64,000 bases of DNA. Origin: Patescibacteria group bacterium (GTDB lineage: Bacteria; Patescibacteriota; Microgenomatia; Levybacterales; UBA12049). The stretch is taken from the NCBI GenBank assembly GCA_038064195.1, contig JBBTTO010000004.1, positions 2,357-66,356 on the forward strand, in the 5' to 3' direction. The notes under the pieces are model-generated. The model was not told the origin of the DNA. It ran no database searches and saw only the letters and a list, made by a program, of their open reading frames with translations. Below are positions 1 through 64,000 of the stretch, piece by piece. The position numbers and the translations under genes were made by a program. How positions within the stretch are numbered: the stretch's first letter is position 1; every line of letters starts with the position of its first letter.

Positions 1-281
1 AGCTGTTAGGATTCTTGTTTTATATGTTGTCATATATATTTCACCCCCTTTCTTGACTATGATTTCCCCGACTTGCGTCGGGAAGCACTTCACTCCGCTT
101 CATCTTGTCTAAGGCCTGAGCATAGACAAAAAAACGGAAGTCGCCCAATCCTATACAAAATAAGGTTGGGTGATTTCCGTTTTTAATCTTAATATCGTTG
201 TTTTGGTCATGTAAGTTTCCAAAATTATTAGATCGTTACGCAATGATCCTGCCAAAATCTTTTTTAAAACTGTGTCTCAAC

Positions 282-313
282 AAAAAAGCACCACACATAC
301 CTGTGAGGTGCTT
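282..313 (-). terminator. intrinsic terminator downstream of 399..593(-)
   Basis: minus strand GCACCTCACA..TGTGTGGTGC stem (9/10 bp) followed by T6. Confidence 0.45.
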
Positions 314-398
314 CCGTTAACGGCCAGTCGCCTTGCTAGTAAATTTCGATTATTTTTCTGTTAACCTAATCAGACTATAGTAAGCTTTTAAAACCTTG

Positions 399-593
399 TC
401 AAGACCCAATTTTCACAGTTTGTTCAGCTGCGTGATCTGAATTTGTTTTTTTGATATTTCGCTCTGTTATCTGGACCACCTTAAAGTTCTGAACATAGAT
501 CTCGACACTACCCCAACCACGAATATTTTTTAACGCATCTGCGATTTCTTCGAGTAACGCTGGGGAGGTATTTTTTGTTGAATAATCGTTCAT
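399..593 (-). CDS. small hypothetical protein (YezD/DUF2292-like)
   Basis: 64-aa ORF with GSVEIYV-type motif; weak family recall. Confidence 0.4.
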   Translation of the reverse strand: MNDYSTKNTSPALLEEIADALKNIRGWGSVEIYVQNFKVVQITERNIKKTNSDHAAEQTVKIGS

Positions 594-626
594 AAGCTCT
601 CTTCTTCTTGAATGAGAATAAAGGAA

Positions 627-1214
627 CTAGCGCAAGTTGAGCTTGATAGTTTCCTTCTTTCCTTCTAACTCACCGACGAGTAACGTGAGATTTTTATCAC
701 TTTCATTGATAGGGAAGCCAAGGCGTGTTTGTTTGGTTGAGTCTGATTGAACTTCAACCGGATCATTGTGAATATCAGCCGCTAGTTTATCACTACCGTT
801 ATTGACTGTTAAGCGGATGTAATCCCGAGCATTAATAGAAACTGTGCTTTTATAGTCATTTTTTATCTTAACGTTGACGATTAGGAAAGTCCTGCCCGCG
901 ACGGCAATTGCTCTCTTGCCTTTAACGATAATTTCATCTCTTTTCTCAACACTGTAAATTTCATACTTGAACTTACTTACTTCTTTCCCGGTTGCGTCTT
1001 TTAGAGGAAACGAGAATGATTTATCCAGGGTCTGTGACGCGCTCGGAGCTGGAAGAGTTACCTTGCCGGACGAGGTGGTAACTGTCCCTGACTGTTGTGA
1101 TTTTCTCAGAGCAAAAAAGGCAATAATGACAAGAATAATGACAATAGCCGCGAGGGGGATTGTCCATTTACTGAAGTTGACTCTTTTCTGAAAGATGCGA
1201 TTTGCTCCGTCCAT
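627..1214 (-). CDS. membrane-anchored hypothetical protein (DUF4352-like)
   Basis: N-terminal TM helix followed by a Ser/Thr linker and a beta-rich domain. Confidence 0.5.
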   Translation of the reverse strand: MDGANRIFQKRVNFSKWTIPLAAIVIILVIIAFFALRKSQQSGTVTTSSGKVTLPAPSASQTLDKSFSFPLKDATGKEVSKFKYEIYSVEKRDEIIVKGKRAIAVAGRTFLIVNVKIKNDYKSTVSINARDYIRLTVNNGSDKLAADIHNDPVEVQSDSTKQTRLGFPINESDKNLTLLVGELEGKKETIKLNLR

Positions 1215-1303
1215 AGTTATCTATACTAATCTGCGACGGGCAGCGCAGTAAGTGGGATATTAGCAAGAGGTCCAGGCAATGTCAATAGGGGATTTCGTGT
1301 AAT

Positions 1304-1657
1304 TTACTTTTTAGAATGGGGGTGTTTGAATTTGAACCGATCAGGGTACGTTAATCCCTGGAGAATGCTCCCAACGGTTGCACCTGTCGCAACCTTAAAT
1401 GTAGTCAGATGAACAATATTGTCATAAAGAAGAAGCGCGATAGCTATTAAAAGAGGTAGGGTGACCCAGTGGTGGAGGAGGATTCGCGAATTTTTGGTCA
1501 TGATACCAAAACGTGGTAGGACTTCCACCCGACCGAGCTTCATCTCAGGCAGTCTATTGGGTCTTTTCTCGCCGTTTTTAACTATGGGCGTTGTGAAATA
1601 CTTAGAGCCGTAAAAACCCAGAAGACAAGCAATAATAACAAGTATCACAGTTTGCAT
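1304..1657 (-). CDS. hypothetical integral membrane protein
   Basis: 117-aa ORF with several hydrophobic segments. Confidence 0.45.
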   Translation of the reverse strand: MQTVILVIIACLLGFYGSKYFTTPIVKNGEKRPNRLPEMKLGRVEVLPRFGIMTKNSRILLHHWVTLPLLIAIALLLYDNIVHLTTFKVATGATVGSILQGLTYPDRFKFKHPHSKK

Positions 1658-1742
1658 ACAATATAACCTCTCATGAAGCCGATACTAACTCATCGTAAAA
1701 GATCTAAAAAAAAATGTCAAGCTAAGATCACGCCGAAGAGCA

Positions 1743-2981
1743 TCATTGAAAAACCCGACTGAAAATTTCTGAATTACGATAGAGGCGCTGTAACGCTGCC
1801 TTATTTAGGCTTCTGAGGGTAAATCGTTTGCGACTCCGACGGGCTAGCGTCGCCGTATATACCGCCACCATATCCTCAGCAACTTTTTTTGGCTTGAAAT
1901 TCTCTGAAATGATCCGTTTGGAAGCCGCGCCAAATTTGTCGCGTACAGTAGCATTATCAAGAAGATAGAGGACCTTTTGAGCAAAAGCTGAAGCATTAAG
2001 AGGAACCTGATAACCATTCACATCTGTCTTAATAATATGCTTATATGCTCCGTCTTTTACTACCACAAAAGGCAGCCCTGACGAGGCAGCTTCAAGGATA
2101 ACAATCCCTTGCGTCTCAGTAAGAGAGGCAAAAACAAAGATCTCGGCATCCGCGTAGGCTAAAGGGATATTTGCCTGGTCTATTTTACCCGTGAAATGGA
2201 CTCTTTGTGAAAGACCGAGCTTGTCTGCGTAATTTTTGATTGAATTAGCTTCTTCTCCTCCTCCGACAACGACAAGGTGTACTAATTTGTCTTTTTGAGC
2301 AACAATTTGAAAGGCTTTGAGTAAAAAAAGAAAATTCTTCTCCTTGCCAAGCCTTCCTACACTGAGTAGTATCGGTGAATTCTTAGGGATCTTACACAAC
2401 TCATGAAGAAAACCTTTCTTTTCACTTTGAAATTTTTCAGGGTAAATAAAATTTGAGACGACCACCATAGGCTTTTTAATCCGGTAGGAGACCAGTTCTT
2501 TTTTCATTTTTTCTGAAGGAGTAACTACGGTATCTGAAATATTTCCCCAAATTCGTAAAGCAGTAGCAGCCATGCGGGGTGTTATGATTTTACCTTTAAA
2601 GACATAATGCATATATTCTGTGAGTTGTGTATGGAAGGTTAGTACAAAAGGGACTCCTTTCACCTTCGCGACCTGATAGCCCAGAAAAGAGAAAAATCCG
2701 TTTCCATGAGCATGGACAATATCAAAATCATGTTTTTGGATCTCCTTTACCAGTTGATGGGGGAGGGCGATCGGCATATGCACCTCAGGCTCACTTGAGA
2801 TTACCTTGAAAGCCTTGAGACGATAAACATCCTTTTCGGTATCCTGATAATTGTCAAATTTCGGTGCGAAAATATACACCGTATGACCAAGAGCGCGAAG
2901 TTCTTTGGTCAAATTGGCAATCGATACGGTAACGCCGTTGAGCATCGGGTAATAACTATCGGTGAAAATTGCTATTCTCAT
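1743..2981 (-). CDS. glycosyltransferase family 4 (GT-B)
   Basis: C-terminal ILEAASSGLPFVVVKDG (GT1/GT4 E-x7-E region) and N-terminal MRIAIFTDSYYP. Confidence 0.8.
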   Translation of the reverse strand: MRIAIFTDSYYPMLNGVTVSIANLTKELRALGHTVYIFAPKFDNYQDTEKDVYRLKAFKVISSEPEVHMPIALPHQLVKEIQKHDFDIVHAHGNGFFSFLGYQVAKVKGVPFVLTFHTQLTEYMHYVFKGKIITPRMAATALRIWGNISDTVVTPSEKMKKELVSYRIKKPMVVVSNFIYPEKFQSEKKGFLHELCKIPKNSPILLSVGRLGKEKNFLFLLKAFQIVAQKDKLVHLVVVGGGEEANSIKNYADKLGLSQRVHFTGKIDQANIPLAYADAEIFVFASLTETQGIVILEAASSGLPFVVVKDGAYKHIIKTDVNGYQVPLNASAFAQKVLYLLDNATVRDKFGAASKRIISENFKPKKVAEDMVAVYTATLARRSRKRFTLRSLNKAALQRLYRNSEIFSRVFQ

Positions 2982-3063
2982 CAGGGTATATTGAATTGTA
3001 GCAAATTACTGCTCAGATTCAAATTAATGAAGATTTTAGAGATTTAGAATCTAAAAAATTGAG

Positions 3064-3978
3064 TTATATTTTACCGGTGAGATTAAATTTGGCGAGTCTG
3101 ATTTGTTTCATGACCCAGATACCTGTCAAAACAGCTCCGGTCATAAGTGCCGGATATTTATGCTTGTAATGCTTGTTATAAAAGATTTTCATCGCGTCAC
3201 TCCCCGCGATAAGAACTTTTTTCTTTATAGCAGGATCGACCTTTACCTTAACTCCGGGCTTCTGCTCCTTGCCTTTAGCCGCTCCTTTGTAATGAAAAAT
3301 CTTAATCCTTGGCACATACATCAACTTCAATCCCAGTTCTTTTATTTTCCAGCATAAATCAATGTCCTCACCGTTTAAAAAATAATCCTCATCATACCAA
3401 TCAATTTTATCCATCACTTTTTTGGGGGTGAGGAAAAAAGCGCCTTCCAGGACATCTGCTTCTGACTCAAGGTCAGGTGAGAGATATCCGTACCAGTAGC
3501 GAGCAAAGAGTCTGGAGGTGGGGAAAAGTCGATCGAGTTTTGACATATGGGTAAAAGCTACCCAGGGAGTAGGGAAGGATCGCCTGGCATCACGATCAAG
3601 CGTACCGTCAGTCATCTCAATCTTACAGGTCATTGCCCCGACATCAGGATGTTCTTCTAAGTACTTAATTGATTCAGGCAGTGTATCGGTATCGACTCTG
3701 GTATCGGCATTAAGCATCAAAATATATTTGCCGCTGCATTTGTCGCGAACAACATTGTTCCCGGCGGCAAACCCGATATTTCCGTTGCGACGATACATCA
3801 TCTCGGGAAAATCTTTCTCCATCATTTCCTGTGTATCATCCGCACCGTTATCCGAGACTATAACTTCAAAGGTATAGCCCTCCTTTTTCATTGCGGGTTT
3901 GGCCTTTTCAAGAGAGTTGAGACAATCCCGCAAAAGTTCACGAATATTAAAAGTACTGACAATAATTGAAAGAGTCAT
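3064..3978 (-). CDS. glycosyltransferase family 2
   Basis: LSIIVSTFN...VIVSDNGADDT near the N-terminus and a D-x-D type core. Confidence 0.75.
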   Translation of the reverse strand: MTLSIIVSTFNIRELLRDCLNSLEKAKPAMKKEGYTFEVIVSDNGADDTQEMMEKDFPEMMYRRNGNIGFAAGNNVVRDKCSGKYILMLNADTRVDTDTLPESIKYLEEHPDVGAMTCKIEMTDGTLDRDARRSFPTPWVAFTHMSKLDRLFPTSRLFARYWYGYLSPDLESEADVLEGAFFLTPKKVMDKIDWYDEDYFLNGEDIDLCWKIKELGLKLMYVPRIKIFHYKGAAKGKEQKPGVKVKVDPAIKKKVLIAGSDAMKIFYNKHYKHKYPALMTGAVLTGIWVMKQIRLAKFNLTGKI

Positions 3979-4064
3979 CGTCTCTAGTATACAATGCTGT
4001 CGAGTTCAATGCAAAGAAATTTGCCGCTTGCAAAGACTTATTTTATTTGTTTGAATATCTTTAA

Positions 4065-4191
4065 GCATACAGAGAGTCCCGATATTTCGGGACCGGCAAC
4101 CGAGGTATACGGTGCCAAAGTCTTAAGACATATGCGCCCACATAGGTGAGGAAATACAGATCAGATCCTCTCTCTATGAGAGGATTTTTTT
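4065..4191 (+). promoter_or_regulatory. SAM-I/IV-family (S-box-like) riboswitch leader of metK
   Basis: UCCCGAUAUUUCGGGACCGGCAACC..GGUGCCAA core; P4-like GUCUUAAGAC; SD-sequestering hairpin CCUCUCUC/GAGAGGA and U-run before the ATG. Confidence 0.5.
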
Positions 4192-5304
4192 ATGAAAAAA
4201 ACGTGGACATTTACTTCAGAGTCAGTATGCAGTGGCCATCCTGATAAAATATGTGATCAGATAAGCGACGCCATTGTCGATGCCGTTCTGAAAAAAGATC
4301 CCCAGGGAAGAGTCGCTGTTGAGACGTTAGCGGCTAATAACCACCTCGTGCTTGCGGGTGAAGTAACAACGAGTGAGCCGATTGACTTTAGCAAGATTGC
4401 TAAGGAGCAAATTAAACGTCTGGGCTATAGTAGCCCTGATTTTAATTTTTCAGATAAGTCACCAATTGACAGTTACGTTCATTCACAATCTCCTGAGATT
4501 GCCAAAGGGGTTGATAAAAAAGGTGCCGGTGACCAGGGGATGATGTTTGGATTTGCCTGTAAGGAAACGCCGTCTTTCATGCCTATGCCTATCACCTTAG
4601 CGCACGCGTTAACGCAAGCAATTGATACCGCTCGCGAAACAAAAACTCTTGCCTATCTTCACCCTGACGGGAAAAGTCAGGTGACAGTTAAGTACCTGGA
4701 TGATCAGCCGGTAGGGGTAACTAAGGTCGTTATTGCCGTACCGCACAACGAGAATATCTCTTTAGCCCGGGTAAAAGATGATATTTATACTAAAATTGTC
4801 TTGCCTACATTGAAAAAATACAATTTTACAGTCGCTAAAGACGATCTGATCGTCAACGGAACAGGCGTTTGGCACCGTGGAGGACCTGCCTCAGACTGCG
4901 GGCTGACCGGGAGAAAAATTGTGGTTGATACCTACGGCGGGTACGCCAGAGTCGGCGGAGGAGCCTTCAGCGGGAAGGACCCGACCAAAGTGGACAGATC
5001 AGGAGCGTATGCCGCCCGTTACCTGGCAAAAAATATAGTAGCTCACGGCCTGGCTGAAAAAGCCGAAGTAAGCCTGGCCTATTTTATCGGTGCCACAAAA
5101 CCTCTTATGCAGGAGGTAGAAACCTTTAGTACTGAAACTGTCTCGCAAAAAGCAATAAAAGATTTTTGTAAAAAGATACTTGATACATCTGTCGAGGGTA
5201 TATTAGACGGGCTTATGCTACGACGACCTCTCTACCTACCTACAGCAGTATATGGTCACTTCGGCAAAAAAGATCTGCCCTGGGAAAAAATTGCCAAAAT
5301 CTAA
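4192..5304 (+). CDS. metK: S-adenosylmethionine synthetase
   Basis: FTSESVCSGHPDKICDQISDAIVDAVL N-terminus and 370-aa length match MetK. Confidence 0.9.
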   Translation: MKKTWTFTSESVCSGHPDKICDQISDAIVDAVLKKDPQGRVAVETLAANNHLVLAGEVTTSEPIDFSKIAKEQIKRLGYSSPDFNFSDKSPIDSYVHSQSPEIAKGVDKKGAGDQGMMFGFACKETPSFMPMPITLAHALTQAIDTARETKTLAYLHPDGKSQVTVKYLDDQPVGVTKVVIAVPHNENISLARVKDDIYTKIVLPTLKKYNFTVAKDDLIVNGTGVWHRGGPASDCGLTGRKIVVDTYGGYARVGGGAFSGKDPTKVDRSGAYAARYLAKNIVAHGLAEKAEVSLAYFIGATKPLMQEVETFSTETVSQKAIKDFCKKILDTSVEGILDGLMLRRPLYLPTAVYGHFGKKDLPWEKIAKI

Positions 5305-5357
5305 CCTACCCGCTACCCGCTACCCGCTACCCGCTACCCGCTACCCGCTACCCGCTA
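5305..5357. repeat. tandem heptamer (TACCCGC/ACCCGCT), about 7 copies
   Basis: ctacccg repeated head-to-tail immediately after the metK stop codon. Confidence 0.85.
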
Positions 5358-5360
5358 ATT

Positions 5361-6128
5361 TTATGGTCTCCAACCTTCATAGGCGTAATAACTTCCGAAC
5401 TTTGCAACACAGACGTTGGGAGTATCCTGCCGCATATTCTCCGCATGACCTGAGGAATTGATCCACATGGTAACAACTTGCTTATAATCGGAAGTCATCG
5501 CGATATTTTCTGTGACTTTACGATAGGAGGGATAAGGCAGCGTACGCGAATTGATGCGGTTTGAGAAACCGTCATGGTTAAAGCTACGCGTGATCTCCTC
5601 AGCTCGAGTAGCCGCAAACCCGCACGTATAACTGTCTGTTTTGACACCGGCTAGTCCTTGTGAGCTTCGATACTCATTGATCTTTTGCATGAGGTAGTCC
5701 TGGATAGCATTACCGGAAGAGGGTGTAGGCGAGACACTGACATTGACTGGCGTGGGGGTCACAGTCTGAACGGGTAAAGGCATTTTCGTTGGTGTAGGGG
5801 TATTTGTTGGCACTAGGGCTCTTGTCCGAGTAGGTGTAGGAGACTGAGTCGGTATAGCTGTTGGCGAAAAAATAGGCGTCGGCCCCGATTGAACCCCGAT
5901 AGTATCGGGGGAACTCGGGGTTGGTGTGGTCTTAATCGTCAACCTGGGAAAAGATGGTGCTGCAGGAGCTTTGGGGGCAACCGGAGCAGTGAAGGGAAGC
6001 CTAGCAGCCGCAACTTTTTTAACACCGAGAATTGAACGATGATCGGAGCGGGAATCCAGCAGGATAAATGTAATGGAGATGAGGAAGATTATTGCGAAAG
6101 GGTAGGGAAGTATGAGTAATTTTCGCAT
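5361..6128 (-). CDS. secreted CAP/SCP (YkwD-like) domain protein with Pro/Thr-rich linker
   Basis: N-terminal TM, long PTPT linker, C-terminal YKQVVTMW..GHAENM..YYAYEGW CAP-like motifs. Confidence 0.6.
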   Translation of the reverse strand: MRKLLILPYPFAIIFLISITFILLDSRSDHRSILGVKKVAAARLPFTAPVAPKAPAAPSFPRLTIKTTPTPSSPDTIGVQSGPTPIFSPTAIPTQSPTPTRTRALVPTNTPTPTKMPLPVQTVTPTPVNVSVSPTPSSGNAIQDYLMQKINEYRSSQGLAGVKTDSYTCGFAATRAEEITRSFNHDGFSNRINSRTLPYPSYRKVTENIAMTSDYKQVVTMWINSSGHAENMRQDTPNVCVAKFGSYYAYEGWRP

Positions 6129-6187
6129 TATTTACTTAACCTACTGAAATTATTTTTTAATGTCAACCTCAACTGTAAAAAGCGAAG

Positions 6188-6490
6188 TTAGTTTTTACTC
6201 CAGCGTTTGAGTCGGGGGATAAGAAGTGATGATATTTCCCGAGCTTGTACTTCCGGCATTTTAAACCCCTTTATCATGTAGGACGTAGTACTCGCGATCA
6301 TCTGATCTTGCGTTATATCCGGATCGACAAATTCTCCTTTGCGAAAACAAAACTGACAATAATCAATACTTGGAGTCCCGTCTTTGTTGGTCCCATAGAG
6401 CCCGATATTAGTCAGGGGCATTCCGCAACTCTGGCATCGTTTTTTATCTTGATCCACTTTAGTAGTATAGCAACAAACGTTACTGGGCAA
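6188..6490 (-). CDS. zinc-ribbon domain protein
   Basis: CxxC..CxxC pairs (CQSCG...CQFC) in a 100-aa ORF. Confidence 0.5.
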   Translation of the reverse strand: MPSNVCCYTTKVDQDKKRCQSCGMPLTNIGLYGTNKDGTPSIDYCQFCFRKGEFVDPDITQDQMIASTTSYMIKGFKMPEVQAREISSLLIPRLKRWSKN

Positions 6491-7382
6491 AAGGCGGTGA
6501 GGCTAAATCTGTCAGAAGCGCTTCGCCTGTTTTATAGCCCGGCCGGATACGGAAAAGAAAAAAACGATTATCTTTTGATACTTGCAGGCCTGAAATAGTC
6601 GTAACCGCAGTCCTGAAATGGGAAGCCTTGGCCAGGTCAATTGCGCTATTGTCAAAGGCCCCATACGGATAAGCAAAAGACACTACCGGCTTATGAATGA
6701 GATTTTCAAGTTGATACTTACTGTCTTTAATTTCACGCGAGGCAAAAAGCGGCGCAACGTCTTTGAGATAAACATGATGCATCGTATGTGCTCCGAGTTC
6801 AACGTAGGGACTTTTTGCAAGCTGCAAGACTTGTTTGGTTAAAAGATAATTGGTCTGGTCAAAAAATCCCGGCACAACATAGGCAACTGCTTTTATTTTT
6901 TCTTTGGATAAAATCGGGAAAACATCGGTGTAGAAATCTCTATATCCATCATCAAAGGTGAGGACAACAGGTTTTTGGGGCAGAACCTTTTTACCGTCAA
7001 TAATGTCTGCCACCTCACTCATAGTCAGGAATGTATAATAATTGTCCTTTAGCGTTCTTATCTGGGCTGTCAAAACATCCGGTGTCGTGTCAAGAGACTG
7101 TCTGATAGTATCTTTTTTATCCTTCACATACTCTACGTAGTGATACATAAGAATAGGAATTGAAAATGTGGCGGACCGTGTGGCAACGGGATGAGTTTCT
7201 TTGACTTCCTGCGGGATTTTTTTGACTTCGTTCAACCTGGTTTCATCCAGGCCGTGCTTTGGCAAAAATAGATAATAAGGGAAATATATATAAACAAGGT
7301 ACAGCCCAAGGATAGTACAAAAGACTAGCAACATATTTTTCTGCCTTTGATCCAATTGAGATTTTTTGATAGTTCTAGCCAT
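6480..7382 (-). CDS. polysaccharide deacetylase (NodB homology domain), membrane-anchored
   Basis: VVLTFDDGY and HTMHHV motifs; N-terminal TM. Confidence 0.8.
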   Translation of the reverse strand: MARTIKKSQLDQRQKNMLLVFCTILGLYLVYIYFPYYLFLPKHGLDETRLNEVKKIPQEVKETHPVATRSATFSIPILMYHYVEYVKDKKDTIRQSLDTTPDVLTAQIRTLKDNYYTFLTMSEVADIIDGKKVLPQKPVVLTFDDGYRDFYTDVFPILSKEKIKAVAYVVPGFFDQTNYLLTKQVLQLAKSPYVELGAHTMHHVYLKDVAPLFASREIKDSKYQLENLIHKPVVSFAYPYGAFDNSAIDLAKASHFRTAVTTISGLQVSKDNRFFLFRIRPGYKTGEALLTDLASPPFAQ

Positions 7383-7387
7383 AAAGT

Positions 7388-7948
7388 TTAAAGAATGGAC
7401 GTAAGCAGAATCTTACAGCCTAAGAGGATGAGGGTAAAGCCTCCGAGCATGTCTAATCTCCCCTCAAAACGTTTGTTAAGATGACTGGCGAAAAGAAACG
7501 CGGGCCAACAAAGTAAAAACGTTACTACTCCGATAACCGTCACAGAAAGCAATAAAGGCAGCTTGATGATACCCAAGGTAATTCCCACAAGGAACGCGTC
7601 AATACTGGTCGCTATAGCCAGTAGAAAGAGAGTTTTGTTGGAAAGTATGCTTCTTTTTTCTTCTTTAACTTCGTCCCTCGCTTCTTTTATCATAAAAATC
7701 CCGATTGCGACAAGCAGCGACGAAGCGATCCATGGTGCAATAATGGTAACAATTGATCGCAGCTGATTACCGACAAACCATCCCATAAGAGGCATAATCG
7801 CTTGAGCTAGGGCGAAAAAGAGGGCAACCCGGAAAGCGTGTTTGATTTTGGCCTGCTTGATCTCAATACCTCCGGCAATACTGACGCTAACAGCATCCAG
7901 TGCTAAAGACACGGCAATAATAATAATCTGTAATGCACTACCCATCAA
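7388..7948 (-). CDS. mntP: putative manganese efflux pump MntP (DUF204 repeats)
   Basis: 186-aa six-TM protein with ALDAVSVSIAGG and SIDAFLVG repeat motifs. Confidence 0.65.
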   Translation of the reverse strand: MMGSALQIIIIAVSLALDAVSVSIAGGIEIKQAKIKHAFRVALFFALAQAIMPLMGWFVGNQLRSIVTIIAPWIASSLLVAIGIFMIKEARDEVKEEKRSILSNKTLFLLAIATSIDAFLVGITLGIIKLPLLLSVTVIGVVTFLLCWPAFLFASHLNKRFEGRLDMLGGFTLILLGCKILLTSIL

Positions 7949-8027
7949 TTAAGTGTACACACTTTGCTCATTTGAGAAAAGGTGCGCAACCGTCTTTCTA
8001 TCAGGATTATAACAAACGAGGCTAAAA

Positions 8028-9302
8028 ATGCTACAATACTCAGGTATGATTCAATATATTTTTATCTTAGGTCGTTATCCTGACCTTTCAAGAAAAGAAA
8101 TTGAGGCGGTGCTCGACATGCAAAAGATTGTTTTTACTCCTATAGAAAGCACGAATTCTTTGTATCTTATTCAAACTCCGAATGAATTGTCGATTGAGAA
8201 GCTCAATCAAACGCTAGGAGGAACTGTTAAAATCGGTAGAATAATCCATACCTTGCCTTTGCCATGTACTCAGGACGCGCTTGAAAACTATTTAACCTCT
8301 GATGTTCTTTTTTCTGATATTCTCAGTCCACAAGAGGATAAGGTTAATTTCGGTATTAGTTTTTACTCTGCTTCAGAGAAGAGCCCACTGTCAATTTTAA
8401 GTCTTTTGAGAGCAATCAAAATTCACCTTGAAGCGCAAGGATTTCGTGCTCGCTTCCCTGATCACAGGGGACCCGTTCTTTCAAGCGCATCGGTTGGGAA
8501 AAACAAACTTTTGACAACAGGGGCAGAATTACTGTTGATTCAATCTAATAAAGAGTTGCTGATCGGGAAAACACTGGCTATTCAAGAATTTGAAGCTTTT
8601 AGTCAGCGAGACTACGGGAGACCGGCTCGTGATATGGATTCTGGTATCATGCCGCCTAAAATTGCACGTATGATGCTCAATCTAGCTGAAGTCCCGCATG
8701 ATCAATCCATCATCGATCCTTTCTGCGGCAGCGGAACTATGCTCCAGGAGGCAACACTTTTAGGGTACACCGATGTCACAGGAACTGATAACTCTGACAA
8801 AGCTCTTAAGGATACAAAGCAAAATCTCAAATGGCTTAATGAGAAGCAAAAAATTACTGTTCAACCCAGAATTCTTAAAGCAGATGTCACAACGCTAAGC
8901 AAAACTTTTTCAGAAAATACTTTTTCAGCTGTCATTACCGAACCATATATGGGGCCTAATCTCCAACAACGGCCTTCAATTCAACTTATTCAACAAAACC
9001 AAATCGAATTAACTACACTTTATCTTTCTGCTTTGACTGAGTTCATAAAAGTTCTTAAACCTGATGGCGTTATCGTTATGATTTTGCCTGTATTTCATCT
9101 CAACAGGCAATTTTTGTCTTTGGATATATTGAACGATGCCGAAAAACTTGGGCTAATACAGATTCCCCTGAGTAAAGAAAGAAGGCAGACAATCCTCGTT
9201 GGGAATCGCTATGACTTTGTCCTGCGGGAAATAGTGAAGTTTTCAAACCATAAGAAGGACGAAATCCTGCGAAGTTCTGCAAAACAGAACGAAGTAGGAT
9301 AA
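8028..9302 (+). CDS. putative RNA methyltransferase (UPF0020/Trm11-RlmL-like)
   Basis: DPFCGSGTMLQEA motif I and ITEPYMGP motif IV. Confidence 0.6.
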   Translation: MLQYSGMIQYIFILGRYPDLSRKEIEAVLDMQKIVFTPIESTNSLYLIQTPNELSIEKLNQTLGGTVKIGRIIHTLPLPCTQDALENYLTSDVLFSDILSPQEDKVNFGISFYSASEKSPLSILSLLRAIKIHLEAQGFRARFPDHRGPVLSSASVGKNKLLTTGAELLLIQSNKELLIGKTLAIQEFEAFSQRDYGRPARDMDSGIMPPKIARMMLNLAEVPHDQSIIDPFCGSGTMLQEATLLGYTDVTGTDNSDKALKDTKQNLKWLNEKQKITVQPRILKADVTTLSKTFSENTFSAVITEPYMGPNLQQRPSIQLIQQNQIELTTLYLSALTEFIKVLKPDGVIVMILPVFHLNRQFLSLDILNDAEKLGLIQIPLSKERRQTILVGNRYDFVLREIVKFSNHKKDEILRSSAKQNEVG

Positions 9303-9303
9303 A

Positions 9304-10092
9304 ATGGAAGAAAGGAACTCTATGAAAGACAGTCAAGTAATGATCATCGGGCGCAACATGGTGCATGATGCTATAAAGTCGAATAAAACTATCCAAACAA
9401 TTTTCATTGGAAAAAATAGCAGGACAGACCCCCGTATTCAGGAGATACTTAAATTAGCCTATCAAAAAAATATTGAGATATCCTTCGTCGCGCCCGAAAA
9501 AATCAGAGCCATGAGCGGATCTGATGATACGCAAAATGTTATAGCCTATATGCAAAAATATGAAGGTGTCTCACTTCGTGAAGTTATCCAGGCCAAGATC
9601 GACTCAGGCAAAGATCCACTCATCATGCTCTTTAATCACATGGATTATGAGCAGAATTTGGGTGCGATCATCAGAAGTGCGTGGGGAGCTGAGGTGGATG
9701 CAGTTGTCCTCTCTCCGACAGGAGTTCATGAGGTAACACCGATTGTAGCCAAAGTCTCCCAAGGAGGAGCGGCTTATGTGCCGGTATTCTCGCTCTCACT
9801 TTTCCAGGCAATTGATATCATCAAAGACTTTGGCATACCGGTCGTTGGGGTTGAGGTAGGCATGGGAAAACCCTATGATGAGATCACACTTCTCGGCCCG
9901 GTTGCTTTTCTTTTCGGTGGGGAAGTGGCCGGTATCAGTAAGCCCCTGGAAAAACACTGCGATATTTTTATCCACATCCCGATCAATAATGAACTGGCAT
10001 CTCTTAATGTCAGCGTCGCAACGGCACTCATCATCTATGAGAAGCGCCGTCAGGAGAGAGCGGCAAAAAAGCTCCGGGAAAATCCTCAATAG
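9304..10092 (+). CDS. rlmB: TrmH/SpoU-family rRNA 2'-O-methyltransferase (RlmB-like)
   Basis: IGRNMVHDAIKS N-terminal domain; LFGGEVAGIS...NELASLNVSVATALIIYE SPOUT motifs. Confidence 0.8.
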   Translation: MEERNSMKDSQVMIIGRNMVHDAIKSNKTIQTIFIGKNSRTDPRIQEILKLAYQKNIEISFVAPEKIRAMSGSDDTQNVIAYMQKYEGVSLREVIQAKIDSGKDPLIMLFNHMDYEQNLGAIIRSAWGAEVDAVVLSPTGVHEVTPIVAKVSQGGAAYVPVFSLSLFQAIDIIKDFGIPVVGVEVGMGKPYDEITLLGPVAFLFGGEVAGISKPLEKHCDIFIHIPINNELASLNVSVATALIIYEKRRQERAAKKLRENPQ

Positions 10093-10108
10093 AGCTAAAA
10101 TTCAATAA

Positions 10109-11212
10109 TTAAGGGGAGAGGAGGTCAATAAAGTTAGTGATAAATGACTTCTGTACTCCAACAACTTGTCCACTCTCAGCGGAAACAACCGCTTTAACCG
10201 GCTGAGTTACGGGGATAAATGCTAAGAACTTATATTCCTTTGTTCCATTCATCTCATAAACCGGGCTGCCATCAATAATTTGCAAGTCTACCTGCGTACC
10301 GGCACCCGAACTACCATCCGGAGTTGGCGTTGTAGATGTAGTATCAATTTGATCAACTATTTTTGTTGCTAAAAGAGCTTGAACGGCTTCATCAGGTAAG
10401 ATCGAAACAGCTTTACTTCCCGCAGCAGTCGTCACGATGAGCTGGTTAGTCCCTACATCAATAGAAAGAGGAAATTGGGTTGAGGCAACTACTCCATTTC
10501 GCCTGAGCGTTGGTTTACCGCTCTGGGAAGAAATTTCAATCCCTTCATCTTCCAACTCTTGTTCTGCTTCATTCTCCAGTTCTGATTGCTCGTCTTCATC
10601 AAGCTCAACTTCTGTACCATCCTCGTCTTCAATCTTTTTGACAACCTGTCCATTCACAACTTTATATTTAATTTTCAACTCGCCATGCTCTACCTCTATT
10701 TTTGTCGTTCCGTCATCTTCAACTTTTGTTTTGATTTTTTGACCATCAGATGTCTCAATTTCAGTCTCCTGTTTATTTTCCTCAATTTGCGTGTTGGTCT
10801 TAATAGTTCTGGTCGGAGTTACCACCCGTGATGAACCCCTATTTGAAGACTTGATGATAGAAGATTGAGCAGCGGATTTTTCTGCTTCTTTACGCTGTTC
10901 CTCAACTTTTTTCTCTCTTTCTTTTTGTTGTTCCTCAACTTTTTTCTCTTCCTCTTTTTTCTGCTCGTCTTTTTTATCTTCAGAACTATCGTCATCACCC
11001 AACACATATCCTGCTGCTCCGAGAACTTTTGTGGGGGAATCCAGACGTAACGCGGCTCTCTGAGAAAGAGTCTGAACGAGTGCTATCAGCAATAACGAAC
11101 TGAGGATAGCTCCCGAAACATAAACAATCCTTCCTGAGACAAAAAGCCCCTGAGGGTGTCTTTGAGTCTTTTTAATTGTAGAACTTCGCTTTTTGCTTTT
11201 TTTCCTACTCAT
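10109..11212 (-). CDS. hypothetical membrane-anchored protein with K/E-rich repeat region
   Basis: Basic N-terminus, one TM, EEEKKVEEQQKEREKK low-complexity repeats, C-terminal beta-rich domain. Confidence 0.55.
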   Translation of the reverse strand: MSRKKSKKRSSTIKKTQRHPQGLFVSGRIVYVSGAILSSLLLIALVQTLSQRAALRLDSPTKVLGAAGYVLGDDDSSEDKKDEQKKEEEKKVEEQQKEREKKVEEQRKEAEKSAAQSSIIKSSNRGSSRVVTPTRTIKTNTQIEENKQETEIETSDGQKIKTKVEDDGTTKIEVEHGELKIKYKVVNGQVVKKIEDEDGTEVELDEDEQSELENEAEQELEDEGIEISSQSGKPTLRRNGVVASTQFPLSIDVGTNQLIVTTAAGSKAVSILPDEAVQALLATKIVDQIDTTSTTPTPDGSSGAGTQVDLQIIDGSPVYEMNGTKEYKFLAFIPVTQPVKAVVSAESGQVVGVQKSFITNFIDLLSP

Positions 11213-11306
11213 TTATATAGTTCATCATGAATCATGTTGTTTGTCAATATCACTGGAGATTATTAGTCTTATTGACATACTTTCTAAAATCTGAGATTGT
11301 AAGGAC

Positions 11307-12047
11307 ATGGAAGACGAAAATCAACCGCCAACCGGAACTCCAACAGACTATGTACGACCTCCTGATGCTCAACCTGTAAAAAGCACAGACCTTGATGCTG
11401 ATCGCCCCCCAATAGGAAATACGGGAGGTGTTCATTTATTACCTGACTCACCAGCTGTGGCTTTTCCTACATCCGAAGAGCTCCGATCACTTTCAGCTCA
11501 AAAATCCCCTGACGCAACCCAGGTTACTCCTGAAGAAATAACGGCTCTTAATACGACTCCTGAGATACCTCCTATCCCACCAGAATCAACCCATACAGCA
11601 GCTATGCCCTCAGAACAGAGTATCGATCCGACCATTAAGCCCTTTGATCCTACTACTGCTGAAGCACCTAAGGACGACTATGAAGAGATACTTCCTAATG
11701 GAAGGGTTGCCGGGATACGAGAGTTGCTAGGACGTGTTCCTCAAGCAGTTAAAACTATAGATAACGAAATTGCTGATATCCAAGCATTTTTAAATGATCC
11801 GCGATTGAAAAAAGCTGAGGGGATGGGCTTAATTCAAATAATGCCATCGACAAATGAAAATGTATCTCAAGCAGCATTGTCTCTTATTGCAGAAAAATTA
11901 GCTGATATTAACGCGGGTATGGATAGCACTACTGCTGACCTCCTGCCACAAATTGATGCTGCTGTAGCCAACGCTTCAAGTCAGGTAGCTCAGTCTCCCA
12001 CTTCACCTTCGCAAATAGATCCAGCACCTCAAACTAAAAAAGTTTGA
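11307..12047 (+). CDS. hypothetical acidic Pro/Thr-rich protein
   Basis: 246-aa ORF with no TM and a disordered composition. Confidence 0.45.
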   Translation: MEDENQPPTGTPTDYVRPPDAQPVKSTDLDADRPPIGNTGGVHLLPDSPAVAFPTSEELRSLSAQKSPDATQVTPEEITALNTTPEIPPIPPESTHTAAMPSEQSIDPTIKPFDPTTAEAPKDDYEEILPNGRVAGIRELLGRVPQAVKTIDNEIADIQAFLNDPRLKKAEGMGLIQIMPSTNENVSQAALSLIAEKLADINAGMDSTTADLLPQIDAAVANASSQVAQSPTSPSQIDPAPQTKKV

Positions 12048-12577
12048 CAGAGACGGCAGTATCAGAAAAGACTGCTGTTTGCCAGTGTTTGGTCTTCTGA
12101 AGCGCTCGCATGTACTTGCCCCCCGTCTTATCACGTAAAAACATATTGGCAGTTATTAATAATCCACCAATTGGAAGAAGTCTCTCAAATTCCGAAAGAA
12201 ACTTCATTGACGGTGTATATCCGTCAAAAAAAAATAAGATCATACTCAGGTTTGAGTACTGGCAAAATTTCCTCAGCTTTACCAAATAGCGGATTGATGC
12301 GATCTCTGAGATCGAAATCCTCCCAATTATTTTTAGCTAGACTTAGATGAAGTTCATCCCGATCAATAGTATCTATTTCAATAGTATCTGATGCCTGAGC
12401 CAAACAAGCTGCCGTATAGCCAAGACCTGTACCAAGCTCAAGGACTTTTTTGGCTTTGACCAGCGAGACAAAAAGTCCCAGCATATCTCCATGCCGGTAG
12501 GGGTGACCACCACAATGATGTTCTTCTTGATGTTTGAGTGATCTTTCAAAAAGCAACGTTAACGTAGTATTATTCAC
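12034..12577 (-). pseudogene. class I SAM-dependent O-methyltransferase (CCoAOMT-like), frameshifted at an A9/T9 homopolymer
   Basis: VLELGTGLGYTAAC motif I in one frame; ...DLIFF then FDGYTP...LLPIGGLLI continue in the -1 frame; 9-nt homopolymer at 12226-12234. Confidence 0.6.
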
Positions 12578-12620
12578 GAGGATTATTATATAAAAATGTC
12601 AAAGAGACACTCAACCTCCG

Positions 12621-13121
12621 TTAGGCAAGGACCATTTCGTAAGCTCCTGCGCCGTCTTCATAAAGATTTTTAATGACGCGGCTTACTTCGAAGCCGAATT
12701 TGTTCTCTGCTAAGGTCTTCATGGGGTGATTATCCAGCCTGGTATTAATAATAATGCGTGATGCTTTCAACTCTTTCAGTCTTTTAACACCGAAGGTGAA
12801 GAGCTTTTCGCCAAGTCTCTTCCCGCGATAGTTTTTGTCAACGGCAATAGACCCGATTTCGCCAATTCGTTGGATCCGACTGTTACTACCGCGGACTCTA
12901 CGAATTTCGGAGTGGACATAGCCTATAACTCGACCATTGTCCCTAATCACTCTCAGGCAGTCCGGATCCATGGCCAGTTCTTCGAGAAAATCCTCTTTAA
13001 CCCAATAATCCACAGGAAAAGCCTGCTTCTCAAGCTTAACTAACGACGGCAAATCCGCCATCTGAAATGGCTCAAGAGGATAATTATCAAATATTCTGAT
13101 AAAACGAGATCGAATCGGCAT
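12621..13121 (-). CDS. GNAT family N-acetyltransferase
   Basis: RGKRLGEKLF acetyl-CoA binding motif in a 166-aa ORF. Confidence 0.8.
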   Translation of the reverse strand: MPIRSRFIRIFDNYPLEPFQMADLPSLVKLEKQAFPVDYWVKEDFLEELAMDPDCLRVIRDNGRVIGYVHSEIRRVRGSNSRIQRIGEIGSIAVDKNYRGKRLGEKLFTFGVKRLKELKASRIIINTRLDNHPMKTLAENKFGFEVSRVIKNLYEDGAGAYEMVLA

Positions 13122-13305
13122 AAAGGAGGATTATACTAAATCCTGAGCTCAATTACAACCTATAGTTGTAGACAAGTCTTGCATACAGTGATATAATTAC
13201 AGAAGTGAGGATTCTGAGTAAGAGAAAGCTCCCGTAAAGCTGGGATGCTTTTAACGACTTGGATGACTCTTGGTTATTCGTTTTGTAGCTCAACAGGAGG
13301 TTGAG

Positions 13306-13686
13306 ATGGATACACGACGTGAAAAGGCGCTTGCGGATGCGCAGTTGGTAACAGCGCTGCTATTCGGAGTGTTGGGGACTACTTTAGTCCTAAGGATTGT
13401 CAAAACCGCCTATGATGGCGAGCCGATCCGATCACTCTATGTTGGCGCGTTGCTGGTATGTCTGGTGACAGGCGCCAGCGTCTTTCTGGGCGATCGCGTA
13501 CGACGCATCGTCGGGTGGTCTTACATGGCCGTCATGGCGTTGTCGATTCCGTTGTTCATATTCGGAGCAGGACTCGGCAACACCTGGATGCAGGATCACT
13601 CCGTTGACTTTTTGTTCGCCGGTTTTCCTGCGATGATTCTTCTCTGGCCTGACAGCCAAAGAGTCAATCCAAGCACGGTCGAATAA
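13306..13686 (+). CDS. hypothetical small membrane protein on a high-GC insert
   Basis: AGGAGG 5 nt upstream of the ATG at 13306; 3-4 TM segments; local GC far above window average. Confidence 0.5.
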   Translation: MDTRREKALADAQLVTALLFGVLGTTLVLRIVKTAYDGEPIRSLYVGALLVCLVTGASVFLGDRVRRIVGWSYMAVMALSIPLFIFGAGLGNTWMQDHSVDFLFAGFPAMILLWPDSQRVNPSTVE

Positions 13687-13691
13687 CCATC

Positions 13692-13768
13692 AACGGGGGT
13701 ATAAGGACGAACGCTCACGCGTTCACGCCACGGCCTGAGGCCGAGACGTCACTACTTATACCCCGTTT
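13692..13768 (+). terminator. long hairpin (13-bp inverted repeat) closing the high-GC insert
   Basis: AACGGGGGTATAAG...CTTATACCCCGTTTTCGTTTT. Confidence 0.4.
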
Positions 13769-13810
13769 TCGTTTTAAAGAGTCAATAAGAACAAGCTTAG
13801 GAATTATTTT

Positions 13811-14818
13811 TTATGCATTGATCATGTATTGGATGAGCTTTCTATAGAGATTTTTGACAATTTCTTTTTGTTTGGCACCTGTCTCTGCATAGTAATCCAG
13901 CCCGGGGGCGGAATTGATCTCAATAACGGTGTAATCTGAAATGGGCTGATCTATAGGACCTCCTGTCATGATATCGACCCCACAAAACCTCAAACCCATA
14001 TCACGGGTTAACTTTATAGCCATTTTCTTATAATCCTCATGAAGCAAGTCTGTTACATCCTCAGCATCTCCGCCTGATGAAAGGTTGGCATTTGCCAGCA
14101 ATTCCATCGTCTTACCTGACTCCGGGATAGTATCTAATGTTGAATGAAGGTAAGTTAGAGAATGGGCGATACGCGGATCTTCAATAGTGAGTGTCGTATC
14201 CCGCCCGCGAGTTACGAACTCGGCTTGTTTGGCTTGTAATAACTGAGTAACCGTACTTTTACCGTTCCCGACAATTGCGAGTGGTGTACGTCGATACGCA
14301 CAGATGACCTCCCGATCTAACACAACTATGCGATAGTCTTTCCCCACAGCTACTTCTTGCACTATGGCTACGCGATCTTTAATATCCTCAAAAATCATAG
14401 ACATTGCGCCTTTAAGTTCGTCAACATTGTGAACCTTTACAACACCCCTGCCTTGACTTTCACTGTTAGGTTTGACTATGAGGGGGAAGCCAAGCTTTTC
14501 AGCGTACTTGACAGCGGCCATTGTATCTTTGTCTGATTTGACAATTTTGGACCAGTAATCTGAATAGAAAGAATCTCCTTCAGGGACGGGATAACCTAAT
14601 TCCTTCATGAAGTAGGAGGCAAAAGTCTTATCTTTGGCTATTTCACTGGCACCTAGTCCGTTGATATCAAAGCGTGTCGTGTGATAAAAAAGGATTTTTC
14701 CTGTCCTAGTCTTGATACGCCCGACGTAGCCGTAGCTGGGCTCAATGAGGATCTCATAGCCCAACTCGTCAGCAAATTCGGCTAAATAGGCGCTGATCTG
14801 GGGATAATGTTTATTCAT
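13811..14818 (-). CDS. ATP-grasp family ligase (RimK/cyanophycin-synthetase-like)
   Basis: KDKTFASYFMKELGYPVPEG and downstream ATP-grasp-type segments. Confidence 0.6.
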   Translation of the reverse strand: MNKHYPQISAYLAEFADELGYEILIEPSYGYVGRIKTRTGKILFYHTTRFDINGLGASEIAKDKTFASYFMKELGYPVPEGDSFYSDYWSKIVKSDKDTMAAVKYAEKLGFPLIVKPNSESQGRGVVKVHNVDELKGAMSMIFEDIKDRVAIVQEVAVGKDYRIVVLDREVICAYRRTPLAIVGNGKSTVTQLLQAKQAEFVTRGRDTTLTIEDPRIAHSLTYLHSTLDTIPESGKTMELLANANLSSGGDAEDVTDLLHEDYKKMAIKLTRDMGLRFCGVDIMTGGPIDQPISDYTVIEINSAPGLDYYAETGAKQKEIVKNLYRKLIQYMINA

Positions 14819-15345
14819 TGTGCTGAGAGGCTCGGTCTAGAATCTTCTTATCCTTATAGCATTGTATCATCTCCAGACTAAATGAGACAATATAAAAAGA
14901 GGTGTCTTATTTCCTATAATATCCCATAACAACACAACTGATAAATGATATATTTATAAAAGACAACGACAGAGCTTTATGTGTGGCAACAAGTATTTCT
15001 TCGATTTCTACAGTAGTCACCCACGCAAACATTTTCTTGTTATCAAGTCGTAATATCTTCGTGTAACCTGTTGTCTCAATAAGTCTATATGATCCTCGTT
15101 GAATAAATTGAACCACAGCAAAACTATATACCCTAATATTCTGTAAGGCATTGATTTTCGTCACTTCTAATCTTTGATATATATCACTGCATCCTGCCTT
15201 TTAAAGGAGTAAAAATAAGTCATGGAGATTGTATTGAAATCTTGGATGATCATTTTATCCACTCCAGTAGATCTGAGGGAGGAAAAGAATGTGAATTCCA
15301 TAATATTGCACAACATGATCTTGGAACGAAGGAGGTGATAATGCT

Positions 15346-15756
15346 ATGAATGATCTTTTACCAAGAAGCTTTTGGAGATTTCCGATAATTTCTTTTCCAT
15401 CGTTTATGGAAGACATCGAGGATCTCCTCCCAACATCAAATTTCTTAAACGGGTTATCTGTATTAGAAGACGATAAGAATGTCTATATTGAAGCATCAGT
15501 ACCAGGTCTTGACCCGAAAGAGGTAGATGTTACCTTTTCCAAAGGAGTGCTTACCATAAAAGGCGAGAAGAAGGAGGAAGAGAAAGGAAAGACGTTTCAC
15601 AGAAAAGCAACACGGTCTTTCTTCTATCGGGTAACACCAGGTGACGTTGACCCAAAGGCAGAGCCACAGGCAATATGTAAAAACGGAGTGATGACCGTAA
15701 CATTTGCAAAAGTGCATGAGGCAGAACCAAAAAAGATTGCAGTAAAAACTGCATGA
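15346..15756 (+). CDS. Hsp20/alpha-crystallin small heat-shock protein
   Basis: alpha-crystallin domain (VLEDDKNVYIEASVPGLDPKEVDV..GVLTIKGEK..NGVMTVTF); GGAGGTGA RBS. Confidence 0.85.
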   Translation: MNDLLPRSFWRFPIISFPSFMEDIEDLLPTSNFLNGLSVLEDDKNVYIEASVPGLDPKEVDVTFSKGVLTIKGEKKEEEKGKTFHRKATRSFFYRVTPGDVDPKAEPQAICKNGVMTVTFAKVHEAEPKKIAVKTA

Positions 15757-15878
15757 TTACAAAATGCGCTGGCAGGCTCGGGAAAAGGTAGGTGCGAAAA
15801 CGTGTCTACTGACAGTCTGCCAGCACAAAGAGCTTATCAAATTATTGTAAAAATACACTTGAAAGAAGGTGAGCATAC

Positions 15879-16283
15879 ATGAAGAAAATAAGTGTTACAA
15901 CAACAAAAGATAAAGAGGTTGTCGATATAACAGATGAGATAAATACGGTCCTTACAAAAAGCAAGACAAAAGATGGGCTTTGCCATTTATTCCTCCCTCA
16001 CTCAACAGCAGGCTTAACAACCGCGCTTATAAGTAGTGAGAATGAGCTTGATCTGATAGGCGTATTTGATATTGCTCTCCCACATATCACAAACCAACGA
16101 CATGAACATGAACATAGTCATATCATGAGCCGTTTACCCGATCATATTATTTCCTCTTTCCTTGGAACTTCTTTGGCAATTCCGATTAAAAATGGGGTAC
16201 TTGCCCTCGGAGAGTTTCAGCGAGTAGTACTGGTTGAGTTAAACGGACCGAGAAAACGTACTGTTATGTTGTATTACGATTGA
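15879..16283 (+). CDS. YjbQ/UPF0047 family protein
   Basis: HSTAGLTTALISSENE...GEFQRVVLVELNGP pattern typical of YjbQ. Confidence 0.65.
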   Translation: MKKISVTTTKDKEVVDITDEINTVLTKSKTKDGLCHLFLPHSTAGLTTALISSENELDLIGVFDIALPHITNQRHEHEHSHIMSRLPDHIISSFLGTSLAIPIKNGVLALGEFQRVVLVELNGPRKRTVMLYYD

Positions 16284-16295
16284 GAAAGAAGGATT

Positions 16296-17939
16296 ATGTA
16301 TTTTAAAGACAGAACAGAAGCAGGTCGGCTGCTTGCATACAAACTCAAAAAATATAGAGGTAAAGACGTTGTTGTTTATGCATTGCCAAGAGGTGGTGTT
16401 GTAACTGCGCTTGAAATAGCAAAGTATTTGGATGCTCCTTTAGATTTGATAATTACCCGAAAAATTGGCCACCCAGACAATCCCGAATATGCAATTGCAG
16501 CAACAGCTGAAAATGGACACCTTGTCGGGACTAAGGAAGAACTTGAGTCAGTTGATAAAGAATGGCTGAAAAAGGAAGTCTCAAAACAACGCCTTGAGGC
16601 AAGAAGAAGACGGGAACTCTATCTTGCTGGAAGAGCTGAAATCCAATCCCTTGGAAAAATAGCAATTCTCGTCGATGATGGTATCGCAACTGGGCTGACT
16701 ATGCGCAGCGGGATAAAAGAGCTCAAGCACAAAAAGCCCAAAAAAATTATTATCTCAGTCCCCATAATTCCCAAGACAACGGCCAGTATTCTAAATCAAG
16801 AAGCAAATGACGTAGTGGCGCTTGATATTCCTGAAGATTATGAATTCTTAGGTGCAGTAGGCGCGTACTATAGCGATTTTTCGCCAGTTGAAGATGAGGA
16901 GGTCATCGCAATGCTCAAGGCCTATGAAAAACAGAGAAAAGAACCAATTAAACAAAATCAGGCATTTTTCTCACAACCACTAATTGATCCTACACTCTTT
17001 ACCTTTCCCTCACATAGATACATGGTTGAGAAGTTAAAAGAAATACCCAATCTTACTATTGGAAAATTTTCCCTGGAGCGTTTCCCCAATAACGAACTCT
17101 ATATTATGCTGCATACACATGCAACTGAGCGAGAATGTATCGTTGTTGGATCAATTTCTCCTCCTGACACGAACTTGATTTCTTTCCTTCTCCTGTGCCA
17201 CACATTAAAAAAAGAGAATGCGCATAGTATAACAGCAGTACTTCCTTATCTTGCCTATTCTCGTCATGATAAAAAAGAGTATCAAAGAAGTTATGCGACT
17301 GTACTTATCGGCGAATTACTCAGTACGTCAGGGGCAGATCGTGTTGTCACTGTTGATGTCCATAGTCTGCATGTAAAGCAGCTTTTTCCAATTCCGTTGA
17401 TTTCACTCTCTCCAGCCAAATTATTTGCCGAAGAATTGAAAAAGTTAAACTTACAAAACGTAACAATTGTTGCGCCGGATGAAGGAGCAATAAAACGCGC
17501 TGAAGCGGTAAGAAGAGAGGCAGGAATCAAAAAAGAAATTGCGTATGTTGTAAAAAAACGGACAGCTGATGGAGTAAAACTGATAGAGCTTCATGGAAAA
17601 GTAAGTAAAACTGCAGTTATTGTCGATGATATTCTTGATACCGGTAAAACGCTTATTTCCTGTTGCGAAAAACTCAAGGAAAAAGGCGCTCGGGATATAT
17701 ATATCATGGTTACCCATGGACAATTTAACGGCATTGAATGGAAGCAATTATGGAAACTTGGGGTAAAACGCATGTACTGTACAGATACTATTCCTTTACC
17801 AAAACATGCCAAATCGAAAAATATTACCGTTGTTTCAATTATTCCTTTACTTGTCGATGAATTAAAAGAGGAAAACAAGGATATATTTACCGTTGATGCA
17901 AGTCAACGATACAGCTTTTATGATTATGATGAGCGATAG
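16296..17939 (+). CDS. fusion protein: type I phosphoribosyltransferase domain + ribose-phosphate pyrophosphokinase (PRPP synthetase) domain
   Basis: N-terminal half has PRTase motif ILVDDGIATGLTM; C-terminal half has Prs motifs NELYIML...AVLPYLAYSRHDKK and VIVDDILDTGKTL. Confidence 0.75.
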   Translation: MYFKDRTEAGRLLAYKLKKYRGKDVVVYALPRGGVVTALEIAKYLDAPLDLIITRKIGHPDNPEYAIAATAENGHLVGTKEELESVDKEWLKKEVSKQRLEARRRRELYLAGRAEIQSLGKIAILVDDGIATGLTMRSGIKELKHKKPKKIIISVPIIPKTTASILNQEANDVVALDIPEDYEFLGAVGAYYSDFSPVEDEEVIAMLKAYEKQRKEPIKQNQAFFSQPLIDPTLFTFPSHRYMVEKLKEIPNLTIGKFSLERFPNNELYIMLHTHATERECIVVGSISPPDTNLISFLLLCHTLKKENAHSITAVLPYLAYSRHDKKEYQRSYATVLIGELLSTSGADRVVTVDVHSLHVKQLFPIPLISLSPAKLFAEELKKLNLQNVTIVAPDEGAIKRAEAVRREAGIKKEIAYVVKKRTADGVKLIELHGKVSKTAVIVDDILDTGKTLISCCEKLKEKGARDIYIMVTHGQFNGIEWKQLWKLGVKRMYCTDTIPLPKHAKSKNITVVSIIPLLVDELKEENKDIFTVDASQRYSFYDYDER

Positions 17940-17944
17940 AAACT

Positions 17945-18583
17945 ATGGAAAATTTAGTACGCATAAAAATCAACAGTATAACACTTGAAGGGATGTTGGC
18001 TATTCCTAAAAATGCAAAAGGAATTGTGCTTTTTGCGCATGGAAGCGGCAGCAGTAGATTATCTCCGCGCAATAATTTTGTCGCAACTGTTTTACAGAAG
18101 GCAGGGATTGGAACATTGCTCATAGATTTACTCACAGAACAAGAAGATGAGATATACCAAACCCGTTTTGACATCGACCTCTTAACTGATCGTCTCGTTA
18201 CCATAATAGAATGGCTTAACAAAAATTCTGACACGAAGCATCTATCTCTAGGGCTTTTTGGAGCAAGTACGGGTGCTGCATCTGCATTAAAGGTAGCGGC
18301 AAAACTTGGAAAAAAGATAAAAGCAGTCGTGTCCCGGGGTGGACGTCCTGATCTGGCAATGGATGTATTAGATAAAGTTACCTCACCTACTCTTCTTATT
18401 GTTGGAGGTAATGATTTCGGTGTTATTGAGCTTAATGAACAAGCATTTCAGGTATTAGGATCCACAAAAAAGCTAGAGATTGTTGAGGGAGCCACCCATT
18501 TATTTGAAGAAGAGGGGGCTTTAGCAGAGGTAGCACATCTTGCAACAAGTTGGTTTAAGAAGTATTTACCTAAACAAATTTAA
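17945..18583 (+). CDS. dienelactone-hydrolase-like alpha/beta hydrolase
   Basis: GIVLFAHGSGSS and nucleophile elbow FGASTGA. Confidence 0.7.
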   Translation: MENLVRIKINSITLEGMLAIPKNAKGIVLFAHGSGSSRLSPRNNFVATVLQKAGIGTLLIDLLTEQEDEIYQTRFDIDLLTDRLVTIIEWLNKNSDTKHLSLGLFGASTGAASALKVAAKLGKKIKAVVSRGGRPDLAMDVLDKVTSPTLLIVGGNDFGVIELNEQAFQVLGSTKKLEIVEGATHLFEEEGALAEVAHLATSWFKKYLPKQI

Positions 18584-18588
18584 AGATT

Positions 18589-19590
18589 ATGAAATTAGTC
18601 TTAGTTGGTGATGTCATGTTGGGTCGATTAGTTAATGAAGAACTAAAAAGAGAAAGTCCTAAGTTGCCTTGGGGAGATACATTGCCAATCTTTAAAAATG
18701 CGGATCTGAGAATTTGCAATTTGGAATGTGTTTTGTCAGATGTAGGAGAACCTTGGCCCAACAAAACTTTTCATTTTAGAACTGATGAGAAAAATATTCA
18801 GACGCTTCTGGCAGCAGAAATTGGCATGGTTTCGCTTGCCAATAATCATGCACTTGACTATGGCCATGAAGCACTGCTTCGCATGATGAAAATTTTAGGT
18901 GAAAATGCCATTAATTATGCTGGCATCGGACCAAATTTTTTAGAAGCAGCTGAGCCAGCAATCTGTCGTGTTAATTCTCAAAAAGTAGGGCTTCTTGCAT
19001 TTACCGATAATGAGCCTGACTGGGAGGCAAAAGAAAATAAGCCAGGATTATTTTACGTACCAATTGACCCCGATTCAATCGGGGTTGATGCAAGAGACAA
19101 GAGAGCGCAATATCTTTTTGAGCTAATTCAAAAAACCCGTGATGACGTTGATCTTCTTATAGTATCAGCACACTGGGGACCAAATTGGGGATATTCCCCC
19201 CCAAAGGAGCATATCGCCTTCGCTCACCTTCTTATTGACTCTGGTGCCGATATTATCTTTGGTCATTCTCCTCATGTCTTCCGGGGTATTGAGCTCTATA
19301 AAGACAAACCAATTTTCTATAGTTGCGGGAATTTTATCGACGATTACGCCGTAGATGAAATCGAGAGAAATGATGAGTCTTTCGTTTTTCTTCTTGAGAC
19401 AAAAAAGAGTGGAGTAACAAAACTCCAACTATATCCAACGCTCATCGCAAATTTTCAGGCGAAAAAAGCTCATTCTGAGGATGCAAGACGCATTGGCCTG
19501 CTTATGCAAAAACTCTCAAGTGAACTTGGAACACCTTCGCAGTGGAACAGAGCAAAAGAAATGTTAGAGATACAGATGACTATGAATTAA
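18589..19590 (+). CDS. CapA-family metallophosphoesterase (PGA_cap)
   Basis: LVGDVMLGR N-terminus and LANNHALDYG motif. Confidence 0.8.
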   Translation: MKLVLVGDVMLGRLVNEELKRESPKLPWGDTLPIFKNADLRICNLECVLSDVGEPWPNKTFHFRTDEKNIQTLLAAEIGMVSLANNHALDYGHEALLRMMKILGENAINYAGIGPNFLEAAEPAICRVNSQKVGLLAFTDNEPDWEAKENKPGLFYVPIDPDSIGVDARDKRAQYLFELIQKTRDDVDLLIVSAHWGPNWGYSPPKEHIAFAHLLIDSGADIIFGHSPHVFRGIELYKDKPIFYSCGNFIDDYAVDEIERNDESFVFLLETKKSGVTKLQLYPTLIANFQAKKAHSEDARRIGLLMQKLSSELGTPSQWNRAKEMLEIQMTMN

Positions 19591-19607
19591 GGAATTAACA
19601 GAAGCCC

Positions 19608-21047
19608 ATGGAAATAACACATCATATAAAACAAATAAACAATACGCTCTGGAAAGTCCCGGTCTCATTTCTTGACGGAATGCAGGTGCCGGTCTTCTTC
19701 TTTTTGGATGAAAAGACTCTCGATGATGTTTTGAAAACAGAGCTCGTTGACTACTTAGCAACGATTGCCACACTCCCGGGTATAAAACAAGCGGTTATAG
19801 CTTTGCCAAACTTGAGCCGAACAGATGGTGTTCCAAGCGGGGTGGTTATTGCATCAGATGCAATTGATGGATTTATTTTCCCAGCAGCAGTTGGTTATGA
19901 TATCAACTGTGGAGTCAGGATTTTACGAGCTGATTGCACAGAGGATGAGATAAAATCATCTACCCTAAAACTAGCAAGTCAACTCTTTCGCGAGATTCAT
20001 TCCACCATTGGCCATACACCTTCAATCAAGATTGGCACGGATAAGCTTGATAAGGTCTTACAGGAAGGGGCACATCGTCTCATCAAGGATGGTTTTGGAG
20101 AGGAAGTTGATTCCCATTATGTAGAATCGTTTGGCGTGCTTGAAAATGCAGATCCGCAAGCAATTTCTCAACATGCCAAGAAGAAAGGACGCGAACAGCT
20201 GGGTACATTAGGAGACGGAAGCCACTTTATCCAAATTGACAAGATAACTGAGATTTTCGATGAAGATGCAGCAAATGCATATAACATAAACAAGGGCCAA
20301 CTGATTATTCTTATTCATTCAGACTCAAGAGATCTTGGCCATCAGGTAGCAATTGAAGAGATCCATAAGGTCAAAGAGGAAATGACAAGATACTATAAAG
20401 GATCGGTGCCTTTTGAACTCAGCGGTGTTCCTGTCTCTTCTTTGGAAGGACAGAGATGTTTCAATGCCATGGCTGCAGCTGCAAATTTTGCCTTTGCCAA
20501 CAGGCAAATACTAACACATGAGCTTCGAAAGATATGGAAAGATATTCTGGGTAAATCATGCGGGTCGCTTCACGTGCTTTATGACCATGCACATAATCTT
20601 GCCAAACTTGAGTCTCATATGATTGAAGGACGAAAAGAGAGGCTTTTAGTTCATCGCAGAGGTGCAACACGTGCATTTGGACCAGAATCTTCTGAACTCC
20701 CGGCTGATTATCAGCCAGTTGGACAACCTCTCGTGCTTCTTGGAGCAATGGGAACACCCTCATATCTTCTGAGAGGGTCAGGGCTTGAACAGACATTCGC
20801 TTCAAGTAGCCACGGAGTCGGAAGAGTCATATCATTTACTCGCGGAAGAAAAGATATACAGGGGTCAGTTACAGTAGAAAGTCTTACAACAAAAGGTGTT
20901 ACTGTAGAAGTAGAAACACTTGCAGACATAGGAGGAGATGATCCAAAAACATATAAAAACGTCAACTCAGCTCTTCATATTTTGCAAGCGTCGGGCATTG
21001 CGTATCCCGTTGCACGGCTAGAACCAATTGTCATCGATAAAGGATGA
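19608..21047 (+). CDS. rtcB: RNA-splicing ligase RtcB (paralog 1)
   Basis: GYDINCGVRIL, HRRGATRAF, GAMGT.SY and SSHGVGR motifs. Confidence 0.9.
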   Translation: MEITHHIKQINNTLWKVPVSFLDGMQVPVFFFLDEKTLDDVLKTELVDYLATIATLPGIKQAVIALPNLSRTDGVPSGVVIASDAIDGFIFPAAVGYDINCGVRILRADCTEDEIKSSTLKLASQLFREIHSTIGHTPSIKIGTDKLDKVLQEGAHRLIKDGFGEEVDSHYVESFGVLENADPQAISQHAKKKGREQLGTLGDGSHFIQIDKITEIFDEDAANAYNINKGQLIILIHSDSRDLGHQVAIEEIHKVKEEMTRYYKGSVPFELSGVPVSSLEGQRCFNAMAAAANFAFANRQILTHELRKIWKDILGKSCGSLHVLYDHAHNLAKLESHMIEGRKERLLVHRRGATRAFGPESSELPADYQPVGQPLVLLGAMGTPSYLLRGSGLEQTFASSSHGVGRVISFTRGRKDIQGSVTVESLTTKGVTVEVETLADIGGDDPKTYKNVNSALHILQASGIAYPVARLEPIVIDKG

Positions 21048-21921
21048 GGGATTGGAGAAAAGTATGGATTATTTAATATTATTCATCTCAATACTCTTTT
21101 TTGTACAAATACTTATTCCTTTTGTGCAAAAAAGTCTTCTTTGGCGAAGACGACAATCTTTAATACGCACGCTTGAGCAAAAGAGGAAATCCAGAGTGAT
21201 TACACTGATTCATAGACAAGAGACATTGAGTCTCCTTGGAATTCCAATAACACGCTATATTGATATCGAAGATTCTGAGCAAGTTCTCAATGCGATACGC
21301 ATGACTCCACCCCACAAGGCGATCGACATAATTCTTCATACGCCCGGGGGGCTCGTTCTGGCAGCAGAGCAAATTGCATTCGCATTGAAGCTGCATGAGG
21401 GAAAGATAAGGGTCATTGTTCCACACTATGCTATGTCCGGGGGGACAATGATAGCCTTGGCTTCGGACAAGATCATTATGAGTCGTGCTGCTGCTTTAGG
21501 GTCGCTCGATCCCGTGCTTGGAAGTCCAGGCATAGGATATTACCCTGCGGCTTCTATTGTTCATGCCCTAAGCGTTCCCAATAGAAATCGAGAGGATACA
21601 ACCTTAATTTTGGGAGATATAGCTAAAAAAGGGTTAGATCAAATATATAAGTCTGTTTTTAAATTACTAAGTAAGCATTTTGATGAAAAAAAAGCGTCGT
21701 CACTGGCCTTCACCTTGACACAAGGGAGATGGACGCATGACCATCCGCTTTTTTTCGAACAAGTTAAAGATTTGGGATTACCTGTTACAGACAATGTTCC
21801 TAACGAAATTTATGAACTTATGCAACTTTACTCTCAGCCAACACGGATGAGAGGTGGGGTTGAGTTTATTCCCTCACCCTATGTAGCTCCCGCCCAAAAA
21901 CCAAAGGAGAAGAAAGAATGA
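21028..21921 (+). CDS. membrane-anchored Clp-fold serine protease (SDH/S49-like)
   Basis: N-terminal TM; ILHTPGGLVLAAEQIA...HYAMSGGTMIALASDKIIM..LGSLDP motifs. Confidence 0.6.
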   Translation: MSSIKDEGLEKSMDYLILFISILFFVQILIPFVQKSLLWRRRQSLIRTLEQKRKSRVITLIHRQETLSLLGIPITRYIDIEDSEQVLNAIRMTPPHKAIDIILHTPGGLVLAAEQIAFALKLHEGKIRVIVPHYAMSGGTMIALASDKIIMSRAAALGSLDPVLGSPGIGYYPAASIVHALSVPNRNREDTTLILGDIAKKGLDQIYKSVFKLLSKHFDEKKASSLAFTLTQGRWTHDHPLFFEQVKDLGLPVTDNVPNEIYELMQLYSQPTRMRGGVEFIPSPYVAPAQKPKEKKE

Positions 21922-22334
21922 AAACATTTACGATTATTCCACATACCGCAGATGTACGATTGAGGATTGAGGCAGACTCGCTTGAGAAACTTTTTGTAAG
22001 CTCCCTGAAGGGTATGAATAGAATATTGAATAAGGAATATGAGAAATACCTAGATAAGCATCCTATTCTCGAGGAGGTTTCTGTGACATCTTATGACAAA
22101 ACATCACTTTTGATTGATTTTCTCTCTGAAATTTTGACACGTTCTCATATGCATAAAGCAATTTTTCATACCATTGACCATTTCGGGATAGAAGGTAACT
22201 CTCTTCATGCCCATCTATTAGGAGCACCGGTGGATAAATTTACAGAAGACATAAAAGCTGTTACTTACCATGAGGCAGAGGTTAAAAAAAATGACAAAGG
22301 CGAATATGAGACAACTATTGTGTTTGATATTTGA
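21918..22334 (+). CDS. archease (RtcB activator)
   Basis: MKTFTIIPHTADVRLRIEADSLEKLF N-terminus and 138-aa size; 4-nt overlaps with both neighbours. Confidence 0.7.
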   Translation: MKTFTIIPHTADVRLRIEADSLEKLFVSSLKGMNRILNKEYEKYLDKHPILEEVSVTSYDKTSLLIDFLSEILTRSHMHKAIFHTIDHFGIEGNSLHAHLLGAPVDKFTEDIKAVTYHEAEVKKNDKGEYETTIVFDI

Positions 22335-22378
22335 TTTCAGAATACTCGAAAAACTCATCGAATCAGACTGAATATATT

Positions 22379-23827
22379 ATGAGTATCGATAAAAGCAATT
22401 TCAAAAAAATAAATGCTTATACCTGGCAGATACCTCAAACATTTAGAAGTGATATGCGTGTGCCGGCAATAATTTTCGCTAGCGAGAAGATGCTTGACGA
22501 CATTTTACAAGATAGGTCAATAGAACAACTTATCAATGTCACAACGCTTCCAGGTATCCGTAAGGCAGCACTTGTGATGCCTGACGCGCATGAAGGGTAC
22601 GGATTCCCAATTGGAGGTGTTGCTGCAACAAGCTTCCCAAATGGTGCTATTTCTCCAGGCGGTATTGGCTATGATATCAACTGCGGAGTCAAACTGCTTA
22701 AATCAGACCTCGAGGCATCCTCGCTCAATCACCACCAGGGGTTGCTTGCTAGAAGATTGTACGAGGAAATTCCATCTGGCGTTGGGCATGGTGGAAGACT
22801 GACATTGATTGAAAAACGGCTCGATGAGGTATTGGTAAAAGGAGCAGCATGGATAGTTGATAACGGATATGGGGAAAAGGAAGACATCCATTTTATTGAA
22901 TCTGAAGGATGTTTAGACAATGCTGATCCACAAGCTGTCTCAGATCACGCCAAAAAAAGAGGCAAAGATCAGTTGGGAACACTGGGTGCCGGAAATCACT
23001 TTGTTGAGGTTGATGTTATTGATGAAATTTTTGATGAGACTATTGCATCTACTTTTGGTTTGTCTCTCAATCAAGTCGTGGTACTCATCCATACAGGCTC
23101 CCGGGGACTTGGCCATCAAGTCGCAACCGATTATATCCGTATCATGAATCAATCCATGACAAAATACGGTATTAATGTTCCTGATCGAGAACTTGCCTGC
23201 GCTCCCTTATCTTCTCCTGAAGGAACAGCTTACTTCAATGCGATGGCTGCTAGTGCCAACTTTGCCTTTGCAAATAGAGAGTTGATAGCGTGGGAGGTCA
23301 GAAAAGTGTTTAAGGAAATGTTTGGAGAAAGACTCTCAACGCTTTATGACGTTGCTCACAATATCGCTAAAATTGAAGAGCATGTCATTAATGAAAAAAA
23401 ACGAAGCAGAAAAAAAGTAATTGTTCACAGAAAAGGTGCAACACGTGCATTTGGGCCAAATAGTCCTGAACTTATCGACGAATATAGTCTAACCGGTCAA
23501 CCAGTACTGATCCCGGGAAGTATGGGAACAGCATCATATGTTCTTGCGGGAACTACAGAGGCAATGGAGTTATCGTTTGGATCATGTTGCCATGGAGCAG
23601 GGAGAACATTATCCCGCCATGCTGCCAAAGCACAGATTTCAGGGAAAAAATTAAAGATAGATTTAGAAGAACAAGGAATATTTATTCAGGCCGGGTCAAT
23701 TTCAGACCTTGCTGAAGAAGCACCACTGGCCTACAAGAACATCCATGATGTTGTAGATGTCGTTGATAAAGTAGGGATTGCGAAAAAGGTTGCCAGGCTG
23801 AGACCTGCTGTTGTGGTCAAAGGGTAG
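22379..23827 (+). CDS. rtcB: RNA-splicing ligase RtcB (paralog 2)
   Basis: GYDINCGVKLL, HRKGATRAFGP and SCCHGAGR motifs; ORF-track start 22331 is TTG, first ATG at 22379. Confidence 0.9.
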   Translation: MSIDKSNFKKINAYTWQIPQTFRSDMRVPAIIFASEKMLDDILQDRSIEQLINVTTLPGIRKAALVMPDAHEGYGFPIGGVAATSFPNGAISPGGIGYDINCGVKLLKSDLEASSLNHHQGLLARRLYEEIPSGVGHGGRLTLIEKRLDEVLVKGAAWIVDNGYGEKEDIHFIESEGCLDNADPQAVSDHAKKRGKDQLGTLGAGNHFVEVDVIDEIFDETIASTFGLSLNQVVVLIHTGSRGLGHQVATDYIRIMNQSMTKYGINVPDRELACAPLSSPEGTAYFNAMAASANFAFANRELIAWEVRKVFKEMFGERLSTLYDVAHNIAKIEEHVINEKKRSRKKVIVHRKGATRAFGPNSPELIDEYSLTGQPVLIPGSMGTASYVLAGTTEAMELSFGSCCHGAGRTLSRHAAKAQISGKKLKIDLEEQGIFIQAGSISDLAEEAPLAYKNIHDVVDVVDKVGIAKKVARLRPAVVVKG

Positions 23828-23881
23828 TATGAGGAATCAGAACCATCAACCAACGCAGTATAAAAATTACAAGTAGGAAAT

Positions 23882-24115
23882 ATGGGGAAAGCTAAACAAA
23901 TACAAAAATATCTGCCTTATGTTCCTTTGTGGGAGTTAGAGATAGAAGAGCTTACTGGTCATAATATAGAAATGCAAGGAAGGCAGGATGTAAATAAGCT
24001 GCTCAAAGCGGGGTGGATTTTGCTACATATTTACACGCTTCGTTATCAAGAAGACGGGGTATGGAGGGAGCGGCCAATGGCAATCTTAGGAAAACCAAAA
24101 AGGGGCAAACGTTAA
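23882..24115 (+). CDS. small hypothetical protein
   Basis: 77-aa ORF with AGGAAA RBS 4 nt upstream. Confidence 0.35.
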   Translation: MGKAKQIQKYLPYVPLWELEIEELTGHNIEMQGRQDVNKLLKAGWILLHIYTLRYQEDGVWRERPMAILGKPKRGKR

Positions 24116-24223
24116 TTTTATATTTAAACGTCTTAGAGCTTCTCCTGTATACGATGGATTAATTCTCAATCTTTAAAAGACTGGAAAAAATCTGTGACCT
24201 AAATCACTTTCATTCTTTGATTA

Positions 24224-24706
24224 TTGTCAATGCGAAATACCCTCTTCCTAACGTATTATATTATTATGCATTTTACAATTACGACAAAGCTATTCCATAT
24301 TTCAGATAAAGACTGTCAGTATATAGAAAAACTAGTAAAAAAACTTTTGCAGCTCACACCTTGGAAGGAACCAGACTACCCGCTTCTTGACATACTCCTC
24401 CGAAAGCACAGGAAGAAAAGCCTTGATCATATTGAAAAAAGGCTTATTTTGGAAGGTGCTATACAACCCAAACACGGACACGAAACAATTGATAATCCTG
24501 TATATTATGACGGCACTTTAGATCTTATTCTTCCAAAGAAACGTATTGTGGCAAATATGCTGGGTAAAACAGTACATGAGGCTCTCAAAGATGGGTTTGA
24601 CGAGTTGTTCCTGGAACTTGATAAGTATAAGGGACTACATTTTGCTAATGACAGCGAGTATTACAACCATAGGACAATTCGACAAAATAGGAAAGAAATC
24701 TTATGA
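24224..24706 (+). CDS. hypothetical protein, translationally coupled to the eRF1-like gene
   Basis: 160-aa ORF; its stop overlaps the next ATG (ATGA). Confidence 0.45.
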   Translation: MSMRNTLFLTYYIIMHFTITTKLFHISDKDCQYIEKLVKKLLQLTPWKEPDYPLLDILLRKHRKKSLDHIEKRLILEGAIQPKHGHETIDNPVYYDGTLDLILPKKRIVANMLGKTVHEALKDGFDELFLELDKYKGLHFANDSEYYNHRTIRQNRKEIL

Positions 24707-25164
24707 AAACGATGCAAAAACATAACAAATATTTAGTACTTCTAGTAGATAGAAAACGTGCTCGAATGTTTACCATGAGTAATGGCGTTGTTGAGGCAGA
24801 TGAAGAGCTGATCATTAATGACGTTCCGCAGAAGGTAAAGCACGGCGATGATACTTGGGATGCACAGAATAAAATCTTTCGCCATATCGAAGATCATTTA
24901 CACCGACACTTAACGCTTATTGCCCAAAATACGGCTTCTTACGCTAAGAAAAATAATATAAACAGAGTAATAATTGGAAGTCACAAACCGTTATTTTCAA
25001 AAATCAAAAAACATCTTCCCTATCCGCTTAATAAAAAAGTAGAAGGAACATTTGTTACAGAGCTTAAAGCACCGTTTGGTGAGATAGTCAAGCGGGCAAA
25101 AAATTGCATTGAAAGAGTTGAGGGTAGCGAGGAGGTAAAAAGATATGAAAAATACTTTGCTTAG
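24703..25164 (+). CDS. Host_attach / bacterial eRF1-like (baeRF) family protein
   Basis: YLVLLVDRKRARMF N-terminus and mid-region RHIEDHLHRHL...NRVIIGSH...IKKHLP pattern. Confidence 0.5.
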   Translation: MKTMQKHNKYLVLLVDRKRARMFTMSNGVVEADEELIINDVPQKVKHGDDTWDAQNKIFRHIEDHLHRHLTLIAQNTASYAKKNNINRVIIGSHKPLFSKIKKHLPYPLNKKVEGTFVTELKAPFGEIVKRAKNCIERVEGSEEVKRYEKYFA

Positions 25165-25528
25165 AATAGATACTATTCTTTTTTGGTTACCAAAAATTCT
25201 TGCAATATTATTTATAGGCTTTCTTGCTATCTTTGCATTTGATGTTTTTGAACCACGGGAATCTATTGTGTATGTGATCGGAGCATTTCTTATCCACCTT
25301 ATTCCAAATTTTATTCTCGCAATACTATTGTTTATCGCTTGGAAAAAAGAAAAGCTGGGAGGAGCACTTTTTATACTACTCGCGTTCGTCTTTACAATCT
25401 ATTTCCGAACCTACACACACTTCGTAAACTTTTTACTAGTCTCCTTCCCTGTATTTTTAATTGGAGCATTATTTCTCTTGCATACATATCTGATTGAAAA
25501 AAGGGGAGGAATATATGAAAAAGATTAG
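25145..25528 (+). CDS. hypothetical membrane protein
   Basis: 127 aa with four hydrophobic segments. Confidence 0.5.
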   Translation: MKNTLLRIDTILFWLPKILAILFIGFLAIFAFDVFEPRESIVYVIGAFLIHLIPNFILAILLFIAWKKEKLGGALFILLAFVFTIYFRTYTHFVNFLLVSFPVFLIGALFLLHTYLIEKRGGIYEKD

Positions 25529-25599
25529 AGGCGCTCGAACCTGCAATAAAACCCGACTTGACGGGACAAATAGCTCCTCTCGAAGCCATTAGTAAATCT

Positions 25600-25673
25600 T
25601 GGCTGCGGGACATGGATTCGAACCATGGTAAACGGATCCAAAGTCCGTTGTCCTACCTTTAGACGATCCCGCA
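25600..25673 (-). tRNA. tRNA-Gln (anticodon UUG)
   Basis: cloverleaf with U1-A72, anticodon loop CUUUGGA, T-arm CATGG-TTCGAAT-CCATG, 3' GCCA. Confidence 0.85.
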
Positions 25674-25676
25674 AAG

Positions 25677-25916
25677 TTATTTGAGCCTTCGATTAAGATA
25701 AGCTCTTCCAAAACCAGTTTTCAGCTGTTTTTCTCTGTTAATTGCAGCTGATTTCTTCAGACATGCTTCGTAATAAACAAGAGCAAAAGGTATTCTTAGT
25801 CTAGTCGAGCTGACATTCCCTAAATTATGCTCATTTATCCGAGAAACCAAGTCATCAGTCCAACCAATGTATAATTCATTATCCTTTTTACTCTTCAATA
25901 CGTATGTATAAAACAT
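25677..25916 (-). CDS. GIY-YIG nuclease family protein
   Basis: MFYTYVLKS..ELYIGWTDDLVSRINEHN GIY-YIG core; start taken at the internal ATG with AAAGG RBS. Confidence 0.7.
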   Translation of the reverse strand: MFYTYVLKSKKDNELYIGWTDDLVSRINEHNLGNVSSTRLRIPFALVYYEACLKKSAAINREKQLKTGFGRAYLNRRLK

Positions 25917-25934
25917 ACCTTTAGACGACCCGCC
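25916..25934 (-). repeat. duplicated 5' fragment of tRNA-Gln
   Basis: GCGGGTCGTCTAAAGGTA matches tRNA-Gln 5' end GCGGGATCGTCTAAAGGTA at 18/19. Confidence 0.6.
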
Positions 25935-26293
25935 TGCAGCGCTATGCAAGCGAAGCGCACCATTGCGAGCAGGTCCCGCAGTGTACCCAATATTGTAGCA
26001 TACAATAGCCTCAAAATGGAGGTTTTTAGGTATTATGGAGATCAAGTGGCTCATAAATCCACCCCATAGTTTGACCTTGATATCCCTTTTTGTTATTATC
26101 TCCCCACTCAAGATAAGTATTGATGGGCAATTGCGTTCATTTTTTGCTACTTGAGTATATTTTACATATTTCGCTCGTTTACATATTCAGTTGTTTGTAA
26201 TTAGTTCTTCAAGCTGCATCCACGAGGTCTCTCCTAAGGCTTGGTGGGTGCAGCTTGCACCGGGGTAACTTCGTCGTATCCAGGAGGATAAAC

Positions 26294-26827
26294 ATGACAC
26301 GCAGATCCAAGCCCGGTGAGAGTCAGTCTCCAACCGAAACTACGAGTCAGGATGTGGTGGAAACGCCCACAAAATCCGAGGACGACAAGGTCGCTCGTCC
26401 AAGGAGTGTAACTCACTACCGATGCTCTTTCTGCAATAAAGGCCAGGAAGAGGTCCGGCGTCTCATCGCCGGCCCGAATCGGGTCTACATCTGCGACGAA
26501 TGTGTGCAGCTCTGCCGCGAGATTATCGAAGAGGAGGAACCCGCAAAAGCGGTCATTCAAGATGCCCGCCGGCGTGCGCAGCAGAACGTGGAGAGCCTCA
26601 AAACCACACAACGTCTCCTGAGCGCTGCTCAAACCCTGCTGGAACCCGCATCGATGAATGACGGATTCGTTTCCGACGAGCTGCGTAAGCAGCTTGAGAC
26701 ACAATGCGTCCAGGCCATCCAGAAGGCCGGCGCTAGCTTCGGCCTGAAGTTGGTTCCCGTCGAAGACGCAACTCCGACAGCGGACGAGGCGGGCAGCCAG
26801 AATGGCATCGACGATACCACGGAGTAA
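26294..26827 (+). CDS. stand-alone ClpX-type C4 zinc-finger (ZBD) domain protein
   Basis: [31 protein letters not shown] almost identical in pattern to the ClpX N-terminal ZBD; AGGAGG RBS; ~60% GC. Confidence 0.7.
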
Positions 26828-26983
26828 CAGCTGATTCATGCGAGAGAAAGCACCCCACTGATTCCGAAAGGAGTCTCTCCACGAAAGTGGTATTCGAAAG
26901 AGTAGGGGTGTTTTTGCTATTTATATGCAATTGAAAATATATTACGAAAATAAGAACTTCCGACATTGCTAACTAATACTAGC

Positions 26984-28495
26984 TTAGGTTTGAGGGTTTT
27001 TCTCTCTCACAAATATCCCGCTTGAGGCGTCTTCATAGACTTTTTTCCATCTGCCCTCATACACTAATTGATTGAGACGATTGTAAAGCGGCTTGCTTGA
27101 GCTGATAAAGACAGTATCGTAGTCAGAATGATCTATATCAGTGAAATTCTGTTCGTAGTCATAATACTCTTTAAAGGCACTGTGGTCTTTGTCATCCACC
27201 CACAAATGCATCCTGCCGTCCATACTCGGCTTTATGTCCCGATAATTCCAGATCAGCCATCCCCCCCAGCCATAATAGGTATAAAGATGCCCCTTATCAG
27301 GCATTTTTTCTAAAAACCTCGCTGCTTGAGGAGAGCAGTCAGTGGCATAGCCGCAAAAATCATCCCACGTCATCTGCGTATACTCTGTGAACGGATACTT
27401 CAAGTAACTGACAAATGCGATATAAACAATAAAAAGAATAGTCGGGACGATAAAACGAACCCTTCTGGACTCAGGCTTGATAAATGCAACCAACGGCTTA
27501 AGGTAGGGAAAAGCGAAATAGTACGCCGACCAGCTATAGCGTTTAACTGCAAATGACAGAATATAAAAAACACCCCCACCAAGAGTTGTCGGTACTATTT
27601 CTGAGACTTTTTTCTTGAGGATATACCACACCAATCCGACAAGCGTGACAACCAGAATTAAAATATGATTCAGCCAAGGCATTGATAACTCAGCTGCGGG
27701 CACATATTCACTGACAGCTTTAAGTAAAGGATTGCGGAAATGAAGAAAAGCATCCGTATAGACAGCGCTCCCAAACGGGTTGAGAAGGGGAGTGAGTAGG
27801 ACAAGAATACCGACAAGGATGATCTCTCTACTTTGGCTCAAAGTCGCTTTCACTTTGTAGCCTTGCTCTCTGAAGCTAAAGAGGATTCGGGATGCAGCCC
27901 AAAAAGCAAAAACAGCTGTCCCCAAAATATACTGCCCGTGCATATTGGCCCAGATCCAAAAAAGGATAGGGACAAGATAAAGGGCCTTAGTTGACCCGCG
28001 TTCAAATTTACTGAGTAAATACACAAGCAGTCCGAGCAACATCATACTGACCAGCTGACCTCGAAATGAGACGTTATTAATAGAGCGCTCGATGTAGGCA
28101 AGGACGGGGAAAATAAAAGCCTTCTCCCAAAAATCCAGTTCCCATGCAAGAGCAAAGAAGACAAAGGTCAGCATGACAACTACTGAACCCGCAATCGTCA
28201 ACCCCCAAAATCCACCAAGCGCGAAAATCGCATAATAAAAAAGATCTATCCCCCAGGAGATATTCGCCCAGGCAAAGCCGGCCATGTCAGTTGAGAACGT
28301 ATTGGTGCGGGCGACAGAATGGGTCGCAAAGAACTCCTGACCGTATCTCAGATGCCACCCGAGATCAGCATCTACAGGACGGCTCAATGACGCAATAAAA
28401 ATAAAAATACACGGGAGGAGGATTGAAGTAAGCTTAACGATAATTTTTCCCATAAATTCTTTGCGAATTATAGAGGAGAAGAAGCCAGCACGCAA
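26984..28495 (-). CDS. polytopic membrane protein, possible GT-C-type glycosyltransferase
   Basis: More than 10 TM segments with an early-loop PVDADLGWHL acidic motif and a C-terminal soluble domain. Confidence 0.4.
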   Translation of the reverse strand: MRAGFFSSIIRKEFMGKIIVKLTSILLPCIFIFIASLSRPVDADLGWHLRYGQEFFATHSVARTNTFSTDMAGFAWANISWGIDLFYYAIFALGGFWGLTIAGSVVVMLTFVFFALAWELDFWEKAFIFPVLAYIERSINNVSFRGQLVSMMLLGLLVYLLSKFERGSTKALYLVPILFWIWANMHGQYILGTAVFAFWAASRILFSFREQGYKVKATLSQSREIILVGILVLLTPLLNPFGSAVYTDAFLHFRNPLLKAVSEYVPAAELSMPWLNHILILVVTLVGLVWYILKKKVSEIVPTTLGGGVFYILSFAVKRYSWSAYYFAFPYLKPLVAFIKPESRRVRFIVPTILFIVYIAFVSYLKYPFTEYTQMTWDDFCGYATDCSPQAARFLEKMPDKGHLYTYYGWGGWLIWNYRDIKPSMDGRMHLWVDDKDHSAFKEYYDYEQNFTDIDHSDYDTVFISSSKPLYNRLNQLVYEGRWKKVYEDASSGIFVREKNPQT

Positions 28496-28499
28496 TAAA

Positions 28500-28943
28500 C
28501 TATTTCGTCCGCTCGTAAAGACCAGTCAACTCTGCTTGGTCAAGAATATGATTTTTCATGGCTGAAGTAACTTGCTCCAAAACTGCCTTGCCGGGCAAAT
28601 CCAACAGACTGTCAAGTGCGTAGAGCTTGAAATGATAATGATGGACTCCTGACGGGGGACAGGGGCCACCGTACCCGGGCTTTCCAAAGCTTGTGATACC
28701 TTCCTGATCAGACGATAGCCTCTGACTCTCTGTAAAACCTTTTATGTGCGGATCAATGTTATACACCAACCAATGCAGCCACGTTCCGCCCGGTGCATCA
28801 GGGTCATCGACAATAAGTGTCAAACTCTCAGCAGATTGAGGAATCTCCAGGAAAGAAAGGGGAGGACTCATATTCTCTCCGTCACAGGTGTATTGCGAGG
28901 GTATTTTTTGGTTATTTAAGAAAGCCGGACTTGTAATTGTCAT
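28500..28943 (-). CDS. YbhB/YbcL family PEBP (Raf-kinase-inhibitor-like) protein
   Basis: LIVDDPDAPGGTWLHW and HHYHFKLYALD motifs. Confidence 0.8.
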   Translation of the reverse strand: MTITSPAFLNNQKIPSQYTCDGENMSPPLSFLEIPQSAESLTLIVDDPDAPGGTWLHWLVYNIDPHIKGFTESQRLSSDQEGITSFGKPGYGGPCPPSGVHHYHFKLYALDSLLDLPGKAVLEQVTSAMKNHILDQAELTGLYERTK

Positions 28944-29095
28944 TTTATGAGAGTATGAGATAGTGTATCACGACTATATAAGAAAACTGTAAGCAAAAGA
29001 ACTCCAATAGGACAATGCTACAGGAAACCATTTCATAATTAGGTGACAGCCTTTTTTCTTTAAATTGCAACAAGGCATTTCATGCGCGGGCCGCT

Positions 29096-29105
29096 TTTGC
29101 TATAA
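29096..29105 (+). promoter_or_regulatory. extended -10 promoter (TGcTATAAT) for the tRNA-Gly/Phe unit
   Basis: tgctataat lies 10 nt upstream of the tRNA-Gly 5' end. Confidence 0.45.
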
Positions 29106-29115
29106 TAGTGTAGTC

Positions 29116-29187
29116 GCGGGGGTAGTTCAGCGATAGAACGCTTCCTTGCCAAGGAAGAGGTCGCGGGTTTGATTCCCGTTCCCCGCT
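29116..29187 (+). tRNA. tRNA-Gly (anticodon GCC)
   Basis: acceptor GCGGGGG/TCCCCGC, anticodon loop TTGCCAA, T-loop TTTGATT. Confidence 0.85.
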
Positions 29188-29229
29188 CATAATCAGTTCT
29201 CCCACAAAATGTCTTAAGGACACAACTCT

Positions 29230-29302
29230 GCTGAGGTAGCCAAGGTGGTCAAGGCACCTGTCTGAAGAACAGGCCATGTCAGTTCGACTCTGACCCTCAG
29301 CA
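29230..29302 (+). tRNA. tRNA-Phe (anticodon GAA)
   Basis: acceptor GCTGAGG/CCTCAGC, anticodon loop CTGAAGA, T-arm GTCAG-TTCGACT-CTGAC; unusual 3-bp D-stem. Confidence 0.7.
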
Positions 29303-29329
29303 CCCGCTACCCGCTACCCGCTACCCGCT
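29302..29329. repeat. tandem heptamer (ACCCGCT) x4, same unit as at 5305
   Basis: acccgct repeated four times starting at the tRNA-Phe discriminator base. Confidence 0.85.
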
Positions 29330-29346
29330 TATGATATGATAGAGTC

Positions 29347-29607
29347 ATGAGCATACAGGATATCTTTTATTCTCTCGGGATTTTCTTCATGGTACTCGGG
29401 ATCACAATCCTGGTTATGATCATCGCCCTCCTCTGGACCATCAAACAAAAGATAACCTTTATCCATGATCTGGTTGAAAGACAAGTCATCAGACTTACCG
29501 GGAACTCAACCGATGTAGCCATGGAGCTGGGATCTAAAGTCGCCTCAGCCGCTGTTCGAAGAGTGAGAGACGCAATCACGAAGAAAAAGGAAGACTCCTC
29601 AATATAG
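29347..29607 (+). CDS. small hypothetical membrane protein
   Basis: 86 aa with one N-terminal TM and a basic C-terminus. Confidence 0.4.
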   Translation: MSIQDIFYSLGIFFMVLGITILVMIIALLWTIKQKITFIHDLVERQVIRLTGNSTDVAMELGSKVASAAVRRVRDAITKKKEDSSI

Positions 29608-29697
29608 CCTTTTTACGAAAATACTGACCCCTACTTTCCTAAATGTATCTTTTCTCTTATAATGAGCAGACAAATATTGCCTATAGAAGCTACGAAA

Positions 29698-29780
29698 TGC
29701 GGATGTGGTGAAATGGTATACACGCTGGCTTCAGGTGCCAGTGCCCGCAAGGGTGTGGAGGTTCAACTCCTCTCATCCGC
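29698..29780 (+). tRNA. tRNA-Leu (anticodon CAG)
   Basis: long variable arm; anticodon loop TTCAGGT; acceptor GCGGATG/CATCCGC. Confidence 0.85.
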
Positions 29781-29837
29781 ACATAGACCTACTGTAGATA
29801 GTTTCGTAGAGCGTAATTTGGTATAATCGGTGAACTC

Positions 29838-29923
29838 GCGGATGTGGTGAAATGGTATACACGCTACCTTGAGGTGGTAGTGCCCGCAAGGGTGTGGAGG
29901 TTCAACTCCTCTCATCCGCACCA
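29838..29923 (+). tRNA. tRNA-Leu (anticodon GAG)
   Basis: near-identical to the previous Leu apart from anticodon stem-loop TTGAGGT; encoded CCA; TGgTATAAT promoter upstream. Confidence 0.85.
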
Positions 29924-29997
29924 GGGCGATTAGCTCAGCTGGCTAGAGCGCTTCATTTACACTGAAGATGTCGGGGGTTCAAATCCCTCATCGCCCA
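29924..29997 (+). tRNA. tRNA-Val (anticodon UAC)
   Basis: GGGCGAT acceptor, anticodon loop TTTACAC, begins directly after the Leu CCA. Confidence 0.85.
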
Positions 29998-30059
29998 CAT
30001 TTCTTTCTCTCCTCTTGCTTGACAACAAAATGAGAATTTGACATGATGGATGATACTCC

Positions 30060-30638
30060 ATGAGGAAGTTACTTCTGCTCACAACTTTCTTTAGTCTTAC
30101 TCCTGTGATCTTAGTTATCGCACTTGTCGGGCTACTGACACTTTTCCACCATAGTAAGACCTACTTAGCCCTTAAAAGCCCCTATCAGCATACAGTCGCT
30201 TTCGCAGCACTCCCTTCAGCCCAAAATAGTTTCAGCGATACCATCAAAAGTGCTGACGCACGCAGTGAAATCCTCACTCAATTCTTTGCCAAATACAATT
30301 CACCGCTTAAGCCTTATGCCTCTGAATTCGTCAAGAAAGCAGAGGAGTATGAGCTTGACTTCAGACTCCTGCCGGCTATAGCCATGCAAGAAACCAATCT
30401 TTGTCTTAAATCTCATGAGGACTCATATAATTGTTGGGGGTTTGGTGTGCATGGGGGAAAGTATCTCTACTTTGACAGTTATCCTCAGGCTATTGATACT
30501 ATCTCAAAGGCTCTAGCGCAGCGCTACCGTGACCGGCACGGCCTGGTAACACCCGCGGAAATCCAAAAGCTTTACAATCCGACTAATACCAATGCCTGGG
30601 CCTCAAGTGTGGATCACTTCATGAATTCACTGCAATAA
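30060..30638 (+). CDS. secreted glucosaminidase-like (GH73/FlgJ-type) peptidoglycan hydrolase
   Basis: N-terminal TM; LPAIAMQETNL region with catalytic-Glu context, YNCWGFG. Confidence 0.55.
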   Translation: MRKLLLLTTFFSLTPVILVIALVGLLTLFHHSKTYLALKSPYQHTVAFAALPSAQNSFSDTIKSADARSEILTQFFAKYNSPLKPYASEFVKKAEEYELDFRLLPAIAMQETNLCLKSHEDSYNCWGFGVHGGKYLYFDSYPQAIDTISKALAQRYRDRHGLVTPAEIQKLYNPTNTNAWASSVDHFMNSLQ

Positions 30639-30732
30639 TACTTTTTAGCACATAATTTGTGTTCAATCCTCGTTAAATTATTTAGCCTCATATCGAGGCT
30701 AAATAACTTTCTTACAATTTAGTGATAAATAC

Positions 30733-30761
30733 TTGACAAACCTATAGTCATTTGCTATAAT
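30733..30761 (+). promoter_or_regulatory. consensus sigma70-type promoter (TTGACA-17-TGcTATAAT)
   Basis: perfect -35 TTGACA, 17-bp spacer, TATAAT with extended TG. Confidence 0.6.
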
Positions 30762-30816
30762 CCTCGCAGGTCCTGAGGTCAGATATCCAACATCCGACGT
30801 CGGGATCCTTAAGAAT

Positions 30817-30847
30817 CCTAATACAGCAATGTATTAGGTTTTTTTTT
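30817..30847 (+). terminator. intrinsic terminator ending an ~80-nt leader
   Basis: CCTAATAC-AGCAAT-GTATTAGG followed by T9. Confidence 0.65.
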
Positions 30848-30947
30848 GGAATAACAATCTATTCTTTATAGGTCGTCATTCGACTCAATTCACATGAGAA
30901 AAAAGGCTCAGCCAGTTCTTATGCGAATTAAGACGAAGGGAAAACTT

Positions 30948-31511
30948 ATGAAAAATAAAACTATACTTATTCCAATCATCGCAGGACTTCTCCTGACGAT
31001 TTTATCTCCCCAAAAAGCACAAGCTGACGACAAAATTGCTGCTTCTTCTGCTGCTTTTATTCAAACGGCTACCTTATCAGAGAGAACCGATAACCGTGCC
31101 CAGATCCTTAAAGATTACCTGAATCAATATAATTCTCCTTTGTCAGGATCCGCTCAAACCTTTATTAATGAGGCTGATAGATACAATCTGGACTGGAAAT
31201 TCGTTGCCGCTATTTCAGGACTTGAATCAAGCTATGGAAAGCACATCCCTCCTAACTCATATAACGGATGGGGATGGGGGATCTATGGTGACAATGTCAA
31301 ATACTTCACGTCCTGGAATGAGGCTATCGCGACTATCTCAAAAGGCCTTCGTGAACAATATATGGATAAATGGGGAGCTCAAGACGTCTACAGTATCGGT
31401 CATATCTATGCCGCCAGCCCTACTTGGGCAGAACGTGTAAGCGGTATCATGGCTAATATGGAAAAATTCCAGCTCAACTGGACTGATACCTCTCTTTCCC
31501 TTTCACTATAA
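30948..31511 (+). CDS. secreted glucosaminidase-like peptidoglycan hydrolase (paralog of 30060..30638)
   Basis: signal-peptide start MKNKTILIPIIAG with AAGGGAAAA RBS (ORF track starts at 30894); AAISGLESSYGK, YNGWGWG. Confidence 0.55.
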   Translation: MKNKTILIPIIAGLLLTILSPQKAQADDKIAASSAAFIQTATLSERTDNRAQILKDYLNQYNSPLSGSAQTFINEADRYNLDWKFVAAISGLESSYGKHIPPNSYNGWGWGIYGDNVKYFTSWNEAIATISKGLREQYMDKWGAQDVYSIGHIYAASPTWAERVSGIMANMEKFQLNWTDTSLSLSL

Positions 31512-31613
31512 TTACCTTATAATAGCTTCCACACCTCTTAACCCTCTCGGTAGGAGAGGGGGGACTACCTTTTGGTAGTGGATGAGGTATTACATTCGTA
31601 AACGTTTTGACGA

Positions 31614-31696
31614 GCCCAGGTGGTGAAATGGTAGACACGATAGGTTTAGGACCTATTGCTCGTAAGAGTATGGGGGTTCAAGTCCTCTCCTGGGCA
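31614..31696 (+). tRNA. tRNA-Leu (anticodon UAG)
   Basis: acceptor GCCCAGG/CCTGGGC, anticodon loop TTTAGGA, long variable arm. Confidence 0.85.
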
Positions 31697-31700
31697 CAAT

Positions 31701-31825
31701 TCATTGGTGGTGAAATGGAGCGGAGGCAGCAGGCCGAGCTCGCCTGCTTGACAGGCGCGGAATGACACGCTGGCTTTAGGAGCCAGTGCCTAAAAAGCAT
31801 GGGGGTTCGAGTCCCTTCATCCGCA
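31701..31825 (+). pseudogene. aberrant tRNA-Leu(UAG)-like element with a ~45-nt GC-rich hairpin insertion and no proper 5' acceptor strand
   Basis: 3' two-thirds (anticodon arm CTGGC-TTTAGGA-GCCAG, variable arm, T-arm, CATCCGC-A) is tRNA-Leu-like; D-loop interrupted by GCAGGC-CGAGCTC-GCCTGC hairpin; 5' TCATTGG cannot pair. Confidence 0.5.
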
Positions 31826-31897
31826 CTAGATAGGACGTTCTCTTCAAATGAATGAATAGCTTGATAGGTAGAGCCAATGTGGCATGTTGTAGAGGAT

Positions 31898-32398
31898 TTA
31901 TGTTGTAGATAGATTGCTCACGGATGATCTCCCCAGACGCTTTAGAGTCCTTTTTTGCGTATCATTAAATTGGTCTACAATAGTTCTGTTTAATGCTCCG
32001 TTAATATACCCATCAGAATTTCCGCCCAATTTTCGTCTTCTATTAGGCGTTGTATTTGCTGATCCATCAAGTTCTGCCTTAATATTTCTCCAAGCGTCAT
32101 CTTCATAATCTGATCCTGGCAGAAGATCCGGCGTATATAGAGTGACTGTAGTTATAGCTTGAGGCGATACTTTTCTATTCACGGATTCTGAGGGAGCATC
32201 ATGACCATTATTACCCAAGGTCGGGAGGATTACCCGGAGTTCCTTAATAATTTCATTCGCTCTGTTAATAGCTTGCTCACGATTCATCCAATGATTGTAT
32301 CCTATAATATTCAACCTGTCAAGAAGAAACATAGGAGTTACAAATAGAGAGAAAAAGAAAAAAATAAAATAACACTCTAAATCTTGACATATTAGCAT
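31898..32398 (-). CDS. hypothetical secreted/membrane-anchored protein
   Basis: 166 aa with an N-terminal hydrophobic segment. Confidence 0.4.
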   Translation of the reverse strand: MLICQDLECYFIFFFFSLFVTPMFLLDRLNIIGYNHWMNREQAINRANEIIKELRVILPTLGNNGHDAPSESVNRKVSPQAITTVTLYTPDLLPGSDYEDDAWRNIKAELDGSANTTPNRRRKLGGNSDGYINGALNRTIVDQFNDTQKRTLKRLGRSSVSNLSTT

Positions 32399-32435
32399 TT
32401 TATAGATATACTTTAGATATTAAATAGGTATATTT

Positions 32436-32696
32436 ATGAGTACACAACAAGTACAACTAAAGGTTAGTCTCTCCGATCAGCTTAACGACTTGCTACAGTC
32501 TAAGGCACAACGTCTTGGTATTCCTGTGACTCAATTTGTCAAACATCTTATTATCAAAGAAGTAGAGACTGAAGAATATCCTACTTTTCCCATGTCAAAG
32601 AGGACAGAGACGAAGGCAAGAGAAGCTTTACAAGAGTATGAGTTAGGCAAAGCAGTTGACACATCAGACTTCTTCAAAAAACTGAATGAGAGCTAA
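32436..32696 (+). CDS. RelB/DinJ-family antitoxin
   Basis: N-terminal RHH-like KVSLSDQLNDLLQSKAQRLGIPVTQFVKHLI; C-terminal DTSDFFKKL like DinJ. Confidence 0.6.
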   Translation: MSTQQVQLKVSLSDQLNDLLQSKAQRLGIPVTQFVKHLIIKEVETEEYPTFPMSKRTETKAREALQEYELGKAVDTSDFFKKLNES

Positions 32697-32958
32697 ACTT
32701 TCTCCTTTTATCCAGAAAGAAATTGCCCGGATCTATAAAAAGGACAAGAAATTAGCCACTAAAATAGAAAAACAGATACTTCTTCTTGAAACAAACCCAA
32801 AGCATCCTTCTCTCAGGCTACATAAACTTTCAGGTAGATTAAATAACTTATGGAGTATTTCTATCACAACGTCAATTTGAATGATATATCGTCTTATTGA
32901 TCAAGAAAATGCCTATTTTATTGACATAGGCACACATGACGAGGTCTATAATAAGTAG
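32686..32958 (+). pseudogene. RelE/YafQ-family toxin interrupted by an in-frame TGA
   Basis: ...HPSLRLHKLSGRLNNLWSISITTSI-TGA-MIYRLIDQENAYFIDIGTHDEVYNK is contiguous in one frame; 11-nt overlap with the antitoxin. Confidence 0.55.
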
Positions 32959-33049
32959 TTCTTTCTTCATTCCTCAAGGCTTGATATAGCTCCATCCTTC
33001 CGCACATTTTCTTCTCGACTCCTCGATCTAAGCGTGCTATAATAGCCTC

Positions 33050-33877
33050 ATGGCAACTACCATTAACAGACTCCCAGACGGCACTATTGAACTGAAAGTC
33101 ACTATCCCCGCAACCCTTATCAAAAAAACTCGCGAAGAGGTCATGGCTCAGGTGGCCAGTACCGCCAAAGTCGCCGGCTTCAGACCAGGTAAAGCTCCCA
33201 AAAAAGTCGTTGAAGAGACGGCTGATAAAGCAAAGGTACGAGAGGAAGTCCTCAGAGTACTTATCCCCCAGACCTACATCGAAGCAGTCCAGGAGCATAG
33301 CCTCAAACCCATAGTCAATCCTAAAATTCACGTCGATGAGCTTGAAGATGATAAAGACTGGTCTTTTAGCGCAACCACCTGTGAGATGCCTAAAGTAGAC
33401 TTAGGTAACTACAAAGATGCCGTAAAAGGTGTCACAGCCAAAAGTAAAATAGTCGTACCAGGCAAAGAACAGACCAAGCCTGACCTGGATACGATTGTCA
33501 AAGAATTAGTCGGTGCAGTCACTGTCACCATTCCGTCAATCCTTACAGACTATGAGGCAGATCGTCTTTTATCCCAGACTTTAGACGAAATCAAGAAATT
33601 AGGTCTCTCACTTGATCAATATCTGTCATCAACAGGCAAAACTCCCGAACAATTACGTGAAGAATATGTCGCTAAAGCGACCATGGATATGAAGCTCGAG
33701 TTTGCTCTGCAGCAAATTGCAGATAGCGAAAAAATAATTGTTGATCAAAAAGAAATCGAGGAAGCTGTCAGTCGCGCCAAAGATCCCGCTGAGAAAACCC
33801 ATTTAGAATCCAATAAATATCTCCTGGCTAATATTATAAGACAACAAAAAACGCTTGATTTCCTGCAAAATCTGTGA
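33050..33877 (+). CDS. tig: trigger factor, short form
   Basis: N-terminal ribosome-binding domain with the GFRPGKAPKKVVE signature; only 275 aa (no PPIase-sized middle domain). Confidence 0.7.
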   Translation: MATTINRLPDGTIELKVTIPATLIKKTREEVMAQVASTAKVAGFRPGKAPKKVVEETADKAKVREEVLRVLIPQTYIEAVQEHSLKPIVNPKIHVDELEDDKDWSFSATTCEMPKVDLGNYKDAVKGVTAKSKIVVPGKEQTKPDLDTIVKELVGAVTVTIPSILTDYEADRLLSQTLDEIKKLGLSLDQYLSSTGKTPEQLREEYVAKATMDMKLEFALQQIADSEKIIVDQKEIEEAVSRAKDPAEKTHLESNKYLLANIIRQQKTLDFLQNL

Positions 33878-33892
33878 TAGAGTCACGCCAAG

Positions 33893-34570
33893 ATGGCTAA
33901 TTCTAAGCTCACTACACAGCAACGCACGCGGATTGCGTCCTCTAATACCGTTGAAACGGGTAAGTCCTCAGTTGGTAATTTCACACGGGAGTTCGGTGAT
34001 GCCGTCAAACAGAGCGTAGCACCCATCCCCGATACATTTCTCAATCAGTTACTGGGGATGGATTCTCCCGACACCCGGTCTCATCAATCGGGCCAACCTA
34101 TTGACATGAAAGCGGGGGAGGAGTTCACCCTCCCTAAGGCGCAGAAAAAAGAACTGCACCAGATCGAACACCGACCGCATATTGAGGCAGGCATCAGTTA
34201 TCACAGGGATATCGTCCACAACCGTGAGCGCATGAGCGGGCAGGAGTCACAGGAAACCAAATATCAAATCCAGCAGATCATGGAGGAATTACAGCGCCTG
34301 GTCTCAAGCTCAGACAAGATCATCCAGATGACCTTTGGTGACATCAGTGTCGCCTCGGCTCCGACTGTGGTCGGGAAATATCACACCAATTTTTTCTCCT
34401 GGATGTTAACAGTTATCCGTACTGCCAGACAAAAAGTGGAGGAGTCAGGGGCATGGCTTTCTGTTGCTAAAAGCAAAGGAAGCAGGAAAGGCTATCAAAA
34501 TATGTCCAAGAAGCATGGCACATCATTTAGCATGTCCAACGAACGAACTACAGCTACGCAGTCAGGATAA
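33893..34570 (+). CDS. hypothetical protein
   Basis: 225-aa ORF with no recognisable motifs. Confidence 0.45.
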   Translation: MANSKLTTQQRTRIASSNTVETGKSSVGNFTREFGDAVKQSVAPIPDTFLNQLLGMDSPDTRSHQSGQPIDMKAGEEFTLPKAQKKELHQIEHRPHIEAGISYHRDIVHNRERMSGQESQETKYQIQQIMEELQRLVSSSDKIIQMTFGDISVASAPTVVGKYHTNFFSWMLTVIRTARQKVEESGAWLSVAKSKGSRKGYQNMSKKHGTSFSMSNERTTATQSG

Positions 34571-34712
34571 TCTTGACAGAAAATAAAAGGGTCGTTACAA
34601 TCTAAATACATGTACAGTCGAAATCTTATTCTTAATGTCGTTATTGTCCTCCTTAGCGAGGGCGGTAACGGTGTGGTAAGAAAGTAAGACTTACAATTTA
34701 AAGACACCCGAA

Positions 34713-34742
34713 ACCGCCTCCTCACAAGGGAGGTTTTTTTTG
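34713..34742 (+). terminator. intrinsic terminator
   Basis: CCTCC-TCACAA-GGGAGG followed by T8. Confidence 0.65.
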
Positions 34743-34752
34743 TGAAAAAAAT

Positions 34753-35553
34753 ATGAAAGAATTTATACAACAAAAATTTTGGGTACACACACGCGGAATT
34801 GAGATGCTTCTACCACCATCATTCCCTCACGCAGAAAATGAAAGTGAACGTTTAAGACAGATCACAAACGACGGCACACTCAGAAGACGCTATCCCGACC
34901 CTGATGAAGGAAGGGATTTTATGGACGAAATTGACTTTGATCGTAGGAATAAACTTCTAGGTATGGCTCAAGAAGCTAACCATAAAATAATTGAGGAATG
35001 GAAAGGAATTAACCCTGACAAGAATATAGCAGTTATCCTCTTCGGCTCTGTAGCAAAAGGACTTGTAAAAAAATCCGATCATAAAGACCCAAGCAATATT
35101 GATATGGCGGTGATAGGAGATATAACAGATAACGAATCTGAGAGATTATTCGATGCGATTAGACCCTATAGAACAGCTATTCAAGAGAAAATTCTGAGTG
35201 ATTGTGATAAGGTCGAGAGTGATGATACAAATCCTGGCAATTTAGGAATACTTATACAGCATACCGATAAATTGACAAACGGACACTATTCAGGTGCTGC
35301 TGCGCATATCATGGCCGGAGCTTTTTCACTTTATGACCCACAGGATATCTGGACGGAAATCGAACAGTATGCATTGGAAAAGATGGCGGAAGAACAAAAG
35401 CACAAACGTCAACACAGACAAACTTCTGTAATCCCGGAATGGAAAAGCTTTGAACGAAGAATTAGATATGCGGAGAAACGAGGAGTGGAGAAGCCAATTC
35501 TTGAGCCGCAAGGAGTTATTTTTGAACAACTACCCTTGACTGATTTGCAGTAA
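34753..35553 (+). CDS. nucleotidyltransferase (Pol-beta superfamily) domain protein
   Basis: ILFGSVAKG...SNIDMAVIGD (GS...DxD-type NTase motif). Confidence 0.5.
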   Translation: MKEFIQQKFWVHTRGIEMLLPPSFPHAENESERLRQITNDGTLRRRYPDPDEGRDFMDEIDFDRRNKLLGMAQEANHKIIEEWKGINPDKNIAVILFGSVAKGLVKKSDHKDPSNIDMAVIGDITDNESERLFDAIRPYRTAIQEKILSDCDKVESDDTNPGNLGILIQHTDKLTNGHYSGAAAHIMAGAFSLYDPQDIWTEIEQYALEKMAEEQKHKRQHRQTSVIPEWKSFERRIRYAEKRGVEKPILEPQGVIFEQLPLTDLQ

Positions 35554-36012
35554 TTCCCTTAATCTGGCTGCCTGAATATCCAAATCTTCACGATCAACTG
35601 TAGCCAACCTTTGAAAACGAACACGATTGTCCTGATTAAATCGTGGCATAACATGAGTATGGACATGAGGTATTTCCTGTCCGGCCGCTGTTCCAAGATT
35701 GGTCACTAAATTAACACTATCGGTAGCAAAAGCTTCATATACCAATGGTACAAGACTCAAAGCTACTTTGTTCACTTCAGCTAAGAGATCGGTGTTATGA
35801 GCTAAACTATCGGGTGTGCTATCTACATGCTCAATAGGACAGACTAACGGATAGCCTTGTAAATCCATAAATGATATAACGCCCTTTTCATCATCTCTTA
35901 GTATAACGCTGGCTTCAGCCTGACCTCTTATAATTTTACAAAAAACACACTCCTTAGGGGAATTCTCATGATCAAATCCCATAGATGTAACTCGATCTCT
36001 TTCTGTAGTCAT
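35530..36012 (-). CDS. HIT-family (histidine triad) hydrolase
   Basis: HVHTHVMPR histidine-triad motif and CVFCKII N-terminus. Confidence 0.8.
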   Translation of the reverse strand: MTTERDRVTSMGFDHENSPKECVFCKIIRGQAEASVILRDDEKGVISFMDLQGYPLVCPIEHVDSTPDSLAHNTDLLAEVNKVALSLVPLVYEAFATDSVNLVTNLGTAAGQEIPHVHTHVMPRFNQDNRVRFQRLATVDREDLDIQAARLRELLQISQG

Positions 36013-36094
36013 AGTAAGATATTATATCACACCCTATAATATTTATTGCTGGGTTGTGTGTGATTCAAGAATTTGCTAAAATGAACGAGGATTT

Positions 36095-36168
36095 GGGCTC
36101 GTAGCTCAGTTGGTTAGAGCGCGTCATTGACATTGACGAGGTCAGAGATTCGAGTTCTCTCGGGCCCA
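36095..36168 (+). tRNA. tRNA-Val (anticodon GAC)
   Basis: GGGCTCG acceptor, anticodon loop TTGACAT, T-arm AGAGA-TTCGAGT-TCTCT; TGcTAAAAT promoter upstream. Confidence 0.85.
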
Positions 36169-36197
36169 CCCAAAGTACGCTGTGCTATCATAGTTTT

Positions 36198-36818
36198 ATG
36201 GATAAGCCGCAAGTCTCCCAAACCCCGTATGTTTTTAACCGCGATGAGGCCTACAAAATCCTCATTAAATACCTCAAAAATCCCAATCTGATCAAACACT
36301 GCCTCGCAGCTGAGGTAGTCATGCGCGCACTCTATCGCAGGTTTTATAAGAACTCACCGGAATACTCTCAAGCAGGGGAGGATACCTGGGGCATAACAGG
36401 ACTCCTGCATGACGCAGATTACGATCTCTGTAAAGGCAATCCTGAAATCCACGGTGTCCTCTTGATAGACAAGGAAGGGGATAAGATCCCGTCAGATATC
36501 GCCTATGCCATCAAAGCTCATAATTATGAACGGACTCTTGTGCTCCCGAAATCACTCCTTGATTGGTCTATCGCATGCTGTGACCAACTGACAGGCCTTA
36601 TCGTCGCGGCAACTCTGATAAGCCCTGATAAAAAAATCTCTCTTATAACAGTCGACTTTCTCATGAATCGCTATAAAGAAAAGTCCTTTGCCCGTGGAGC
36701 GGATAGAAAATCGATAGAAAAATGTGAAGAAAAACTCAATATCCCTCTGACTGAATTTCTAGCCCTGACACTGACTGCTATGCAAAGTATTGGTAAAGAG
36801 TTAGACTTAGAGAAATGA
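36198..36818 (+). CDS. HD-domain phosphohydrolase
   Basis: H...GLLHDADYD motif. Confidence 0.6.
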   Translation: MDKPQVSQTPYVFNRDEAYKILIKYLKNPNLIKHCLAAEVVMRALYRRFYKNSPEYSQAGEDTWGITGLLHDADYDLCKGNPEIHGVLLIDKEGDKIPSDIAYAIKAHNYERTLVLPKSLLDWSIACCDQLTGLIVAATLISPDKKISLITVDFLMNRYKEKSFARGADRKSIEKCEEKLNIPLTEFLALTLTAMQSIGKELDLEK

Positions 36819-37057
36819 CAGAAAATACTCAGCCATTTGAAAAGGGCACTCATCGCTACACAAAGCGCCAGATTATTACCAATAATTTCCTGGGAGGGAT
36901 TTTTTGGGCAGTTGGTGTAACCATCGGCTTTTCACTCCTTGTCGCACTTCTGACTCTTTTTTCCAAATATATCAATCTTGTACCGATTATCGGAGTTTTT
37001 GTCTCCGATATCCTGGACTTTGTCCTGTCCTATAATCAGCATTTCCCCAAACCTTGA
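36815..37057 (+). CDS. small membrane protein coupled to the HD gene
   Basis: 80 aa with two TM segments; ATGA overlap with the upstream stop. Confidence 0.45.
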   Translation: MTENTQPFEKGTHRYTKRQIITNNFLGGIFWAVGVTIGFSLLVALLTLFSKYINLVPIIGVFVSDILDFVLSYNQHFPKP

Positions 37058-37185
37058 CGCTACGAGAGCGGACGCTAGCTGCTTTATTGACACTGCATCA
37101 AGAGTTTGTTAGAGTGGATGTATGAAAAGATATTACGTCATGTCTATTAAGACCACCACTTCCTAACGGAGGTTGTAGTTTTTGT

Positions 37186-37222
37186 GGACAAAAACCAACC
37201 TCCTGAAAGGGAGGTTTTTTTG
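37186..37222 (+). terminator. intrinsic terminator with an alternative upstream hairpin sharing CCTCC
   Basis: GGAGGTTG...CAACCTCC stem competes with CCTCC-TGAAA-GGGAGG-T7. Confidence 0.55.
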
Positions 37223-37270
37223 TATACCTTGACTATTTTTAAATCTAGAAGTATACAATCCGCCAAAGAC

Positions 37271-37380
37271 CCCTGCCCGCAATGCTCTCGCATAAGCGAG
37301 GCAGGTGGGGCTCTTTGAGCCGCGCTACGAATAGTAGGCCTGCCCGCATTGCTTTGCAAAGCTTATGCAGGCGGGTAAGG
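37271..37380. repeat. two related GC-rich structured elements (CCTGCCCGCAWTGCT...)
   Basis: cccctgcccgcaatgctctcgcataagcgaggcaggtgggg and ggcctgcccgcattgctttgcaaagcttatgcaggcgggtaagg; both fold into hairpins. Confidence 0.5.
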
Positions 37381-37402
37381 CGAAAAGGAAGATCTGGCGG
37401 AT

Positions 37403-38068
37403 GTGGCTGTAGCTAATGAATCTATGAAAGCCAAATTTGATGTTATTTGTTTTGATGTCGACAGTACGCTGGTAACCTGCGAGGGCGTGGACTGGCTGGC
37501 CAAGCAAAAGGGAGTAGGGGAGCAAGTTAAAAGGCTCACCGAGCTTGCTATGACCGGTAAGGTTCCAATGGAGGAAGTCTTTTGTCAAAAAATAGACATA
37601 CTTAAGCCTAGCCAAAAAGAAATGCAAGCTTTGGGAGAATATTATTGCTCCAAACTGACTAAAGGGGCCTTGGATGTAATCAAAGATCTCAGAAAAGTGG
37701 GAGTTGAAATATTCTTGGTGACGGGAGGTTTTTTACCGGCTATCTTACCACTGGCTGCGAAATTGAAAATCCCACCGGCGAGGGTTCATGCAAATGATGT
37801 TTATACGAACAAAAATGGACACTATAAAGGAATTAATCGGGAATGCTCACTCACGACATCAAATGGTAAAGCGATCTGTGCAAAAAATATCGCCCAGGGA
37901 AGAAAGATCGCTTTTGTCGGTGATAGCGTGACTGATTTGGCGACCCAACCCGTCGTGACGACTTTTATCGGCTTTGGTGGAGTAGTAACGCGGAAGAAAG
38001 TAAAGGAAGAAGCTGATTATTTTATCAAAACTGAAAGCCTTGAGCCTTTACTATGGCTTGTGGTCTAG
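37403..38068 (+). CDS. HAD-IB family phosphatase (SerB-like)
   Basis: FDVDSTL (DxDxT) and FVGDSVTD motifs; alternative start at 37424. Confidence 0.7.
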   Translation: MAVANESMKAKFDVICFDVDSTLVTCEGVDWLAKQKGVGEQVKRLTELAMTGKVPMEEVFCQKIDILKPSQKEMQALGEYYCSKLTKGALDVIKDLRKVGVEIFLVTGGFLPAILPLAAKLKIPPARVHANDVYTNKNGHYKGINRECSLTTSNGKAICAKNIAQGRKIAFVGDSVTDLATQPVVTTFIGFGGVVTRKKVKEEADYFIKTESLEPLLWLVV

Positions 38069-38172
38069 CTATCTTTATTCACGAGTTCATTTCTGATATA
38101 GTAAGGCAGTGATATAAGGGGTGAATCCCCTAGAAACAAATTGATATTAGGGGTTTCTCCCCTGAAGAGAAT

Positions 38173-40044
38173 ATGGAAAATAAAGAACAATTAGAGCGCC
38201 TTCGTCATTCGACAGCGCATCTCCTGGCTGCTGCAGTACTTAGGCTGTGGCCTGATACCAAATTAACGATAGGTCCGGCTATTGAAAACGGCTTTTACTA
38301 CGACTTTGACTTTACCAGTCCCATCAGTGAGGCTGATTTGCCAAAAATCGAGAAAAAGATGTCAGATACACTCAAGGACTGGAACGAATTTACTCACCGC
38401 GAAGTAACAGAGACAGAAGCAAAAGAATTCTACAAAGATAATCCCTACAAGCTTGAACTTATTGATGAAATAGTCGCTAAAGGCGAAAAAATTACCTTTT
38501 ATAAAGTCGGCCGATTTGAAGATCTTTGTCGAGGAGGACACAGTGAGCACCCCAATCAGGATATCGGTGCATTCAAACTTCTTTCTCTTGCCGGGGCTTA
38601 CTGGCGGGGAAGTGAAAAAAATAAAATGCTTACCCGTATTTACGGAACATCTTTTCCAACGCAAGAAGAACTTGATGATCATCTCAACATGCTTGAAGAG
38701 GCAAAAAAACGTGATCACCGGAAATTGGGGCAAGAACTCGATTTCTTTTCTACTAATCCATTAACCGGTCAAGGGTTAATTCTTTGGCACCCTAAGCTAA
38801 GTATTACCCGTAATGAGGTTGAGAAATTTTGGAAAGACGTACACTACCAAAGAGGCTACCAACTAGTCTATACGCCTCATATTGCGACCATGGAAATGTT
38901 TGTCAAAAGCCGCCACTTAAGTAAGTATATTAACTCAATGTTCCCAGTCATGCTTCACCAATATATTGAGGGTGAAAGCGCTCCCGACTACCAAACCGAT
39001 GAAGTCCTCAAACCAATGAACTGTCCTAATCATATTCAGATCTTTAAAGCGAGATTAAGAAGTTATAAAGAACTTCCTCTTCGTATTGGTGAGCTTGGGA
39101 CAGTCTACCGCTATGAACGCGCTGGCGTACTTCACGGTATGACCAGAGTTCGTGGCTTTACCCAAGATGACTCGCATATTTTCTGTACCACCTCACAGGT
39201 GATTGATGAGGTGAAAAATGTTTTGGATTTAACTAAGTACTTCTACGATATCTTCGGCTTTAATGATTTTCAAGCCTATATCTCAACTCGTCCGGAGAAA
39301 TATCTGGGAACTATAGCGATGTGGGATTTCGCCCAGGAGAGCCTAAAAAAAGCTTTAGAGGACAAGAATATCAGTTACAAGATTGATGAAGGAGAAGGAG
39401 TATTCTATGGACCTAAAATTGATATCAAAGTTAAGGATTCACTTGGTCGAGAATGGCAGCTAGGAACAGTTCAATTTGATTTTAATCAACCTGCAAAAGA
39501 AGAAACTACTGAAGAGGAGATAGATGAGTTCTGGAAACTAAAAACTTTTAAAGAGAAGTTCAAAACAAGAGAGAAACTCGCTGATTACCTAAAAAAATTG
39601 GGACGCGGGTTTGATGTAACATTTATTAATAGTGAGGGTAAAGAAGAGCGAGTTGTCATGATTCATCGAGTTGTTTTAGGCTCGATTGAAAGGTTCTTTG
39701 GCATTTTGATAGAGCACTACGCCGGAGCCTTTCCCGTATGGCTAGCACCGGTTCAAGTCGCCCTTTTGCCAATTGCTGATCGACACCAAGAGTATGCTGA
39801 GAAAGTAGCTCAAGAGCTACGCCAAACCGGCATCCGTGTCGAAGTCAACAGCAAAGCAGAAACTCTTCAGAACAAAATCCGCGAGGCTACTTTACAAAAA
39901 GTACCCTTTATGGGTATAATAGGGGACAAAGAAATAGCAGATAATGCTATTTCTGTTCGTTTGCGGACAGGAGAGGATCAGGGAAGCCTGACACTCTCTG
40001 AGTTCCGGCAAAGGTTAAAAGAAGACATTGATAAAAAGAAATAG
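38173..40044 (+). CDS. thrS: threonyl-tRNA synthetase
   Basis: HSTAHLLAAAV editing-domain motif, class II catalytic core and C-terminal anticodon-binding domain; 623 aa. Confidence 0.9.
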   Translation: MENKEQLERLRHSTAHLLAAAVLRLWPDTKLTIGPAIENGFYYDFDFTSPISEADLPKIEKKMSDTLKDWNEFTHREVTETEAKEFYKDNPYKLELIDEIVAKGEKITFYKVGRFEDLCRGGHSEHPNQDIGAFKLLSLAGAYWRGSEKNKMLTRIYGTSFPTQEELDDHLNMLEEAKKRDHRKLGQELDFFSTNPLTGQGLILWHPKLSITRNEVEKFWKDVHYQRGYQLVYTPHIATMEMFVKSRHLSKYINSMFPVMLHQYIEGESAPDYQTDEVLKPMNCPNHIQIFKARLRSYKELPLRIGELGTVYRYERAGVLHGMTRVRGFTQDDSHIFCTTSQVIDEVKNVLDLTKYFYDIFGFNDFQAYISTRPEKYLGTIAMWDFAQESLKKALEDKNISYKIDEGEGVFYGPKIDIKVKDSLGREWQLGTVQFDFNQPAKEETTEEEIDEFWKLKTFKEKFKTREKLADYLKKLGRGFDVTFINSEGKEERVVMIHRVVLGSIERFFGILIEHYAGAFPVWLAPVQVALLPIADRHQEYAEKVAQELRQTGIRVEVNSKAETLQNKIREATLQKVPFMGIIGDKEIADNAISVRLRTGEDQGSLTLSEFRQRLKEDIDKKK

Positions 40045-40609
40045 ATTTCAACAAAACCCAAGGTATCAATACCGAATTAATGAGCGTATAACTGCTCCGC
40101 AGCTTCGTGTTTTGGATACTGAAGGCAAGCAAATTGGCATTCTGACCCGCCAAGAAGCACTTACGCAGGCACGTGAACAAGGACTGGACCTCGTTGAGAT
40201 TGCAGGGATGGCCAAGCCGGTTGTAGCAAAAATTATTGATTTTAATAAATTTCTTTATCAGCAAGCCAAGAAAAAACAGGAAGAAAAACGGAAAGCTAAG
40301 GTCTCAGAGACAAAAGAGATACGACTTGGACCATTTATGTCAGATAATGATCTGATGGTCAGTGTCAAACGAGCTCGCGAATTTCTGGAAGACGGTAATA
40401 AAATCAGATTTGTTCTCAAATTCAGAGGACGGCAAATTACCCATCCTGAATTCGGACATGCTATAATACGCAAAGTCGTAGAGAGTCTTGCAGATATTTC
40501 AAAAGTTGAGAGAGAAGCACATTTGGAAGGAAAGCAACTCTTAGCTTTAATATCACCAGAAAGGAAAAAAACTCATCCACAGGATGATCAGCCTCTGGCT
40601 GAAAAATAA
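40028..40609 (+). CDS. infC: translation initiation factor IF-3
   Basis: RINERITAPQLRVLDTEGKQIGILTRQEALTQAREQGLDLVEIA aligns with IF3; non-ATG start overlapping the thrS stop. Confidence 0.85.
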   Translation: MIKRNRFQQNPRYQYRINERITAPQLRVLDTEGKQIGILTRQEALTQAREQGLDLVEIAGMAKPVVAKIIDFNKFLYQQAKKKQEEKRKAKVSETKEIRLGPFMSDNDLMVSVKRAREFLEDGNKIRFVLKFRGRQITHPEFGHAIIRKVVESLADISKVEREAHLEGKQLLALISPERKKTHPQDDQPLAEK

Positions 40610-40612
40610 ATT

Positions 40613-40810
40613 ATGCCGAAGAAAAAAGTCAAACACTCAGTATCGAAACGCTTTAAGGTTACCAAAACCGGAAAAGTGTTATTTGCCCATCAGTACGGAA
40701 GTCATAAAAAACTTCTGAAGACCAAACGCCGCATTCGTCGTCAAAAAGAAACAGGAGTACTCGAGGGAGCATTTGCTAAAAAAATCAAACAGATGCTGGG
40801 TGCAGCATAG
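40613..40810 (+). CDS. rpmI: 50S ribosomal protein L35
   Basis: MPKKKVKHSVSKRFKVTKTGKV... Confidence 0.9.
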   Translation: MPKKKVKHSVSKRFKVTKTGKVLFAHQYGSHKKLLKTKRRIRRQKETGVLEGAFAKKIKQMLGAA

Positions 40811-40912
40811 CTCACAAAACTCGAAGTACGAATTTCGAAACTCGAAACAGACACAAAATATTTCGGATTTCGATATTTGAATTTCGGATTTCTTTTCTGA
40901 AAGGAAAGTTAT

Positions 40913-41263
40913 ATGGCTAGAATTAAACGAGGCGTCGTCTCACGCAGAAAACATAATAAATTACTCGGCCTGACCAAGGGCTATCGCGGTACACGCTCAC
41001 GCCTAATTAAAGTCGGTCATGAGTCAGTCCTGCATGCAAATGCCTACGCATTTCACGGCCGTAAGCTGCGCAAAAGAGATTTCCGTACACTCTGGATCAC
41101 CCGTATCAGTCAAGCAGCTAGTCTGCAAGGTATATCATATAGTGCATTCATGAATAAAATGAAAAAAACTAATATGGAACTGGATCGTAAGATCCTCAGC
41201 GACTTGGTCGTCAATGATCCGACAGTCTTCAAACAATTAGTTGACAAAGTAAAATCCGTATAG
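40913..41263 (+). CDS. rplT: 50S ribosomal protein L20
   Basis: MARIKRGVVSRRKHNKLL...RDFRTLWITRI. Confidence 0.9.
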   Translation: MARIKRGVVSRRKHNKLLGLTKGYRGTRSRLIKVGHESVLHANAYAFHGRKLRKRDFRTLWITRISQAASLQGISYSAFMNKMKKTNMELDRKILSDLVVNDPTVFKQLVDKVKSV

Positions 41264-41305
41264 TATTCTCACAACATGCATAAGACAGCACAATCATTTT
41301 TCTTT

Positions 41306-41395
41306 TTTGCCTTCGCTTAAGCGGAGGTAAATTGCGTTAAATATATACCTCCGCATCCCAGATGGCTGGGATGAAGCGGGGGTTTTTTATTATTT
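41306..41395 (+). terminator. tandem hairpins and terminator after rplT
   Basis: GCGGAGGTA...TACCTCCGC then CATCCCAG-ATGG-CTGGGATG followed by GGGGG TTTTTT. Confidence 0.55.
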
Positions 41396-41400
41396 ACAAT

Positions 41401-41850
41401 ATGTCAACAGAAAACGAACATAGAGAGGTAAAAGATCCGTTAAAAACGGCTGGATTAACTGATATTTCAGGTGCAATCCTACAAAGAGTAGAGATGGAGA
41501 CAGGTGAGTCTGAAGTACAGATCCTTCATCCGCTTAATACTTACGAGGGTTATAGTGAGGCAGAGAATCACAAATACAGTTATCAGACTCTAGTTGAAGA
41601 AAGTGCGCTAAGGCTTAACGACAATCATTTAACTGAGCCTCAACTTGTCAAAACACTGACGGATATACAGGGCAGTCTTCAGGCAATCGGTACTCAGGAA
41701 AAACTCTCAGACGTTCATGCAGCTCTTGGAGTAGGGCTTGGACTACTCAGTTTTCAACTGCAAGAACATCGTCTTCAACTAGCTCTTAGACGAACTCAGA
41801 GCGAATCGATAACAAAAGCTATTTCAACCCATGTCCCAGGGCTTTATTAA
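41401..41850 (+). CDS. hypothetical protein
   Basis: start trimmed to MSTENEH because the ORF-track start lies inside the terminator hairpin. Confidence 0.4.
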   Translation: MSTENEHREVKDPLKTAGLTDISGAILQRVEMETGESEVQILHPLNTYEGYSEAENHKYSYQTLVEESALRLNDNHLTEPQLVKTLTDIQGSLQAIGTQEKLSDVHAALGVGLGLLSFQLQEHRLQLALRRTQSESITKAISTHVPGLY

Positions 41851-41895
41851 GAGATATAGCTTCCTCTGGAAGCAATTCTATGCTAGAGTAATCTT

Positions 41896-42927
41896 ATGGA
41901 AAATGAATTAATGAACATCAAAAATAATGCGGTTTCGCTTATTTTGGATGCCGGATCAGAAAAAGAGTTAGAAGAAATCAAACTGCAATTCCTTGGGAAA
42001 AGCGGTAGCTTTACCTTGCTAGTCAAAGAAATTGCTAAGCTGCCACTTGAAAAACGGCCAGAGATAGGAGTTCTCGCAAATGAAGTAAAGAAAATTATTG
42101 AAGAAGCCATCGACAATGCTACAACGCAATTCACAAGTAAAAAAATTGAACGGATTAAGAAAATCGATGTCACAGAACCGGGGATCAAACCGCCTCTCGG
42201 GCATCTGCATTTAGTTACGCAAGCAATTGAAGAGATTACGGCAATTTTTGAAAAGATCGGCTTTACCCGAGTCCGTTATCCCGAAATTGAATTTGACTGG
42301 TATGCTTTTGAGGCTCTCAATTTCCCTGAAAATCACCCGGCTCGAGATGACTGGGAGACATTTTTTATCGACCAGGAACCTGATCCTAAAAAAGGCCCTG
42401 TATTACTCACGCCTCACACCTCAAGCGGCCAGATCAGGGAGATGGAAAAAGGTAAGTTGCCTATTAAAATGCTTAATATCGCCAAAACATATCGCAGGCA
42501 GTCCGATGCGTCACACGTCCCGATGTTCCATCAATTTGAGACGTTAGTCGTTGGTGAAAATATTTCAATTACTCACCTTAAAGGAGTCCTGGACTACTTC
42601 GTCAAATCATATTTCGGCGAGGAGAGAAAATCACGTATCAGGCCCTACCATTTTCAATTCACCGAACCGTCATTTGAGACAGATGTCTCCTGTGGAGTAT
42701 GCAACGGAAAGGGATGCAAACTTTGCAAGGAAGGCTGGTTGGAACTTGGTGGAGCCGGTATGGTTCATCCTAATGTCCTCAGAAATTGCGGGCTTGATCC
42801 GCAAAAATACTCCGGCTTTGCCTCAGGTTGGGGAGTAGAGAGGGTTCTGACTATGAAGGAAGGACTTGAAATAGATGATATCAGACTTTTGTACTCTAAC
42901 AAATTAGAGTTTTTGGAACAGTTTTAA
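41896..42927 (+). CDS. pheS: phenylalanyl-tRNA synthetase alpha subunit
   Basis: class II core with FQFTEPSFETD motif 2/3 region; 343 aa. Confidence 0.9.
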   Translation: MENELMNIKNNAVSLILDAGSEKELEEIKLQFLGKSGSFTLLVKEIAKLPLEKRPEIGVLANEVKKIIEEAIDNATTQFTSKKIERIKKIDVTEPGIKPPLGHLHLVTQAIEEITAIFEKIGFTRVRYPEIEFDWYAFEALNFPENHPARDDWETFFIDQEPDPKKGPVLLTPHTSSGQIREMEKGKLPIKMLNIAKTYRRQSDASHVPMFHQFETLVVGENISITHLKGVLDYFVKSYFGEERKSRIRPYHFQFTEPSFETDVSCGVCNGKGCKLCKEGWLELGGAGMVHPNVLRNCGLDPQKYSGFASGWGVERVLTMKEGLEIDDIRLLYSNKLEFLEQF

Positions 42928-42989
42928 GGTAATGGGGGGGGTGTCTCCCCGCCATACAAACTGATGCGGGGTGACTCCCCTGGACAAAT

Positions 42990-44939
42990 ATGAACATAAA
43001 AATACTTGATAGTTGGCTCAAAGACTATCTCAAAACTAAAGCTAAAGCTCGCGATATTGCCCGTGAAATGTCTTTGACCAGTATCTCAATTGAACGGGTC
43101 GAGCCACATAAGGATGATTTCCTCTACGATATTGAGGTCACGACCAACCGACCTGACCTGATGTCTGTTGTCGGCTTAGCACGAGAGGCAGCAGCAGTCC
43201 TGCCGCAAGCTGGAGTCGAGGCCACGTTTGCCCCCCCAAAACTTGAAGAACCAAACAAACCGACAGATAAAACTCCTTTGACAATTATTAATGATGATAA
43301 GCTGGTTTATCGTATCTGTGCGGCTGTCATGGAAGTAACGGTCAAAAAATCCCCTCAAGAGATTACCGAGAGACTGGAAACCTCAGATATCCGCAGCCTT
43401 AACAATGTGATTGATATTACCAACTACATCATGCGCACGATCGGTCACCCGGCGCATGTTTTTGATTATGATCGACTACAAAACCACACCATTCGAGTAA
43501 GGGAATCGAAAAAAGGCGAGATGATCACAACACTTGATAATAAAACTTATGCGCTTTTAGGTGGAGACATCGTGGCAGATGACGGTGAGGGCACTATCAT
43601 CGACCTCCTCGGTGTCATGGGACTTGCAAATAGTGTGGTCACGGACGATACAAAGCGAATTATTCTCTTCATCGACAATATTGATCAACATAAGATTCGC
43701 AAAACATCCATGGGGCTCGGAATCCGGACTGAAGCTGCGCAAATGAATGAAAAGGGGATTGACCCTGAGCTGGCAATGGATGCATTACTCTTTGGCATAG
43801 GACTATACGAGAAATATGCAGATGGTAAACTGATAGCCCCCATCATCGATATTTATCCTAAGCCATATAAACCCAATACGGTGAGTGTCAGTCTGACTAA
43901 AATTCAGCAAGTACTCGGAGTTCCCGTTACTCTCAAAGAGTCAGTACGCATTCTTGAGAAATTAGGTTTTGCAGTGACAGTAATAGATGACCTCATTGAG
44001 GCAGTTGTGCCGTCATTTCGTGCATCAGATATCTCCATTCCTGAAGATTTAGTCGAAGAAATAGCCCGCATTTATGGCTATCACAATCTCCCAAGTGAGC
44101 TTCCAGGAGTAACCACCAGTAGCATTACCCAGTTTGGGACAAATCCTTATTACTGGGAAACTCGCGCCAAAAATGCTTTCAAATACTGGGGATTTACGGA
44201 AGTGTATAGCTACCCTATGGTCAGTGAAGAAATGTATGAGGGTCCCACGGATGAGGCTGTCAAACTCGCCAATCCGCTGGGGGAGGAGTTCGTCTATATG
44301 CGACGAACGTTGGTCCCAAGCTTACTTAAAGTCATGCAGGATAATAAACAAAGTGAAGAATTTCAAATTTTTGAAATTGCGAATGTTTATGAAAAAGACG
44401 GCAAAAACTTGCCTAAAGAGACACGTATGCTCGGGGGGCTTGTCAAAAACCCGCATTCGAACTTCTTTAAAATCAAAGGACTTCTTGAACAACTCGCGAC
44501 TGAGTTCGGCATTACCAACCTCGGATTTAAGACAACAGGAAGCGGGTTGGAAACTGATATTTTACTCAACAAAAAAACAATCGGCACAGTCGAGGTTCTT
44601 GATGAGGATCTCGTTAATTTTGAATTGAATTTTGAGGAATTAATCGAACATGCTTCATTGCATAAAACATACAAGCAGTTGGCAAAACATCCGCCTGTTG
44701 TAGAAGACCTGTCTATAATTGTTTCGGAGACTATAACAACCAGGGATATTATTGAACATATCCAAAAAATCAGTCCACTTATCAGCTCTGTTTCGCTCAT
44801 AGATAAATACGATAACTCTCGAACGTACCATATTGAATATCAGGATCCAAATCAAAATCTTACTACAGTAGAGACAGCAAAACTCCACGACAAAATCGTA
44901 AAAAGCCTCAAAGAGAAATTTAATATTACAGAACGCTAG
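42990..44939 (+). CDS. pheT: phenylalanyl-tRNA synthetase beta subunit (short form)
   Basis: position after pheS; B3/B4 and B5 style regions; 649 aa, lacking the N-terminal tRNA-binding domain. Confidence 0.8.
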   Translation: MNIKILDSWLKDYLKTKAKARDIAREMSLTSISIERVEPHKDDFLYDIEVTTNRPDLMSVVGLAREAAAVLPQAGVEATFAPPKLEEPNKPTDKTPLTIINDDKLVYRICAAVMEVTVKKSPQEITERLETSDIRSLNNVIDITNYIMRTIGHPAHVFDYDRLQNHTIRVRESKKGEMITTLDNKTYALLGGDIVADDGEGTIIDLLGVMGLANSVVTDDTKRIILFIDNIDQHKIRKTSMGLGIRTEAAQMNEKGIDPELAMDALLFGIGLYEKYADGKLIAPIIDIYPKPYKPNTVSVSLTKIQQVLGVPVTLKESVRILEKLGFAVTVIDDLIEAVVPSFRASDISIPEDLVEEIARIYGYHNLPSELPGVTTSSITQFGTNPYYWETRAKNAFKYWGFTEVYSYPMVSEEMYEGPTDEAVKLANPLGEEFVYMRRTLVPSLLKVMQDNKQSEEFQIFEIANVYEKDGKNLPKETRMLGGLVKNPHSNFFKIKGLLEQLATEFGITNLGFKTTGSGLETDILLNKKTIGTVEVLDEDLVNFELNFEELIEHASLHKTYKQLAKHPPVVEDLSIIVSETITTRDIIEHIQKISPLISSVSLIDKYDNSRTYHIEYQDPNQNLTTVETAKLHDKIVKSLKEKFNITER

Positions 44940-44948
44940 AAGTCACTT

Positions 44949-47222
44949 TCATGGAGTAGGTGTCGGGGTATCAGTCGGTGAACCCTCTTGATTTTTATTT
45001 TTGAGCTCCCCGGGTGGATTATACCTTTCCTCATCTTTGTGATACTGCGCAATCCACGCATCAATTCCTGCCTGCCAACGGTTCTGACCGTCAGTTGAAA
45101 CAGGATCTTTTTCTGTAAGTACCCAATAATCCTTGCCGTCTTTACTCTGATAAATAGGGGAGATGGTTGTGGGCTCTGTACCTTTAATAAAAAATTCAGA
45201 ACGAGTCGGCTGTCCATCTCTTGGCAATCCTCCCGTCAGAGGATCTATTTGTAAAGCAATCACATTGCTTGGCTGCTTAAACTCCACATCACTTTTTCCC
45301 TTAAGCGCCATCACCATCAGTGCATGCCAGATCGGAGCAGCTCCCGTGATACCTGAGGCAAGAGAGGGATTCATCGGGCTATTGTCGTTATTCCCGACCC
45401 ATGTTCCGACCACAACAGTCGGGGTATACCCATAAGTCCAGTTGTCACGCTTTTCGTCCGTTGTTCCTGTCTTTGCGGCAACTGTTTTACCCAGTATACG
45501 AAGCGCTGAGTTGGCACCGAATTCGTCTATACGCGCATTGTTATCAAGTAGGATATGGGAAATAAGGAAAGCCACCTCCTCAGGCATTACTCTTTTACCT
45601 TCATGAGGTTTGTATTCGTAAAGCTTGTGACCCTGGCTATCAGTAACTTTCAAAATCGCCACAGGGTCTTGCTTGACACCCGCATTCGCAAAGGTGCTGT
45701 ATGCAGTCATCTCATCAATCATATGTACCTCTTTGCCCCCTAAGACAAGCGACAGGCCGACATTCTTCAGATTTTCATCCGTTGGCTCCCAGGATTTGAC
45801 ACCCATATCATAGGCCAGCTGCATACTGTCTTTTATACCGACCAACGCGACCATCTTGACTGCAGGAATATTAAAGGAATTGCCTAAAGCAAATCGGATT
45901 TGGACAGGGCCCCTGAATTTACCGTCATAGTTGACAGGCGTATAGGTAGGATTACTCAAATCACCGGTCGGGAACTCAGTCTTCACATCCATGAGCATGG
46001 TTGATGGCGTATAGCCTTTTTCAAAAGCTTTGGCATAGATAATAGGTTTCATCGACGATCCGGGCTGCCGACTACCTTGTGTCGTGACATTGAAATTACC
46101 ATCAATATCCGTACTGAAATAATCTTTGCTGCCGACCATCGTCAGAATCTCGCCTGTTTTGGGATCTTCGATCATAGCCGCCCCGTTACTGACATCATAT
46201 TTTTTGAGGCCGTCAACTTGATCTTTAACAATTTTTTCAGCCTTTTCCTGCATTTTGTAATCAAGAGTCGTGGTAACCTGTAACCCTCCCGTTTGGACGG
46301 CCTGATCTCCGAATTGATCTGCTAAAAGCTGCCTGACATACATCACAAAGTGACCTGCTTTCAAATTGGCTGCGTGCTGGGTAAATTGATAGTTCTTGAT
46401 CTCAATCAGAGCTTTGTCTGCCTGGGCTTTGGTGATGTATTTGTCAGCTACCATTCGTTTGAGGACGGCGTCAGTTCGGGCAATATAATACTTATTGCCG
46501 CTAAATGGCGTGTAAAGTGAAGGAAGCTGGGGGAGACCTGAAAGAAAAGCAGACTGTGCAAGATCCAAATCTTTAACACTCTTACCGAAATACTGTTCGG
46601 CTGCTGCTTCGACACCGATGGCTGTCCCGCCGTAGGGGATATTATTCAAATACATTTCCAGAATCTGGTCTTTAGAAAAACGATTATCCACCTGTATTGA
46701 GAGAATCAATTCTTTAATTTTACGTGAGAGAATTTGTTGATTGGTTAGAAGAACATTTTTAACAAGCTGCTGCGTAATCGTCGAACCCCCGCCCGCAATC
46801 CGCCCTGCAAGAATCGAACGTGCGAAGGCTCTGACTATACCTAAGAGTGAAAATCCGTTATTTTTGTAAAAATCCTTATCTTCAATTGCTATTGTTCCCT
46901 CACGCAAATACTTAGGAATATCATTAATCTTCGTATAGGTTCGATTTTCGTCTTGAAAAACCGAATAGAGAAGATCACCGTTCCTGTCATAAATTCGTGT
47001 GGCGTCTTTGTATTTTGAGGTCACTAATTTACCGGGCGTTGGCAGATCCCGGCTATACCATAAAAAAAGAAGAGGAACTGCAATAATACCTACAATAAAG
47101 GCATAAAGCATAAGGCGAGTGACTCTACTCCAAAAGGAAACGTTAGTAAAGGAAAGAAACCCCGGCAGCGATAGACCCTGATGCAGTCTACTGCGACGAC
47201 GTCTGGGACGGTAGTCGACCAT
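44949..47222 (-). CDS. class A penicillin-binding protein (PBP1a: GT51 transglycosylase + transpeptidase)
   Basis: GGSTITQQLVKN GT51 motif, SRQPGSSMKP (SxxK) transpeptidase motif; N-terminal TM. Confidence 0.85.
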   Translation of the reverse strand: MVDYRPRRRRSRLHQGLSLPGFLSFTNVSFWSRVTRLMLYAFIVGIIAVPLLFLWYSRDLPTPGKLVTSKYKDATRIYDRNGDLLYSVFQDENRTYTKINDIPKYLREGTIAIEDKDFYKNNGFSLLGIVRAFARSILAGRIAGGGSTITQQLVKNVLLTNQQILSRKIKELILSIQVDNRFSKDQILEMYLNNIPYGGTAIGVEAAAEQYFGKSVKDLDLAQSAFLSGLPQLPSLYTPFSGNKYYIARTDAVLKRMVADKYITKAQADKALIEIKNYQFTQHAANLKAGHFVMYVRQLLADQFGDQAVQTGGLQVTTTLDYKMQEKAEKIVKDQVDGLKKYDVSNGAAMIEDPKTGEILTMVGSKDYFSTDIDGNFNVTTQGSRQPGSSMKPIIYAKAFEKGYTPSTMLMDVKTEFPTGDLSNPTYTPVNYDGKFRGPVQIRFALGNSFNIPAVKMVALVGIKDSMQLAYDMGVKSWEPTDENLKNVGLSLVLGGKEVHMIDEMTAYSTFANAGVKQDPVAILKVTDSQGHKLYEYKPHEGKRVMPEEVAFLISHILLDNNARIDEFGANSALRILGKTVAAKTGTTDEKRDNWTYGYTPTVVVGTWVGNNDNSPMNPSLASGITGAAPIWHALMVMALKGKSDVEFKQPSNVIALQIDPLTGGLPRDGQPTRSEFFIKGTEPTTISPIYQSKDGKDYWVLTEKDPVSTDGQNRWQAGIDAWIAQYHKDEERYNPPGELKNKNQEGSPTDTPTPTP

Positions 47223-47253
47223 AAGCTAAGTTATTATAGCAAATGGCAAATCA

Positions 47254-48474
47254 ATGAGTAAAATATGCTATACTTTGGCTATGGATCAGATTGATGACAT
47301 ACTGGCTAGGGGTGTAGCTAACATTATTCCGGGTAAGACCGAACTCCTCAAAGTCCTCTCTTCAGACAAAAAATTAAATGTTTACCTAGGAATTGATCCA
47401 ACCGCCACCAAAATTCATGTCGGACACGCTGTCCCACTTCGCAAACTCCAAGCATTAGCCGATCTCGGACATCATATTACTTTTCTCATAGGCGATTTTA
47501 CGGCTCTCATTGGAGACACATCGGATAAAGATTCGGAACGTCCTATTTTAACTAAAGAAGAAATAGAAGCCAACTTTCAGACCTATAAACGCCAGGCTGA
47601 GAAAGTCCTTGATTTTTCAAAAGTAACCGTGCGACATAACAGCGAATGGTTAGCTAAACTTACCTTTGAAGATATTGTAAAACTATCACAACATTTTTCA
47701 GTAGGTGATTTCACGAGTAGGGAACTAATACGTCGACGACTTGATGAAGGCAAACATGTTCGACTTGATGAAATGCTTTATCCTGTAATGCAAGGCTATG
47801 ACAGTTACTTCATGGACACTGATCTTCAGCTTGGTGGGACGGATCAAACATTTAATATGCAAGCAGGACGCACTTTGCAAAAAAACCTGCGTAATAAAGA
47901 ATCTTTTGTCATGTCGAATATATTTCTTGAAGGAACAGACGGGGAAAAAATGAGTAAAACCGGTGGCAACGCTATTTGGCTGGAAGATACTCCCGAAGAC
48001 ATGTATGCAAAGGTGATGGCAATTCATGATGATTTCATCATCAACTATTTCACCCTTGCAACAGATACACCACTACGGGAGATTGAAGAGATTAAAAAAG
48101 AACTATCCAGCTCATCTAATCCAATGAGTATCAAAAAACGACTGGCTCTTAAAATTGTTGAAGAATTACATGGAGTAGAGCCATCGAAATCAGCAGAAGA
48201 GGCATTTGCACGAACAGTTCAAAACAAAGAGTTACCTCAAGAAATCACGGGATTTCATATAACTTCTGCCTTAACTTCTGTAGGAACGGTTTCAGACGCA
48301 TTAGTAGAACTACAATTAGCAGAAAGCAGATCTGAGGCAAAAAGACTTATTACTCAAGGGGGTACTGTCGTTTATGGGGAAGTTGTCCGTGACCCAAATC
48401 AAGCCTTTGTTCCCCAAGAAGACGGAATTATTAGAGTCGGCAAACGTAAAATTGTCAAACTCCTCAAGCCCTAG
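47254..48474 (+). CDS. tyrS: tyrosyl-tRNA synthetase
   Basis: GIDPTATKIHVGH (HIGH), KMSKT (KMSKS) and a C-terminal S4-like domain; 406 aa. Confidence 0.85.
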   Translation: MSKICYTLAMDQIDDILARGVANIIPGKTELLKVLSSDKKLNVYLGIDPTATKIHVGHAVPLRKLQALADLGHHITFLIGDFTALIGDTSDKDSERPILTKEEIEANFQTYKRQAEKVLDFSKVTVRHNSEWLAKLTFEDIVKLSQHFSVGDFTSRELIRRRLDEGKHVRLDEMLYPVMQGYDSYFMDTDLQLGGTDQTFNMQAGRTLQKNLRNKESFVMSNIFLEGTDGEKMSKTGGNAIWLEDTPEDMYAKVMAIHDDFIINYFTLATDTPLREIEEIKKELSSSSNPMSIKKRLALKIVEELHGVEPSKSAEEAFARTVQNKELPQEITGFHITSALTSVGTVSDALVELQLAESRSEAKRLITQGGTVVYGEVVRDPNQAFVPQEDGIIRVGKRKIVKLLKP

Positions 48475-48603
48475 TATAATGACCTTATGAATTATATGCG
48501 GGGGCATGAAAAAATCTTTAAGATCGTCGTTGTCGTCGCACTCGTTGCCTTAATTGTTTCATCTTTTCTGCCGTTTCTGGTTTACCTCTTTCAGTAGTTA
48601 ATT

Positions 48604-50676
48604 ATGGATTTGGACGCACCTCTCACAACGGGCAACCGCAGTCTCAAAATGTACGCAAAGCGTCTAACCAAGCTTGATATTTACACCTTTCGTGATCTGC
48701 TTTACCATCTCCCGTCCCGCTATGAAGACTACTCCCTTGTCTCCAAAATTGCTCAGCTCCAGGAAGGTGAAAAGGTCACAGTAAGGGGAGAAGTCCTTGA
48801 AGCAAAAACGAGTTATACACGATCTCGTAAAAGCATACAGAAGGTCAATATTAAAGACGAAACCGGGATACTAACCCTGCATTGGTTTAACCAGCCCTAT
48901 ATTGTTCAAAATCTCAACAGAGGGGACATCCTTTCGGTATCGGGAAGAGTAGATCTTTTCTCACGAAAAATTTCTATGATTGCTCCCGATTTTGAAATAG
49001 TCCGTGACGGCCAGCTTATCCATACTGGAAGGATAGTACCTGTCTATCCTGAAACTGCAGGAGTCTCATCAAAGTGGCTCAGACGCCAAATCATACTGCT
49101 TTTAACCGATGCTCTGCCTCATCTCACAGATTATCTCCCGAACACAATACAAAAAGACTACCAACTTCTCCCGCTCAGAGACGCGCTCCAAACTATTCAT
49201 TTTCCGCCATCAATTGAATCAACGATCAAAGCACGCCACCGCCTAGCATTTGATGAGGTTTTTCTCATTCAAATCATGACTCTCGTTCGTAAACAGCAAT
49301 GGCGCTCGCTGAAAAAAGGTCATAGCATGACAATTTCTGAAAAATCTAAAAAGGAATTCCTGACGTCACTTCCTTTTATGCTGACACCCTCACAATTAAG
49401 GGTGTGTCAAGAACTCCAACATGATATGAGTCTTACCAGACCTATGAACAGACTCTTACAAGGCGACGTAGGCAGCGGGAAAACGGTAATTGCAGCATTG
49501 GGAAGCTTCATTGCCTACAAAAACGGATTTCAGTCAGCGATTATGGCTCCGACTGAAATCCTGGCCCAGCAACACTACAACACTCTTACAAGCCTTTTAT
49601 CTCCATTTGGAATTAAGGTTGGCTTAGTAACAAGCAGTAGCAAGTATGATGCATCAGGTAGTAAGGGTAAAAACCAAAAAGAGAAAAAAATACTTAATAC
49701 AAAATACAAGACACATGATACTGACGTAATCGTCGGAACACATGCGCTTGTTGCAGCTGCTCTTGATTTCCAAAGACTCGGTTTTATCGCAATTGACGAA
49801 CAACAGCGCTTCGGTGTGGCACAACGGGGGATTTTACGTGAGAAAGGACTCAACCCGCATCTTTTGACCATGACTGCGACGCCTATCCCGCGTACTATGG
49901 CACTGACTCTTTATGGAGAACTCGATGCCTCCTATCTGACCGATATGCCTACGGGTCGAAAATCTGTCAAAACCTGGCTGGTGCCGGCTGTAAAAAGAGA
50001 CGGAGCCTATGACTGGATACATAAACAAATTAATCAGACTCATTCACAGGTCTTTATTATTTGTCCGTTCATTGAAAACTCTGAGAATATGCAGACAGTA
50101 AAAGCTGCCAGTTCGGAATTTGAGAGGCTTAAGAGAGAGGTATTCCCTGACGTAAGGCTTGGATTATTACATGGCAAGCTTAAGTCCAAAGAAAAAGACA
50201 CGATCCTCAGCGCCTTTCGGAGTAATGATTACGACATCTTAGTCGCAACACCTGTTGTTGAAGTCGGCATTGATATACCTAATGCGACTATTATTCTTAT
50301 TGAAGGTAGTGAGCGCTTTGGCCTCTCACAACTCCATCAACTCAGAGGCAGGGTAGGGAGGGGAGACCAGCAATCATATTGTCTGTTATTTACAACTGCC
50401 GAGTCACCGACAAGTCTTAAAAGGCTCGCTGCCATGGAGACAATGTCCCAAGGTGCAGCCCTGGCGGAATTTGATCTCAACCTCCGCGGTCCGGGGGAGC
50501 TCTACGGACAAAAACAATCAGGTGCGAGAATGCTCAAAATTGCTTCTTTCTCAGACATTGAGCTGCTCAGTGAGGCCAAGCAAGCTGCTGCTACTATATT
50601 CCCAATGCTCAATTCCTATCATGAGCTCAAAGAAATAATCTTAAAAATCGGCTCCGACACCGTAGTCCCGGATTAG
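48604..50676 (+). CDS. recG: ATP-dependent DNA helicase RecG
   Basis: wedge/OB N-terminal domain, DVGSGKT Walker A, QLHQLRGRVGRG motif VI. Confidence 0.85.
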   Translation: MDLDAPLTTGNRSLKMYAKRLTKLDIYTFRDLLYHLPSRYEDYSLVSKIAQLQEGEKVTVRGEVLEAKTSYTRSRKSIQKVNIKDETGILTLHWFNQPYIVQNLNRGDILSVSGRVDLFSRKISMIAPDFEIVRDGQLIHTGRIVPVYPETAGVSSKWLRRQIILLLTDALPHLTDYLPNTIQKDYQLLPLRDALQTIHFPPSIESTIKARHRLAFDEVFLIQIMTLVRKQQWRSLKKGHSMTISEKSKKEFLTSLPFMLTPSQLRVCQELQHDMSLTRPMNRLLQGDVGSGKTVIAALGSFIAYKNGFQSAIMAPTEILAQQHYNTLTSLLSPFGIKVGLVTSSSKYDASGSKGKNQKEKKILNTKYKTHDTDVIVGTHALVAAALDFQRLGFIAIDEQQRFGVAQRGILREKGLNPHLLTMTATPIPRTMALTLYGELDASYLTDMPTGRKSVKTWLVPAVKRDGAYDWIHKQINQTHSQVFIICPFIENSENMQTVKAASSEFERLKREVFPDVRLGLLHGKLKSKEKDTILSAFRSNDYDILVATPVVEVGIDIPNATIILIEGSERFGLSQLHQLRGRVGRGDQQSYCLLFTTAESPTSLKRLAAMETMSQGAALAEFDLNLRGPGELYGQKQSGARMLKIASFSDIELLSEAKQAAATIFPMLNSYHELKEIILKIGSDTVVPD

Positions 50677-50713
50677 AATTGACAAGTCACAAGCTTCTTC
50701 TTACACTAAGATT

Positions 50714-51850
50714 ATGCCCGAACAATATGTACTGCAACAAAAGCCTCTTCCACCAATGCCCGATGAAGTCGAAACGAAAAAAATCTCCCGTCCTTTGCTC
50801 ATCGGAGGAGTTTTAGTCGTTCTATTAATCGTATTTCTACTCGGCCTTTTTTTAGGCCGCACACCTCAAAATAAAAAGCCCTCTCAAGTTGTCTCAATAT
50901 CTCCGACCACTGCACCTAGCGAGACAGTTGATGGGGAGTCATCACTGACTCCGACACCGGTATCTGAGGTACCACATGTGCAATTCTTGCCAAACAAACA
51001 ATACTTTGACGATACCTATGTCGCAATCCAGCAGGATTCTCCGCATGCGGCAATTGTCGTTTCAACTTCGCGGGTCGAGCAACAACAGAATTTTGTGGAG
51101 TATACAAAAGTTAACTACTTTGATGGGCAGCTCTGGAATCGTAAAACAGTAACCACTACGATCCCCTCATCAGACATTAAAACTAATTCATTACTCAGAT
51201 CATGGACTAACGGCCTCAATGTAAAACAAAGTCAGTATTCTCTTCCTCTTGCAAAAGTACAGCTGCCAACAGGCCCTATTACGTTCACATCAGCCAATCT
51301 CCAAAACGAAATAAGCCTGCAAAGTCTTCCCGGCTCAACTAAATTTATTTATCAAGGCTTGGGAACCATAACTATCAAAGATGACACAACTCCTGCGTAT
51401 GTTTTTTATAGCAGGACGTATTCGTTCAACGCGATTGACCTAGCATTTTTAGCCCACCCTGAAAATTTGACCTCAAATTGGTTTTTGTTCTGGGATAAAG
51501 AGAATACTTTTTATTACTTAGATAATCATAGCGTACCCGGATCAGAAAATCCGATCCAAAACTTCCAGATCGGCGTAAGAGAAAGCTTTGATCACAGCGT
51601 CGTACGTACTCCCGAGGTAAATACGAGCTTTCAGAAAGATAACCAGCTCAGTAGTTACGAAGCTACTTTCAATACTCCTGTTAACGAAAGAGTCCTCCTA
51701 CCGGAACAAAACGTAGTTAATAAAGCGAATAGCAAAGCATATCAATGGATTATGGGGCTTGGGGAAGGAAAAGTTATTAAACGGGAGGGAAGAAGTGTCT
51801 CAGGGGTAGGACTTGTGGAGTACATAAGACAGGGATCACTCAAACAGTAA
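50714..51850 (+). CDS. hypothetical membrane-anchored protein
   Basis: single N-terminal TM and a large extracytoplasmic domain. Confidence 0.45.
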   Translation: MPEQYVLQQKPLPPMPDEVETKKISRPLLIGGVLVVLLIVFLLGLFLGRTPQNKKPSQVVSISPTTAPSETVDGESSLTPTPVSEVPHVQFLPNKQYFDDTYVAIQQDSPHAAIVVSTSRVEQQQNFVEYTKVNYFDGQLWNRKTVTTTIPSSDIKTNSLLRSWTNGLNVKQSQYSLPLAKVQLPTGPITFTSANLQNEISLQSLPGSTKFIYQGLGTITIKDDTTPAYVFYSRTYSFNAIDLAFLAHPENLTSNWFLFWDKENTFYYLDNHSVPGSENPIQNFQIGVRESFDHSVVRTPEVNTSFQKDNQLSSYEATFNTPVNERVLLPEQNVVNKANSKAYQWIMGLGEGKVIKREGRSVSGVGLVEYIRQGSLKQ

Positions 51851-52634
51851 TGTCAATCCTAAGCCCGAAATGATCCGAAAGATCAGGGCTATCAACTAAC
51901 ATAAAATTTTCGGCTACTAAGAGTGGACTTGTATAAATATAATCGACTGCGTGTCCGGACGGAAAAAGTTCTTTAGCTCTATGCAGATGGGGATTTAGGG
52001 TATTGGTAAGTCCCGCATTGACACTATGATTGACGGCTAGGCCGTCAATCATCTTCACTACCCGGGATTCACTTGTAACATTAAAATCTCCTGAAAGTAA
52101 AAAGGGGGAATCAAGCTCTCGTAGGAAGTTGTAAAGAATCCTCCCCTGGTCAACTTTATATGGCTCGTCTTTAGGATTTGGGCCCCAGCTCAAATGAGTA
52201 TTAACAAACCACACACTCTTTTCATCAAGAAGAAATTTCAGCGCCAGAGCATTACGGGGAAGACTCTTGATAAAAGCACTATCTTCAGTATTATAACGCG
52301 CCACCTCCCTAAATGGTTTAAGCCAAATTATCTTCTCATCAGTTTTACTCAATGAAGGCTTGAAAAAAGTCGCGTTACCGAAATATGAATCAGGCTGATT
52401 GGTAATATGCCAGGTCTTGGTAAGTGAAGCTGAGTACCCCAGTCGCTCCTGTAATTTTATGAGATTGTCTATTCCTTGATCCTTACTAAAATAACCGCCT
52501 GCCACTTCCTGTAAATGGATAATATCAAAGTCGTTTTCTAACACATAGGCAATAACATCGTCTAATTTGCGACCGCCTTCAATATTGAGATGAAAAAACT
52601 TTATTTGCATGAGACGATTATAACAAATGGTCAT
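51840..52634 (-). CDS. endonuclease/exonuclease/phosphatase (EEP) family protein
   Basis: DIIHLQEV motif and C-terminal SDH catalytic context. Confidence 0.65.
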   Translation of the reverse strand: MTICYNRLMQIKFFHLNIEGGRKLDDVIAYVLENDFDIIHLQEVAGGYFSKDQGIDNLIKLQERLGYSASLTKTWHITNQPDSYFGNATFFKPSLSKTDEKIIWLKPFREVARYNTEDSAFIKSLPRNALALKFLLDEKSVWFVNTHLSWGPNPKDEPYKVDQGRILYNFLRELDSPFLLSGDFNVTSESRVVKMIDGLAVNHSVNAGLTNTLNPHLHRAKELFPSGHAVDYIYTSPLLVAENFMLVDSPDLSDHFGLRIDITV

Positions 52635-52674
52635 CAGTCTTGCGATTGAATGTCAAATAAGATACAATACACCC

Positions 52675-52875
52675 ATGGCACAAGAACCGAAAAAACGTCA
52701 TTCCAGGCAACGTCAGGGGAAAAGAAGAGCTGCTCTATCCTTAGCAGTTCCGCGTACTGTACGTTGTGATAACTGCGGCAATCAACACATTCCTCATCTG
52801 GTTTGTCCGCACTGCGGCTATTACCGCGGAGTAGACATAGTCAGCAAATCAACAACTACCAAAGACATTCAGTAA
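52675..52875 (+). CDS. rpmF: 50S ribosomal protein L32
   Basis: MAQEPKKRHSRQRQGKRR...CDNCG...CPHCGYYRG zinc ribbon. Confidence 0.8.
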   Translation: MAQEPKKRHSRQRQGKRRAALSLAVPRTVRCDNCGNQHIPHLVCPHCGYYRGVDIVSKSTTTKDIQ

Positions 52876-52881
52876 TCCACC

Positions 52882-53247
52882 ATGAAGACGTCGCAAGACC
52901 CCCGTCATATAAAACGTCAGCACGTCGTGCAGGAATTATTTAAAATCCAGTTCCACATTCAACCGGTCTCTGAAAGAGCTCAAGAGATAGTAAGTAATCT
53001 GGAATCAATTGACGAAAGAATACACCGGGCCGCACCCGAATTCCCGGTTGATAAAATCAATCGGATCGATCTCTCAATTTTACGGCTGGCTGTCTTTGAA
53101 TTAGTGATTGAAAAAAAAGAGCCCGTGAATGTTATAATAGACGAAGCGGTGGAACTCGGTAAGGAGTTCGGCGGTGAAGCGAGCCCAAGCTTTATTAACG
53201 GGGCATTAGGTAATATCATTTCTCATGAGCAATCTTCCAAAAATTAA
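52882..53247 (+). CDS. nusB: transcription antitermination factor NusB
   Basis: LAVFELVIEKKEPVNVIIDEAVELGKEFGGEASPSFINGALGNI. Confidence 0.8.
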   Translation: MKTSQDPRHIKRQHVVQELFKIQFHIQPVSERAQEIVSNLESIDERIHRAAPEFPVDKINRIDLSILRLAVFELVIEKKEPVNVIIDEAVELGKEFGGEASPSFINGALGNIISHEQSSKN

Positions 53248-53908
53248 CAATCAAGCACTTTTTGAACAGGCTTTTACCCATAGGTCTTATCTTAATGAAG
53301 CAAAAAAAGAACTCGAATCCAATGAGCGACTTGAGTTTCTGGGTGACAGTATTCTTTCCTTTGTAGTCTCTGAGCATCTTTACAAAAATTTCCCTGACTT
53401 TGATGAAGGAATTCTTACTAATTTACGATCACTCCTTGTCAATACAAAAAGTATCGCTCTGGCAGCCAAAACACTTGATTTCGGAAAATACCTCAAGCTT
53501 TCACGCGGAGAGGAAGAGTCAAAAGGACGGGAAAACGAGTCACTTTTAGCTAATTCTTTTGAAGCCTTTATCGGCGCACTCTACCTGGATCAGGGGATTG
53601 AACAAGCCAGAGAATTTATAGGAGGAATGCTTTTTGCACAAATTGACGACATTGTTGCCAATAAAGCATTTAAAGACCCCAAAAGTCTCCTGCAGGAATT
53701 TGTTCAGGCACGCAAACAAAACTCACCGGTTTATAAAGTACTCCACGAGGAAGGTCCGCCACACGCAAAGACATTCACCATCGGTGCTTTTGTTAATTCA
53801 TCTCAGATAGGCGAGGGAGTCGGCCGGTCTAAGCAGGAAGCCGAGGAACAAGCGGCGCAAAAAGCACTTGCATTTCTCCAAACTCAGGCTATCCCGTCCC
53901 AGGAGTAA
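53225..53908 (+). CDS. rnc: ribonuclease III
   Basis: ERLEFLGDSILSFVVSEHLY signature and C-terminal dsRBD. Confidence 0.9.
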   Translation: MSNLPKINNQALFEQAFTHRSYLNEAKKELESNERLEFLGDSILSFVVSEHLYKNFPDFDEGILTNLRSLLVNTKSIALAAKTLDFGKYLKLSRGEEESKGRENESLLANSFEAFIGALYLDQGIEQAREFIGGMLFAQIDDIVANKAFKDPKSLLQEFVQARKQNSPVYKVLHEEGPPHAKTFTIGAFVNSSQIGEGVGRSKQEAEEQAAQKALAFLQTQAIPSQE

Positions 53909-53964
53909 ATGTTACCCGCGGGCAGGCTTGAGAATCTGGTGAATTCATGATACAATGAACCTCT

Positions 53965-54192
53965 ATGGCAGTTGTAATACGTCTTAGCCGAACCGGTAAA
54001 AAAGGTGAACGGAAATTCCGTATCGTCGTTAAAGAAAAACGCAGTCGTCGTGACGGTGATTCCATTGAAAGCTTAGGCTGGTACGAAAAAGGCAAAAACG
54101 GCGGTAAAAAAGAATTGAATATGGAGAGATATAACTACTGGCTCTCCCAGGGCGCTCTCCCATCCCCGACAGTAGCGAAGCTCGCGAAATAA
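53965..54192 (+). CDS. rpsP: 30S ribosomal protein S16
   Basis: MAVVIRLSRTGKKGERKFRIVV. Confidence 0.9.
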   Translation: MAVVIRLSRTGKKGERKFRIVVKEKRSRRDGDSIESLGWYEKGKNGGKKELNMERYNYWLSQGALPSPTVAKLAK

Positions 54193-54193
54193 C

Positions 54194-54436
54194 ATGAAAG
54201 ATACACTCCACTTTATTGTTTCATCTATTGTTGAAAAAACCGATGCGGTAGCTATTGATGAAATTGAGGAAAATGGAGTTATCAATCTCGTCATTCATGT
54301 GGATCCGACAGAAATCGGCAAGGTCATAGGTAAAGAAGGCAAAGTCATTCGAAGTATCCGTAACCTCATGAAAGTAAAGGCGATGAAGCATGATGTACGA
54401 ATTATGGTCTCCCTCGCTGAAATCCCCCAAGAGTAA
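54194..54436 (+). CDS. KH-domain RNA-binding protein (YlqC/UPF0109-like)
   Basis: IGKVIGKEGKVIRSIRNLMKV KH motif; conserved position between rpsP and trmD. Confidence 0.75.
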   Translation: MKDTLHFIVSSIVEKTDAVAIDEIEENGVINLVIHVDPTEIGKVIGKEGKVIRSIRNLMKVKAMKHDVRIMVSLAEIPQE

Positions 54437-54454
54437 TAATCAATATAAATACGA

Positions 54455-54572
54455 ATACCAAAGCACGAAATCCGAACCAATATCTAATTTCACAATCTAA
54501 CAATTTAAACTATTGAGCTTTAAACATTTGAATTTGTTTCGAATTTCGATATTCGTATTTCGAATTTAATAT
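54455..54572. repeat. intergenic TTTCGA-type repeat cluster (related to 40811-40912)
   Basis: cacgaaatccgaa ... tttgaatttgtttcgaatttcgatattcgtatttcgaattt. Confidence 0.6.
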
Positions 54573-54574
54573 TT

Positions 54575-55279
54575 ATGAAGATTTCTATTCTTACACTTTT
54601 CCCGCAGATGTTCCAGGGCCCATTCAGTCAATCAATAATCAAACAGGCTGTTGCGAAACAGGCAGCCACTATCAATTTTATTAACATTCGGGATTTCGGT
54701 ATAGGCAGACACCGGGTAGTCGATGATACCCCATACGGAGGCGGTATCGGCATGGTAATGCGTGTTGATGTCTTAAAGAGCGCGCTTGATGCTACTCGCG
54801 ATCATAATCTGAAACCGCAGGAAGAGAAAGTCATCCTGATGACAGCTGACGGAAAAACTTATAATCAGCGTATCGCGGAAAGCTATACGAAAGTAAAGCA
54901 CCTTATTATTATTTGCGGTCACTATGAAGGAGTCGATGAGAGGATGCGGACATTTGTTGATGAGGAAATATCACTTGGGGACTTTGTCTTGACAGGCGGT
55001 GAAATTCCGGCAATGCTTATCGTAGATTCTGTTATCAGACTAATACCTGGAGTTCTCAAACCCGGCGTAACTTCTGCCGAGTCATTCTCACACAAAAAGG
55101 ACGGCTCGTACCTGCTTGAATACCCGCTTTATACCAAACCGCAAAGCTTTGTGGGGATGGATGTGCCTGACATATTATTATCAGGCAATCACAAAAAAAT
55201 TGATGAGTGGAGGGAAGCCCAGACACTGAAGCGGACCGGAACACGACGTCCTGACTTGATTAAAGATCAGAACCGGTAA
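54575..55279 (+). CDS. trmD: tRNA (guanine37-N1)-methyltransferase
   Basis: MKISILTLFPQMF N-terminus; SPOUT fold; 234 aa. Confidence 0.9.
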   Translation: MKISILTLFPQMFQGPFSQSIIKQAVAKQAATINFINIRDFGIGRHRVVDDTPYGGGIGMVMRVDVLKSALDATRDHNLKPQEEKVILMTADGKTYNQRIAESYTKVKHLIIICGHYEGVDERMRTFVDEEISLGDFVLTGGEIPAMLIVDSVIRLIPGVLKPGVTSAESFSHKKDGSYLLEYPLYTKPQSFVGMDVPDILLSGNHKKIDEWREAQTLKRTGTRRPDLIKDQNR

Positions 55280-56012
55280 CTGCAGATCCGCTGGCCTGAG
55301 GTATCTCCGGAGTTGTAGGGATCTCCATAAGTGATTGCTGCTTCCATGTCCCCAAAGTCTTAAGTAAAGTAATTTGTGGCTGATTCAATGTCTTAACAGG
55401 ACGTGTATAAAGAATCTGCAAATTATCAGGTAAGAATTTATAGAAATAGATAAGACCGATAGTCGCTCCGTCGTTACCAAATGATACCGTCACCACCTCA
55501 GATAATGGTAACTTTTTGTTGATATCATGTAAGAAATGCTGCATTTGTCCGACTGTACCTTTAAGAGAGATTTTGACCGGAAGTGATGTCTCAGACGCAA
55601 GTTGAGCCGATTTTGTTGATAAATCGCCTATTTGGAGTGAGTAGTCATCACGCCGCACGCCTGCCAGAATAGTCGCGTCATCAATACTGCTGATAATACC
55701 GGCATAATCTTTAGCGTAGGGAAGGGCTGTCGTGGCAACGGCAAATTGATCTTCAAGCTGGCTATCATTTAATCCTGCCAAAATCGTCTGGTTGGCTTTA
55801 AGCAAACTAATGTTCTCATTGGTTTTTTTAACCTCTTCTTGAAGAGAAAACCAGCTCCCTACCTGAGGAAGAACAGCTTTCCAGAGAAGAAGTATTGCTA
55901 TGAGTCCGACAATACAAACTACCGCCAAAGAAAAATATGGCGTATCTTTATACTTAAAATAGAGAAGTCGAATATCTCCCAAGGTGCGAACCGAATTTAA
56001 TTCGTTCATCAT
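55260..56012 (-). CDS. pilO: type IV pilus assembly protein PilO-like
   Basis: N-terminal TM, coiled-coil, position after pilN. Confidence 0.55.
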   Translation of the reverse strand: MMNELNSVRTLGDIRLLYFKYKDTPYFSLAVVCIVGLIAILLLWKAVLPQVGSWFSLQEEVKKTNENISLLKANQTILAGLNDSQLEDQFAVATTALPYAKDYAGIISSIDDATILAGVRRDDYSLQIGDLSTKSAQLASETSLPVKISLKGTVGQMQHFLHDINKKLPLSEVVTVSFGNDGATIGLIYFYKFLPDNLQILYTRPVKTLNQPQITLLKTLGTWKQQSLMEIPTTPEIPQASGSAVTGSDL

Positions 56013-56016
56013 AGCG

Positions 56017-56568
56017 TTATAAAAGTGTTAGCAAAACAACAGCTTCAAAATGAGTAGTAACATTTTTATCATTCACTTTTGCCTCAAGGGAAGTCAGATA
56101 AACCCGTGACAGTACTTTCTTACTCTGTGTAAGTTTTTTTAGTTTATCAAAATAGGTTTCTAAATCCTGCAAGCTTTGAGAAGTTACGGTAATACTCATG
56201 TCTTTTTTTTCAACCGAAAACGCGGTTATCTCAGAGCCTGAAGGCAACTCATTACGCAACATCTCCAGATCATCACCATAATGAGATCTTTTTGCAGTAA
56301 TTAATGCTATGTCACTTAAACGCCCGGAAAGAAGCGTTTGTTTAAGCAACTTTTCATGTGACTGAGCTAGGGATCCGGTCAGACTTTTCTCGGTACTCTT
56401 AAGCTGAGGAAGCGGGGAGGCAATAAGCAATAAAAAAAGAATTATAGAGACTCCTCCGACAAGAAAGAGCGCCCCGAGAGCAACCCATCTGAAAAGCTTG
56501 ACACGAACTGTCAGCTCATTAAGACTCTGTTGTTTTTTACTGTAGAGAAGGTTGATATCTTTATTCAT
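56017..56568 (-). CDS. pilN: type IV pilus assembly protein PilN-like
   Basis: short cytoplasmic N-terminus, TM, periplasmic domain; follows pilM. Confidence 0.55.
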   Translation of the reverse strand: MNKDINLLYSKKQQSLNELTVRVKLFRWVALGALFLVGGVSIILFLLLIASPLPQLKSTEKSLTGSLAQSHEKLLKQTLLSGRLSDIALITAKRSHYGDDLEMLRNELPSGSEITAFSVEKKDMSITVTSQSLQDLETYFDKLKKLTQSKKVLSRVYLTSLEAKVNDKNVTTHFEAVVLLTLL

Positions 56569-57589
56569 CTGAACGCATCGCCAATCCTATGGCAACTGCA
56601 AAACGAGGCCCCTGGTCCATTAAATCAGGCGTAACACCGGTAATAGAGAAGGTTTTCCATGGATTGCCGATGAGGGTTTCAATACCGGCATTTTTGACAA
56701 AGAACAAATCAATCCCAGGAAGAAGCGACGATCCTCCGGTAAGAAGAATCTGTGAGATAGGAGCATCATTTTTGTATTTATCCACGTAGTAGGCTATTGC
56801 TTTCTTAACTTCAGTCAAAATACTCATAAGAATTGGCTGAAGAGTCAGGCTGATTTTACCTCCCAAACTCTGATCATTAATACCGTACGTTTTTTTATAT
56901 TCTTCTGCCTGCTGCGGTGTAAATCCGAAATTAGAGGCGATAGCCCGATCCATCGCCGCACCCCCCAGGGGTATTGAATAGGTGAAAATAATAGTACCCC
57001 CTTGAACAATTGCGAGGGAAGTGCTGAGAGCGCCAATTGTAATAATCAAAATAACCGCAGTTGAGTTCGCGGGGACAAGTGACCGTACTATTGAGATAAC
57101 CTCTGTCTCGACCGCGGCAATAGACAGTCCGGTCATTTCCAGAATTTGCTGATAGCGATGGACAAGGACTGTCGGAGCCCCAACCAGGAGAACCTGCATC
57201 TTTGGACTGACTTCATTATTAATATTTCGTCTCACCACTTTATAGTCAATGGCCATCGTATTCAGGGGAGCGGGGATATGTTGCTCTGCCTCCCAATAAA
57301 TAGCACTGGAAAGTTCTTTGTCTGAGAGATCAGGCATTTCAATAACTTTAGTAAAAACCTGATTCTCAGGAAGAGCGACATTGATATTTTTGGTCGTGAC
57401 TTTTGCGTCCACTACTAATCGCTGGATTGCCTGAGCCATAGCTTGCTGGTCAAAAGGTGACTCTGAAAACATACCTTTGGCGGGAGTAACTGTCATCAAA
57501 GAGGATTTAAGCACAAAACCTGTTTTGGCCTTTTGTAACCAGACCAGTTTCATTGAGGTAGCGCCAATATCAAGACCGAATGTAATCAT
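56561..57589 (-). CDS. pilM: type IV pilus assembly ATPase-fold protein PilM
   Basis: MITFGLDIGATSMKLV actin-like N-terminus; start trimmed from the ORF track. Confidence 0.8.
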   Translation of the reverse strand: MITFGLDIGATSMKLVWLQKAKTGFVLKSSLMTVTPAKGMFSESPFDQQAMAQAIQRLVVDAKVTTKNINVALPENQVFTKVIEMPDLSDKELSSAIYWEAEQHIPAPLNTMAIDYKVVRRNINNEVSPKMQVLLVGAPTVLVHRYQQILEMTGLSIAAVETEVISIVRSLVPANSTAVILIITIGALSTSLAIVQGGTIIFTYSIPLGGAAMDRAIASNFGFTPQQAEEYKKTYGINDQSLGGKISLTLQPILMSILTEVKKAIAYYVDKYKNDAPISQILLTGGSSLLPGIDLFFVKNAGIETLIGNPWKTFSITGVTPDLMDQGPRFAVAIGLAMRSDE

Positions 57590-57590
57590 G

Positions 57591-58400
57591 TCAGTGTGAG
57601 AATATAAGAGACGGGTAAAGCTCAACGGGTAACCGCGGAAATCCTTTAAATACTGAAACTTTTCGTTTGGTCTGACCCGATGTCCCGGTCGACTCAATTA
57701 CCTGCCCCTGAGCCGGAAGCGCAGTACCATTACCCGATACGCCTATAATTGAGGAATGATAAAGAGGGATAACACGCATCAAAAGACCGTTGGTCATACC
57801 GTTAATCGTGAATCGATGCGCAAAAGTAACCCCATTTAATGTTGCACTTCCTTGCATTGATGTAGAGAAATTATTAGCACTTGCCCGCGCCGCGCAAGGA
57901 TCGAGGTTATAATGAGTAATAACCGGAGCGCTGACAAGCCCGGTTATAGTAACAATTTCGATTGCTACCTGAGTGTTGGTCGATCCCGCGGCGCAAACCT
58001 CATTTGGCTGTCCCCAATAAACAGTAATATTGCCATTAAAAGGGGAGGCATAGCTGGGGTATGTCGACAACCATACATCCGCTCCGTCATCCTGAGAAAC
58101 AGCATTACCGTTATTAATTAAAAAAACAGATCCCGGAGAGGCTAATGCAGTAATTGAGGTGGTATAGCTTGCATTATTGGTGAGCGTACCGGAAATTGAA
58201 CTATTAATGGAACTGATTATTTTCTCGACTCCCGCTTCAGCCGCTGAAAAAGCAAGCTGGGAAGTCTGATCTTCCTTGCTTGTACGCAGACTGGTAATTG
58301 AATGAGATACTACAGACAATCCGACGGTAATAGTAACTACCATCACTAAAATCACAATTAAGAGGACCTGACCCTTTTGAGCTTGATGAGGAACCGGCAT
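57591..58400 (-). CDS. PilX-like minor pilin / pilus-associated protein
   Basis: QKGQVLLIVILVMVVTITVGLS N-terminal segment like PilX_N; start uncertain. Confidence 0.45.
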   Translation of the reverse strand: MPVPHQAQKGQVLLIVILVMVVTITVGLSVVSHSITSLRTSKEDQTSQLAFSAAEAGVEKIISSINSSISGTLTNNASYTTSITALASPGSVFLINNGNAVSQDDGADVWLSTYPSYASPFNGNITVYWGQPNEVCAAGSTNTQVAIEIVTITGLVSAPVITHYNLDPCAARASANNFSTSMQGSATLNGVTFAHRFTINGMTNGLLMRVIPLYHSSIIGVSGNGTALPAQGQVIESTGTSGQTKRKVSVFKGFPRLPVELYPSLIFSH

Positions 58401-58445
58401 AGTACATCTATCGTAACAATCCAGGAATACCCGTGTCAACCAAGG

Positions 58446-58985
58446 CTATCTGATATTACGTAAGGTGATACTGGTCTGAAACTGTTGGGATGAGTTGTTT
58501 TCTACCAGATTGTTACTATTCTTCTTGCCTAAGGTAAATGATACTGTCATCGTAGGTTGATCGTATGGGGTAAGTTGAGTACAGCTGAACGAACACGCCG
58601 TGACTTTTACATCGTTTGGATCAAGGAGCGCTGCGCCATTTGAGGCAATGGTACCCGCCCCCAAATCGCAACTGAAGGTCGTTATATTATTATCTACATT
58701 CAGAATGCTGATACTTGACTGCTGGACCGGAGTAGGTGTCGGAGCCGTATAACAGGTTGTGGGATCCAGAATATCTGTTGAATATCTCACCATCTTTGTT
58801 ATCTGACCGAGAGCAAAATTGCCATTCTGCTGAATAATCCCGAGTGATTCGGACTTGTTGGCACCTTGCAGAGTTGAAAATAAAATACCAAACATCATTG
58901 ACCCTACAACCCCTGTAATAGCTATAACCGCCAATAGTTCGATAAGAGTAAATCCGGAGAATTGTGAAAATTTACTATGTTTCAT
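58446..58985 (-). CDS. prepilin-type N-terminal cleavage/methylation domain pseudopilin
   Basis: FSGFTLIELLAVIAITGVVG class III signal. Confidence 0.65.
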   Translation of the reverse strand: MKHSKFSQFSGFTLIELLAVIAITGVVGSMMFGILFSTLQGANKSESLGIIQQNGNFALGQITKMVRYSTDILDPTTCYTAPTPTPVQQSSISILNVDNNITTFSCDLGAGTIASNGAALLDPNDVKVTACSFSCTQLTPYDQPTMTVSFTLGKKNSNNLVENNSSQQFQTSITLRNIR

Positions 58986-59482
58986 GGTGTAGGTCTGGCT
59001 GTGTAATTTGAGAGACATGACTCAATTTGTAAACTATGACAATTAGTTAACGAGCTTACGCATTTGCTGTCTGTCCAGGCAACGGTAAGGGTAGCTTTTG
59101 TATAACGGGCACCTGCTACGGGAGTTGAGGGTCTGCAGGAGCTGTCATTTTGAGAGATTGCTACTTCGCGCGAAAATTTACTGGCTACATTGGCTCCACA
59201 GGCACTGTTTTTAGGTCCACATGATCCTGACTGTGACGTTACTACTGAGCATGTATCCGCCAGGCAATAGTTGCCCGAGAGTGCTGAAAAGGCAGTAAAA
59301 TCACTGTCTCTGGTATGCCTGACGATCTCAAGTCCTGACTGGGCAGTATCAGTCCCCGAGTTGATAGCCGCTCCCTGTTGTGAATTAGTAAGTGAGGTAA
59401 TGATAATCAACGTGCTCGCAGTCAGGATAATCACTCCTATTCCTAACGCGACCGCGACCTCAACAATTGTTTGACCTTTCAT
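58982..59482 (-). CDS. pseudopilin-like protein
   Basis: MKGQTIVEVAVALGIGVIIL prepilin-like N-terminus. Confidence 0.5.
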   Translation of the reverse strand: MKGQTIVEVAVALGIGVIILTASTLIIITSLTNSQQGAAINSGTDTAQSGLEIVRHTRDSDFTAFSALSGNYCLADTCSVVTSQSGSCGPKNSACGANVASKFSREVAISQNDSSCRPSTPVAGARYTKATLTVAWTDSKCVSSLTNCHSLQIESCLSNYTARPTP

Positions 59483-59486
59483 AGCT

Positions 59487-60017
59487 TTAATGTACCGTCA
59501 CAGAACCCGATTGACCGACTGTAATAGTGACCGGAGGTGGCGTATTACCGTTTTTCATCCCGACAACCACATCACCATCCCCGATCACTCCATTCGTCAG
59601 AACTTTAAAAGTAAAGCCGACCGATGTCGTACCACTTTGTCGAAAGGAGGCGGTTGAGGGAAGTTTTTTAGTTACAAGCACTGTTCGTGTCGAAGAGCAG
59701 ACCATTGATAGGGTATAGGTGTCCTGGGTGGCACACGTTGACCCAGTTAGTCCACAGATATCAACTCTATACCCATCAAGCGTCCCTGAACAATTTGAGG
59801 GCTTGACTTGAGAGAGGGTACGGGATTTTGCGTCACGCAAAAGATTGCCAACATCTGAGGAACCCTGCTTAAGAGTCGAACTCTGACTATACGAAACAAA
59901 TGAGGCAACTGTTACCGTTGAGACGATCGCAATAACAGACATTACCACGAGTAATTCAATCAGCGTAAAACCTCTAACAGCTCTAAAAGTAAGGCAGTAA
60001 TAGAAAAGACCTTTCAT
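59487..60017 (-). CDS. prepilin-type pseudopilin
   Basis: RGFTLIELLVVMSVIAIV. Confidence 0.65.
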   Translation of the reverse strand: MKGLFYYCLTFRAVRGFTLIELLVVMSVIAIVSTVTVASFVSYSQSSTLKQGSSDVGNLLRDAKSRTLSQVKPSNCSGTLDGYRVDICGLTGSTCATQDTYTLSMVCSSTRTVLVTKKLPSTASFRQSGTTSVGFTFKVLTNGVIGDGDVVVGMKNGNTPPPVTITVGQSGSVTVH

Positions 60018-60493
60018 GGATTGGTAACGACATAATACTTCCCTGATGAACAGGTCCCACCTGAAGGAGAAGGAGCTGATTGAGTAGTATTGGTATCGCT
60101 ATCGTTCCCGTTCTCAAGGCAGGTAGCCAACGTATATGTCGTACCCGTAGCATCTGTATAGAAATAATAGTTACCCGAGTTATAGCCTGATGTTCCCAAA
60201 GGGTCACAAGGAACTTTTTTCGCATAGGTCGTATTGTTATAAGTAAAAGCCTGTGAGGTCGTACACGCTGACGTATCATTGAGTCTATAGGTGCTTTGAC
60301 GGACAGGATACACCCCGTTATCTGACCGGTAAAGCTCGAGTGCGGACTGAATTTGTCTGATATCTGATTTGCGTTGCGCGTCCCGGGCACGCTGCCTCAC
60401 GCCGACAAAGTTAGCCGTCAGTAAAGCAGTCAGAATCCCGATAATTGAGATAACTATGAGAAGCTCAATGAGGGTAAACCCTCCCCGCCTCAA
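60014..60493 (-). CDS. type IV pilin, GspG/PulG-like
   Basis: TTG-initiated MRRGGFTLIELLIVISIIGIL...RKSDIRQIQSALELY; ORF-track extension runs through the repeat tract. Confidence 0.65.
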   Translation of the reverse strand: MRRGGFTLIELLIVISIIGILTALLTANFVGVRQRARDAQRKSDIRQIQSALELYRSDNGVYPVRQSTYRLNDTSACTTSQAFTYNNTTYAKKVPCDPLGTSGYNSGNYYFYTDATGTTYTLATCLENGNDSDTNTTQSAPSPSGGTCSSGKYYVVTNP

Positions 60494-60590
60494 GCAGGAA
60501 TTTTCAATTTTCAATTTCCAATTTCCAAAAAAAGTTGAACTACCTAAAATTTGACATTTTAGATTTGACATTTGACATTTATCAGGGGGT
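60494..60590. repeat. short tandem repeats (TTTTCAA)n/(TTTCCAA)n and (TTTGACA)x3
   Basis: aattttcaattttcaatttccaatttccaa ... atttgacattttagatttgacatttgacattt. Confidence 0.8.
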
Positions 60591-61079
60591 AATATCCGGG
60601 CTGGCAATTCCATAATTACAAGTGGTTCCGCAAGCTGTTTGGGTAACAGAATAGGTACTCAACGATGTACAGGCATTCCCTCCGTTACACGCTTGCGGAT
60701 CTTTACCTCCTCTCTCCAGACTAGCATAGAGAATATAACTTTGTCCATCGGCTGAAGCATAGTAAACATAGTTGTGTGTGGACACCGGATCCTTAGGCAA
60801 AACATTCATGTACGGTTGCCACGAAGTACCCCAATTAATACTTGAGGTGGTAAAGATTTTATTGGCTGATGCAGTCGGATAACGGCCGTTATCCTGATAA
60901 TATGCCTCGAGAGCTCTCTGTATTTGACCGAGATCAGATTTACGCCTGACGTCATTAGCTTTGAGAACCTGCTGCCCGGGGCTGAGAACAGCCAGAACTC
61001 CCGCCGCAAAAATACCGATAACTCCGGTCACAAGGATAAGCTCAATCAGGGTAAAGCCCCGCGAACGTACAAAAGTCAT
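60582..61079 (-). CDS. type IV pilin, GspG/PulG-like
   Basis: RSRGFTLIELILVTGV...RRKSDLGQIQRALEAYYQDNGRYP. Confidence 0.75.
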   Translation of the reverse strand: MTFVRSRGFTLIELILVTGVIGIFAAGVLAVLSPGQQVLKANDVRRKSDLGQIQRALEAYYQDNGRYPTASANKIFTTSSINWGTSWQPYMNVLPKDPVSTHNYVYYASADGQSYILYASLERGGKDPQACNGGNACTSLSTYSVTQTACGTTCNYGIASPDITP

Positions 61080-61120
61080 ACACTCATGATAGATCGTTAT
61101 CCTTATCTTTTACAAGTAGC

Positions 61121-61822
61121 TCAACATGCGCCGCCGCAGGCAGGAGTACAGTACTGTCCGGTACCTGCCGGCACGACATTACAGCGTGACGGACTCCCGC
61201 TACACGAATAGTCAGGTGATGCACAAGGAGGAGTAGGGGTAGGGGTTGGAGACTGCGGGACAGGTGACGTACTGGGGGTAGGTGATGGGCTGGGAGTCGC
61301 GGTTGGAGCAGTTACAATAGTGGTTGATGAAATAAAACTGCAATCAACTGCCCCCGAGACTGTACACGCCCAACTGGAGCTGAAATCTGCCGGCACACAA
61401 CCTGACAACGAACTCAACTGGCAAGCACCCGAATCACTTTTAGATAATTGAGAGAAAACTACATTCCACTGCGGACAAGCACTGGTAGCCAAATTTTTAT
61501 AGGTATAACAACTTCCGGGTGTTGATGAACAGGTAGGGTCCTGCGGAACTTTTCGCATATACACCGTTCCGTTTTCCGTCCATGGAGAGCCAAAAGGCAG
61601 CGTCTGAGGATAACAACTGTGATCGTTATAATAAAGGTCAAGCGCTGTCTTTATCTCCTGAAGATCTGATTTACGCTCTGCGTCATCAACTTTATTGAGC
61701 TGGGCGACAGGATTAATAAAAAGCAAACTGAGTGACAACAGCGTTGCCAGAATTCCAATAACCACCAGGAGCTCGACTAAAGTAAAGCCCGCGCTAAGCA
61801 CGTAGTTGGATTTTGTTTTCAT
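61121..61822 (-). CDS. type IV pilin, GspG/PulG-like with Pro/Thr/Cys-rich C-terminus
   Basis: SAGFTLVELLVVIGIL...ERKSDLQEIKTALDLYYNDHSCYP then TPSPSPTPSTSP tail. Confidence 0.75.
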   Translation of the reverse strand: MKTKSNYVLSAGFTLVELLVVIGILATLLSLSLLFINPVAQLNKVDDAERKSDLQEIKTALDLYYNDHSCYPQTLPFGSPWTENGTVYMRKVPQDPTCSSTPGSCYTYKNLATSACPQWNVVFSQLSKSDSGACQLSSLSGCVPADFSSSWACTVSGAVDCSFISSTTIVTAPTATPSPSPTPSTSPVPQSPTPTPTPPCASPDYSCSGSPSRCNVVPAGTGQYCTPACGGAC

Positions 61823-62634
61823 GGTCTTCCTAACAGTAACTTCAAAGCAACATTCATCAGCTTATCTCCCCACATTATCATAGTAAAAGTCCCAAGGACA
61901 AGAAAAGGACCAAATGGTATAGTGCCGCCATGCAGCTTCTTTTTCTTCAGCAAAACCAGCCCCAGGGCAACTATCGCTCCTGTTATAAACGCTATATAAA
62001 TACCCAGAATAATCTTAGGAAATCCGAGGAGTACTCCCATACAGAAAGCGTAGATCACATCGCCAAATCCCATCCCGCGACCTTTTGTTAAAAAAAAGAT
62101 AGCAAAGAAAAAAAACGCTACGCCAAAACCACTCAAAATTGCCAGAGGCAAGAGAGTGGGGGAGGTGATTACCAGGAGAATTAGTGATGCTATTGTAACA
62201 ACAGCTACAACAGGAAAAGGTATTATTTCATATTTTAAATCTGAAAAAACGATGATCAGCAGACAACAGCTAATAAAGAGCAGCAAAAAAAGTACTTCCA
62301 AAGGTTGTGAAATAAAACTGAGAGTCACTAGAGACAACATAAGCCCGGCTATAAGCTCAGAAAGCGGATAAAACCTGGATAGGTGATGGTGACAATGCCG
62401 GCATTTCCCCTGCTGGAGTAAATACGATACCACCGGTATAAGCTCGTACCAGCTTAGTTCTTTTTTACAATGGTCACAGTGAGATCTCCCTAAAAGAAAT
62501 GACTCGTGTCTTTGGAGTCTATCAGCAATCACATTCAGAAAACTTCCTATAAAAAGCCCTCCGAAGAAAACCAGCAAAGCGATGAGCAGCATATATCTAT
62601 TATAACCAGTTAGAGGCTGAGTTGAGAAGAGCAA
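61819..62634 (-). CDS. pilD: prepilin peptidase (A24 family)
   Basis: CDHCKKELSWYELIPVVSYLLQQGKCRHC zinc-binding region, multi-TM, MGFGDV catalytic motif. Confidence 0.85.
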   Translation of the reverse strand: MLFSTQPLTGYNRYMLLIALLVFFGGLFIGSFLNVIADRLQRHESFLLGRSHCDHCKKELSWYELIPVVSYLLQQGKCRHCHHHLSRFYPLSELIAGLMLSLVTLSFISQPLEVLFLLLFISCCLLIIVFSDLKYEIIPFPVVAVVTIASLILLVITSPTLLPLAILSGFGVAFFFFAIFFLTKGRGMGFGDVIYAFCMGVLLGFPKIILGIYIAFITGAIVALGLVLLKKKKLHGGTIPFGPFLVLGTFTMIMWGDKLMNVALKLLLGRP

Positions 62635-62642
62635 TATTAGGC

Positions 62643-64000
62643 TTATTTATCTTTTATATCCTTCAGGAGATCAGTGTTGAATCGCTCCTTATAGGCATCG
62701 CGAAGGCTTTTTTGCTGCTTCTCTGGAGCCTTACAGCTTTTCAGCGCTATGTAGAGAACTTGATAAAATCTGGCTTGGGTAGGATTAAGATCAATTGCTT
62801 TACTGATGGTTTTAATCCCGAGGTCGCAATTATTTTGCTTTGACCAATACATCGCGCCCAGCGCAAAATAAGCATTCTCATAGTCAGGTTGAACAGCGAT
62901 CGACTTTTTATAGTATTCTTCCGCAGTCTTTTGATCATTATATTTGTCTACCAGGTAATTACCTAGACGCAACAGGCCATTAGCATAGTTATTCGGAATA
63001 TCAGCAATAGTTAAATTACCCTCGGCAATAGTCGCATTCCTTTTTATCGGAACATGTAAATTCGCCCATAGAGAGGAAGAATCATTTTTAAAGGAAGTCA
63101 AAGTCGGCAGAGCTGTTTTATCCCGAATCAAACGTGATGTAAGACCACTGGGGACCCAATTGAAAGTTACTTTGTGACCTTTCATCTCAATATCGGAATA
63201 AATATCATATGTTTTGGCTAAATCCCAAATGTTTTGCTTCATCGCAATTATCCCTTCGTTAAAAGACAAGGCTTGTCGTATACCCTTAAATCGTTGACTC
63301 AGGATCTTATTTGACTGCAGGGGGTCAAGGCTGTTAAGAACTGTCACATCGGGTCTGATATTGAGTGCGTAATTGACATACCATGTATTAAAAAGACTTG
63401 TATCTCCTGAGAGAAAAATGATCGAGTCTTCTGGCAAGAAATTTATATAGTCACTCCCGAAATTATCTCCTGTCCAGACATTGGACAGGTTGGTTTTAGG
63501 AAAATTATGAACAAATAATATCATCGGGATAATAAGAAAAACTCCCATGACAAGCGGGAGGAACTCACGTCTGACAACTTTTGCGATCAATTCTTTAAAG
63601 AAAGAAAGGCCAAGGGGGAAGAGGAGCATGAGCATAATAGCTGAGAGTGAGATGAATCTCTCAGAAATACCAAAGCGAAAAACACTTAAGAGAGGAAACC
63701 CGGCATAAGCAATAAAAAAAGGACCAGTGAACACAAAAGCAAGGACTACCGCGAGCGCAAAGGTACTATTTTTCCTTATAGACTGAATCAAGCCTAACAA
63801 ACATACTGCAATCACCGGTAAGGTTAATTGCAATCCGACTGTAGTAGCGTAGTACTTTAAAATGATCAGCCTTTCAGTCATATTAGGAGGATCAAAAGCT
63901 CCGGCTTGAAAAGTTCCGTATCTTTTACGCAGAATAAGATCAGAAAAAGCTTGAAAATCCCACACATTCTTTAGATTCGCCCAGTCAAAAACCGGATGGA
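62643..64000 (-). CDS. polytopic membrane protein with C-terminal TPR repeats (TMTC/PMT-like?), 5'-partial at the window edge
   Basis: many TM segments then YENAYFALGAMYW..AIDLNP TPR-like repeats; the reading frame stays open to position 64000. Confidence 0.5.
   Translation of the reverse strand, partial: HPVFDWANLKNVWDFQAFSDLILRKRYGTFQAGAFDPPNMTERLIILKYYATTVGLQLTLPVIAVCLLGLIQSIRKNSTFALAVVLAFVFTGPFFIAYAGFPLLSVFRFGISERFISLSAIMLMLLFPLGLSFFKELIAKVVRREFLPLVMGVFLIIPMILFVHNFPKTNLSNVWTGDNFGSDYINFLPEDSIIFLSGDTSLFNTWYVNYALNIRPDVTVLNSLDPLQSNKILSQRFKGIRQALSFNEGIIAMKQNIWDLAKTYDIYSDIEMKGHKVTFNWVPSGLTSRLIRDKTALPTLTSFKNDSSSLWANLHVPIKRNATIAEGNLTIADIPNNYANGLLRLGNYLVDKYNDQKTAEEYYKKSIAVQPDYENAYFALGAMYWSKQNNCDLGIKTISKAIDLNPTQARFYQVLYIALKSCKAPEKQQKSLRDAYKERFNTDLLKDIKDK

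Follow-up and report, generated by a model that had tools for sequence, protein, structure and literature searches.

A conserved fusion of a phosphoribosyltransferase to a complete PRPP synthetase domain in a stress- and repair-type gene array of a Patescibacteria bacterium

Type I phosphoribosyltransferases (PRTases) of the TT1426 type are represented structurally by TT1426 from T. thermophilus (PDB 1wd5), and we found no member in the literature whose activity or acceptor has been characterised. Among the members listed (of 1,141 clusters at E<=1e-30), the family consists mostly of standalone proteins of ~210 aa. TT1426-family PRTases elsewhere have a DLH-like hydrolase as a neighbour and stress genes around them, as at the locus described here. 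The DosR dormancy regulon of M. tuberculosis includes the putative PRTase Rv0571c, Rv0574c, HspX and RtcB (Rv2631) (PMC5309233, PMC7801807). Rv0574c is termed "pyroglutamate synthase-like" in a DosR review (PMC5309233 / PMC7801807), and no Prs is reported in the lists of the regulon given in these two papers (PMC5309233, PMC7801807). The PRTase, Rv0574c, Hsp20 (HspX), RtcB and USPs of the DosR set are co-located or co-regulated, and the same families occur both in the window, the whole 64-kb stretch of DNA analysed here, and in the relative Curtissbacteria L092. The likeness is one of gene content, and the relatives L004 and L092 have a Crp/Fnr-type regulator in contrast to DosR. We take Rv0574c to be CapA-like and Rv0571c to have a PRTase+DLH architecture, with which the actinobacterial PRTase::DLH fusions in two sampled loci (L070 and L088) agree.

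Among PRPP synthetases (Prs, ribose-phosphate diphosphokinase), the closest described system is PRPPS2 of T. thermophilus (TthPRPPS2, PDB 5t3o/7pn0), an active enzyme with 11 U/mg (PMC5199209). The Prs of this locus has in common with it the full two-lobed fold, all catalytic residues and the D37N change. Unlike TthPRPPS2, it carries a 230-residue N-terminal extension that is another enzyme, a TT1426-type PRTase. Members of the TT1426 family are otherwise joined to a hydrolase or to nothing, whereas here the C-terminus of the PRTase is joined to a full Prs. Such fusions are unmentioned in a 2026 survey of >35,000 PRPS sequences. On balance, we lean towards reading the protein as a bifunctional enzyme that makes and uses PRPP within a self-supplied phosphoribosylation module of a stress/repair cluster. 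The features of the locus, numbered by their positions in the window, are listed below.

15346..15756, + strand: small heat-shock protein Hsp20, which opens the co-directional array (Pfam HSP20)
15879..16283, + strand: YjbQ/UPF0047 protein, ending 12 nt before the fusion (Pfam UPF0047, TIGR00149)
16296..17939, + strand: PRTase::Prs fusion gene, 547 aa (ORF call with ATG start; domain searches; homologs)
16296..16919, + strand: N-terminal TT1426-type type I phosphoribosyltransferase domain, aa 1-208 (PDB 1wd5, E=2.1e-40)
16920..16994, + strand: interdomain linker, aa 209-233, in which a long helix ends and a disordered stretch follows (AlphaFold2)
16995..17870, + strand: complete Prs domain, aa 234-525 (TIGR01251, 263 bits)
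17945..18583, + strand: DLH-like alpha/beta serine hydrolase (Pfam DLH; PDB 2o2g, E=1.2e-67)
18589..19590, + strand: cytosolic PGA_cap/CapA-family metallo-enzyme (Pfam PGA_cap, 258.8 bits)
19608..21047, + strand: RtcB RNA ligase paralog 1, the more diverged of the two (Pfam RtcB, 381.6 bits)
21028..21921, + strand: SDH-type ClpP-like serine protease (Pfam SDH_protease, 350.9 bits; NF047768, 360 bits)
21918..22334, + strand: archease, RtcB cofactor (Pfam Archease, 93 bits)
22331..23827, + strand: RtcB RNA ligase paralog 2, which closes the array (Pfam RtcB, 561.8 bits)

A preliminary description of this DNA had proposed a single 547-aa ORF joining a PRTase to a complete Prs, and domain-by-domain profile searches bear it out; the hydrolase and the CapA-family gene follow in the order described there. 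The motifs quoted there are all found, with ILVDDGIATGLTM, AVLPYLAYSRHDKK and VIVDDILDTGKTL in the fusion and FGASTGA in the next ORF. The N-terminal domain matches Pfam Pribosyltran over aa 9-190, and aa 1-208 align end to end with chain residues 1-204 of 1wd5, including the C-terminal "hood". Its PPi loop is P31-R32-G33-G34 and its PRPP loop D127-D128-G129-x-A131-T132-G133-x-T135, the same loops as in TT1426; as PRGG and DDGxATGxT they are invariant or at least 90% conserved across 32 diverse members and 66 fusions. The family motif GAVGxYYxDFxxVxDEEV is present as well. Several other polar residues, K56 and E64 among them, do not vary in the 66 fusions and reach at least 90% conservation in the 32 members, which are mostly standalone. 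With its catalytic motifs intact, the PRTase half is predicted to be catalytically competent.

On the Prs half, Pfam recognises Pribosyltran_N (PF13793, aa 234-346) and Pribosyl_synth (PF14572, aa 431-522), and the TIGR01251 model ribP_PPkin covers aa 235-525 with positions 4-297 of 309 at 263 bits against a cut-off of 113. The best scores with NCBIfam subfamily and equivalog models are 214 (cut-off 297), 187 (296) and 179 (438) bits, so that the half falls below every equivalog cut-off and cannot be called a housekeeping ortholog on this basis. Foldseek aligns it to Prs structures with target TM-scores of 0.85-0.89, the best match being T. thermophilus PRPP synthetase II (7pn0/5t3o, 0.85-0.88). 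R323, H356, D395, K420 and R422 correspond to E. coli R96, H131, D170, K194 and R196, and D444, D445, D448, T449 and T452 to E. coli D220, D221, D224, T225 and T228. A loss of Prs catalytic residues from the C-terminal half, raised as a concern in the preliminary description, did not occur: all ten are kept in at least 69 of the 70 fused homologs. H356 and K420 are invariant in the 70, as are D395, D444, D445, D448, T449, G450 and T452, and R422 is found in 69. In E. coli numbering, Lys194 and Arg196 of Prs belong to the flexible loop, and His131 is catalytic. His131 is a contact residue, and ATP is bound by F35, D37, E39, R96, Q97 and D98 (PMC6332680). From this ATP-binding set the Prs half retains F, E, R and D, with D37 replaced by N and Q97 by H; position 37 is N in 69/70 fusions and position 97 is H or Q. 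These changes appear compatible with activity, since the active TthPRPPS2 is altered at the same positions (N at 37, S at 97). Compared with class I Prs, the fusion differs by this H at Q97, by K at the E. coli position G227 of the ribose-5-phosphate/PRPP loop, and by a C-terminal tail that is disordered in the AlphaFold2 model. Judged by its conserved residues, the Prs half is predicted to be a competent PRPP synthase.

The same model has a mean pLDDT of 91 over both halves and drops below 50 only at residues 220-228 of the linker and 529-547 of the tail. Its pTM of 0.60, together with the disordered linker, indicates no defined interdomain packing or interface. The linker is shorter in homologs of ~505 aa than in the 547-aa fusion. 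The idea that a sequencing or assembly error merged two separate genes draws on the relative L092, in which PRTase and Prs are overlapping separate genes, a form that differs little from the fused one. It is already refuted by the recurrence of the fusion, and we give it practically no weight. The identical 547-aa protein occurs on 19 contigs, three of which represent three samples from two assembly sources. The PRTase-Prs architecture is found in 70 of the best 120 90%-identity clusters, mostly from Patescibacteria, at 37-75% identity, with a conserved junction and a continuous reading frame. The missed stop or frameshift for which the preliminary description had asked a check is thus excluded by the identical contigs, the diverged fusions and the confident folding of both halves, and its call for comparison with related genomes is answered by the 70 clusters. 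The fusion is a real, evolutionarily conserved gene of an ultra-small groundwater bacterium and no artefact.

The hydrolase encoded downstream is aligned over its whole length with PDB 2o2g, an entry named "dienelactone hydrolase", and scores 34.9 bits with Pfam DLH (cut-off 21), a match that indicates membership of the fold family only. It has a G-x-S108-x-G elbow, D136 and H185, together with the near-invariant R38, R42, R83, R131 and R134; the Ser/Asp/His triad and the five arginines are conserved in the partners from 31 loci. Classical dienelactone hydrolases use a Cys nucleophile. We rejected such a Cys-His-Asp enzyme here, since the 31 partners conserve a serine, Ser108 of G-A-S-T-G, as the nucleophile. 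As the 2o2g entry name gives no function either, the name "dienelactone hydrolase" probably misdescribes the chemistry.

For a view of the gene neighbourhoods, we sampled 80 genome loci, with the PRTase family as the entry point. In 27 of them the hydrolase gene neighbours that of the PRTase or is joined to it (fused in 5), in agreement with the earlier claim that the PRTase is of the kind found beside DLH-like hydrolases. Diverged fusions in L005, L006, L008 and L011 likewise have the hydrolase as the next gene downstream, so the partnership is conserved; its absence at one diverged fusion (L007) counts against the reading we prefer. Prs is located within 3.6 kb of the PRTase in 11/80 loci, which belong to Patescibacteria, Alpha- and Gammaproteobacteria, a "Candidatus Lustribacter" MAG and a Woesearchaeota archaeon (DPANN). 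Even with a null set generously at 0.02 per locus, this linkage has a chance probability of ~6e-7. The linked Prs proteins are divergent (160-260 bits, below every housekeeping equivalog cut-off). PRTase-hydrolase(-Prs) sets also occur in large-genome Proteobacteria, Actinobacteria and cyanobacteria, and there the linked Prs, with scores so far under the housekeeping models, looks like an extra copy. One homolog (P0006) is a triple fusion PRTase-Prs-DLH, the Curtissbacteria locus L092 encodes PRTase and Prs in two genes and keeps the order PRTase, Prs, DLH, PGA_cap, and L009 has a rearranged set in which Prs and PGA_cap are followed, after another gene, by a PRTase::DLH fusion. The proposed coupling of a PRPP maker to a PRPP consumer gains independent support from the linkage in unrelated phyla, from the split arrangement and from the triple fusion. 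As for the channelling claimed along with it, co-localisation and fixed stoichiometry stand, whereas physical channelling finds no structural support in a model with no interdomain interface. Two further points count against the preferred reading. Prs proteins of this lineage also exist on their own, away from any module (L010, L091 and P0083), so the fused Prs may be the only Prs of the cell; and 69/80 loci have no Prs near the PRTase, so a dedicated PRPP supply is optional.

The genes around the fusion are tightly spaced, with 12 nt between YjbQ and the fusion, 5 nt between fusion and hydrolase, 5 nt between hydrolase and the CapA-family gene, and overlaps further downstream. Hsp20 occupies the same position in L004 and L092, and 9/80 loci have it no more than 10 kb from the PRTase. 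L004 retains YjbQ upstream, L092 has it too, and the SDH-type protease is found in both, where the surroundings add PCMT, baeRF and LigT besides the Crp/Fnr regulator. Unbiased clustering of PRTase neighbours returned Usp (9 loci), Hsp20, BON, DUF2267, PEBP and PolX; the recurrent neighbours, RtcB included, are stress/repair genes and not genes of nucleotide metabolism. Two observations count against the reading that we prefer: the more diverged fusions lack CapA, Hsp20, YjbQ and RtcB in their surroundings, and the sampled PRTase neighbourhoods show no recurring enzyme that would make an acceptor.

In the mechanism that we propose, the C-terminal half would convert ribose 5-phosphate and ATP to PRPP and AMP, and the N-terminal half, of the TT1426/Rv0571c type, would transfer the phosphoribosyl group from that PRPP to an acceptor. 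We infer that PRPP passes between the two halves. The DLH-like hydrolase would be a translationally coupled, obligate partner that most likely acts on the phosphorylated product or a precursor. The nine-gene array of Hsp20, YjbQ, the module, two RtcB, archease and the ClpP-like protease is most likely expressed in stress, dormancy or repair and not for routine salvage, as the gene neighbours and the mycobacterial literature suggest. More tentatively, and with clearly less confidence, PRTase, Prs and hydrolase (with or without CapA) might form a self-contained pathway to a non-canonical phosphoribosylated product and thus a conserved arm of dormancy or repair. A small metabolite with a signalling or protective role could be the product; alternatively, damaged RNA or another damaged macromolecule could receive a phosphoribosyl mark. 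The programme could also involve Hsp20, USP, RtcB-archease and baeRF, with Rv0571c/Rv0574c of the DosR regulon as its mycobacterial counterpart. If so, the fusion would serve as a Rosetta stone marking PRPP as the donor. For the widespread, stress-associated PRTase-hydrolase pair, the fusion offers a first tangible hint of the chemistry involved.

According to the preliminary description, salvage could make up for de novo pathways that are missing. Plain nucleobase salvage, with a standard-base PRTase fused to the only Prs of an auxotrophic reduced-genome bacterium for efficiency, would suit the source, a ~1.08 Mb groundwater contig, and the homologs with a source name, which are mostly Patescibacteria. 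A search of the 64-kb window found no second Prs, the standalone Prs of the same lineage could be housekeeping enzymes, and one diverged fusion has NUDIX, HAD and inorganic pyrophosphatase genes on its flanks, a setting reminiscent of nucleotide metabolism. We nevertheless regard this explanation as unlikely, because the PRTase family, often with hydrolase and Prs, is found in the large-genome bacteria named above, where the linked Prs falls well short of the housekeeping models. Standard base salvage needs no serine hydrolase with five conserved arginines, the recurring neighbours (Usp, Hsp20, BON, RtcB, PolX) belong to stress and repair, and the N-terminal domain matches the NCBIfam HGPRT, PyrR and adenine-PRTase models only over short PRPP-loop stretches far below cut-off. 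Nothing in the evidence points to the deoxyribonucleotide product that had also been considered.

Some PRTase-fold proteins, such as PurR and PyrR, regulate through binding of PRPP or a nucleotide. A housekeeping Prs tuned by a non-catalytic PRTase-like half that senses PRPP or a nucleotide is an explanation we would place lower still. It would fit a PRTase family with no reported enzymatic activity, in which Rv0571c is listed as "function not yet characterized", and a fusion whose canonical Prs C-terminal tail is replaced by the disordered segment 529-547, which may mean an altered allosteric site and a need for another regulator. The complete PPi and PRPP loops and the conserved K56 and E64 argue against this explanation. 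Moreover, regulation of Prs cannot be the function of a family that is mostly standalone and has no Prs near it in 69/80 loci, and it leaves the conserved hydrolase partner unexplained. Retron type III-A, ShosT and PsyrT have PRTase effectors, and by that analogy the module might act as a toxin or in defence against phages. Pointers in this direction are weak PADLOC matches to PRTase_III-A, ShosT and PsyrT, faint Pfam PRTase-CE and PRTase_2 matches, and RtcB RNA repair, which is often discussed as counter-conflict (PMC6514570). The PADLOC matches amount to ~40 residues at the generic PRPP-binding loop with 15-34 bits, and the other nine proteins have none. With neither a retron reverse transcriptase nor other defence partners seen, and with a PRTase family that is broadly distributed among housekeeping-like, stress-type neighbours, a defence role is highly improbable and close to refuted.

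In the self-supplied phosphoribosylation module that we favour, the CapA-like protein would be a facultative fourth component. It matches positions 1-255 of 255 of the PGA_cap model from residue 2 onwards. Its closest solved structure is MslH (8gq9, E=2.4e-24), and its sole NCBIfam match is epimerase_MslH (NF038314). The PGA_cap family, of calcineurin-like fold, is common to CapA/PgsA, MslH and this protein. A CapA/PgsA role in poly-gamma-glutamate synthesis was rejected because there are no CapB/CapC-like neighbours and no N-terminal room for a membrane anchor, and an MslH-type peptide epimerase because the match reaches 98.9 bits against a cut-off of 700; the lasso-peptide genes of MslH are not nearby here. 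The earlier label "CapA-like phosphoesterase" was right about the family and overstated as to phosphoesterase, since the nearest characterised or solved relative is the peptide epimerase MslH. A CapA-family gene also lies beside the module in L004, L009, L092, L027, L028, L045 and L088. Counted as 4/80 sampled loci plus L004, L009 and L092, this weak link is recurrent and not universal.

An open reading frame in the window joins a phosphoribosyltransferase (PRTase) to a PRPP synthase (Prs), and two further genes follow it directly, as the preliminary description had reported:

16296..17939, + strand: PRTase::Prs fusion, ATG start, 547 aa
17945-18583, + strand: DLH-fold alpha/beta hydrolase, 212 aa, 5-nt gap after the fusion, PDB 2o2g matched at E=1.2e-67
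18589-19590, + strand: PGA_cap/CapA-family protein, 333 aa, 5-nt gap after the hydrolase, 258.8 bits over the whole model

That this one frame of 547 aa holds a PRTase and a complete Prs is borne out by domain models and by solved structures. Pfam places Pribosyltran at aa 9-190 of the N-terminal half and the two Prs halves, Pribosyltran_N (aa 234-346) and Pribosyl_synth (aa 431-522), in the C-terminal half. The C-terminal half reaches 263 bits on the NCBIfam model TIGR01251 (ribose-phosphate diphosphokinase; cut-off 113) and covers model positions 4-297 of 309. TT1426 of Thermus thermophilus (1wd5) aligns end to end with residues 1-208 (E=2.1e-40), while residues 234-516 align with the Prs of T. 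thermophilus (E=4e-46) and B. subtilis (E=2e-41). An AlphaFold2 model calculated from an alignment of 66 fusions has a mean pLDDT of 91, with disorder limited to residues 220-228 and the tail 529-547. No interdomain interface is defined in this model, and its pTM of 0.60 suggests two well-folded domains on a flexible tether without a fixed interface. A fold search with the model gave Prs structures for all of the top 50 listed matches and is therefore uninformative on the acceptor pocket.

The fusion is not a sequencing error. A protein identical to it is carried by 19 contigs; the three listed stem from separate samples (ENA ERZ1292617, Logan SRR32696706 and Logan SRR32696700), and the longest is a 1.08-Mb contig from groundwater. 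When proteins of 480 aa or more were counted as fused homologues among the best 120 90%-identity clusters, the fused architecture was found in 70, at identities from 75% down to 37%. Against this record, the probability of an artefact of sequencing or assembly is negligible. The fused homologues carry mostly patescibacterial source names (Roizmanbacteria, Shapirobacteria, "Patescibacteria group"). In one homolog of 758 aa (P0006) the hydrolase is also fused to the PRTase-Prs pair. Locus L009 has a standalone Prs, 63% identical to the C-terminal half of the window protein, that adjoins a gene for PGA_cap and one for a PRTase::DLH fusion of 469 aa. The Curtissbacteria locus L092 (GCA_024654445.1) encodes PRTase (222 aa) and Prs (303 aa) in two distinct genes that overlap, and its genes run as in the window: PRTase, Prs, DLH, PGA_cap, SDH protease, LigT, archease, RtcB. 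The fusion in the window is thus a conserved pair of neighbours in joined form. A fused PRTase-Prs followed by DLH also occurs in a MAG labelled Bacteroidota (L011, 7985-10265), where the N-terminal PRTase domain is 64% identical to that of the window; this is a case of mis-binning or of lateral transfer from Patescibacteria.

The Prs catalytic residues expected in the C-terminal half are conserved across the 70 fusions. In E. coli numbering, R96, H131, D170, K194, D220, D221, D224, T225 and T228 are kept in 70/70 fused Prs domains and R196 in 69/70; for K194, R196 and D220/D221/D224 we presume the roles that they have in E. coli Prs. Position 37 is N instead of D in 69 of the 70, a lineage signature, and position 97 is Q or H. 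The contacts in E. coli Prs are F35, D37, E39, R96, Q97, D98 and H131 (PMC6332680). N37 is shared by the closest structure to the fused Prs, T. thermophilus "PRPP synthetase II" (7pn0/5t3o), which has a higher activity than the other PRPP synthetase of that organism (11 vs 0.85 U/mg; PMC5199209). Besides the TT1426 PRTase, T. thermophilus thus encodes PRPPS2 (TT_RS06430), a second Prs paralog from the N37 lineage to which the window's Prs belongs. The N-terminal half carries the PPi loop P31-R32-G33-G34 and the PRPP loop D127-D128-G-x-A-T132-G133-x-T135, whose residues are either invariant or conserved to at least 90%, both among 32 diverse, mostly standalone members and among the 66 fusions. 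From these motifs, both halves of the fusion look catalytically competent.

At E<=1e-30 the N-terminal domain matches 1,141 clusters of 50% identity, and at E<=1e-10 it matches 7,851; the best 150 are mostly standalone proteins of ~210 aa. We collected 80 genome loci by the PRTase family motif, from many bacterial phyla and some archaea, and searched them with the window proteins. In 27 of the 80 the hydrolase gene is fused to the PRTase (five loci) or lies within 300 nt of it. Prs lies within 3.6 kb in 11, fused in one, a count with P ~6e-7 if a generous 0.02 per locus is taken as the null. It is immediately downstream of the PRTase, in the order of the fusion, in Patescibacteria (L023), Gammaproteobacteria (L029) and Woesearchaeota (L056), whereas the alphaproteobacterial loci L024, L045 and L082 have Prs-DLH-PRTase arrays. 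The ten standalone linked Prs all score 160-260 bits on TIGR01251, under every housekeeping equivalog cut-off (296-536 bits), so those in Proteobacteria are most probably divergent additional copies. In a rough NJ tree, fused and standalone Prs forms are interleaved in one lineage with fused forms basal. This suggests either an ancient fusion that was split repeatedly or fusion on several separate occasions, a choice for which such a tree is too coarse. Since L010, L091 and P0083 are standalone members without the module, this Prs lineage is not exclusively module-bound. The 64-kb window holds no second Prs. PGA_cap flanks the PRTase, near a divergent Prs, in a "Candidatus Lustribacter" MAG that also has RtcB (L027, 8284-15243) and in an alphaproteobacterial MAG that also has DLH (L045, 8157-11917); part of the window gene set thus recurs in distant phyla.

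The hydrolase is the only constant companion around diverged fusions, lying directly downstream in L005, L006, L008 and L011. L007 (6792-10350), with the most diverged fusion examined (38% identity), is the only one of them without it. On its flanks are genes for a NUDIX and a HAD hydrolase and for inorganic pyrophosphatase. These may be substitute partners, which would drive forward a reaction that releases PPi. Across 31 loci the hydrolase family keeps G-x-S108-x-G, D136 and H185 together with five near-invariant arginines (R38, R42, R83, R131 and R134), which hint at an anionic, possibly phosphorylated, substrate. Classical dienelactone hydrolases use a Cys nucleophile. As the nucleophile here is Ser, the family name is probably misleading for this enzyme.

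For the third gene, family membership as CapA-like stands, and phosphoesterase activity is only one possibility, because among solved and curated proteins the peptide epimerase MslH is closest, with a score far under the cut-off of the MslH model. The protein lacks an N-terminal extension that could hold a membrane anchor, and CapB/C are absent among its neighbours. PGA_cap also adjoins the module in L004, L009 and L092; CapA, Hsp20, YjbQ and RtcB accompany closer relatives of the fusion only (L004). PGA_cap lies within 10 kb of the PRTase in 4/80 loci (within 30 nt in three), as does RtcB in 4/80; each of these links is individually weak (P ~0.08 at a null of 0.02 per locus).

When all ORFs up to 5 kb from the PRTase were clustered all against all, an unbiased approach, and the cluster representatives annotated, universal stress protein ranked first (9 loci). 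Next, among generic families, came Hsp20 (6 by clustering, 9 by phmmer), BON, DUF2267 and PEBP (5 each) and PolX (4). Together with RtcB, archease, LigT, PCMT and baeRF in Microgenomates arrays, these neighbours have a stress/repair flavour. [quoted passage not shown] The titles and abstracts of twenty papers that name Rv0571c, and two reviews, describe no functional study of it. The Burkholderia lxa low-oxygen locus was rejected as a second documented home of the PRTase, since alpha-crystallin, a phospholipid-binding protein and USPs are listed there and this PRTase is not; nor is the PRTase mentioned in the Burroughs & Aravind paper on release factors and RtcB with its baeRF neighbourhoods (PMC6514570).

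In L092 (1-14523) and L004 (3214-15337) a larger co-directional island surrounds the module, with genes for Hsp20, the protein-repair methyltransferase PCMT, baeRF family 10, YjbQ, Usp, LigT, archease, RtcB and an Apyc1-like metallo-beta-lactamase; this set resembles a dormancy/repair regulon in Microgenomates. Hsp20, PCMT, baeRF family 10, YjbQ and Usp lie upstream of the module in L092, where a Crp/Fnr-type regulator is divergent; in L004 the regulator is on the same strand just upstream of Hsp20. Both relatives have a single RtcB. In the window, an SDH-type ClpP-like protease and archease are bracketed by two RtcB paralogs (19608-23827, +) in overlapping or near-overlapping frames, the first clearly more divergent than the second (Pfam 382 vs 562 bits). 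A scan of 14700-24600 for promoters (32 vs 24.7±4.8 in shuffles) and terminators (8 vs 7.3±2.1) did no better than shuffles, so operon limits rest on spacing only. An Rfam scan of the window found tRNAs only, with no riboswitch upstream of the array.

We consider the following scheme the most likely one, with somewhat better than even confidence. The C-terminal half would make PRPP, the N-terminal half would transfer the phosphoribosyl group to some acceptor, the hydrolase would process the product of the PRTase or its precursor, and the set would be deployed with stress/repair genes. No acceptor-making enzyme recurs near the PRTase. Fusion, fission, triple fusion and cross-phylum adjacency support a putative coupling of PRPP maker and user, and fusion guarantees co-localisation and 1:1 stoichiometry. 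Of the channelled synthesis proposed earlier this coupling gains support, and physical channelling finds none in a model without an interface. Plain base salvage is an unlikely reading of the same PRPP-using pair. Quite unlikely is a regulatory PRPP-sensing domain on a housekeeping Prs: the PPi and PRPP loops are retained in the N-terminal half. A defence module is highly improbable, because PADLOC matches are loop-level only and indicate no defence-system membership.

The TT1426/Rv0571c PRTase with its DLH-like partner forms a large, widespread family without a reported biochemical function, and in M. tuberculosis it is part of the dormancy regulon. Its crystal structure is years old (entries with neighbouring PDB codes have fold-search release dates of 2002-2006). 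What is new here is the architecture joining two known families. Fused proteins are named only "ribose-phosphate diphosphokinase" in public databases, and a 2026 survey preprint of >35,000 PRPS sequences describes many bacterial classes and leaves fusions and gene context unmentioned (PMC13252144). Some of these recently catalogued "extra" classes may be dedicated suppliers for PRPP-consuming modules, not general back-ups. The fusion, its split and triple-fused relatives and the recurrent recruitment of divergent Prs paralogs in unrelated phyla would provide the first specific, testable statement on the chemistry of the family, namely that the donor is PRPP and that its supply is worth hard-wiring. 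The single polypeptide is a convenient reagent for acceptor discovery. We find the fusion moderately interesting because an orphan, dormancy-linked enzyme family becomes a directly testable problem.

The opposite strand carries, shortly before the array, genes for a standalone ATP-grasp protein of 335 aa (13811-14818, -) and a GNAT acetyltransferase (12621-13121, -). The former is closest to the ATP-grasp part of cyanophycin synthetase, at 164 bits, far under the cut-off of 850. At E<=1e-5, Pfam recognises no domain in two sizeable ORFs, 10109-11212 (-, 367 aa) and 11307-12047 (+, 246 aa). Eight tRNA genes lie at 25600-36172, five of them clustered tightly at 29116-29998 (Gly, Phe, Leu, Leu, Val). 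This cluster is adjoined by a block of higher GC (26-30 kb, GC 0.46), with the minus-strand ORFs 26234-26839 and 26984-28495, which lack a Pfam match.

Follow-up and report, generated by a model that had tools for sequence, protein, structure and literature searches.

The archease-RtcB operon of Pyrococcus horikoshii and Thermus thermophilus, in which archease lies directly 5' of a canonical RtcB, is the described system closest to the locus analyzed here. In Escherichia coli, rtcBA and the sigma-54 activator RtcR form a stress-inducible repair setting for the RtcB ligase, and archease is missing. RtcB2-PrfH ribosome-rescue modules link RtcB to a release-factor-type protein. Several RtcBs with divergent activities (RtcB1-3) reside in Myxococcus xanthus. 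The DosR regulon of Mycobacterium tuberculosis (Rv2623-Rv2631, Rv0571c, HspX) includes USP, a membrane protease (Rip3), an RtcB (Rv2631), a putative phosphoribosyltransferase (Rv0571c) and alpha-crystallin. SDH proteases (PF01972) constitute an experimentally uncharacterised family, separate from ClpP, SppA and NfeD (PH1510-N, STOPP).

The window, a stretch of 64,000 nucleotides from a contig of a Patescibacteria group bacterium, carries a rare variant of the archease-RtcB operon (Table 1). The ORF check of the window confirms four consecutive genes on the + strand. As in P. horikoshii and T. thermophilus, archease directly precedes a canonical RtcB (RtcB-B), and the catalytic and archease functional residues are all present. 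Two extra genes are added to this normal pair, a membrane-anchored Clp-fold protease of the SDH family overlapping the archease start, and an upstream second RtcB (RtcB-A) lacking Asp65; both additions, like the surrounding island of ~13 genes, set the locus apart from that operon. The layout differs from canonical rtcBA/rtcR and from plain archease-rtcB, as a preliminary description made from the sequence had stated. The domain calls given there (two RtcBs, Clp-fold SDH protease, archease) are borne out by Pfam and NCBIfam profile scores (Table 1; the protease scores 360 bits against NCBIfam Clp_like_SDH, cutoff 250), and both RtcBs carry GYDINCGV, HR[RK]GATRA and the C-terminal His motif. 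The label "S49-like" is weak (Pfam Peptidase_S49 16.3 bits, under the 24.9 cutoff). The two-RtcB plus protease order is rare, and is not a widespread CPR operon that has already been annotated: the 120 top matches in a 5.8-billion-protein database include RtcB-A-like proteins in just two 90% clusters, and no RtcB or archease adjoins SDH at any of 80 loci of other species.

Table 1. Features of the island and its borders, in positions of the window.
Feature	Position	Strand	Remarks
Tandem pair of Crp/Fnr-like boxes (TTGAY-N4-RTCAC), spaced 23 bp	15151..15187	+	island head, upstream of HSP20
HSP20 small heat-shock protein	15346..15756	+	island gene 1; Pfam HSP20 51.3 bits
YjbQ/UPF0047 protein	15879..16283	+	Pfam UPF0047 88.7 bits
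PRTase fused to PRPP-synthetase-like module	16296..17939	+	Pfam Pribosyltran, Pribosyltran_N, Pribosyl_synth
Dienelactone-hydrolase-type (DLH) alpha/beta hydrolase	17945..18583	+	Pfam DLH 34.9 bits
PGA_cap (CapA-like) protein	18589..19590	+	Pfam PGA_cap 258.8 bits
RtcB-A	19608..21047	+	divergent RtcB paralogue; Pfam RtcB 381.6 bits; NCBI MEK7605913.1
SDH-family Clp-fold serine protease	21064..21921	+	PF01972; longest ORF from TTG 21028 (21028..21921, SDH_protease 350.9 bits); NCBI MEK7605914.1
Archease	21918..22334	+	Pfam Archease PF01951 93 bits; 4-nt overlap (ATGA) with SDH stop codon
RtcB-B	22379..23827	+	canonical RtcB ligase, 482 aa; longest ORF from TTG 22331 (22331..23827, Pfam RtcB 561.8 bits); NCBI MEK7605916.1
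Conserved 77-aa protein, no family assigned	23882..24115	+	no Pfam match
Conserved protein, upstream of baeRF10 in relatives	24224..24706	+	no Pfam match
baeRF_family10 (bacterial eRF1-like release-factor homologue), short form	24703..25164	+	PF18854 58 bits
DUF7670 membrane protein	25145..25528	+	final gene ahead of convergent tRNA-Gln; Pfam DUF7670 98.1 bits
tRNA-Gln	25600-25673	-	convergent to island end

All core junctions had been said to overlap (by 20, 4 and 4 nt), and the four genes to be translationally coupled. This applies to one junction only, SDH/archease, where the ATGA overlap recurs in relatives; among the three it is the sole robust overlap. The other two are artefacts, generated because the longest ORF was taken. 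The 20-nt overlap of RtcB-A and SDH requires a TTG start at 21028. The ATG at 21064 has GGAG just 5' (21054-21057), yields a product of 285 aa (homologues measure 283–289 aa), and is the start of the 285-aa NCBI record; it leaves a spacer of 16 nt. For RtcB-B the likeliest start is ATG 22379, 44 nt past the end of archease; homologue alignments begin at residue 17.

The core is also not a self-contained four-gene operon, but a segment of a ~13-gene same-strand stress island (HSP20, YjbQ, PRTase, DLH, PGA_cap, RtcB-A, SDH, archease, RtcB-B, two small ORFs, baeRF10) set in otherwise housekeeping chromosome. Genes from YjbQ to RtcB-A are joined by spacers of 5–17 nt, and such short spacers suggest that the whole island may be co-transcribed; terminator and promoter scans gave nothing above chance. 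Crp/Fnr-like boxes number three in the whole window (0.64 expected), two of them at the island head. The same two-box, 23-bp layout is found upstream of HSP20 at related loci L002 and L138, and relatives encode a cNMP_binding+HTH_Crp_2 regulator adjoining the island, which is probably controlled by a Crp/Fnr-type regulator.

Most island genes have counterparts in relatives. HSP20 is 85% identical to the L001 copy, YjbQ holds an equivalent place in L001 and L083, the PRTase fusion is kept in L001, L083 and L138, and DLH is 71–78% identical in L001, L083, L136 and L138. PGA_cap lies directly 5' of archease or SDH (PGA_cap-archease-RtcB in L138, PGA_cap-SDH-archease in L132 and L133). Past the core, the 77-aa protein shares 80% identity with a 76-aa ORF that lies two genes 3' of RtcB in L002, the following product is 47% identical to a 128-aa ORF in L136 and 78% to a 141-aa ORF in L138, and baeRF10 aligns with residues 115–266 of its 270-aa L001 homologue. 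Relatives usually have this backbone, with RtcB-A and SDH mostly absent (L138, L136, L091, L092).

The SDH gene encodes an intact Clp-fold serine protease with one N-terminal membrane anchor, and a membrane-anchored product is what the preliminary description had named: residues about 3–22 form one hydrophobic TM helix with a basic stretch after it, and by the positive-inside rule alone the catalytic domain would face the cytoplasm. The NCBI name "ATP-dependent Clp protease proteolytic subunit" is probably a misnomer, because the Pfam CLP_protease match is marginal and partial (21.3 bits, cutoff 20.2, over 71 residues). The protease has no stomatin partner. Archease-linked SDHs (window, L001, L083, L132, L133) make a distinct subclade (95/100 bootstraps, neighbour-joining on simple distances), marked by a private P147S beside the invariant G146, D149 and P150, and at all five loci the gene is immediately upstream of archease. 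The two overlap by 4–8 nt wherever both ends are called; in L133 the archease start is placed just after SDH by tblastn. Gene order is identical in L001 (SDH 79% identical), while elsewhere the flanks of the pair vary, with DLH or PGA_cap upstream and LigT inserted downstream.

Does this adjacency reflect function? RNA repair may be coupled to proteolysis, as earlier suggested, the support for this being the conserved gene order at the five loci. SDH is dispensable to the island, since the close relatives L134, L137 and L138 carry the island without it. The protease could be a passenger, inserted once between PGA_cap or DLH and archease in an ancestor and carried by descent with no tie to RNA repair. 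All 80 SDH loci of other species lack RtcB, archease or any conserved neighbour, so adjacency could be inherited without functional coupling; the single origin of the five linked SDHs, and the absence of SDH next to archeases 64–71% identical in close relatives, fit the same view. We consider it possible, though doubtful, as adjacency and stop/start overlap survive ~40% protein divergence while the flanks change (DLH/PGA_cap; LigT/RtcB-A), the private substitutions adjoin invariant residues of the active-site region, and dN/dS is about 0.1.

RtcB-B and its archease are canonical. RtcB-B has every RtcB motif in canonical form and is changed at 1 of 139 near-invariant columns; all RtcBs adjoining archease (30+ examined) are canonical too. 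The archease matches PDB 4n2p (E=2.3e-6) and conserves D12, K113 and the C-terminal D137-I138, which motif matching pairs with the residues that bind metal and phosphate in human Archease. Together, the two genes carry all sequence features of the known GTP/Mn-dependent 3'-phosphate/5'-OH ligase and its activator.

RtcB-A is another matter, and the two genes are not the equivalent full-length paralogs they had been taken for. It differs at 50 of the 139 columns; changes include D65N, H67S, Y70D, N202S, E206Q, P378L, S380A and R412F, and the GYGFPIGG loop is lost. All other RtcBs examined have Asp65 without exception. In PhoRtcB, D65A and N202A are inactive and are not rescued by archease, and E206A is inactive without archease (PMC3973293). 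Asn202 touches the 5'-OH and the GTP phosphates. RtcB-A is under purifying selection (dN/dS 0.10–0.12, values that are rough as dS is saturated, and similar to those of neighbouring genes), and still has His404 and the binuclear metal site. Several residues in the guanine pocket and on adjoining surfaces are gone. The structure model has the RtcB fold (pLDDT 89.7, TM 0.96 to 4dwq), and both RtcBs closely resemble PhoRtcB. RtcB-A sits on a long branch; the candidate view that it is a recent duplicate of RtcB-B, a point for which RtcB phylogeny had been proposed as a check, is rejected (sister grouping in 0/100 bootstraps, neighbour-joining on simple distances).

Having lost a residue needed by the ligase, RtcB-A probably has a role different from ordinary ligation, and because of the same losses (Asp65, His67, the loop, Asn202, Glu206) two ligases with split substrate specificity, as once suggested, are unlikely in that form. 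RtcB-A might yet be a fully active RNA or DNA ligase, or a capping enzyme, using another substrate or nucleotide cofactor and sharing labour with RtcB-B. Asp95, Cys98, His203, His234, His329, His404 and Lys480 are kept in both orthologues, selection is strong and the fold confident; E206Q could alter base preference, Asn68 or the nearby Asp73 might stand in for Asp65, and Myxococcus RtcB paralogues vary in ligation and capping according to a review. The likeness to M. xanthus lies in several RtcB genes with divergent activities occurring in one genome; RtcB-A itself has lost some of the guanine pocket as well as Asp65. The D65A mutant of PhoRtcB is inactive even with archease and 49 more near-invariant positions are altered, and we judge this reading unlikely.

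Other known systems share components with the island. Among its genes, Pfam shows neither an RtcA cyclase nor RtcR, and NF007153 scores lie far under the cutoff. The release-factor homologue, three genes downstream of RtcB-B, is of the archaeo-eukaryotic eRF1 type rather than PrfH. The parts list recalls the DosR regulon: CPR islands have HSP20, PRTase, DLH, RtcB and baeRF10, to which relatives add Usp, CBS and an M50-CBS protease. The resemblance is compositional only, since phylum and regulator differ (Crp/Fnr-like boxes rather than DosR), and the DosR protease is M50, that of the window SDH Clp-fold. An anti-phage or toxin-response module, repairing RNA damaged by ribotoxins with the protease as effector, is very improbable. 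A role for RtcB systems in answering RNA-targeting toxins has been proposed, with Burroughs & Aravind 2016 as the cited source, and the nearby release-factor homologue recalls RtcB2-PrfH, but PADLOC gave 0 matches for the four genes and their small neighbours, TIGR03073 release_rtcB scores are 110–163 bits against a cutoff of 271.8, and the stress/housekeeping context, with synteny kept in several genomes, is not that of a mobile or variable island. That RtcB-A is a decaying duplicate, a pseudogene in the making, is scarcely credible: its 50 altered columns (one in RtcB-B) and long branch are offset by intact ORFs of 478–479 aa in two genomes (71% identity to the L001 orthologue), by dN/dS like that of neighbours, by metal ligands all kept and by the confident model.

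We favour, with moderate confidence, the view that the archease-RtcB RNA repair/splicing operon has been elaborated here in a lineage-specific way, within a conserved Patescibacteria stress island. RtcB-B with archease would reseal RNAs (tRNA, rRNA or mRNA) broken during stress or recovery, whose ends would carry 2',3'-cyclic or 3'-phosphate and 5'-OH. The protease, made together with archease and with its domain toward the cytoplasm, may serve as a protein-turnover arm, clearing for example damaged or dead-end ligase/archease complexes or stalled-translation products, alongside baeRF10 and HSP20. RtcB-A, no longer a standard self-guanylylating ligase on this view, would have been neofunctionalised into an accessory protein that binds RNA ends or depends on metal.

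Four consecutive plus-strand ORFs, encoding a divergent RtcB (RtcB-A), an SDH-family Clp-fold serine protease (SDH), an archease and a canonical RtcB (RtcB-B), are present as the preliminary description had them. They lie in an array of stress genes running from HSP20 to DUF7670 (see the table), and the unit extends beyond these four. Spacers are short along the array, and a convergent tRNA-Gln gene marks its end. RtcB-A and RtcB-B share 42% identity. The assignments proposed earlier for the protease (PF01972) and the archease were both borne out by profile searches.

Features of the stress gene island and of the adjoining DNA (window positions)
Feature	Position	Strand	Remarks
Two TTGAY-N4-RTCAC Crp/Fnr-like boxes	15151-15164, 15174-15187		23 bp apart, upstream of HSP20
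HSP20	15346-15756	+
RNA hairpin, HSP20-YjbQ spacer	15765-15826		dG -37.9 kcal/mol, z -5.1; no U-tract
YjbQ	15879-16283	+
PRTase/PRPP-synthetase-like fusion	16296-17939	+
DLH hydrolase	17945-18583	+
PGA_cap	18589-19590	+
Four-gene segment	19608-23827	+
RtcB-A	19608-21047	+	Pfam RtcB PF01139, 381.6 bits; MEK7605913.1 "RtcB family", 479 aa
SDH_protease PF01972	21028-21921 (longest ORF)	+	Pfam 350.9 bits (cutoff 31.3)
Archease	21918-22334	+	Pfam PF01951, 93 bits (cutoff 25)
RtcB-B	22331-23827 (longest ORF)	+	Pfam RtcB PF01139, 561.8 bits; MEK7605916.1 "RtcB family", 482 aa
Conserved 77-aa ORF	23882-24115	+	no family match
Conserved 160-aa ORF	24224-24706	+
baeRF_family10	24703-25164	+
DUF7670	25145-25528	+
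tRNA-Gln	25600-25673	-
GIY-YIG domain ORF	25677-26111	-	adjoins tRNA-Gln
190-aa ORF	26255-26827		ClpX-type C4 zinc finger (70.7 bits), no AAA+ domain; higher-GC stretch (0.466); overlapping antisense ORF of similar length
Seven clustered tRNA genes (Gly, Phe, Leu x3, Val x2)	29116-29998, 31614-31697, 36094-36172		all intron-less

The junctions had been described as overlapping throughout. The 20-nt overlap between RtcB-A and the protease and the 4-nt overlap between archease and RtcB-B arise only if the longest ORFs are taken. For the protease the likeliest start is ATG 21064, which is preceded by GGAG at a distance of 6 nt and gives a product of 285 aa, in line with homologues of 283-289 aa and with the NCBI record retrieved by exact-sequence look-up (MEK7605914.1, 285 aa, named "ATP-dependent Clp protease proteolytic subunit"). 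For RtcB-B it is ATG 22379: alignments of homologues begin at residue 17 of the longest ORF, and this start gives the 482-aa NCBI product. With the revised starts, RtcB-A and SDH are separated by 16 nt, archease and RtcB-B by 44 nt. The 4-nt ATGA overlap between protease and archease is real, and a stop/start overlap of 4-8 nt is found again in three loci of other genomes (L001, L083, L132); the sequence of a fourth, L133, stops just past the archease start.

Matches to TTGAY-N4-RTCAC number 3 in the whole window, against 0.64 expected, and the same two-box layout is found 5' of HSP20 in loci L002 (6750/6773) and L138 (1418/1441). A cNMP-binding regulator of the Crp family is encoded beside the island in relatives, none in the 64-kb window. 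Promoter and terminator scans performed at chance level and were not used. The stable hairpin in the spacer between HSP20 and YjbQ has a comparable counterpart at this place in L001 (z -2.7), and could be a transcript-processing or attenuation element parting HSP20 from the downstream genes. Past the island, the GIY-YIG domain is limited to the C-terminal 80 residues of its longest ORF, so that the true start is probably internal. Searches of the window with Rfam and ARAGORN yielded tRNAs alone, all of them lacking introns, and thus no obvious RtcB substrate is encoded nearby. Elsewhere the window carries ordinary chromosomal genes (trigger factor, ThrRS, IF3, PheRS, PBP1, RecG).

The island is conserved in related genomes. 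L001 has the same order (PRTase, DLH, PGA_cap, RtcB-A, SDH, archease, RtcB), with RtcB-A 71% and SDH 79% identical. In L138 the backbone is identical, but PGA_cap is followed directly by archease and RtcB, and RtcB-A and SDH are missing. The Levybacteria locus L136 (GCA_001782195.1) features PRTase, DLH, archease, RtcB, a 128-aa ORF and baeRF10, and L091 and L092 feature DLH, PGA_cap, archease and RtcB. RtcB-A and SDH have therefore been added to an island that is itself conserved. In L137, whose archease is 71% identical, the gene upstream of archease is an unrelated ORF, not SDH.

Several smaller island genes recur as well. The 77-aa ORF encodes a conserved small island protein, with an 80% identical counterpart of 76 aa encoded two genes downstream from RtcB in L002. 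Homologues of the 160-aa ORF precede baeRF10 in L136 and L138, and in L001 the N-terminus of a PCMT-domain protein is homologous to it. The window baeRF_family10 protein (153 aa) aligns only to the C-terminal half of its homologues in L001 and L136 (263-270 aa). In L083 a LigT / 2H phosphoesterase of the 2',5' RNA ligase family (9271-9795) is inserted between archease and RtcB, a further accessory for RNA-end processing at this slot. Between RtcB and baeRF10, L138 encodes an MBL-fold protein (7595-8320; Pfam Anti-Pycsar_Apyc1 / Lactamase_B_2) and a DUF3175 protein. In L094, tblastn places the RtcB downstream of archease in two pieces about 1.5 kb apart (9033-9335, 10845-12011), which is consistent with an intein-containing gene.

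RtcB is a ligase and archease its activator, and both are well understood. The PF01139 match of RtcB-B spans profile positions 1-426 of 426. Residues, numbered here as in Pyrococcus RtcB (PhoRtcB), are canonical in every motif: the metal ligands Asp95, Cys98, His203, His234 and His329, the nucleophile His404, Asp65 and Asn202 are all kept, and RtcB-B departs from the consensus at a single one of 139 near-invariant columns (95% or more conserved). The motif PDxHEGYGFP[IV]GG is present in every archease-adjacent RtcB (>30 related loci). Three archease orthologues all share D12, K113 and the C-terminal D137-I138; by motif, rather than by structural superposition, these residues would correspond to the tip residues of human Archease that bind metal and phosphate (D51, K156, D178 and the C-terminal carboxylate). 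RtcB-B and archease are thus predicted to be a working pair, carrying out GTP/Mn-dependent, archease-stimulated ligation. In the RtcB tree RtcB-B groups with Chloroflexi sequences; in a comparison with P0042, P0071 and P0119, both it and its L001 orthologue fall with Chloroflexi RtcBs (72-74% identity) and outside the main Patescibacteria RtcB group, which suggests that the canonical ligase has been exchanged horizontally.

The protease matches its family over the full length, above the curated cutoffs of both PF01972 and NCBIfam NF047768 Clp_like_SDH (360.3 bits, cutoff 250). The S49 likeness proposed initially did not hold up, scores remaining below cutoff for PF01343 (16.3 against 24.9 bits) and TIGR00706 SppA_dom (36.8 against 155). 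The candidate Ser, Asp and His residues invariant in the family are kept in a ClpP-like fold, and the protein is an SDH-family Clp-fold serine proteinase with predicted peptidase activity. The family occurs widely and evolves slowly (identity across phyla is about 57-63%); experimental papers on SDH/PF01972 function were not found in the literature searched.

A neighbour-joining tree sets the window SDH in one clade with P0121 (L001), P0151 (L083), P0143 (L132) and P0165 (L133), at a bootstrap of 95/100. This archease-linked clade carries private substitutions, such as P147S beside the invariant G146, D149 and P150. P0143 and P0165 were chosen from the tree when their context was still unknown, and both loci turned out to have the order PGA_cap-SDH-archease; in L083 the order is DLH, SDH, archease, LigT, RtcB. 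Given the five-member clade and these contexts, a distinct SDH subclade has retained the slot directly upstream of archease despite about 40% divergence and changing flanks. The archease-linked subclade, known from five loci, is new as far as the literature searched goes. An association of SDH with RtcB throughout the family is ruled out, as neither RtcB nor archease was found within 6 kb of SDH in any of 80 loci from other species; each neighbour family is confined to 6 of these loci at most. That SDH is a passenger gene, carried along in the island, is a real rival explanation, to be weighed against the retained slot. The protease is a conserved addition, predicted to be co-expressed with its neighbours, and we favour, with moderate confidence, a protein-turnover role that would be linked to what the island does in repair and rescue.

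RtcB-A is altered at 50 of the 139 near-invariant columns. The invariant PDxHxGYGFPIGG is changed to PNLSRTDGVPSGV in the window protein (D65N, H67S, G69T, Y70D) and to PNLTRADGISSGM in L001. RtcB-A thus lacks the Asp65 required for His-GMP formation. Asn202 is replaced in the window protein only (N202S), Glu206 in both orthologues (E206Q). Further changes are G239D, P378L, S380A, C403S, A406V, R412F and those at E445-A447. The binuclear metal site and His404 are kept (D95, C98, H203, H234, H329, H404, in motifs GYDINCGV, GSHF, IHSDSR, HAHN and SHGVGR), as is Lys480. In PhoRtcB, D65A and N202A abolish ligation and are not rescued by archease, D65A being classed with H404A as hitting His-GMP bond formation, and E206A is inactive unless archease is added (PMC3973293). 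Asn202 contacts the 5'-OH nucleophile and the GTP phosphates, Glu206 the guanine. Tyr92 of human RTCB rotates on Archease binding into a position where it would collide with the proposed 3' end of the RNA; judging from the constant numbering offset, Tyr92 would correspond to the GYG tyrosine, which is replaced by Asp in RtcB-A. Most likely RtcB-A has ceased to be a standard self-guanylylating ligase; it may bind RNA ends, be a pseudo-enzyme or catalyse an altered chemistry.

RtcB-A is a maintained protein, as indicated by a dN/dS of 0.10-0.12 against L001 (similar to SDH; values are rough, dS being saturated) and by a confident AF2 model with the RtcB fold (pLDDT 89.7; TM 0.96 to PhoRtcB-GMP, 4dwq). 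A pseudogene was rejected on the low dN/dS and the intact ORF in two genomes. RtcB-A-like proteins devoid of Asp65 make up two 90% clusters among the best 120 matches in a database of 5.8 billion proteins. An Asp65-less RtcB paralogue under selection is new. Neither such an RtcB nor a protease partner was found in the literature searched, outside which the main survey of RtcB neighbourhoods lies, and nothing was found there on RtcB in Patescibacteria.

In a neighbour-joining tree of 40 taxa rooted on PhoRtcB, RtcB-A is nested in a Patescibacteria RtcB group, beside P0017, the RtcB of L002 (8001-9473). The RtcB-A set is separated from RtcB-B in 93/100 bootstrap replicates, and the two are paired in 0/100. 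These values rule out a recent tandem duplication, one of the two origins that the preliminary description had wished to tell apart by phylogeny. P0017 resides in an island lacking an adjacent archease and endowed with an M50-CBS membrane protease and baeRF10. It is Asp65-less too (PSVYEGYG), with motifs PSVYEGYGFPNGS, GSENHR and CHNAGR. Its changes affect 24 invariant columns, and 13 of these are also changed in RtcB-A (hypergeometric P = 3.6e-4). The residues at these common positions mostly differ between the two lineages, and the pattern suggests that one and the same functional surface was remodelled in parallel; the sister relationship may be inflated by long-branch attraction. A bolder reading, which we consider improbable, is that RtcB-A and, independently, P0017 form a new functional class of Patescibacteria RtcB-fold proteins, which would have lost the capacity for GTP-dependent self-guanylylation and kept the binuclear metal centre. 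The changes fall at overlapping positions in the two lineages, and affect Asp65, His67, Arg412 and part of the guanine pocket. They could be GTP-independent RNA-end hydrolases or sensors, perhaps with the nearby membrane protease (SDH here, M50-CBS in L002) coupling the detection of broken RNA to proteolysis.

The components of the island belong to known families, and its core is the known archease-RtcB operon. In composition the parts list resembles the DosR regulon of M. tuberculosis, which includes USPs, the membrane protease Rip3, RtcB (Rv2631), the phosphoribosyltransferase Rv0571c and HspX (PMC5309233). Profile scans give no support to either an rtcBA/rtcR or a PrfH-RtcB2 identity. RtcA and RtcR are absent from all ORFs between 15346 and 25528 (Pfam scan), in agreement with the earlier statement that the layout is not the canonical one; the RtcBs score 109.6 and 162.7 bits with TIGR03073 release_rtcB, against a cutoff of 271.8, and baeRF_family10 is found instead of PrfH. 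Anti-phage defence was rejected, as the four genes have no PADLOC matches and 16296-17939 has only weak generic PRTase matches.

Should neither the protease nor RtcB-A prove functionally linked, the segment would be a plain operon that has taken in a protease gene and contains a derived paralogue. If the linkage of SDH to archease is functional, it would be the first hint from genomic context at what the widespread SDH Clp-fold protease family does, and would point to protein turnover within bacterial RNA repair. Should RtcB-A have a new activity, the chemistry known for the RtcB fold would be broadened. The stress physiology of Patescibacteria is, to our knowledge, largely unknown, and the island is a compact, conserved stress/dormancy gene set for these bacteria.

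What the first reader, a model, noticed from the sequence alone, without database searches (positions are those of the whole stretch)
24224..25164. eRF1-like (Host_attach/baeRF) gene pair immediately downstream of the RtcB operon
The 24703..25164 protein has the YLVLLVDRKRARMF N-terminus and a RHIEDHLHRHL..NRVIIGSH..IKKHLP core reminiscent of Host_attach / bacterial archaeo-eukaryotic release-factor-like proteins. It is translationally coupled (ATGA) to an uncharacterised 160-aa partner. Release-factor-like proteins (PrfH, Pelota) are known RtcB partners in other bacteria, so this may be a ribosome-rescue component working with the upstream RNA-ligase module.
Basis: inference. Interest (0 to 1): 0.6.

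Follow-up and report, generated by a model that had tools for sequence, protein, structure and literature searches.

The report
Ribosome-hibernation gene pair beside RtcB
Two overlapping genes in a Patescibacteria (candidate phyla radiation) genome encode a very divergent ribosome hibernation factor (HPF/RaiA) and a one-domain relative of the archaeal/eukaryotic release factor eRF1, a pairing already described by comparative genomics and most likely used to silence and protect ribosomes under stress, next to RNA-repair genes.

Summary
The genes are real. Gene 2 (24703-25164, 153 aa) belongs to Pfam baeRF_family10 (58 bits, cut-off 27.1), not to Host_attach (E=0.12). It consists only of the eRF1 middle domain. 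Its model (pLDDT 86.6) matches Balon and eRF1 middle domains (TM about 0.7).

The "uncharacterised 160-aa partner" starts at ATG 24266 (146 aa). It is a divergent short HPF/RaiA hibernation factor with an insert of about 30 aa and a conserved C-terminal tail. It has no direct Pfam hit. Its relatives pass the PF02482 cut-off, and the family profile hits solved HPFs (E=2e-5).

In 39 related loci, an HPF-like gene lies in 17, and in 16 of them it sits directly upstream of baeRF10 or one gene away. RtcB lies in 5, always together with the HPF-like gene, in three separate clades and in different gene orders. Other frequent neighbours are a Crp/Fnr regulator, Hsp20, USP and a phosphoribosyltransferase.

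Best reading: a Balon/RaiA-like module that silences ribosomes, placed in a stress island that also carries RtcB-archease RNA repair. A PrfH-like rescue role is less likely but not excluded, because the GGQ-equivalent loop is the most conserved part of the protein.

The baeRF-1/HPF neighbourhood (Burroughs & Aravind 2019) and Balon's RaiA, RtcB and Hsp20 neighbours (Helena-Bueno 2024) are already published. This is a new member of a known kind.

The parts
24266..24706 (+). Divergent short HPF/RaiA-family ribosome hibernation factor (146 aa). It carries an insert of about 30 aa between strands beta2 and beta3, and a conserved C-terminal tail YKGxHFxxDSEYxxHxTIR.
   Evidence: Start fixed by the alignment of 21 relatives. 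No direct Pfam or NCBIfam hit. Profile-linked relatives pass the PF02482 gathering score (28.4, 30.7 and 31.9 bits against 23.7). The family profile hits solved HPFs (9sda_9 at 1.9e-5, 4hei_A at 3.7e-5). hhalign against E. coli HPF gives E=8.5e-5 over residues 1-124 against 1-91. JGI names one relative RaiA. The AF2 model is poor (pLDDT 48).
24703..25164 (+). baeRF family 10 protein (153 aa), made only of the aeRF1 middle (RNase H-like) domain. The loop and helix VPQKVKHGDDTWDAQNKIFRHIEDHLHRHL are almost invariant.
   Evidence: PF18854 at 58 bits against 27.1. AF2 pLDDT 86.6 with topology bbb-loop-a-b-a-b-a. Foldseek top hits are Balon homologue Msmeg1130 (8v9l_z, E=9e-8, TMq 0.71), eRF1 (6zme) and Balon (8rd8_B, TMq 0.72). 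Conservation.
24703..24706 (+). ATGA overlap of the HPF-like stop codon and the baeRF10 start codon (translational coupling).
   Evidence: In the 11 genome loci where the two genes are directly adjacent, the junction is at most about 20 nt, either overlap or gap.
25145..25528 (+). DUF7670 small membrane protein. It overlaps the baeRF10 3' end by 20 nt.
   Evidence: PF24709 at 98 bits. A DUF7670 gene is present in 9 of 39 related loci, usually directly downstream of baeRF10.
24116..24265 (.). 150-nt AT-rich spacer upstream of the pair. It could hold the pair's own promoter (inferred, not shown).
   Evidence: No terminator-like or convincing promoter-like site in the spacer itself. No Rfam match.
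23882..24115 (+). 77-aa ORF of unknown function between RtcB and the pair.
   Evidence: No Pfam, NCBIfam or PADLOC hit. Called by public gene callers. No counterpart in related loci, where RtcB abuts the HPF-like gene (7 nt in L001, 47 nt in L008).
21918..23827 (+). Archease (21918-22334) and RtcB_b (22331-23827), an archaeal-type RNA ligase pair.
   Evidence: PF01951 at 93 bits and PF01139 at 562 bits. TIGR03073 release_rtcB scores 163 against a cut-off of 272, so it is not the PrfH-partner type. Orthologues at 67-72% identity lie next to the pair in L001, L005, L008 and L028; L045 also has RtcB and archease close to the pair.
15346..21921 (+). Upstream genes on the same strand: Hsp20, UPF0047, a PRTase/PRPP-synthetase fusion, dienelactone hydrolase, PGA_cap, the paralogue RtcB_a, and an SDH-type ClpP-like protease.
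   Evidence: Pfam. The same families recur around baeRF10 in relatives.

Best explanation
The two overlapping genes form a ribosome-silencing (hibernation) module.

The 146-aa protein is a specialised short HPF/RaiA. Like other members of that family, it should sit in the 30S mRNA/tRNA channel at the decoding centre. The 153-aa protein is a minimal aeRF1 middle domain. It should dock in the 50S A site and push its highly conserved loop and helix towards the peptidyl-transferase centre, as the middle domains of eRF1 and Balon do. Together they would close both active centres of idle ribosomes during stress or starvation.

Unlike Balon, this protein has no N domain to touch the decoding centre and no C domain to bind EF-Tu. 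It probably relies on the co-translated HPF-like partner.

The pair lies in a stress island with Hsp20 and the RtcB-archease RNA ligase. The link to RtcB is best read as joint deployment of ribosome protection and RNA repair.

Shown: family memberships, the fold, gene coupling and the neighbourhood statistics. Inferred: ribosome binding, the binding sites, a non-catalytic action and co-regulation.
For: - ORF2 is PF18854 baeRF_family10. Its confident model matches Balon and eRF1 middle domains.
- ORF1 belongs to the HPF/RaiA family by profile evidence.
- Start and stop codons overlap (ATGA) here. The junction is at most about 20 nt in the 11 genome loci where the genes are directly adjacent.
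- The HPF-like gene lies in 17 of 39 related loci and is adjacent in 16, across all major clades of the baeRF10 tree.
- Searching from the HPF-like side, 5 of the 6 distinct loci with enough downstream sequence carry baeRF10 right after it.
- Neighbours are stress genes: Crp/Fnr regulator in 19 loci, PRTase in 12, Hsp20 in 6, USP in 5, PCMT in 2. Hsp20 lies upstream in this window.
- Four HPF-like::PCMT fusion proteins exist.
- Burroughs & Aravind 2019 (PMC6514570) report a persistent baeRF-1/HPF operon and propose A-site blockers acting with HPF.
- Helena-Bueno 2024 (PMC10901736) show that the aeRF1-like protein Balon binds the A site together with RaiA on hibernating ribosomes. Its most frequent neighbour is RaiA, followed by Hsp20 and RtcB.
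- The protein has no GGQ. The two loop glutamines are not invariant (Q43 84%, Q55 88%).
Against: - No experiment exists on any family-10 member.
- The window ORF1 has no direct HPF hit, and its structure model failed (pLDDT 48).
- The loop plus helix (residues 41-70) is the most conserved part of ORF2, and its length is fixed in 114 of 116 relatives. Burroughs & Aravind consider that pattern typical of catalytic families and single out family 10 as possibly active.
- Balon's ribosome contacts depend partly on N and C domains that are missing here.
- 22 of 39 loci have baeRF10 without an HPF-like neighbour, so it can act without this partner being encoded nearby.
Confidence: 0.55

Rival explanations
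1. Rescue-and-repair module analogous to PrfH-RtcB2. In this reading baeRF10 is an active peptidyl-tRNA hydrolase. It frees nascent chains from ribosomes stalled by RNA damage, RtcB-archease then religates the broken rRNA or tRNA, and the HPF-like protein parks the ribosome meanwhile.
For: - RtcB lies in 5 of 39 loci, only where the HPF-like gene is also present (5/17 against 0/22, Fisher p=0.011).
- These loci fall in three clades with different gene orders, and gaps are as small as 7 nt or a 4-nt overlap with archease.
- The loop is highly conserved, of fixed length, and carries glutamines.
- Burroughs & Aravind name family 10 as a possible peptidyl hydrolase.
- PrfH-RtcB2 is a proven precedent (abstracts of PMC9304027 and PMC9223846).
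Against: - There is no GGQ. In the profile alignment to archaeal aRF1, GGQ lies opposite H47-G48-D49...D53-A54-Q55, and Q43 lies opposite a Gly/Lys.
- Q43 and Q55 are replaced in 12-16% of relatives.
- There is no domain to sense an empty or damaged decoding centre.
- 34 of 39 loci have no RtcB within 8 kb.
- The RtcB is the archease-dependent type, below the TIGR03073 cut-off.
- HPF occupancy of the tRNA sites is incompatible with a P-site peptidyl-tRNA on the same ribosome (established HPF structural biology).
Confidence: 0.2
2. The adjacency to RtcB has no mechanistic meaning. The pair and the RtcB operon are independent members of a loosely syntenic stress island, so they are co-regulated at most. 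In this window they may be separate transcription units.
For: - A 438-nt gap containing an unrelated 77-aa ORF and a 150-nt AT-rich spacer separates them here.
- RtcB is absent from 34 of 39 loci.
- Many other unrelated stress genes share the neighbourhood.
Against: Linkage recurs in three clades despite rearrangement. The junctions look operonic in L001, L008 and L028. RtcB co-occurs only with the HPF-like gene.
Confidence: 0.15
3. baeRF10 is a metal-dependent or Vms1/ANKZF1-like enzyme that cuts the tRNA 3' end, or another RNA, on the ribosome. That would leave ends which RtcB-type chemistry can handle.
For: - The conserved loop and helix are rich in His, Asp and Glu (H47, D49, D50, D53, H61, E63, D64, H65, H67, H69).
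- The domain has an RNase H-like fold.
- One locus (L045) has an MBL-fold hydrolase between RtcB and the pair.
- The Vms1 clade of the same superfamily is reported to act as a tRNA nuclease (my own knowledge, not checked here).
Against: The Foldseek match to Vms1 is weak (6r84_R, E=2.4e-3, TMq 0.44). No nuclease motif was identified. The idea is purely inferential.
Confidence: 0.05

Closest known systems
baeRF-1 / HPF conserved gene neighbourhood (Burroughs & Aravind 2019, PMC6514570); Pfam PF18854 baeRF_family10
   Same: It is the same protein family by HMM. It shows the same operonic association with an HPF/YfiA-family gene. The conserved glutamine-bearing loop noted for family 10 is present, as is loss of the flanking domains.
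   Different: The HPF partner here belongs to a clade that Pfam and NCBIfam models do not detect. It has an insert of about 30 aa and a conserved tail. Family 10 occurs both as a form of about 260 aa (N + M domains) and, as here, as an M-domain-only form. The extra recurrent partners (RtcB-archease, Crp/Fnr, a Zn-ribbon protein, DUF7670, PCMT) did not turn up in the passages of that paper that I searched.
Balon + RaiA ribosome hibernation (Helena-Bueno et al. 2024, PMC10901736; PDB 8rd8, 8v9l)
   Same: An aeRF1-superfamily protein lacking GGQ is encoded next to a RaiA/HPF gene in stress loci that also hold Hsp20 and RtcB. The middle-domain fold matches (TMq 0.71-0.72).
   Different: Balon has three domains: N with the HP motif at the decoding centre, M with the lasso loop and bL27 trap, and C binding EF-Tu. 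This protein has only M. The NCBIfam Balon models score 15 and 11 bits against cut-offs of 330 and 320. The loop here is strongly conserved, unlike in most Balon-type families.
PrfH-RtcB2 rescue/repair operon
   Same: A release-factor-like protein is encoded beside an RtcB RNA ligase.
   Different: PrfH is a bacterial-type (RF1/RF2-fold) factor with GGQ and a decoding-site sensor, and it partners a TIGR03073-type RtcB. Here the factor is aeRF1-type, lacks GGQ, has a single domain and is coupled to HPF. The RtcB is archease-dependent.
ArfB/ICT1 (single-domain release-factor-like rescue factors)
   Same: A small protein built around one release-factor catalytic-type domain, without a codon-reading domain.
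   Different: ArfB has an unrelated fold (bacterial RF-PH domain), keeps GGQ, and uses a basic C-terminal tail as an mRNA-channel sensor.

Membership tests
Pfam PF18854 baeRF_family10 | HMM score above the gathering cut-off | tested here: met
   58.0 bits against 27.1, covering residues 4-133 against profile positions 10-139 of 143. Relatives carry the same precomputed domain.
aeRF-1 superfamily (middle domain) | RNase H-like fold with a long loop between strand 3 and the following helix | tested here: met
   AF2 pLDDT 86.6 with strands 9-15, 19-26 and 29-37, loop 38-50 and helix 51-84. Foldseek hits Balon, eRF1, aRF1 and Pelota with E from 1e-7 to 1e-4.
Classical aeRF1 (active release factor) | GGQ motif in the loop | tested here: not met
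   The loop reads VPQKVKHGDDTWDAQ and has no GGQ. The aRF1 GGQ aligns opposite HGD...DAQ. Q43 is conserved in 84% and Q55 in 88% of relatives.
Classical aeRF1 / Pelota / Balon | Three-domain N-M-C architecture (decoding-centre domain and GTPase/EF-Tu-binding domain) | tested here: not met
   The 153-aa protein is fully accounted for by the M domain. The upstream gene overlaps its start, so no domain has been cut off.
Balon (NCBIfam NF052287 / NF052289 ribosome hibernation factors) | HMM score above the curated cut-off | tested here: not met
   15 bits against 330, and 11.4 bits against 320.
Balon-like function | Binds the ribosomal A site and inhibits translation | not testable with these tools
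   Needs binding assays, cryo-EM or in vitro translation.
Pfam PF10116 Host_attach | HMM score above the gathering cut-off | tested here: not met
   13.4 bits against 26.7, E=0.12.
HPF/RaiA/YfiA (Pfam PF02482 Ribosomal_S30AE), for ORF1 | Direct HMM hit of the window protein | tested here: not met
   No hit even at E<=10. A profile built from close relatives only finds no PDB HPF, and its hhalign against E. coli HPF gives E=0.065.
HPF/RaiA/YfiA (Pfam PF02482 Ribosomal_S30AE), for ORF1 | Homology through family profiles, collinear over the whole b-a-b-b-b-a core | tested here: met
   Relatives linked to ORF1 at E from 1e-17 to 1e-63 score 28.4, 30.7 and 31.9 bits against 23.7 over profile positions 2-86 of 88. 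Profile A3 hits 9sda_9 at 1.9e-5, 4hei_A at 3.7e-5 and 4v8h at 6.9e-4, with both halves aligned. hhalign against E. coli HPF gives E=8.5e-5, probability 60%.
HPF/RaiA/YfiA, for ORF1 | HPF fold in a structure model | tested here: inconclusive
   AF2 with 21 sequences gave pLDDT 48. Only the two helices at the expected positions were formed.
PrfH-RtcB2 module | Bacterial-type RF homologue (PrfH) plus a TIGR03073 release_rtcB ligase | tested here: not met
   ORF2 is aeRF1-type. RtcB_b scores 162.7 bits and RtcB_a 109.6 bits against the cut-off of 271.8.
Known anti-phage defence systems (PADLOC) | Any HMM hit for the pair or its neighbours | tested here: not met
   No hits at E<=0.01 for 8 proteins.

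The most novel reading that the evidence does not exclude
Family-10 baeRF proteins are not passive plugs. They would be active enzymes: an archaeal-type, GGQ-less peptidyl-tRNA hydrolase, or a Vms1-like tRNA-end nuclease that uses the invariant loop and His-rich helix. A dedicated HPF-like adaptor would guide them to the ribosome, and they would be functionally tied to RtcB-archease repair. That would amount to a bacterial rescue/repair pathway built from archaeo-eukaryotic parts and working without any GTPase.
Probability: 0.15. Interest if true: 0.7.

Novelty: new member of a known kind. Interest (0 to 1): 0.35.

Why it matters
If the module works as proposed, it is the smallest Balon-like arrangement seen so far. 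One eRF1 middle domain plus a tailored HPF would close both ribosomal active centres without EF-Tu, in ultra-small Patescibacteria whose ribosomes are already unusual. That would help define which parts of Balon-type factors are really needed.

The analysis also shows that a whole clade of HPF proteins escapes current family models, so surveys of "HPF-less" bacteria may undercount hibernation factors.

The repeated pairing with RtcB-archease, PCMT and Hsp20 suggests that ribosome storage is genetically bundled with RNA and protein repair.

The general idea is already published, so the value lies in a well-defined test case rather than a new principle.

Tried and rejected
- Direct Pfam and NCBIfam scans of ORF1 gave nothing.
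- A profile of close relatives only (A1) found no HPF in the PDB and gave hhalign E=0.065 against E. coli HPF. Homology became visible only after adding divergent relatives taken from genome loci.
- AF2 of ORF1 with 21 sequences failed (pLDDT 48), so no fold search was run on that model.
- I expected the long proteins in the exhaustive search to be HPF::baeRF fusions. They are HPF::PCMT fusions instead.
A1 gave only 8 loci, several of them duplicates of genome loci.
- Host_attach membership is rejected.
- A defence-system reading is rejected, with no PADLOC hits.
- An RNA element in the spacer is rejected, with no Rfam match.
- A horizontally acquired island by base composition is not evident: GC is 0.38 in 24-26 kb against about 0.42 for the window.
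- No Crp, USP, PCMT, cupin or Zn-ribbon homologues occur in this 64-kb window.
- The 77-aa ORF is not related to the Zn-ribbon family that occupies the same position in relatives.

Full report
**1. Observation**

The + strand carries ORF 24224-24706 and ORF 24703-25164, which overlap by ATGA. Both are genuine genes.
- The 153-aa protein has 213 relatives at E<=1e-3. The best reach 1.5e-74, and named ones come from Candidatus Levybacteria and other Patescibacteria.
- The partner has 21 close relatives, one of them an identical 146-aa NCBI protein from a 'Patescibacteria group bacterium' MAG.
- Public gene callers call the same genes on 11 metagenome contigs.
- Almost all relatives of the partner begin at MHFTITTK; three have short, non-conserved N-terminal extensions. 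The start is therefore ATG 24266 (146 aa), not TTG 24224.
- A third gene, DUF7670 (25145-25528), overlaps the baeRF gene by 20 nt.
- RtcB_b ends at 23827. A 77-aa ORF and a 150-nt AT-rich spacer lie between it and the pair. The spacer has no Rfam match and no terminator-like site.

**2. The release-factor-like protein**

Pfam places it in PF18854 baeRF_family10 (58 bits against a cut-off of 27.1). Three other models stay below threshold: eRF1_2 (20.7 against 27.1), Host_attach (13.4 against 26.7, E=0.12) and the NCBIfam Balon models (15 and 11 bits against 330 and 320).

AlphaFold2 with 116 sequences gives a confident model (pLDDT 86.6). It has three strands, a 13-residue loop, a long helix, then b-a-b-a. 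Foldseek against the PDB returns these top hits:
- the mycobacterial Balon homologue Msmeg1130 (8v9l_z, E=9.3e-8, TMq 0.71);
- human eRF1 on the ribosome (6zme);
- Balon (8rd8_B, TMq 0.72);
- the isolated eRF1 middle domain (2hst, TMt 0.70).

The protein is therefore a stand-alone aeRF1 middle domain. Relatives come in two forms: about 132-176 aa like this one, and about 260 aa with an extra N-terminal domain that has no Pfam model.

The most conserved part is the loop plus the first turns of the helix (residues 41-70).
- P42, V45, I58, R60, H61 and H65 are invariant.
- The length of segment 37-58 is identical in 114 of 116 sequences.
- There is no GGQ. In a profile alignment to crenarchaeal aRF1, the GGQ lies opposite H47-G48-D49...D53-A54-Q55, and Q43 lies opposite a Gly.
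- Q43 is present in 84% and Q55 in 88% of relatives. They are well conserved but not invariant.

**3. The partner**

ORF1 has no direct hit in Pfam, NCBIfam or PADLOC. A profile built from its close relatives sees no HPF. An HMM built from those relatives does find 12 more divergent homologues in genome loci (E from 1e-17 to 1e-76), and those make the link.
- Several pass the gathering score of PF02482 Ribosomal_S30AE, the HPF/RaiA/YfiA family (28.4, 30.7 and 31.9 bits against 23.7), over the full profile.
- A combined profile hits solved hibernation factors: 9sda_9 at 1.9e-5, V. cholerae YhbH (4hei) at 3.7e-5, and 4v8h at 6.9e-4. The N-terminal half (b1-a1-b2) and the C-terminal half (b-strands plus a2) align collinearly.
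- hhalign against authentic E. coli HPF (taken from NC_000913.3) gives E=8.5e-5 over residues 1-124 against 1-91 of 95.
- JGI annotates one relative as RaiA.

ORF1 is thus a divergent short HPF. It has an insert of about 30 residues between b2 and b3, and a family-specific conserved tail (YKGxHFxxDSEYxxHxTIR; S130 invariant). The AF2 model was too poor to use (pLDDT 48). The clade is small: 100 representative clusters in 1.84 billion proteins.

**4. Genomic context in relatives**

I examined 39 non-redundant baeRF10 loci other than the window: 32 GTDB genomes, 3 metagenome loci and 4 assembly contigs.

| Neighbour within the locus | Loci (of 39) |
|---|---|
| Crp/Fnr regulator | 19 |
| HPF-like gene | 17 |
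| Phosphoribosyltransferase | 12 |
| Zn-ribbon acidic protein, about 80 aa | 11 |
| DUF7670 | 9 |
| Dienelactone hydrolase | 6 |
| Hsp20 | 6 |
| RtcB | 5 |
| USP | 5 |
| Archease | 4 |
| PCMT | 2 |

- In 16 of the 17 HPF-like loci, the gene sits directly upstream of baeRF10 or one gene away. In the 11 genome loci where the two genes are directly adjacent, the junction is a 4-17 nt overlap or a gap of at most 19 nt.
- RtcB occurs only where the HPF-like gene is present (5/17 against 0/22; Fisher one-sided p=0.011).
- On a neighbour-joining tree of the middle domain, the RtcB-linked loci fall in three separate clades.
- Gene orders differ. L001 has RtcB-HPF-baeRF with a 7-nt gap. L008 has archease-RtcB-HPF-baeRF with a 47-nt gap. 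L028 has HPF-baeRF-archease-RtcB with a 4-nt overlap. L005 is divergent. L045 has two genes in between.
- In this window the co-directional block 15346-25528 reads: Hsp20, UPF0047, PRTase/PRPP-synthetase, DLH, PGA_cap, RtcB_a, SDH-type protease, archease, RtcB_b, orf77, HPF-like, baeRF10, DUF7670.

**5. Mechanism**

The best-supported reading is a hibernation module. HPF-family proteins occupy the 30S mRNA/tRNA channel (established knowledge). aeRF1 and Balon middle domains reach the peptidyl-transferase centre from the A site (PMC10901736). Balon and RaiA bind the same ribosome, and Balon genes most often neighbour RaiA, then Hsp20 and RtcB among others. Burroughs & Aravind had already reported the 'persistent operonic association' of baeRF-1 families with HPF. 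They proposed A-site insertion acting together with HPF (PMC6514570).

What differs here is the extreme reduction: no N domain and no C domain, hence no decoding-centre contact and no EF-Tu handle. The HPF partner is also specialised. I infer, but have not shown, that its insert or tail compensates for the missing domains.

The main rival is a catalytic release or rescue role coupled to RtcB, like PrfH-RtcB2.
- For it: the very strong, length-constrained conservation of the loop; Burroughs & Aravind's remark that family 10 may be active; and the non-random RtcB linkage.
- Against it: the absence of GGQ, the non-invariant glutamines, the lack of any sensor domain, an RtcB that is not of the PrfH-partner type, and the absence of RtcB from 34 of 39 loci.

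I put hibernation at 0.55, rescue at 0.20, mere co-location with RtcB at 0.15 and a nuclease or metal-enzyme reading at 0.05.

**6. Comparison and novelty**

The protein is a member of PF18854. It is not a member of Host_attach, classical aeRF1, Pelota, Balon (by HMM and by architecture) or the PrfH-RtcB2 system. The kind of system, an aeRF1-like protein plus HPF in a stress locus sometimes with RtcB, is already in the literature. This is therefore a new member of a known kind.

Four points look new in detail: the HPF clade that Pfam and NCBIfam models do not detect, the M-domain-only form coupled to it, the restriction of RtcB linkage to HPF-containing loci, and the HPF::PCMT fusions. Neither a literature search nor term searches within the papers read turned up any mention of family 10, single-domain Balon-like factors or HPF::PCMT fusions.

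**7. Verdict**

Interest is 0.35. It is a clean, testable case for specialists in ribosome hibernation, but not a surprise.

Noticed in passing
P0142, P0152, P0194, P0196; locus L015 6527-8414: Four independent 50%-identity clusters are fusions of this HPF-like domain to a protein-L-isoaspartate O-methyltransferase (PCMT, 178-199 bits). In L015 the HPF-like gene, PCMT and baeRF10 are three adjacent genes. This suggests repair of aged ribosomal proteins on stored ribosomes. The 2025 bioRxiv survey of HPF fusions contains none of the terms isoaspartate, methyltransferase or PCMT.
   Followed up: partly
L003, L004, L008, L011, L018, L019, L021, L039, L046, L047, L048, e.g. L047 7745-7984: A conserved 75-87-aa protein with a CPxC...CxxC zinc ribbon and an acidic tail sits directly upstream of baeRF10, or of the HPF-like/baeRF10 pair, in 11 of 39 loci. 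In L008 it is downstream instead. It has no Pfam family and is absent from this window. It may be a further partner.
   Followed up: partly
window 19608-21047 and 22331-23827: There are two RtcB paralogues in one operon, separated by an SDH-type ClpP-like protease and archease. RtcB_b is the conserved orthologue (67-72% identity to relatives). RtcB_a is divergent (40-48% identity to the relatives' RtcB). Read by eye from the translation, it has GDGSHF where RtcB_b has GAGNHF.
   Followed up: no
window 15346-19590 and related loci: Hsp20, UPF0047, a PRTase/PRPP-synthetase fusion, dienelactone hydrolase and PGA_cap travel with the RtcB/HPF/baeRF10 genes in several relatives (L027, L045). A Crp/Fnr-type regulator is the commonest neighbour of baeRF10 elsewhere (19 of 39 loci) but is missing from this 64-kb window.
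   Followed up: partly
window 23882-24115: A 77-aa ORF rich in Lys and Arg at its C-terminus lies between RtcB_b and the pair. It has no family hit and no counterpart in related loci, where RtcB directly abuts the HPF-like gene.
   Followed up: partly
window 26234-26839 (-) and 26255-26827 (+): Two ORFs of about 190-200 aa overlap almost completely on opposite strands in a stretch of higher GC (0.47). The + strand ORF carries a ClpX-type C4 zinc finger (70.7 bits) but no ATPase domain.
   Followed up: no
window 25600-25673 (-) and 25677-26111 (-): tRNA-Gln(ttg) lies directly after the DUF7670 gene on the opposite strand, next to a GIY-YIG domain protein. GIY-YIG genes also occur near baeRF10 in L012, L013 and L016. 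A further cluster of seven tRNA genes lies at 29116-36172.
   Followed up: no
L045 6785-7513: In the 77%-identical relative, an MBL-fold hydrolase (Apyc1/Lactamase_B_2-like) and DUF3175 sit between RtcB and the HPF-like gene. MBL-fold enzymes include RNA 3'-end processing enzymes (my own knowledge), which may bear on the RNA-repair theme.
   Followed up: no
loci L001, L003, L005, L006, L011-L013 and others: Many GTDB records that carry this Patescibacteria-type locus are titled 'uncultured Gammaproteobacteria bacterium'. The title is probably a placeholder or a mislabel, given the gene content and the close identity to Levybacteria proteins.
   Followed up: no
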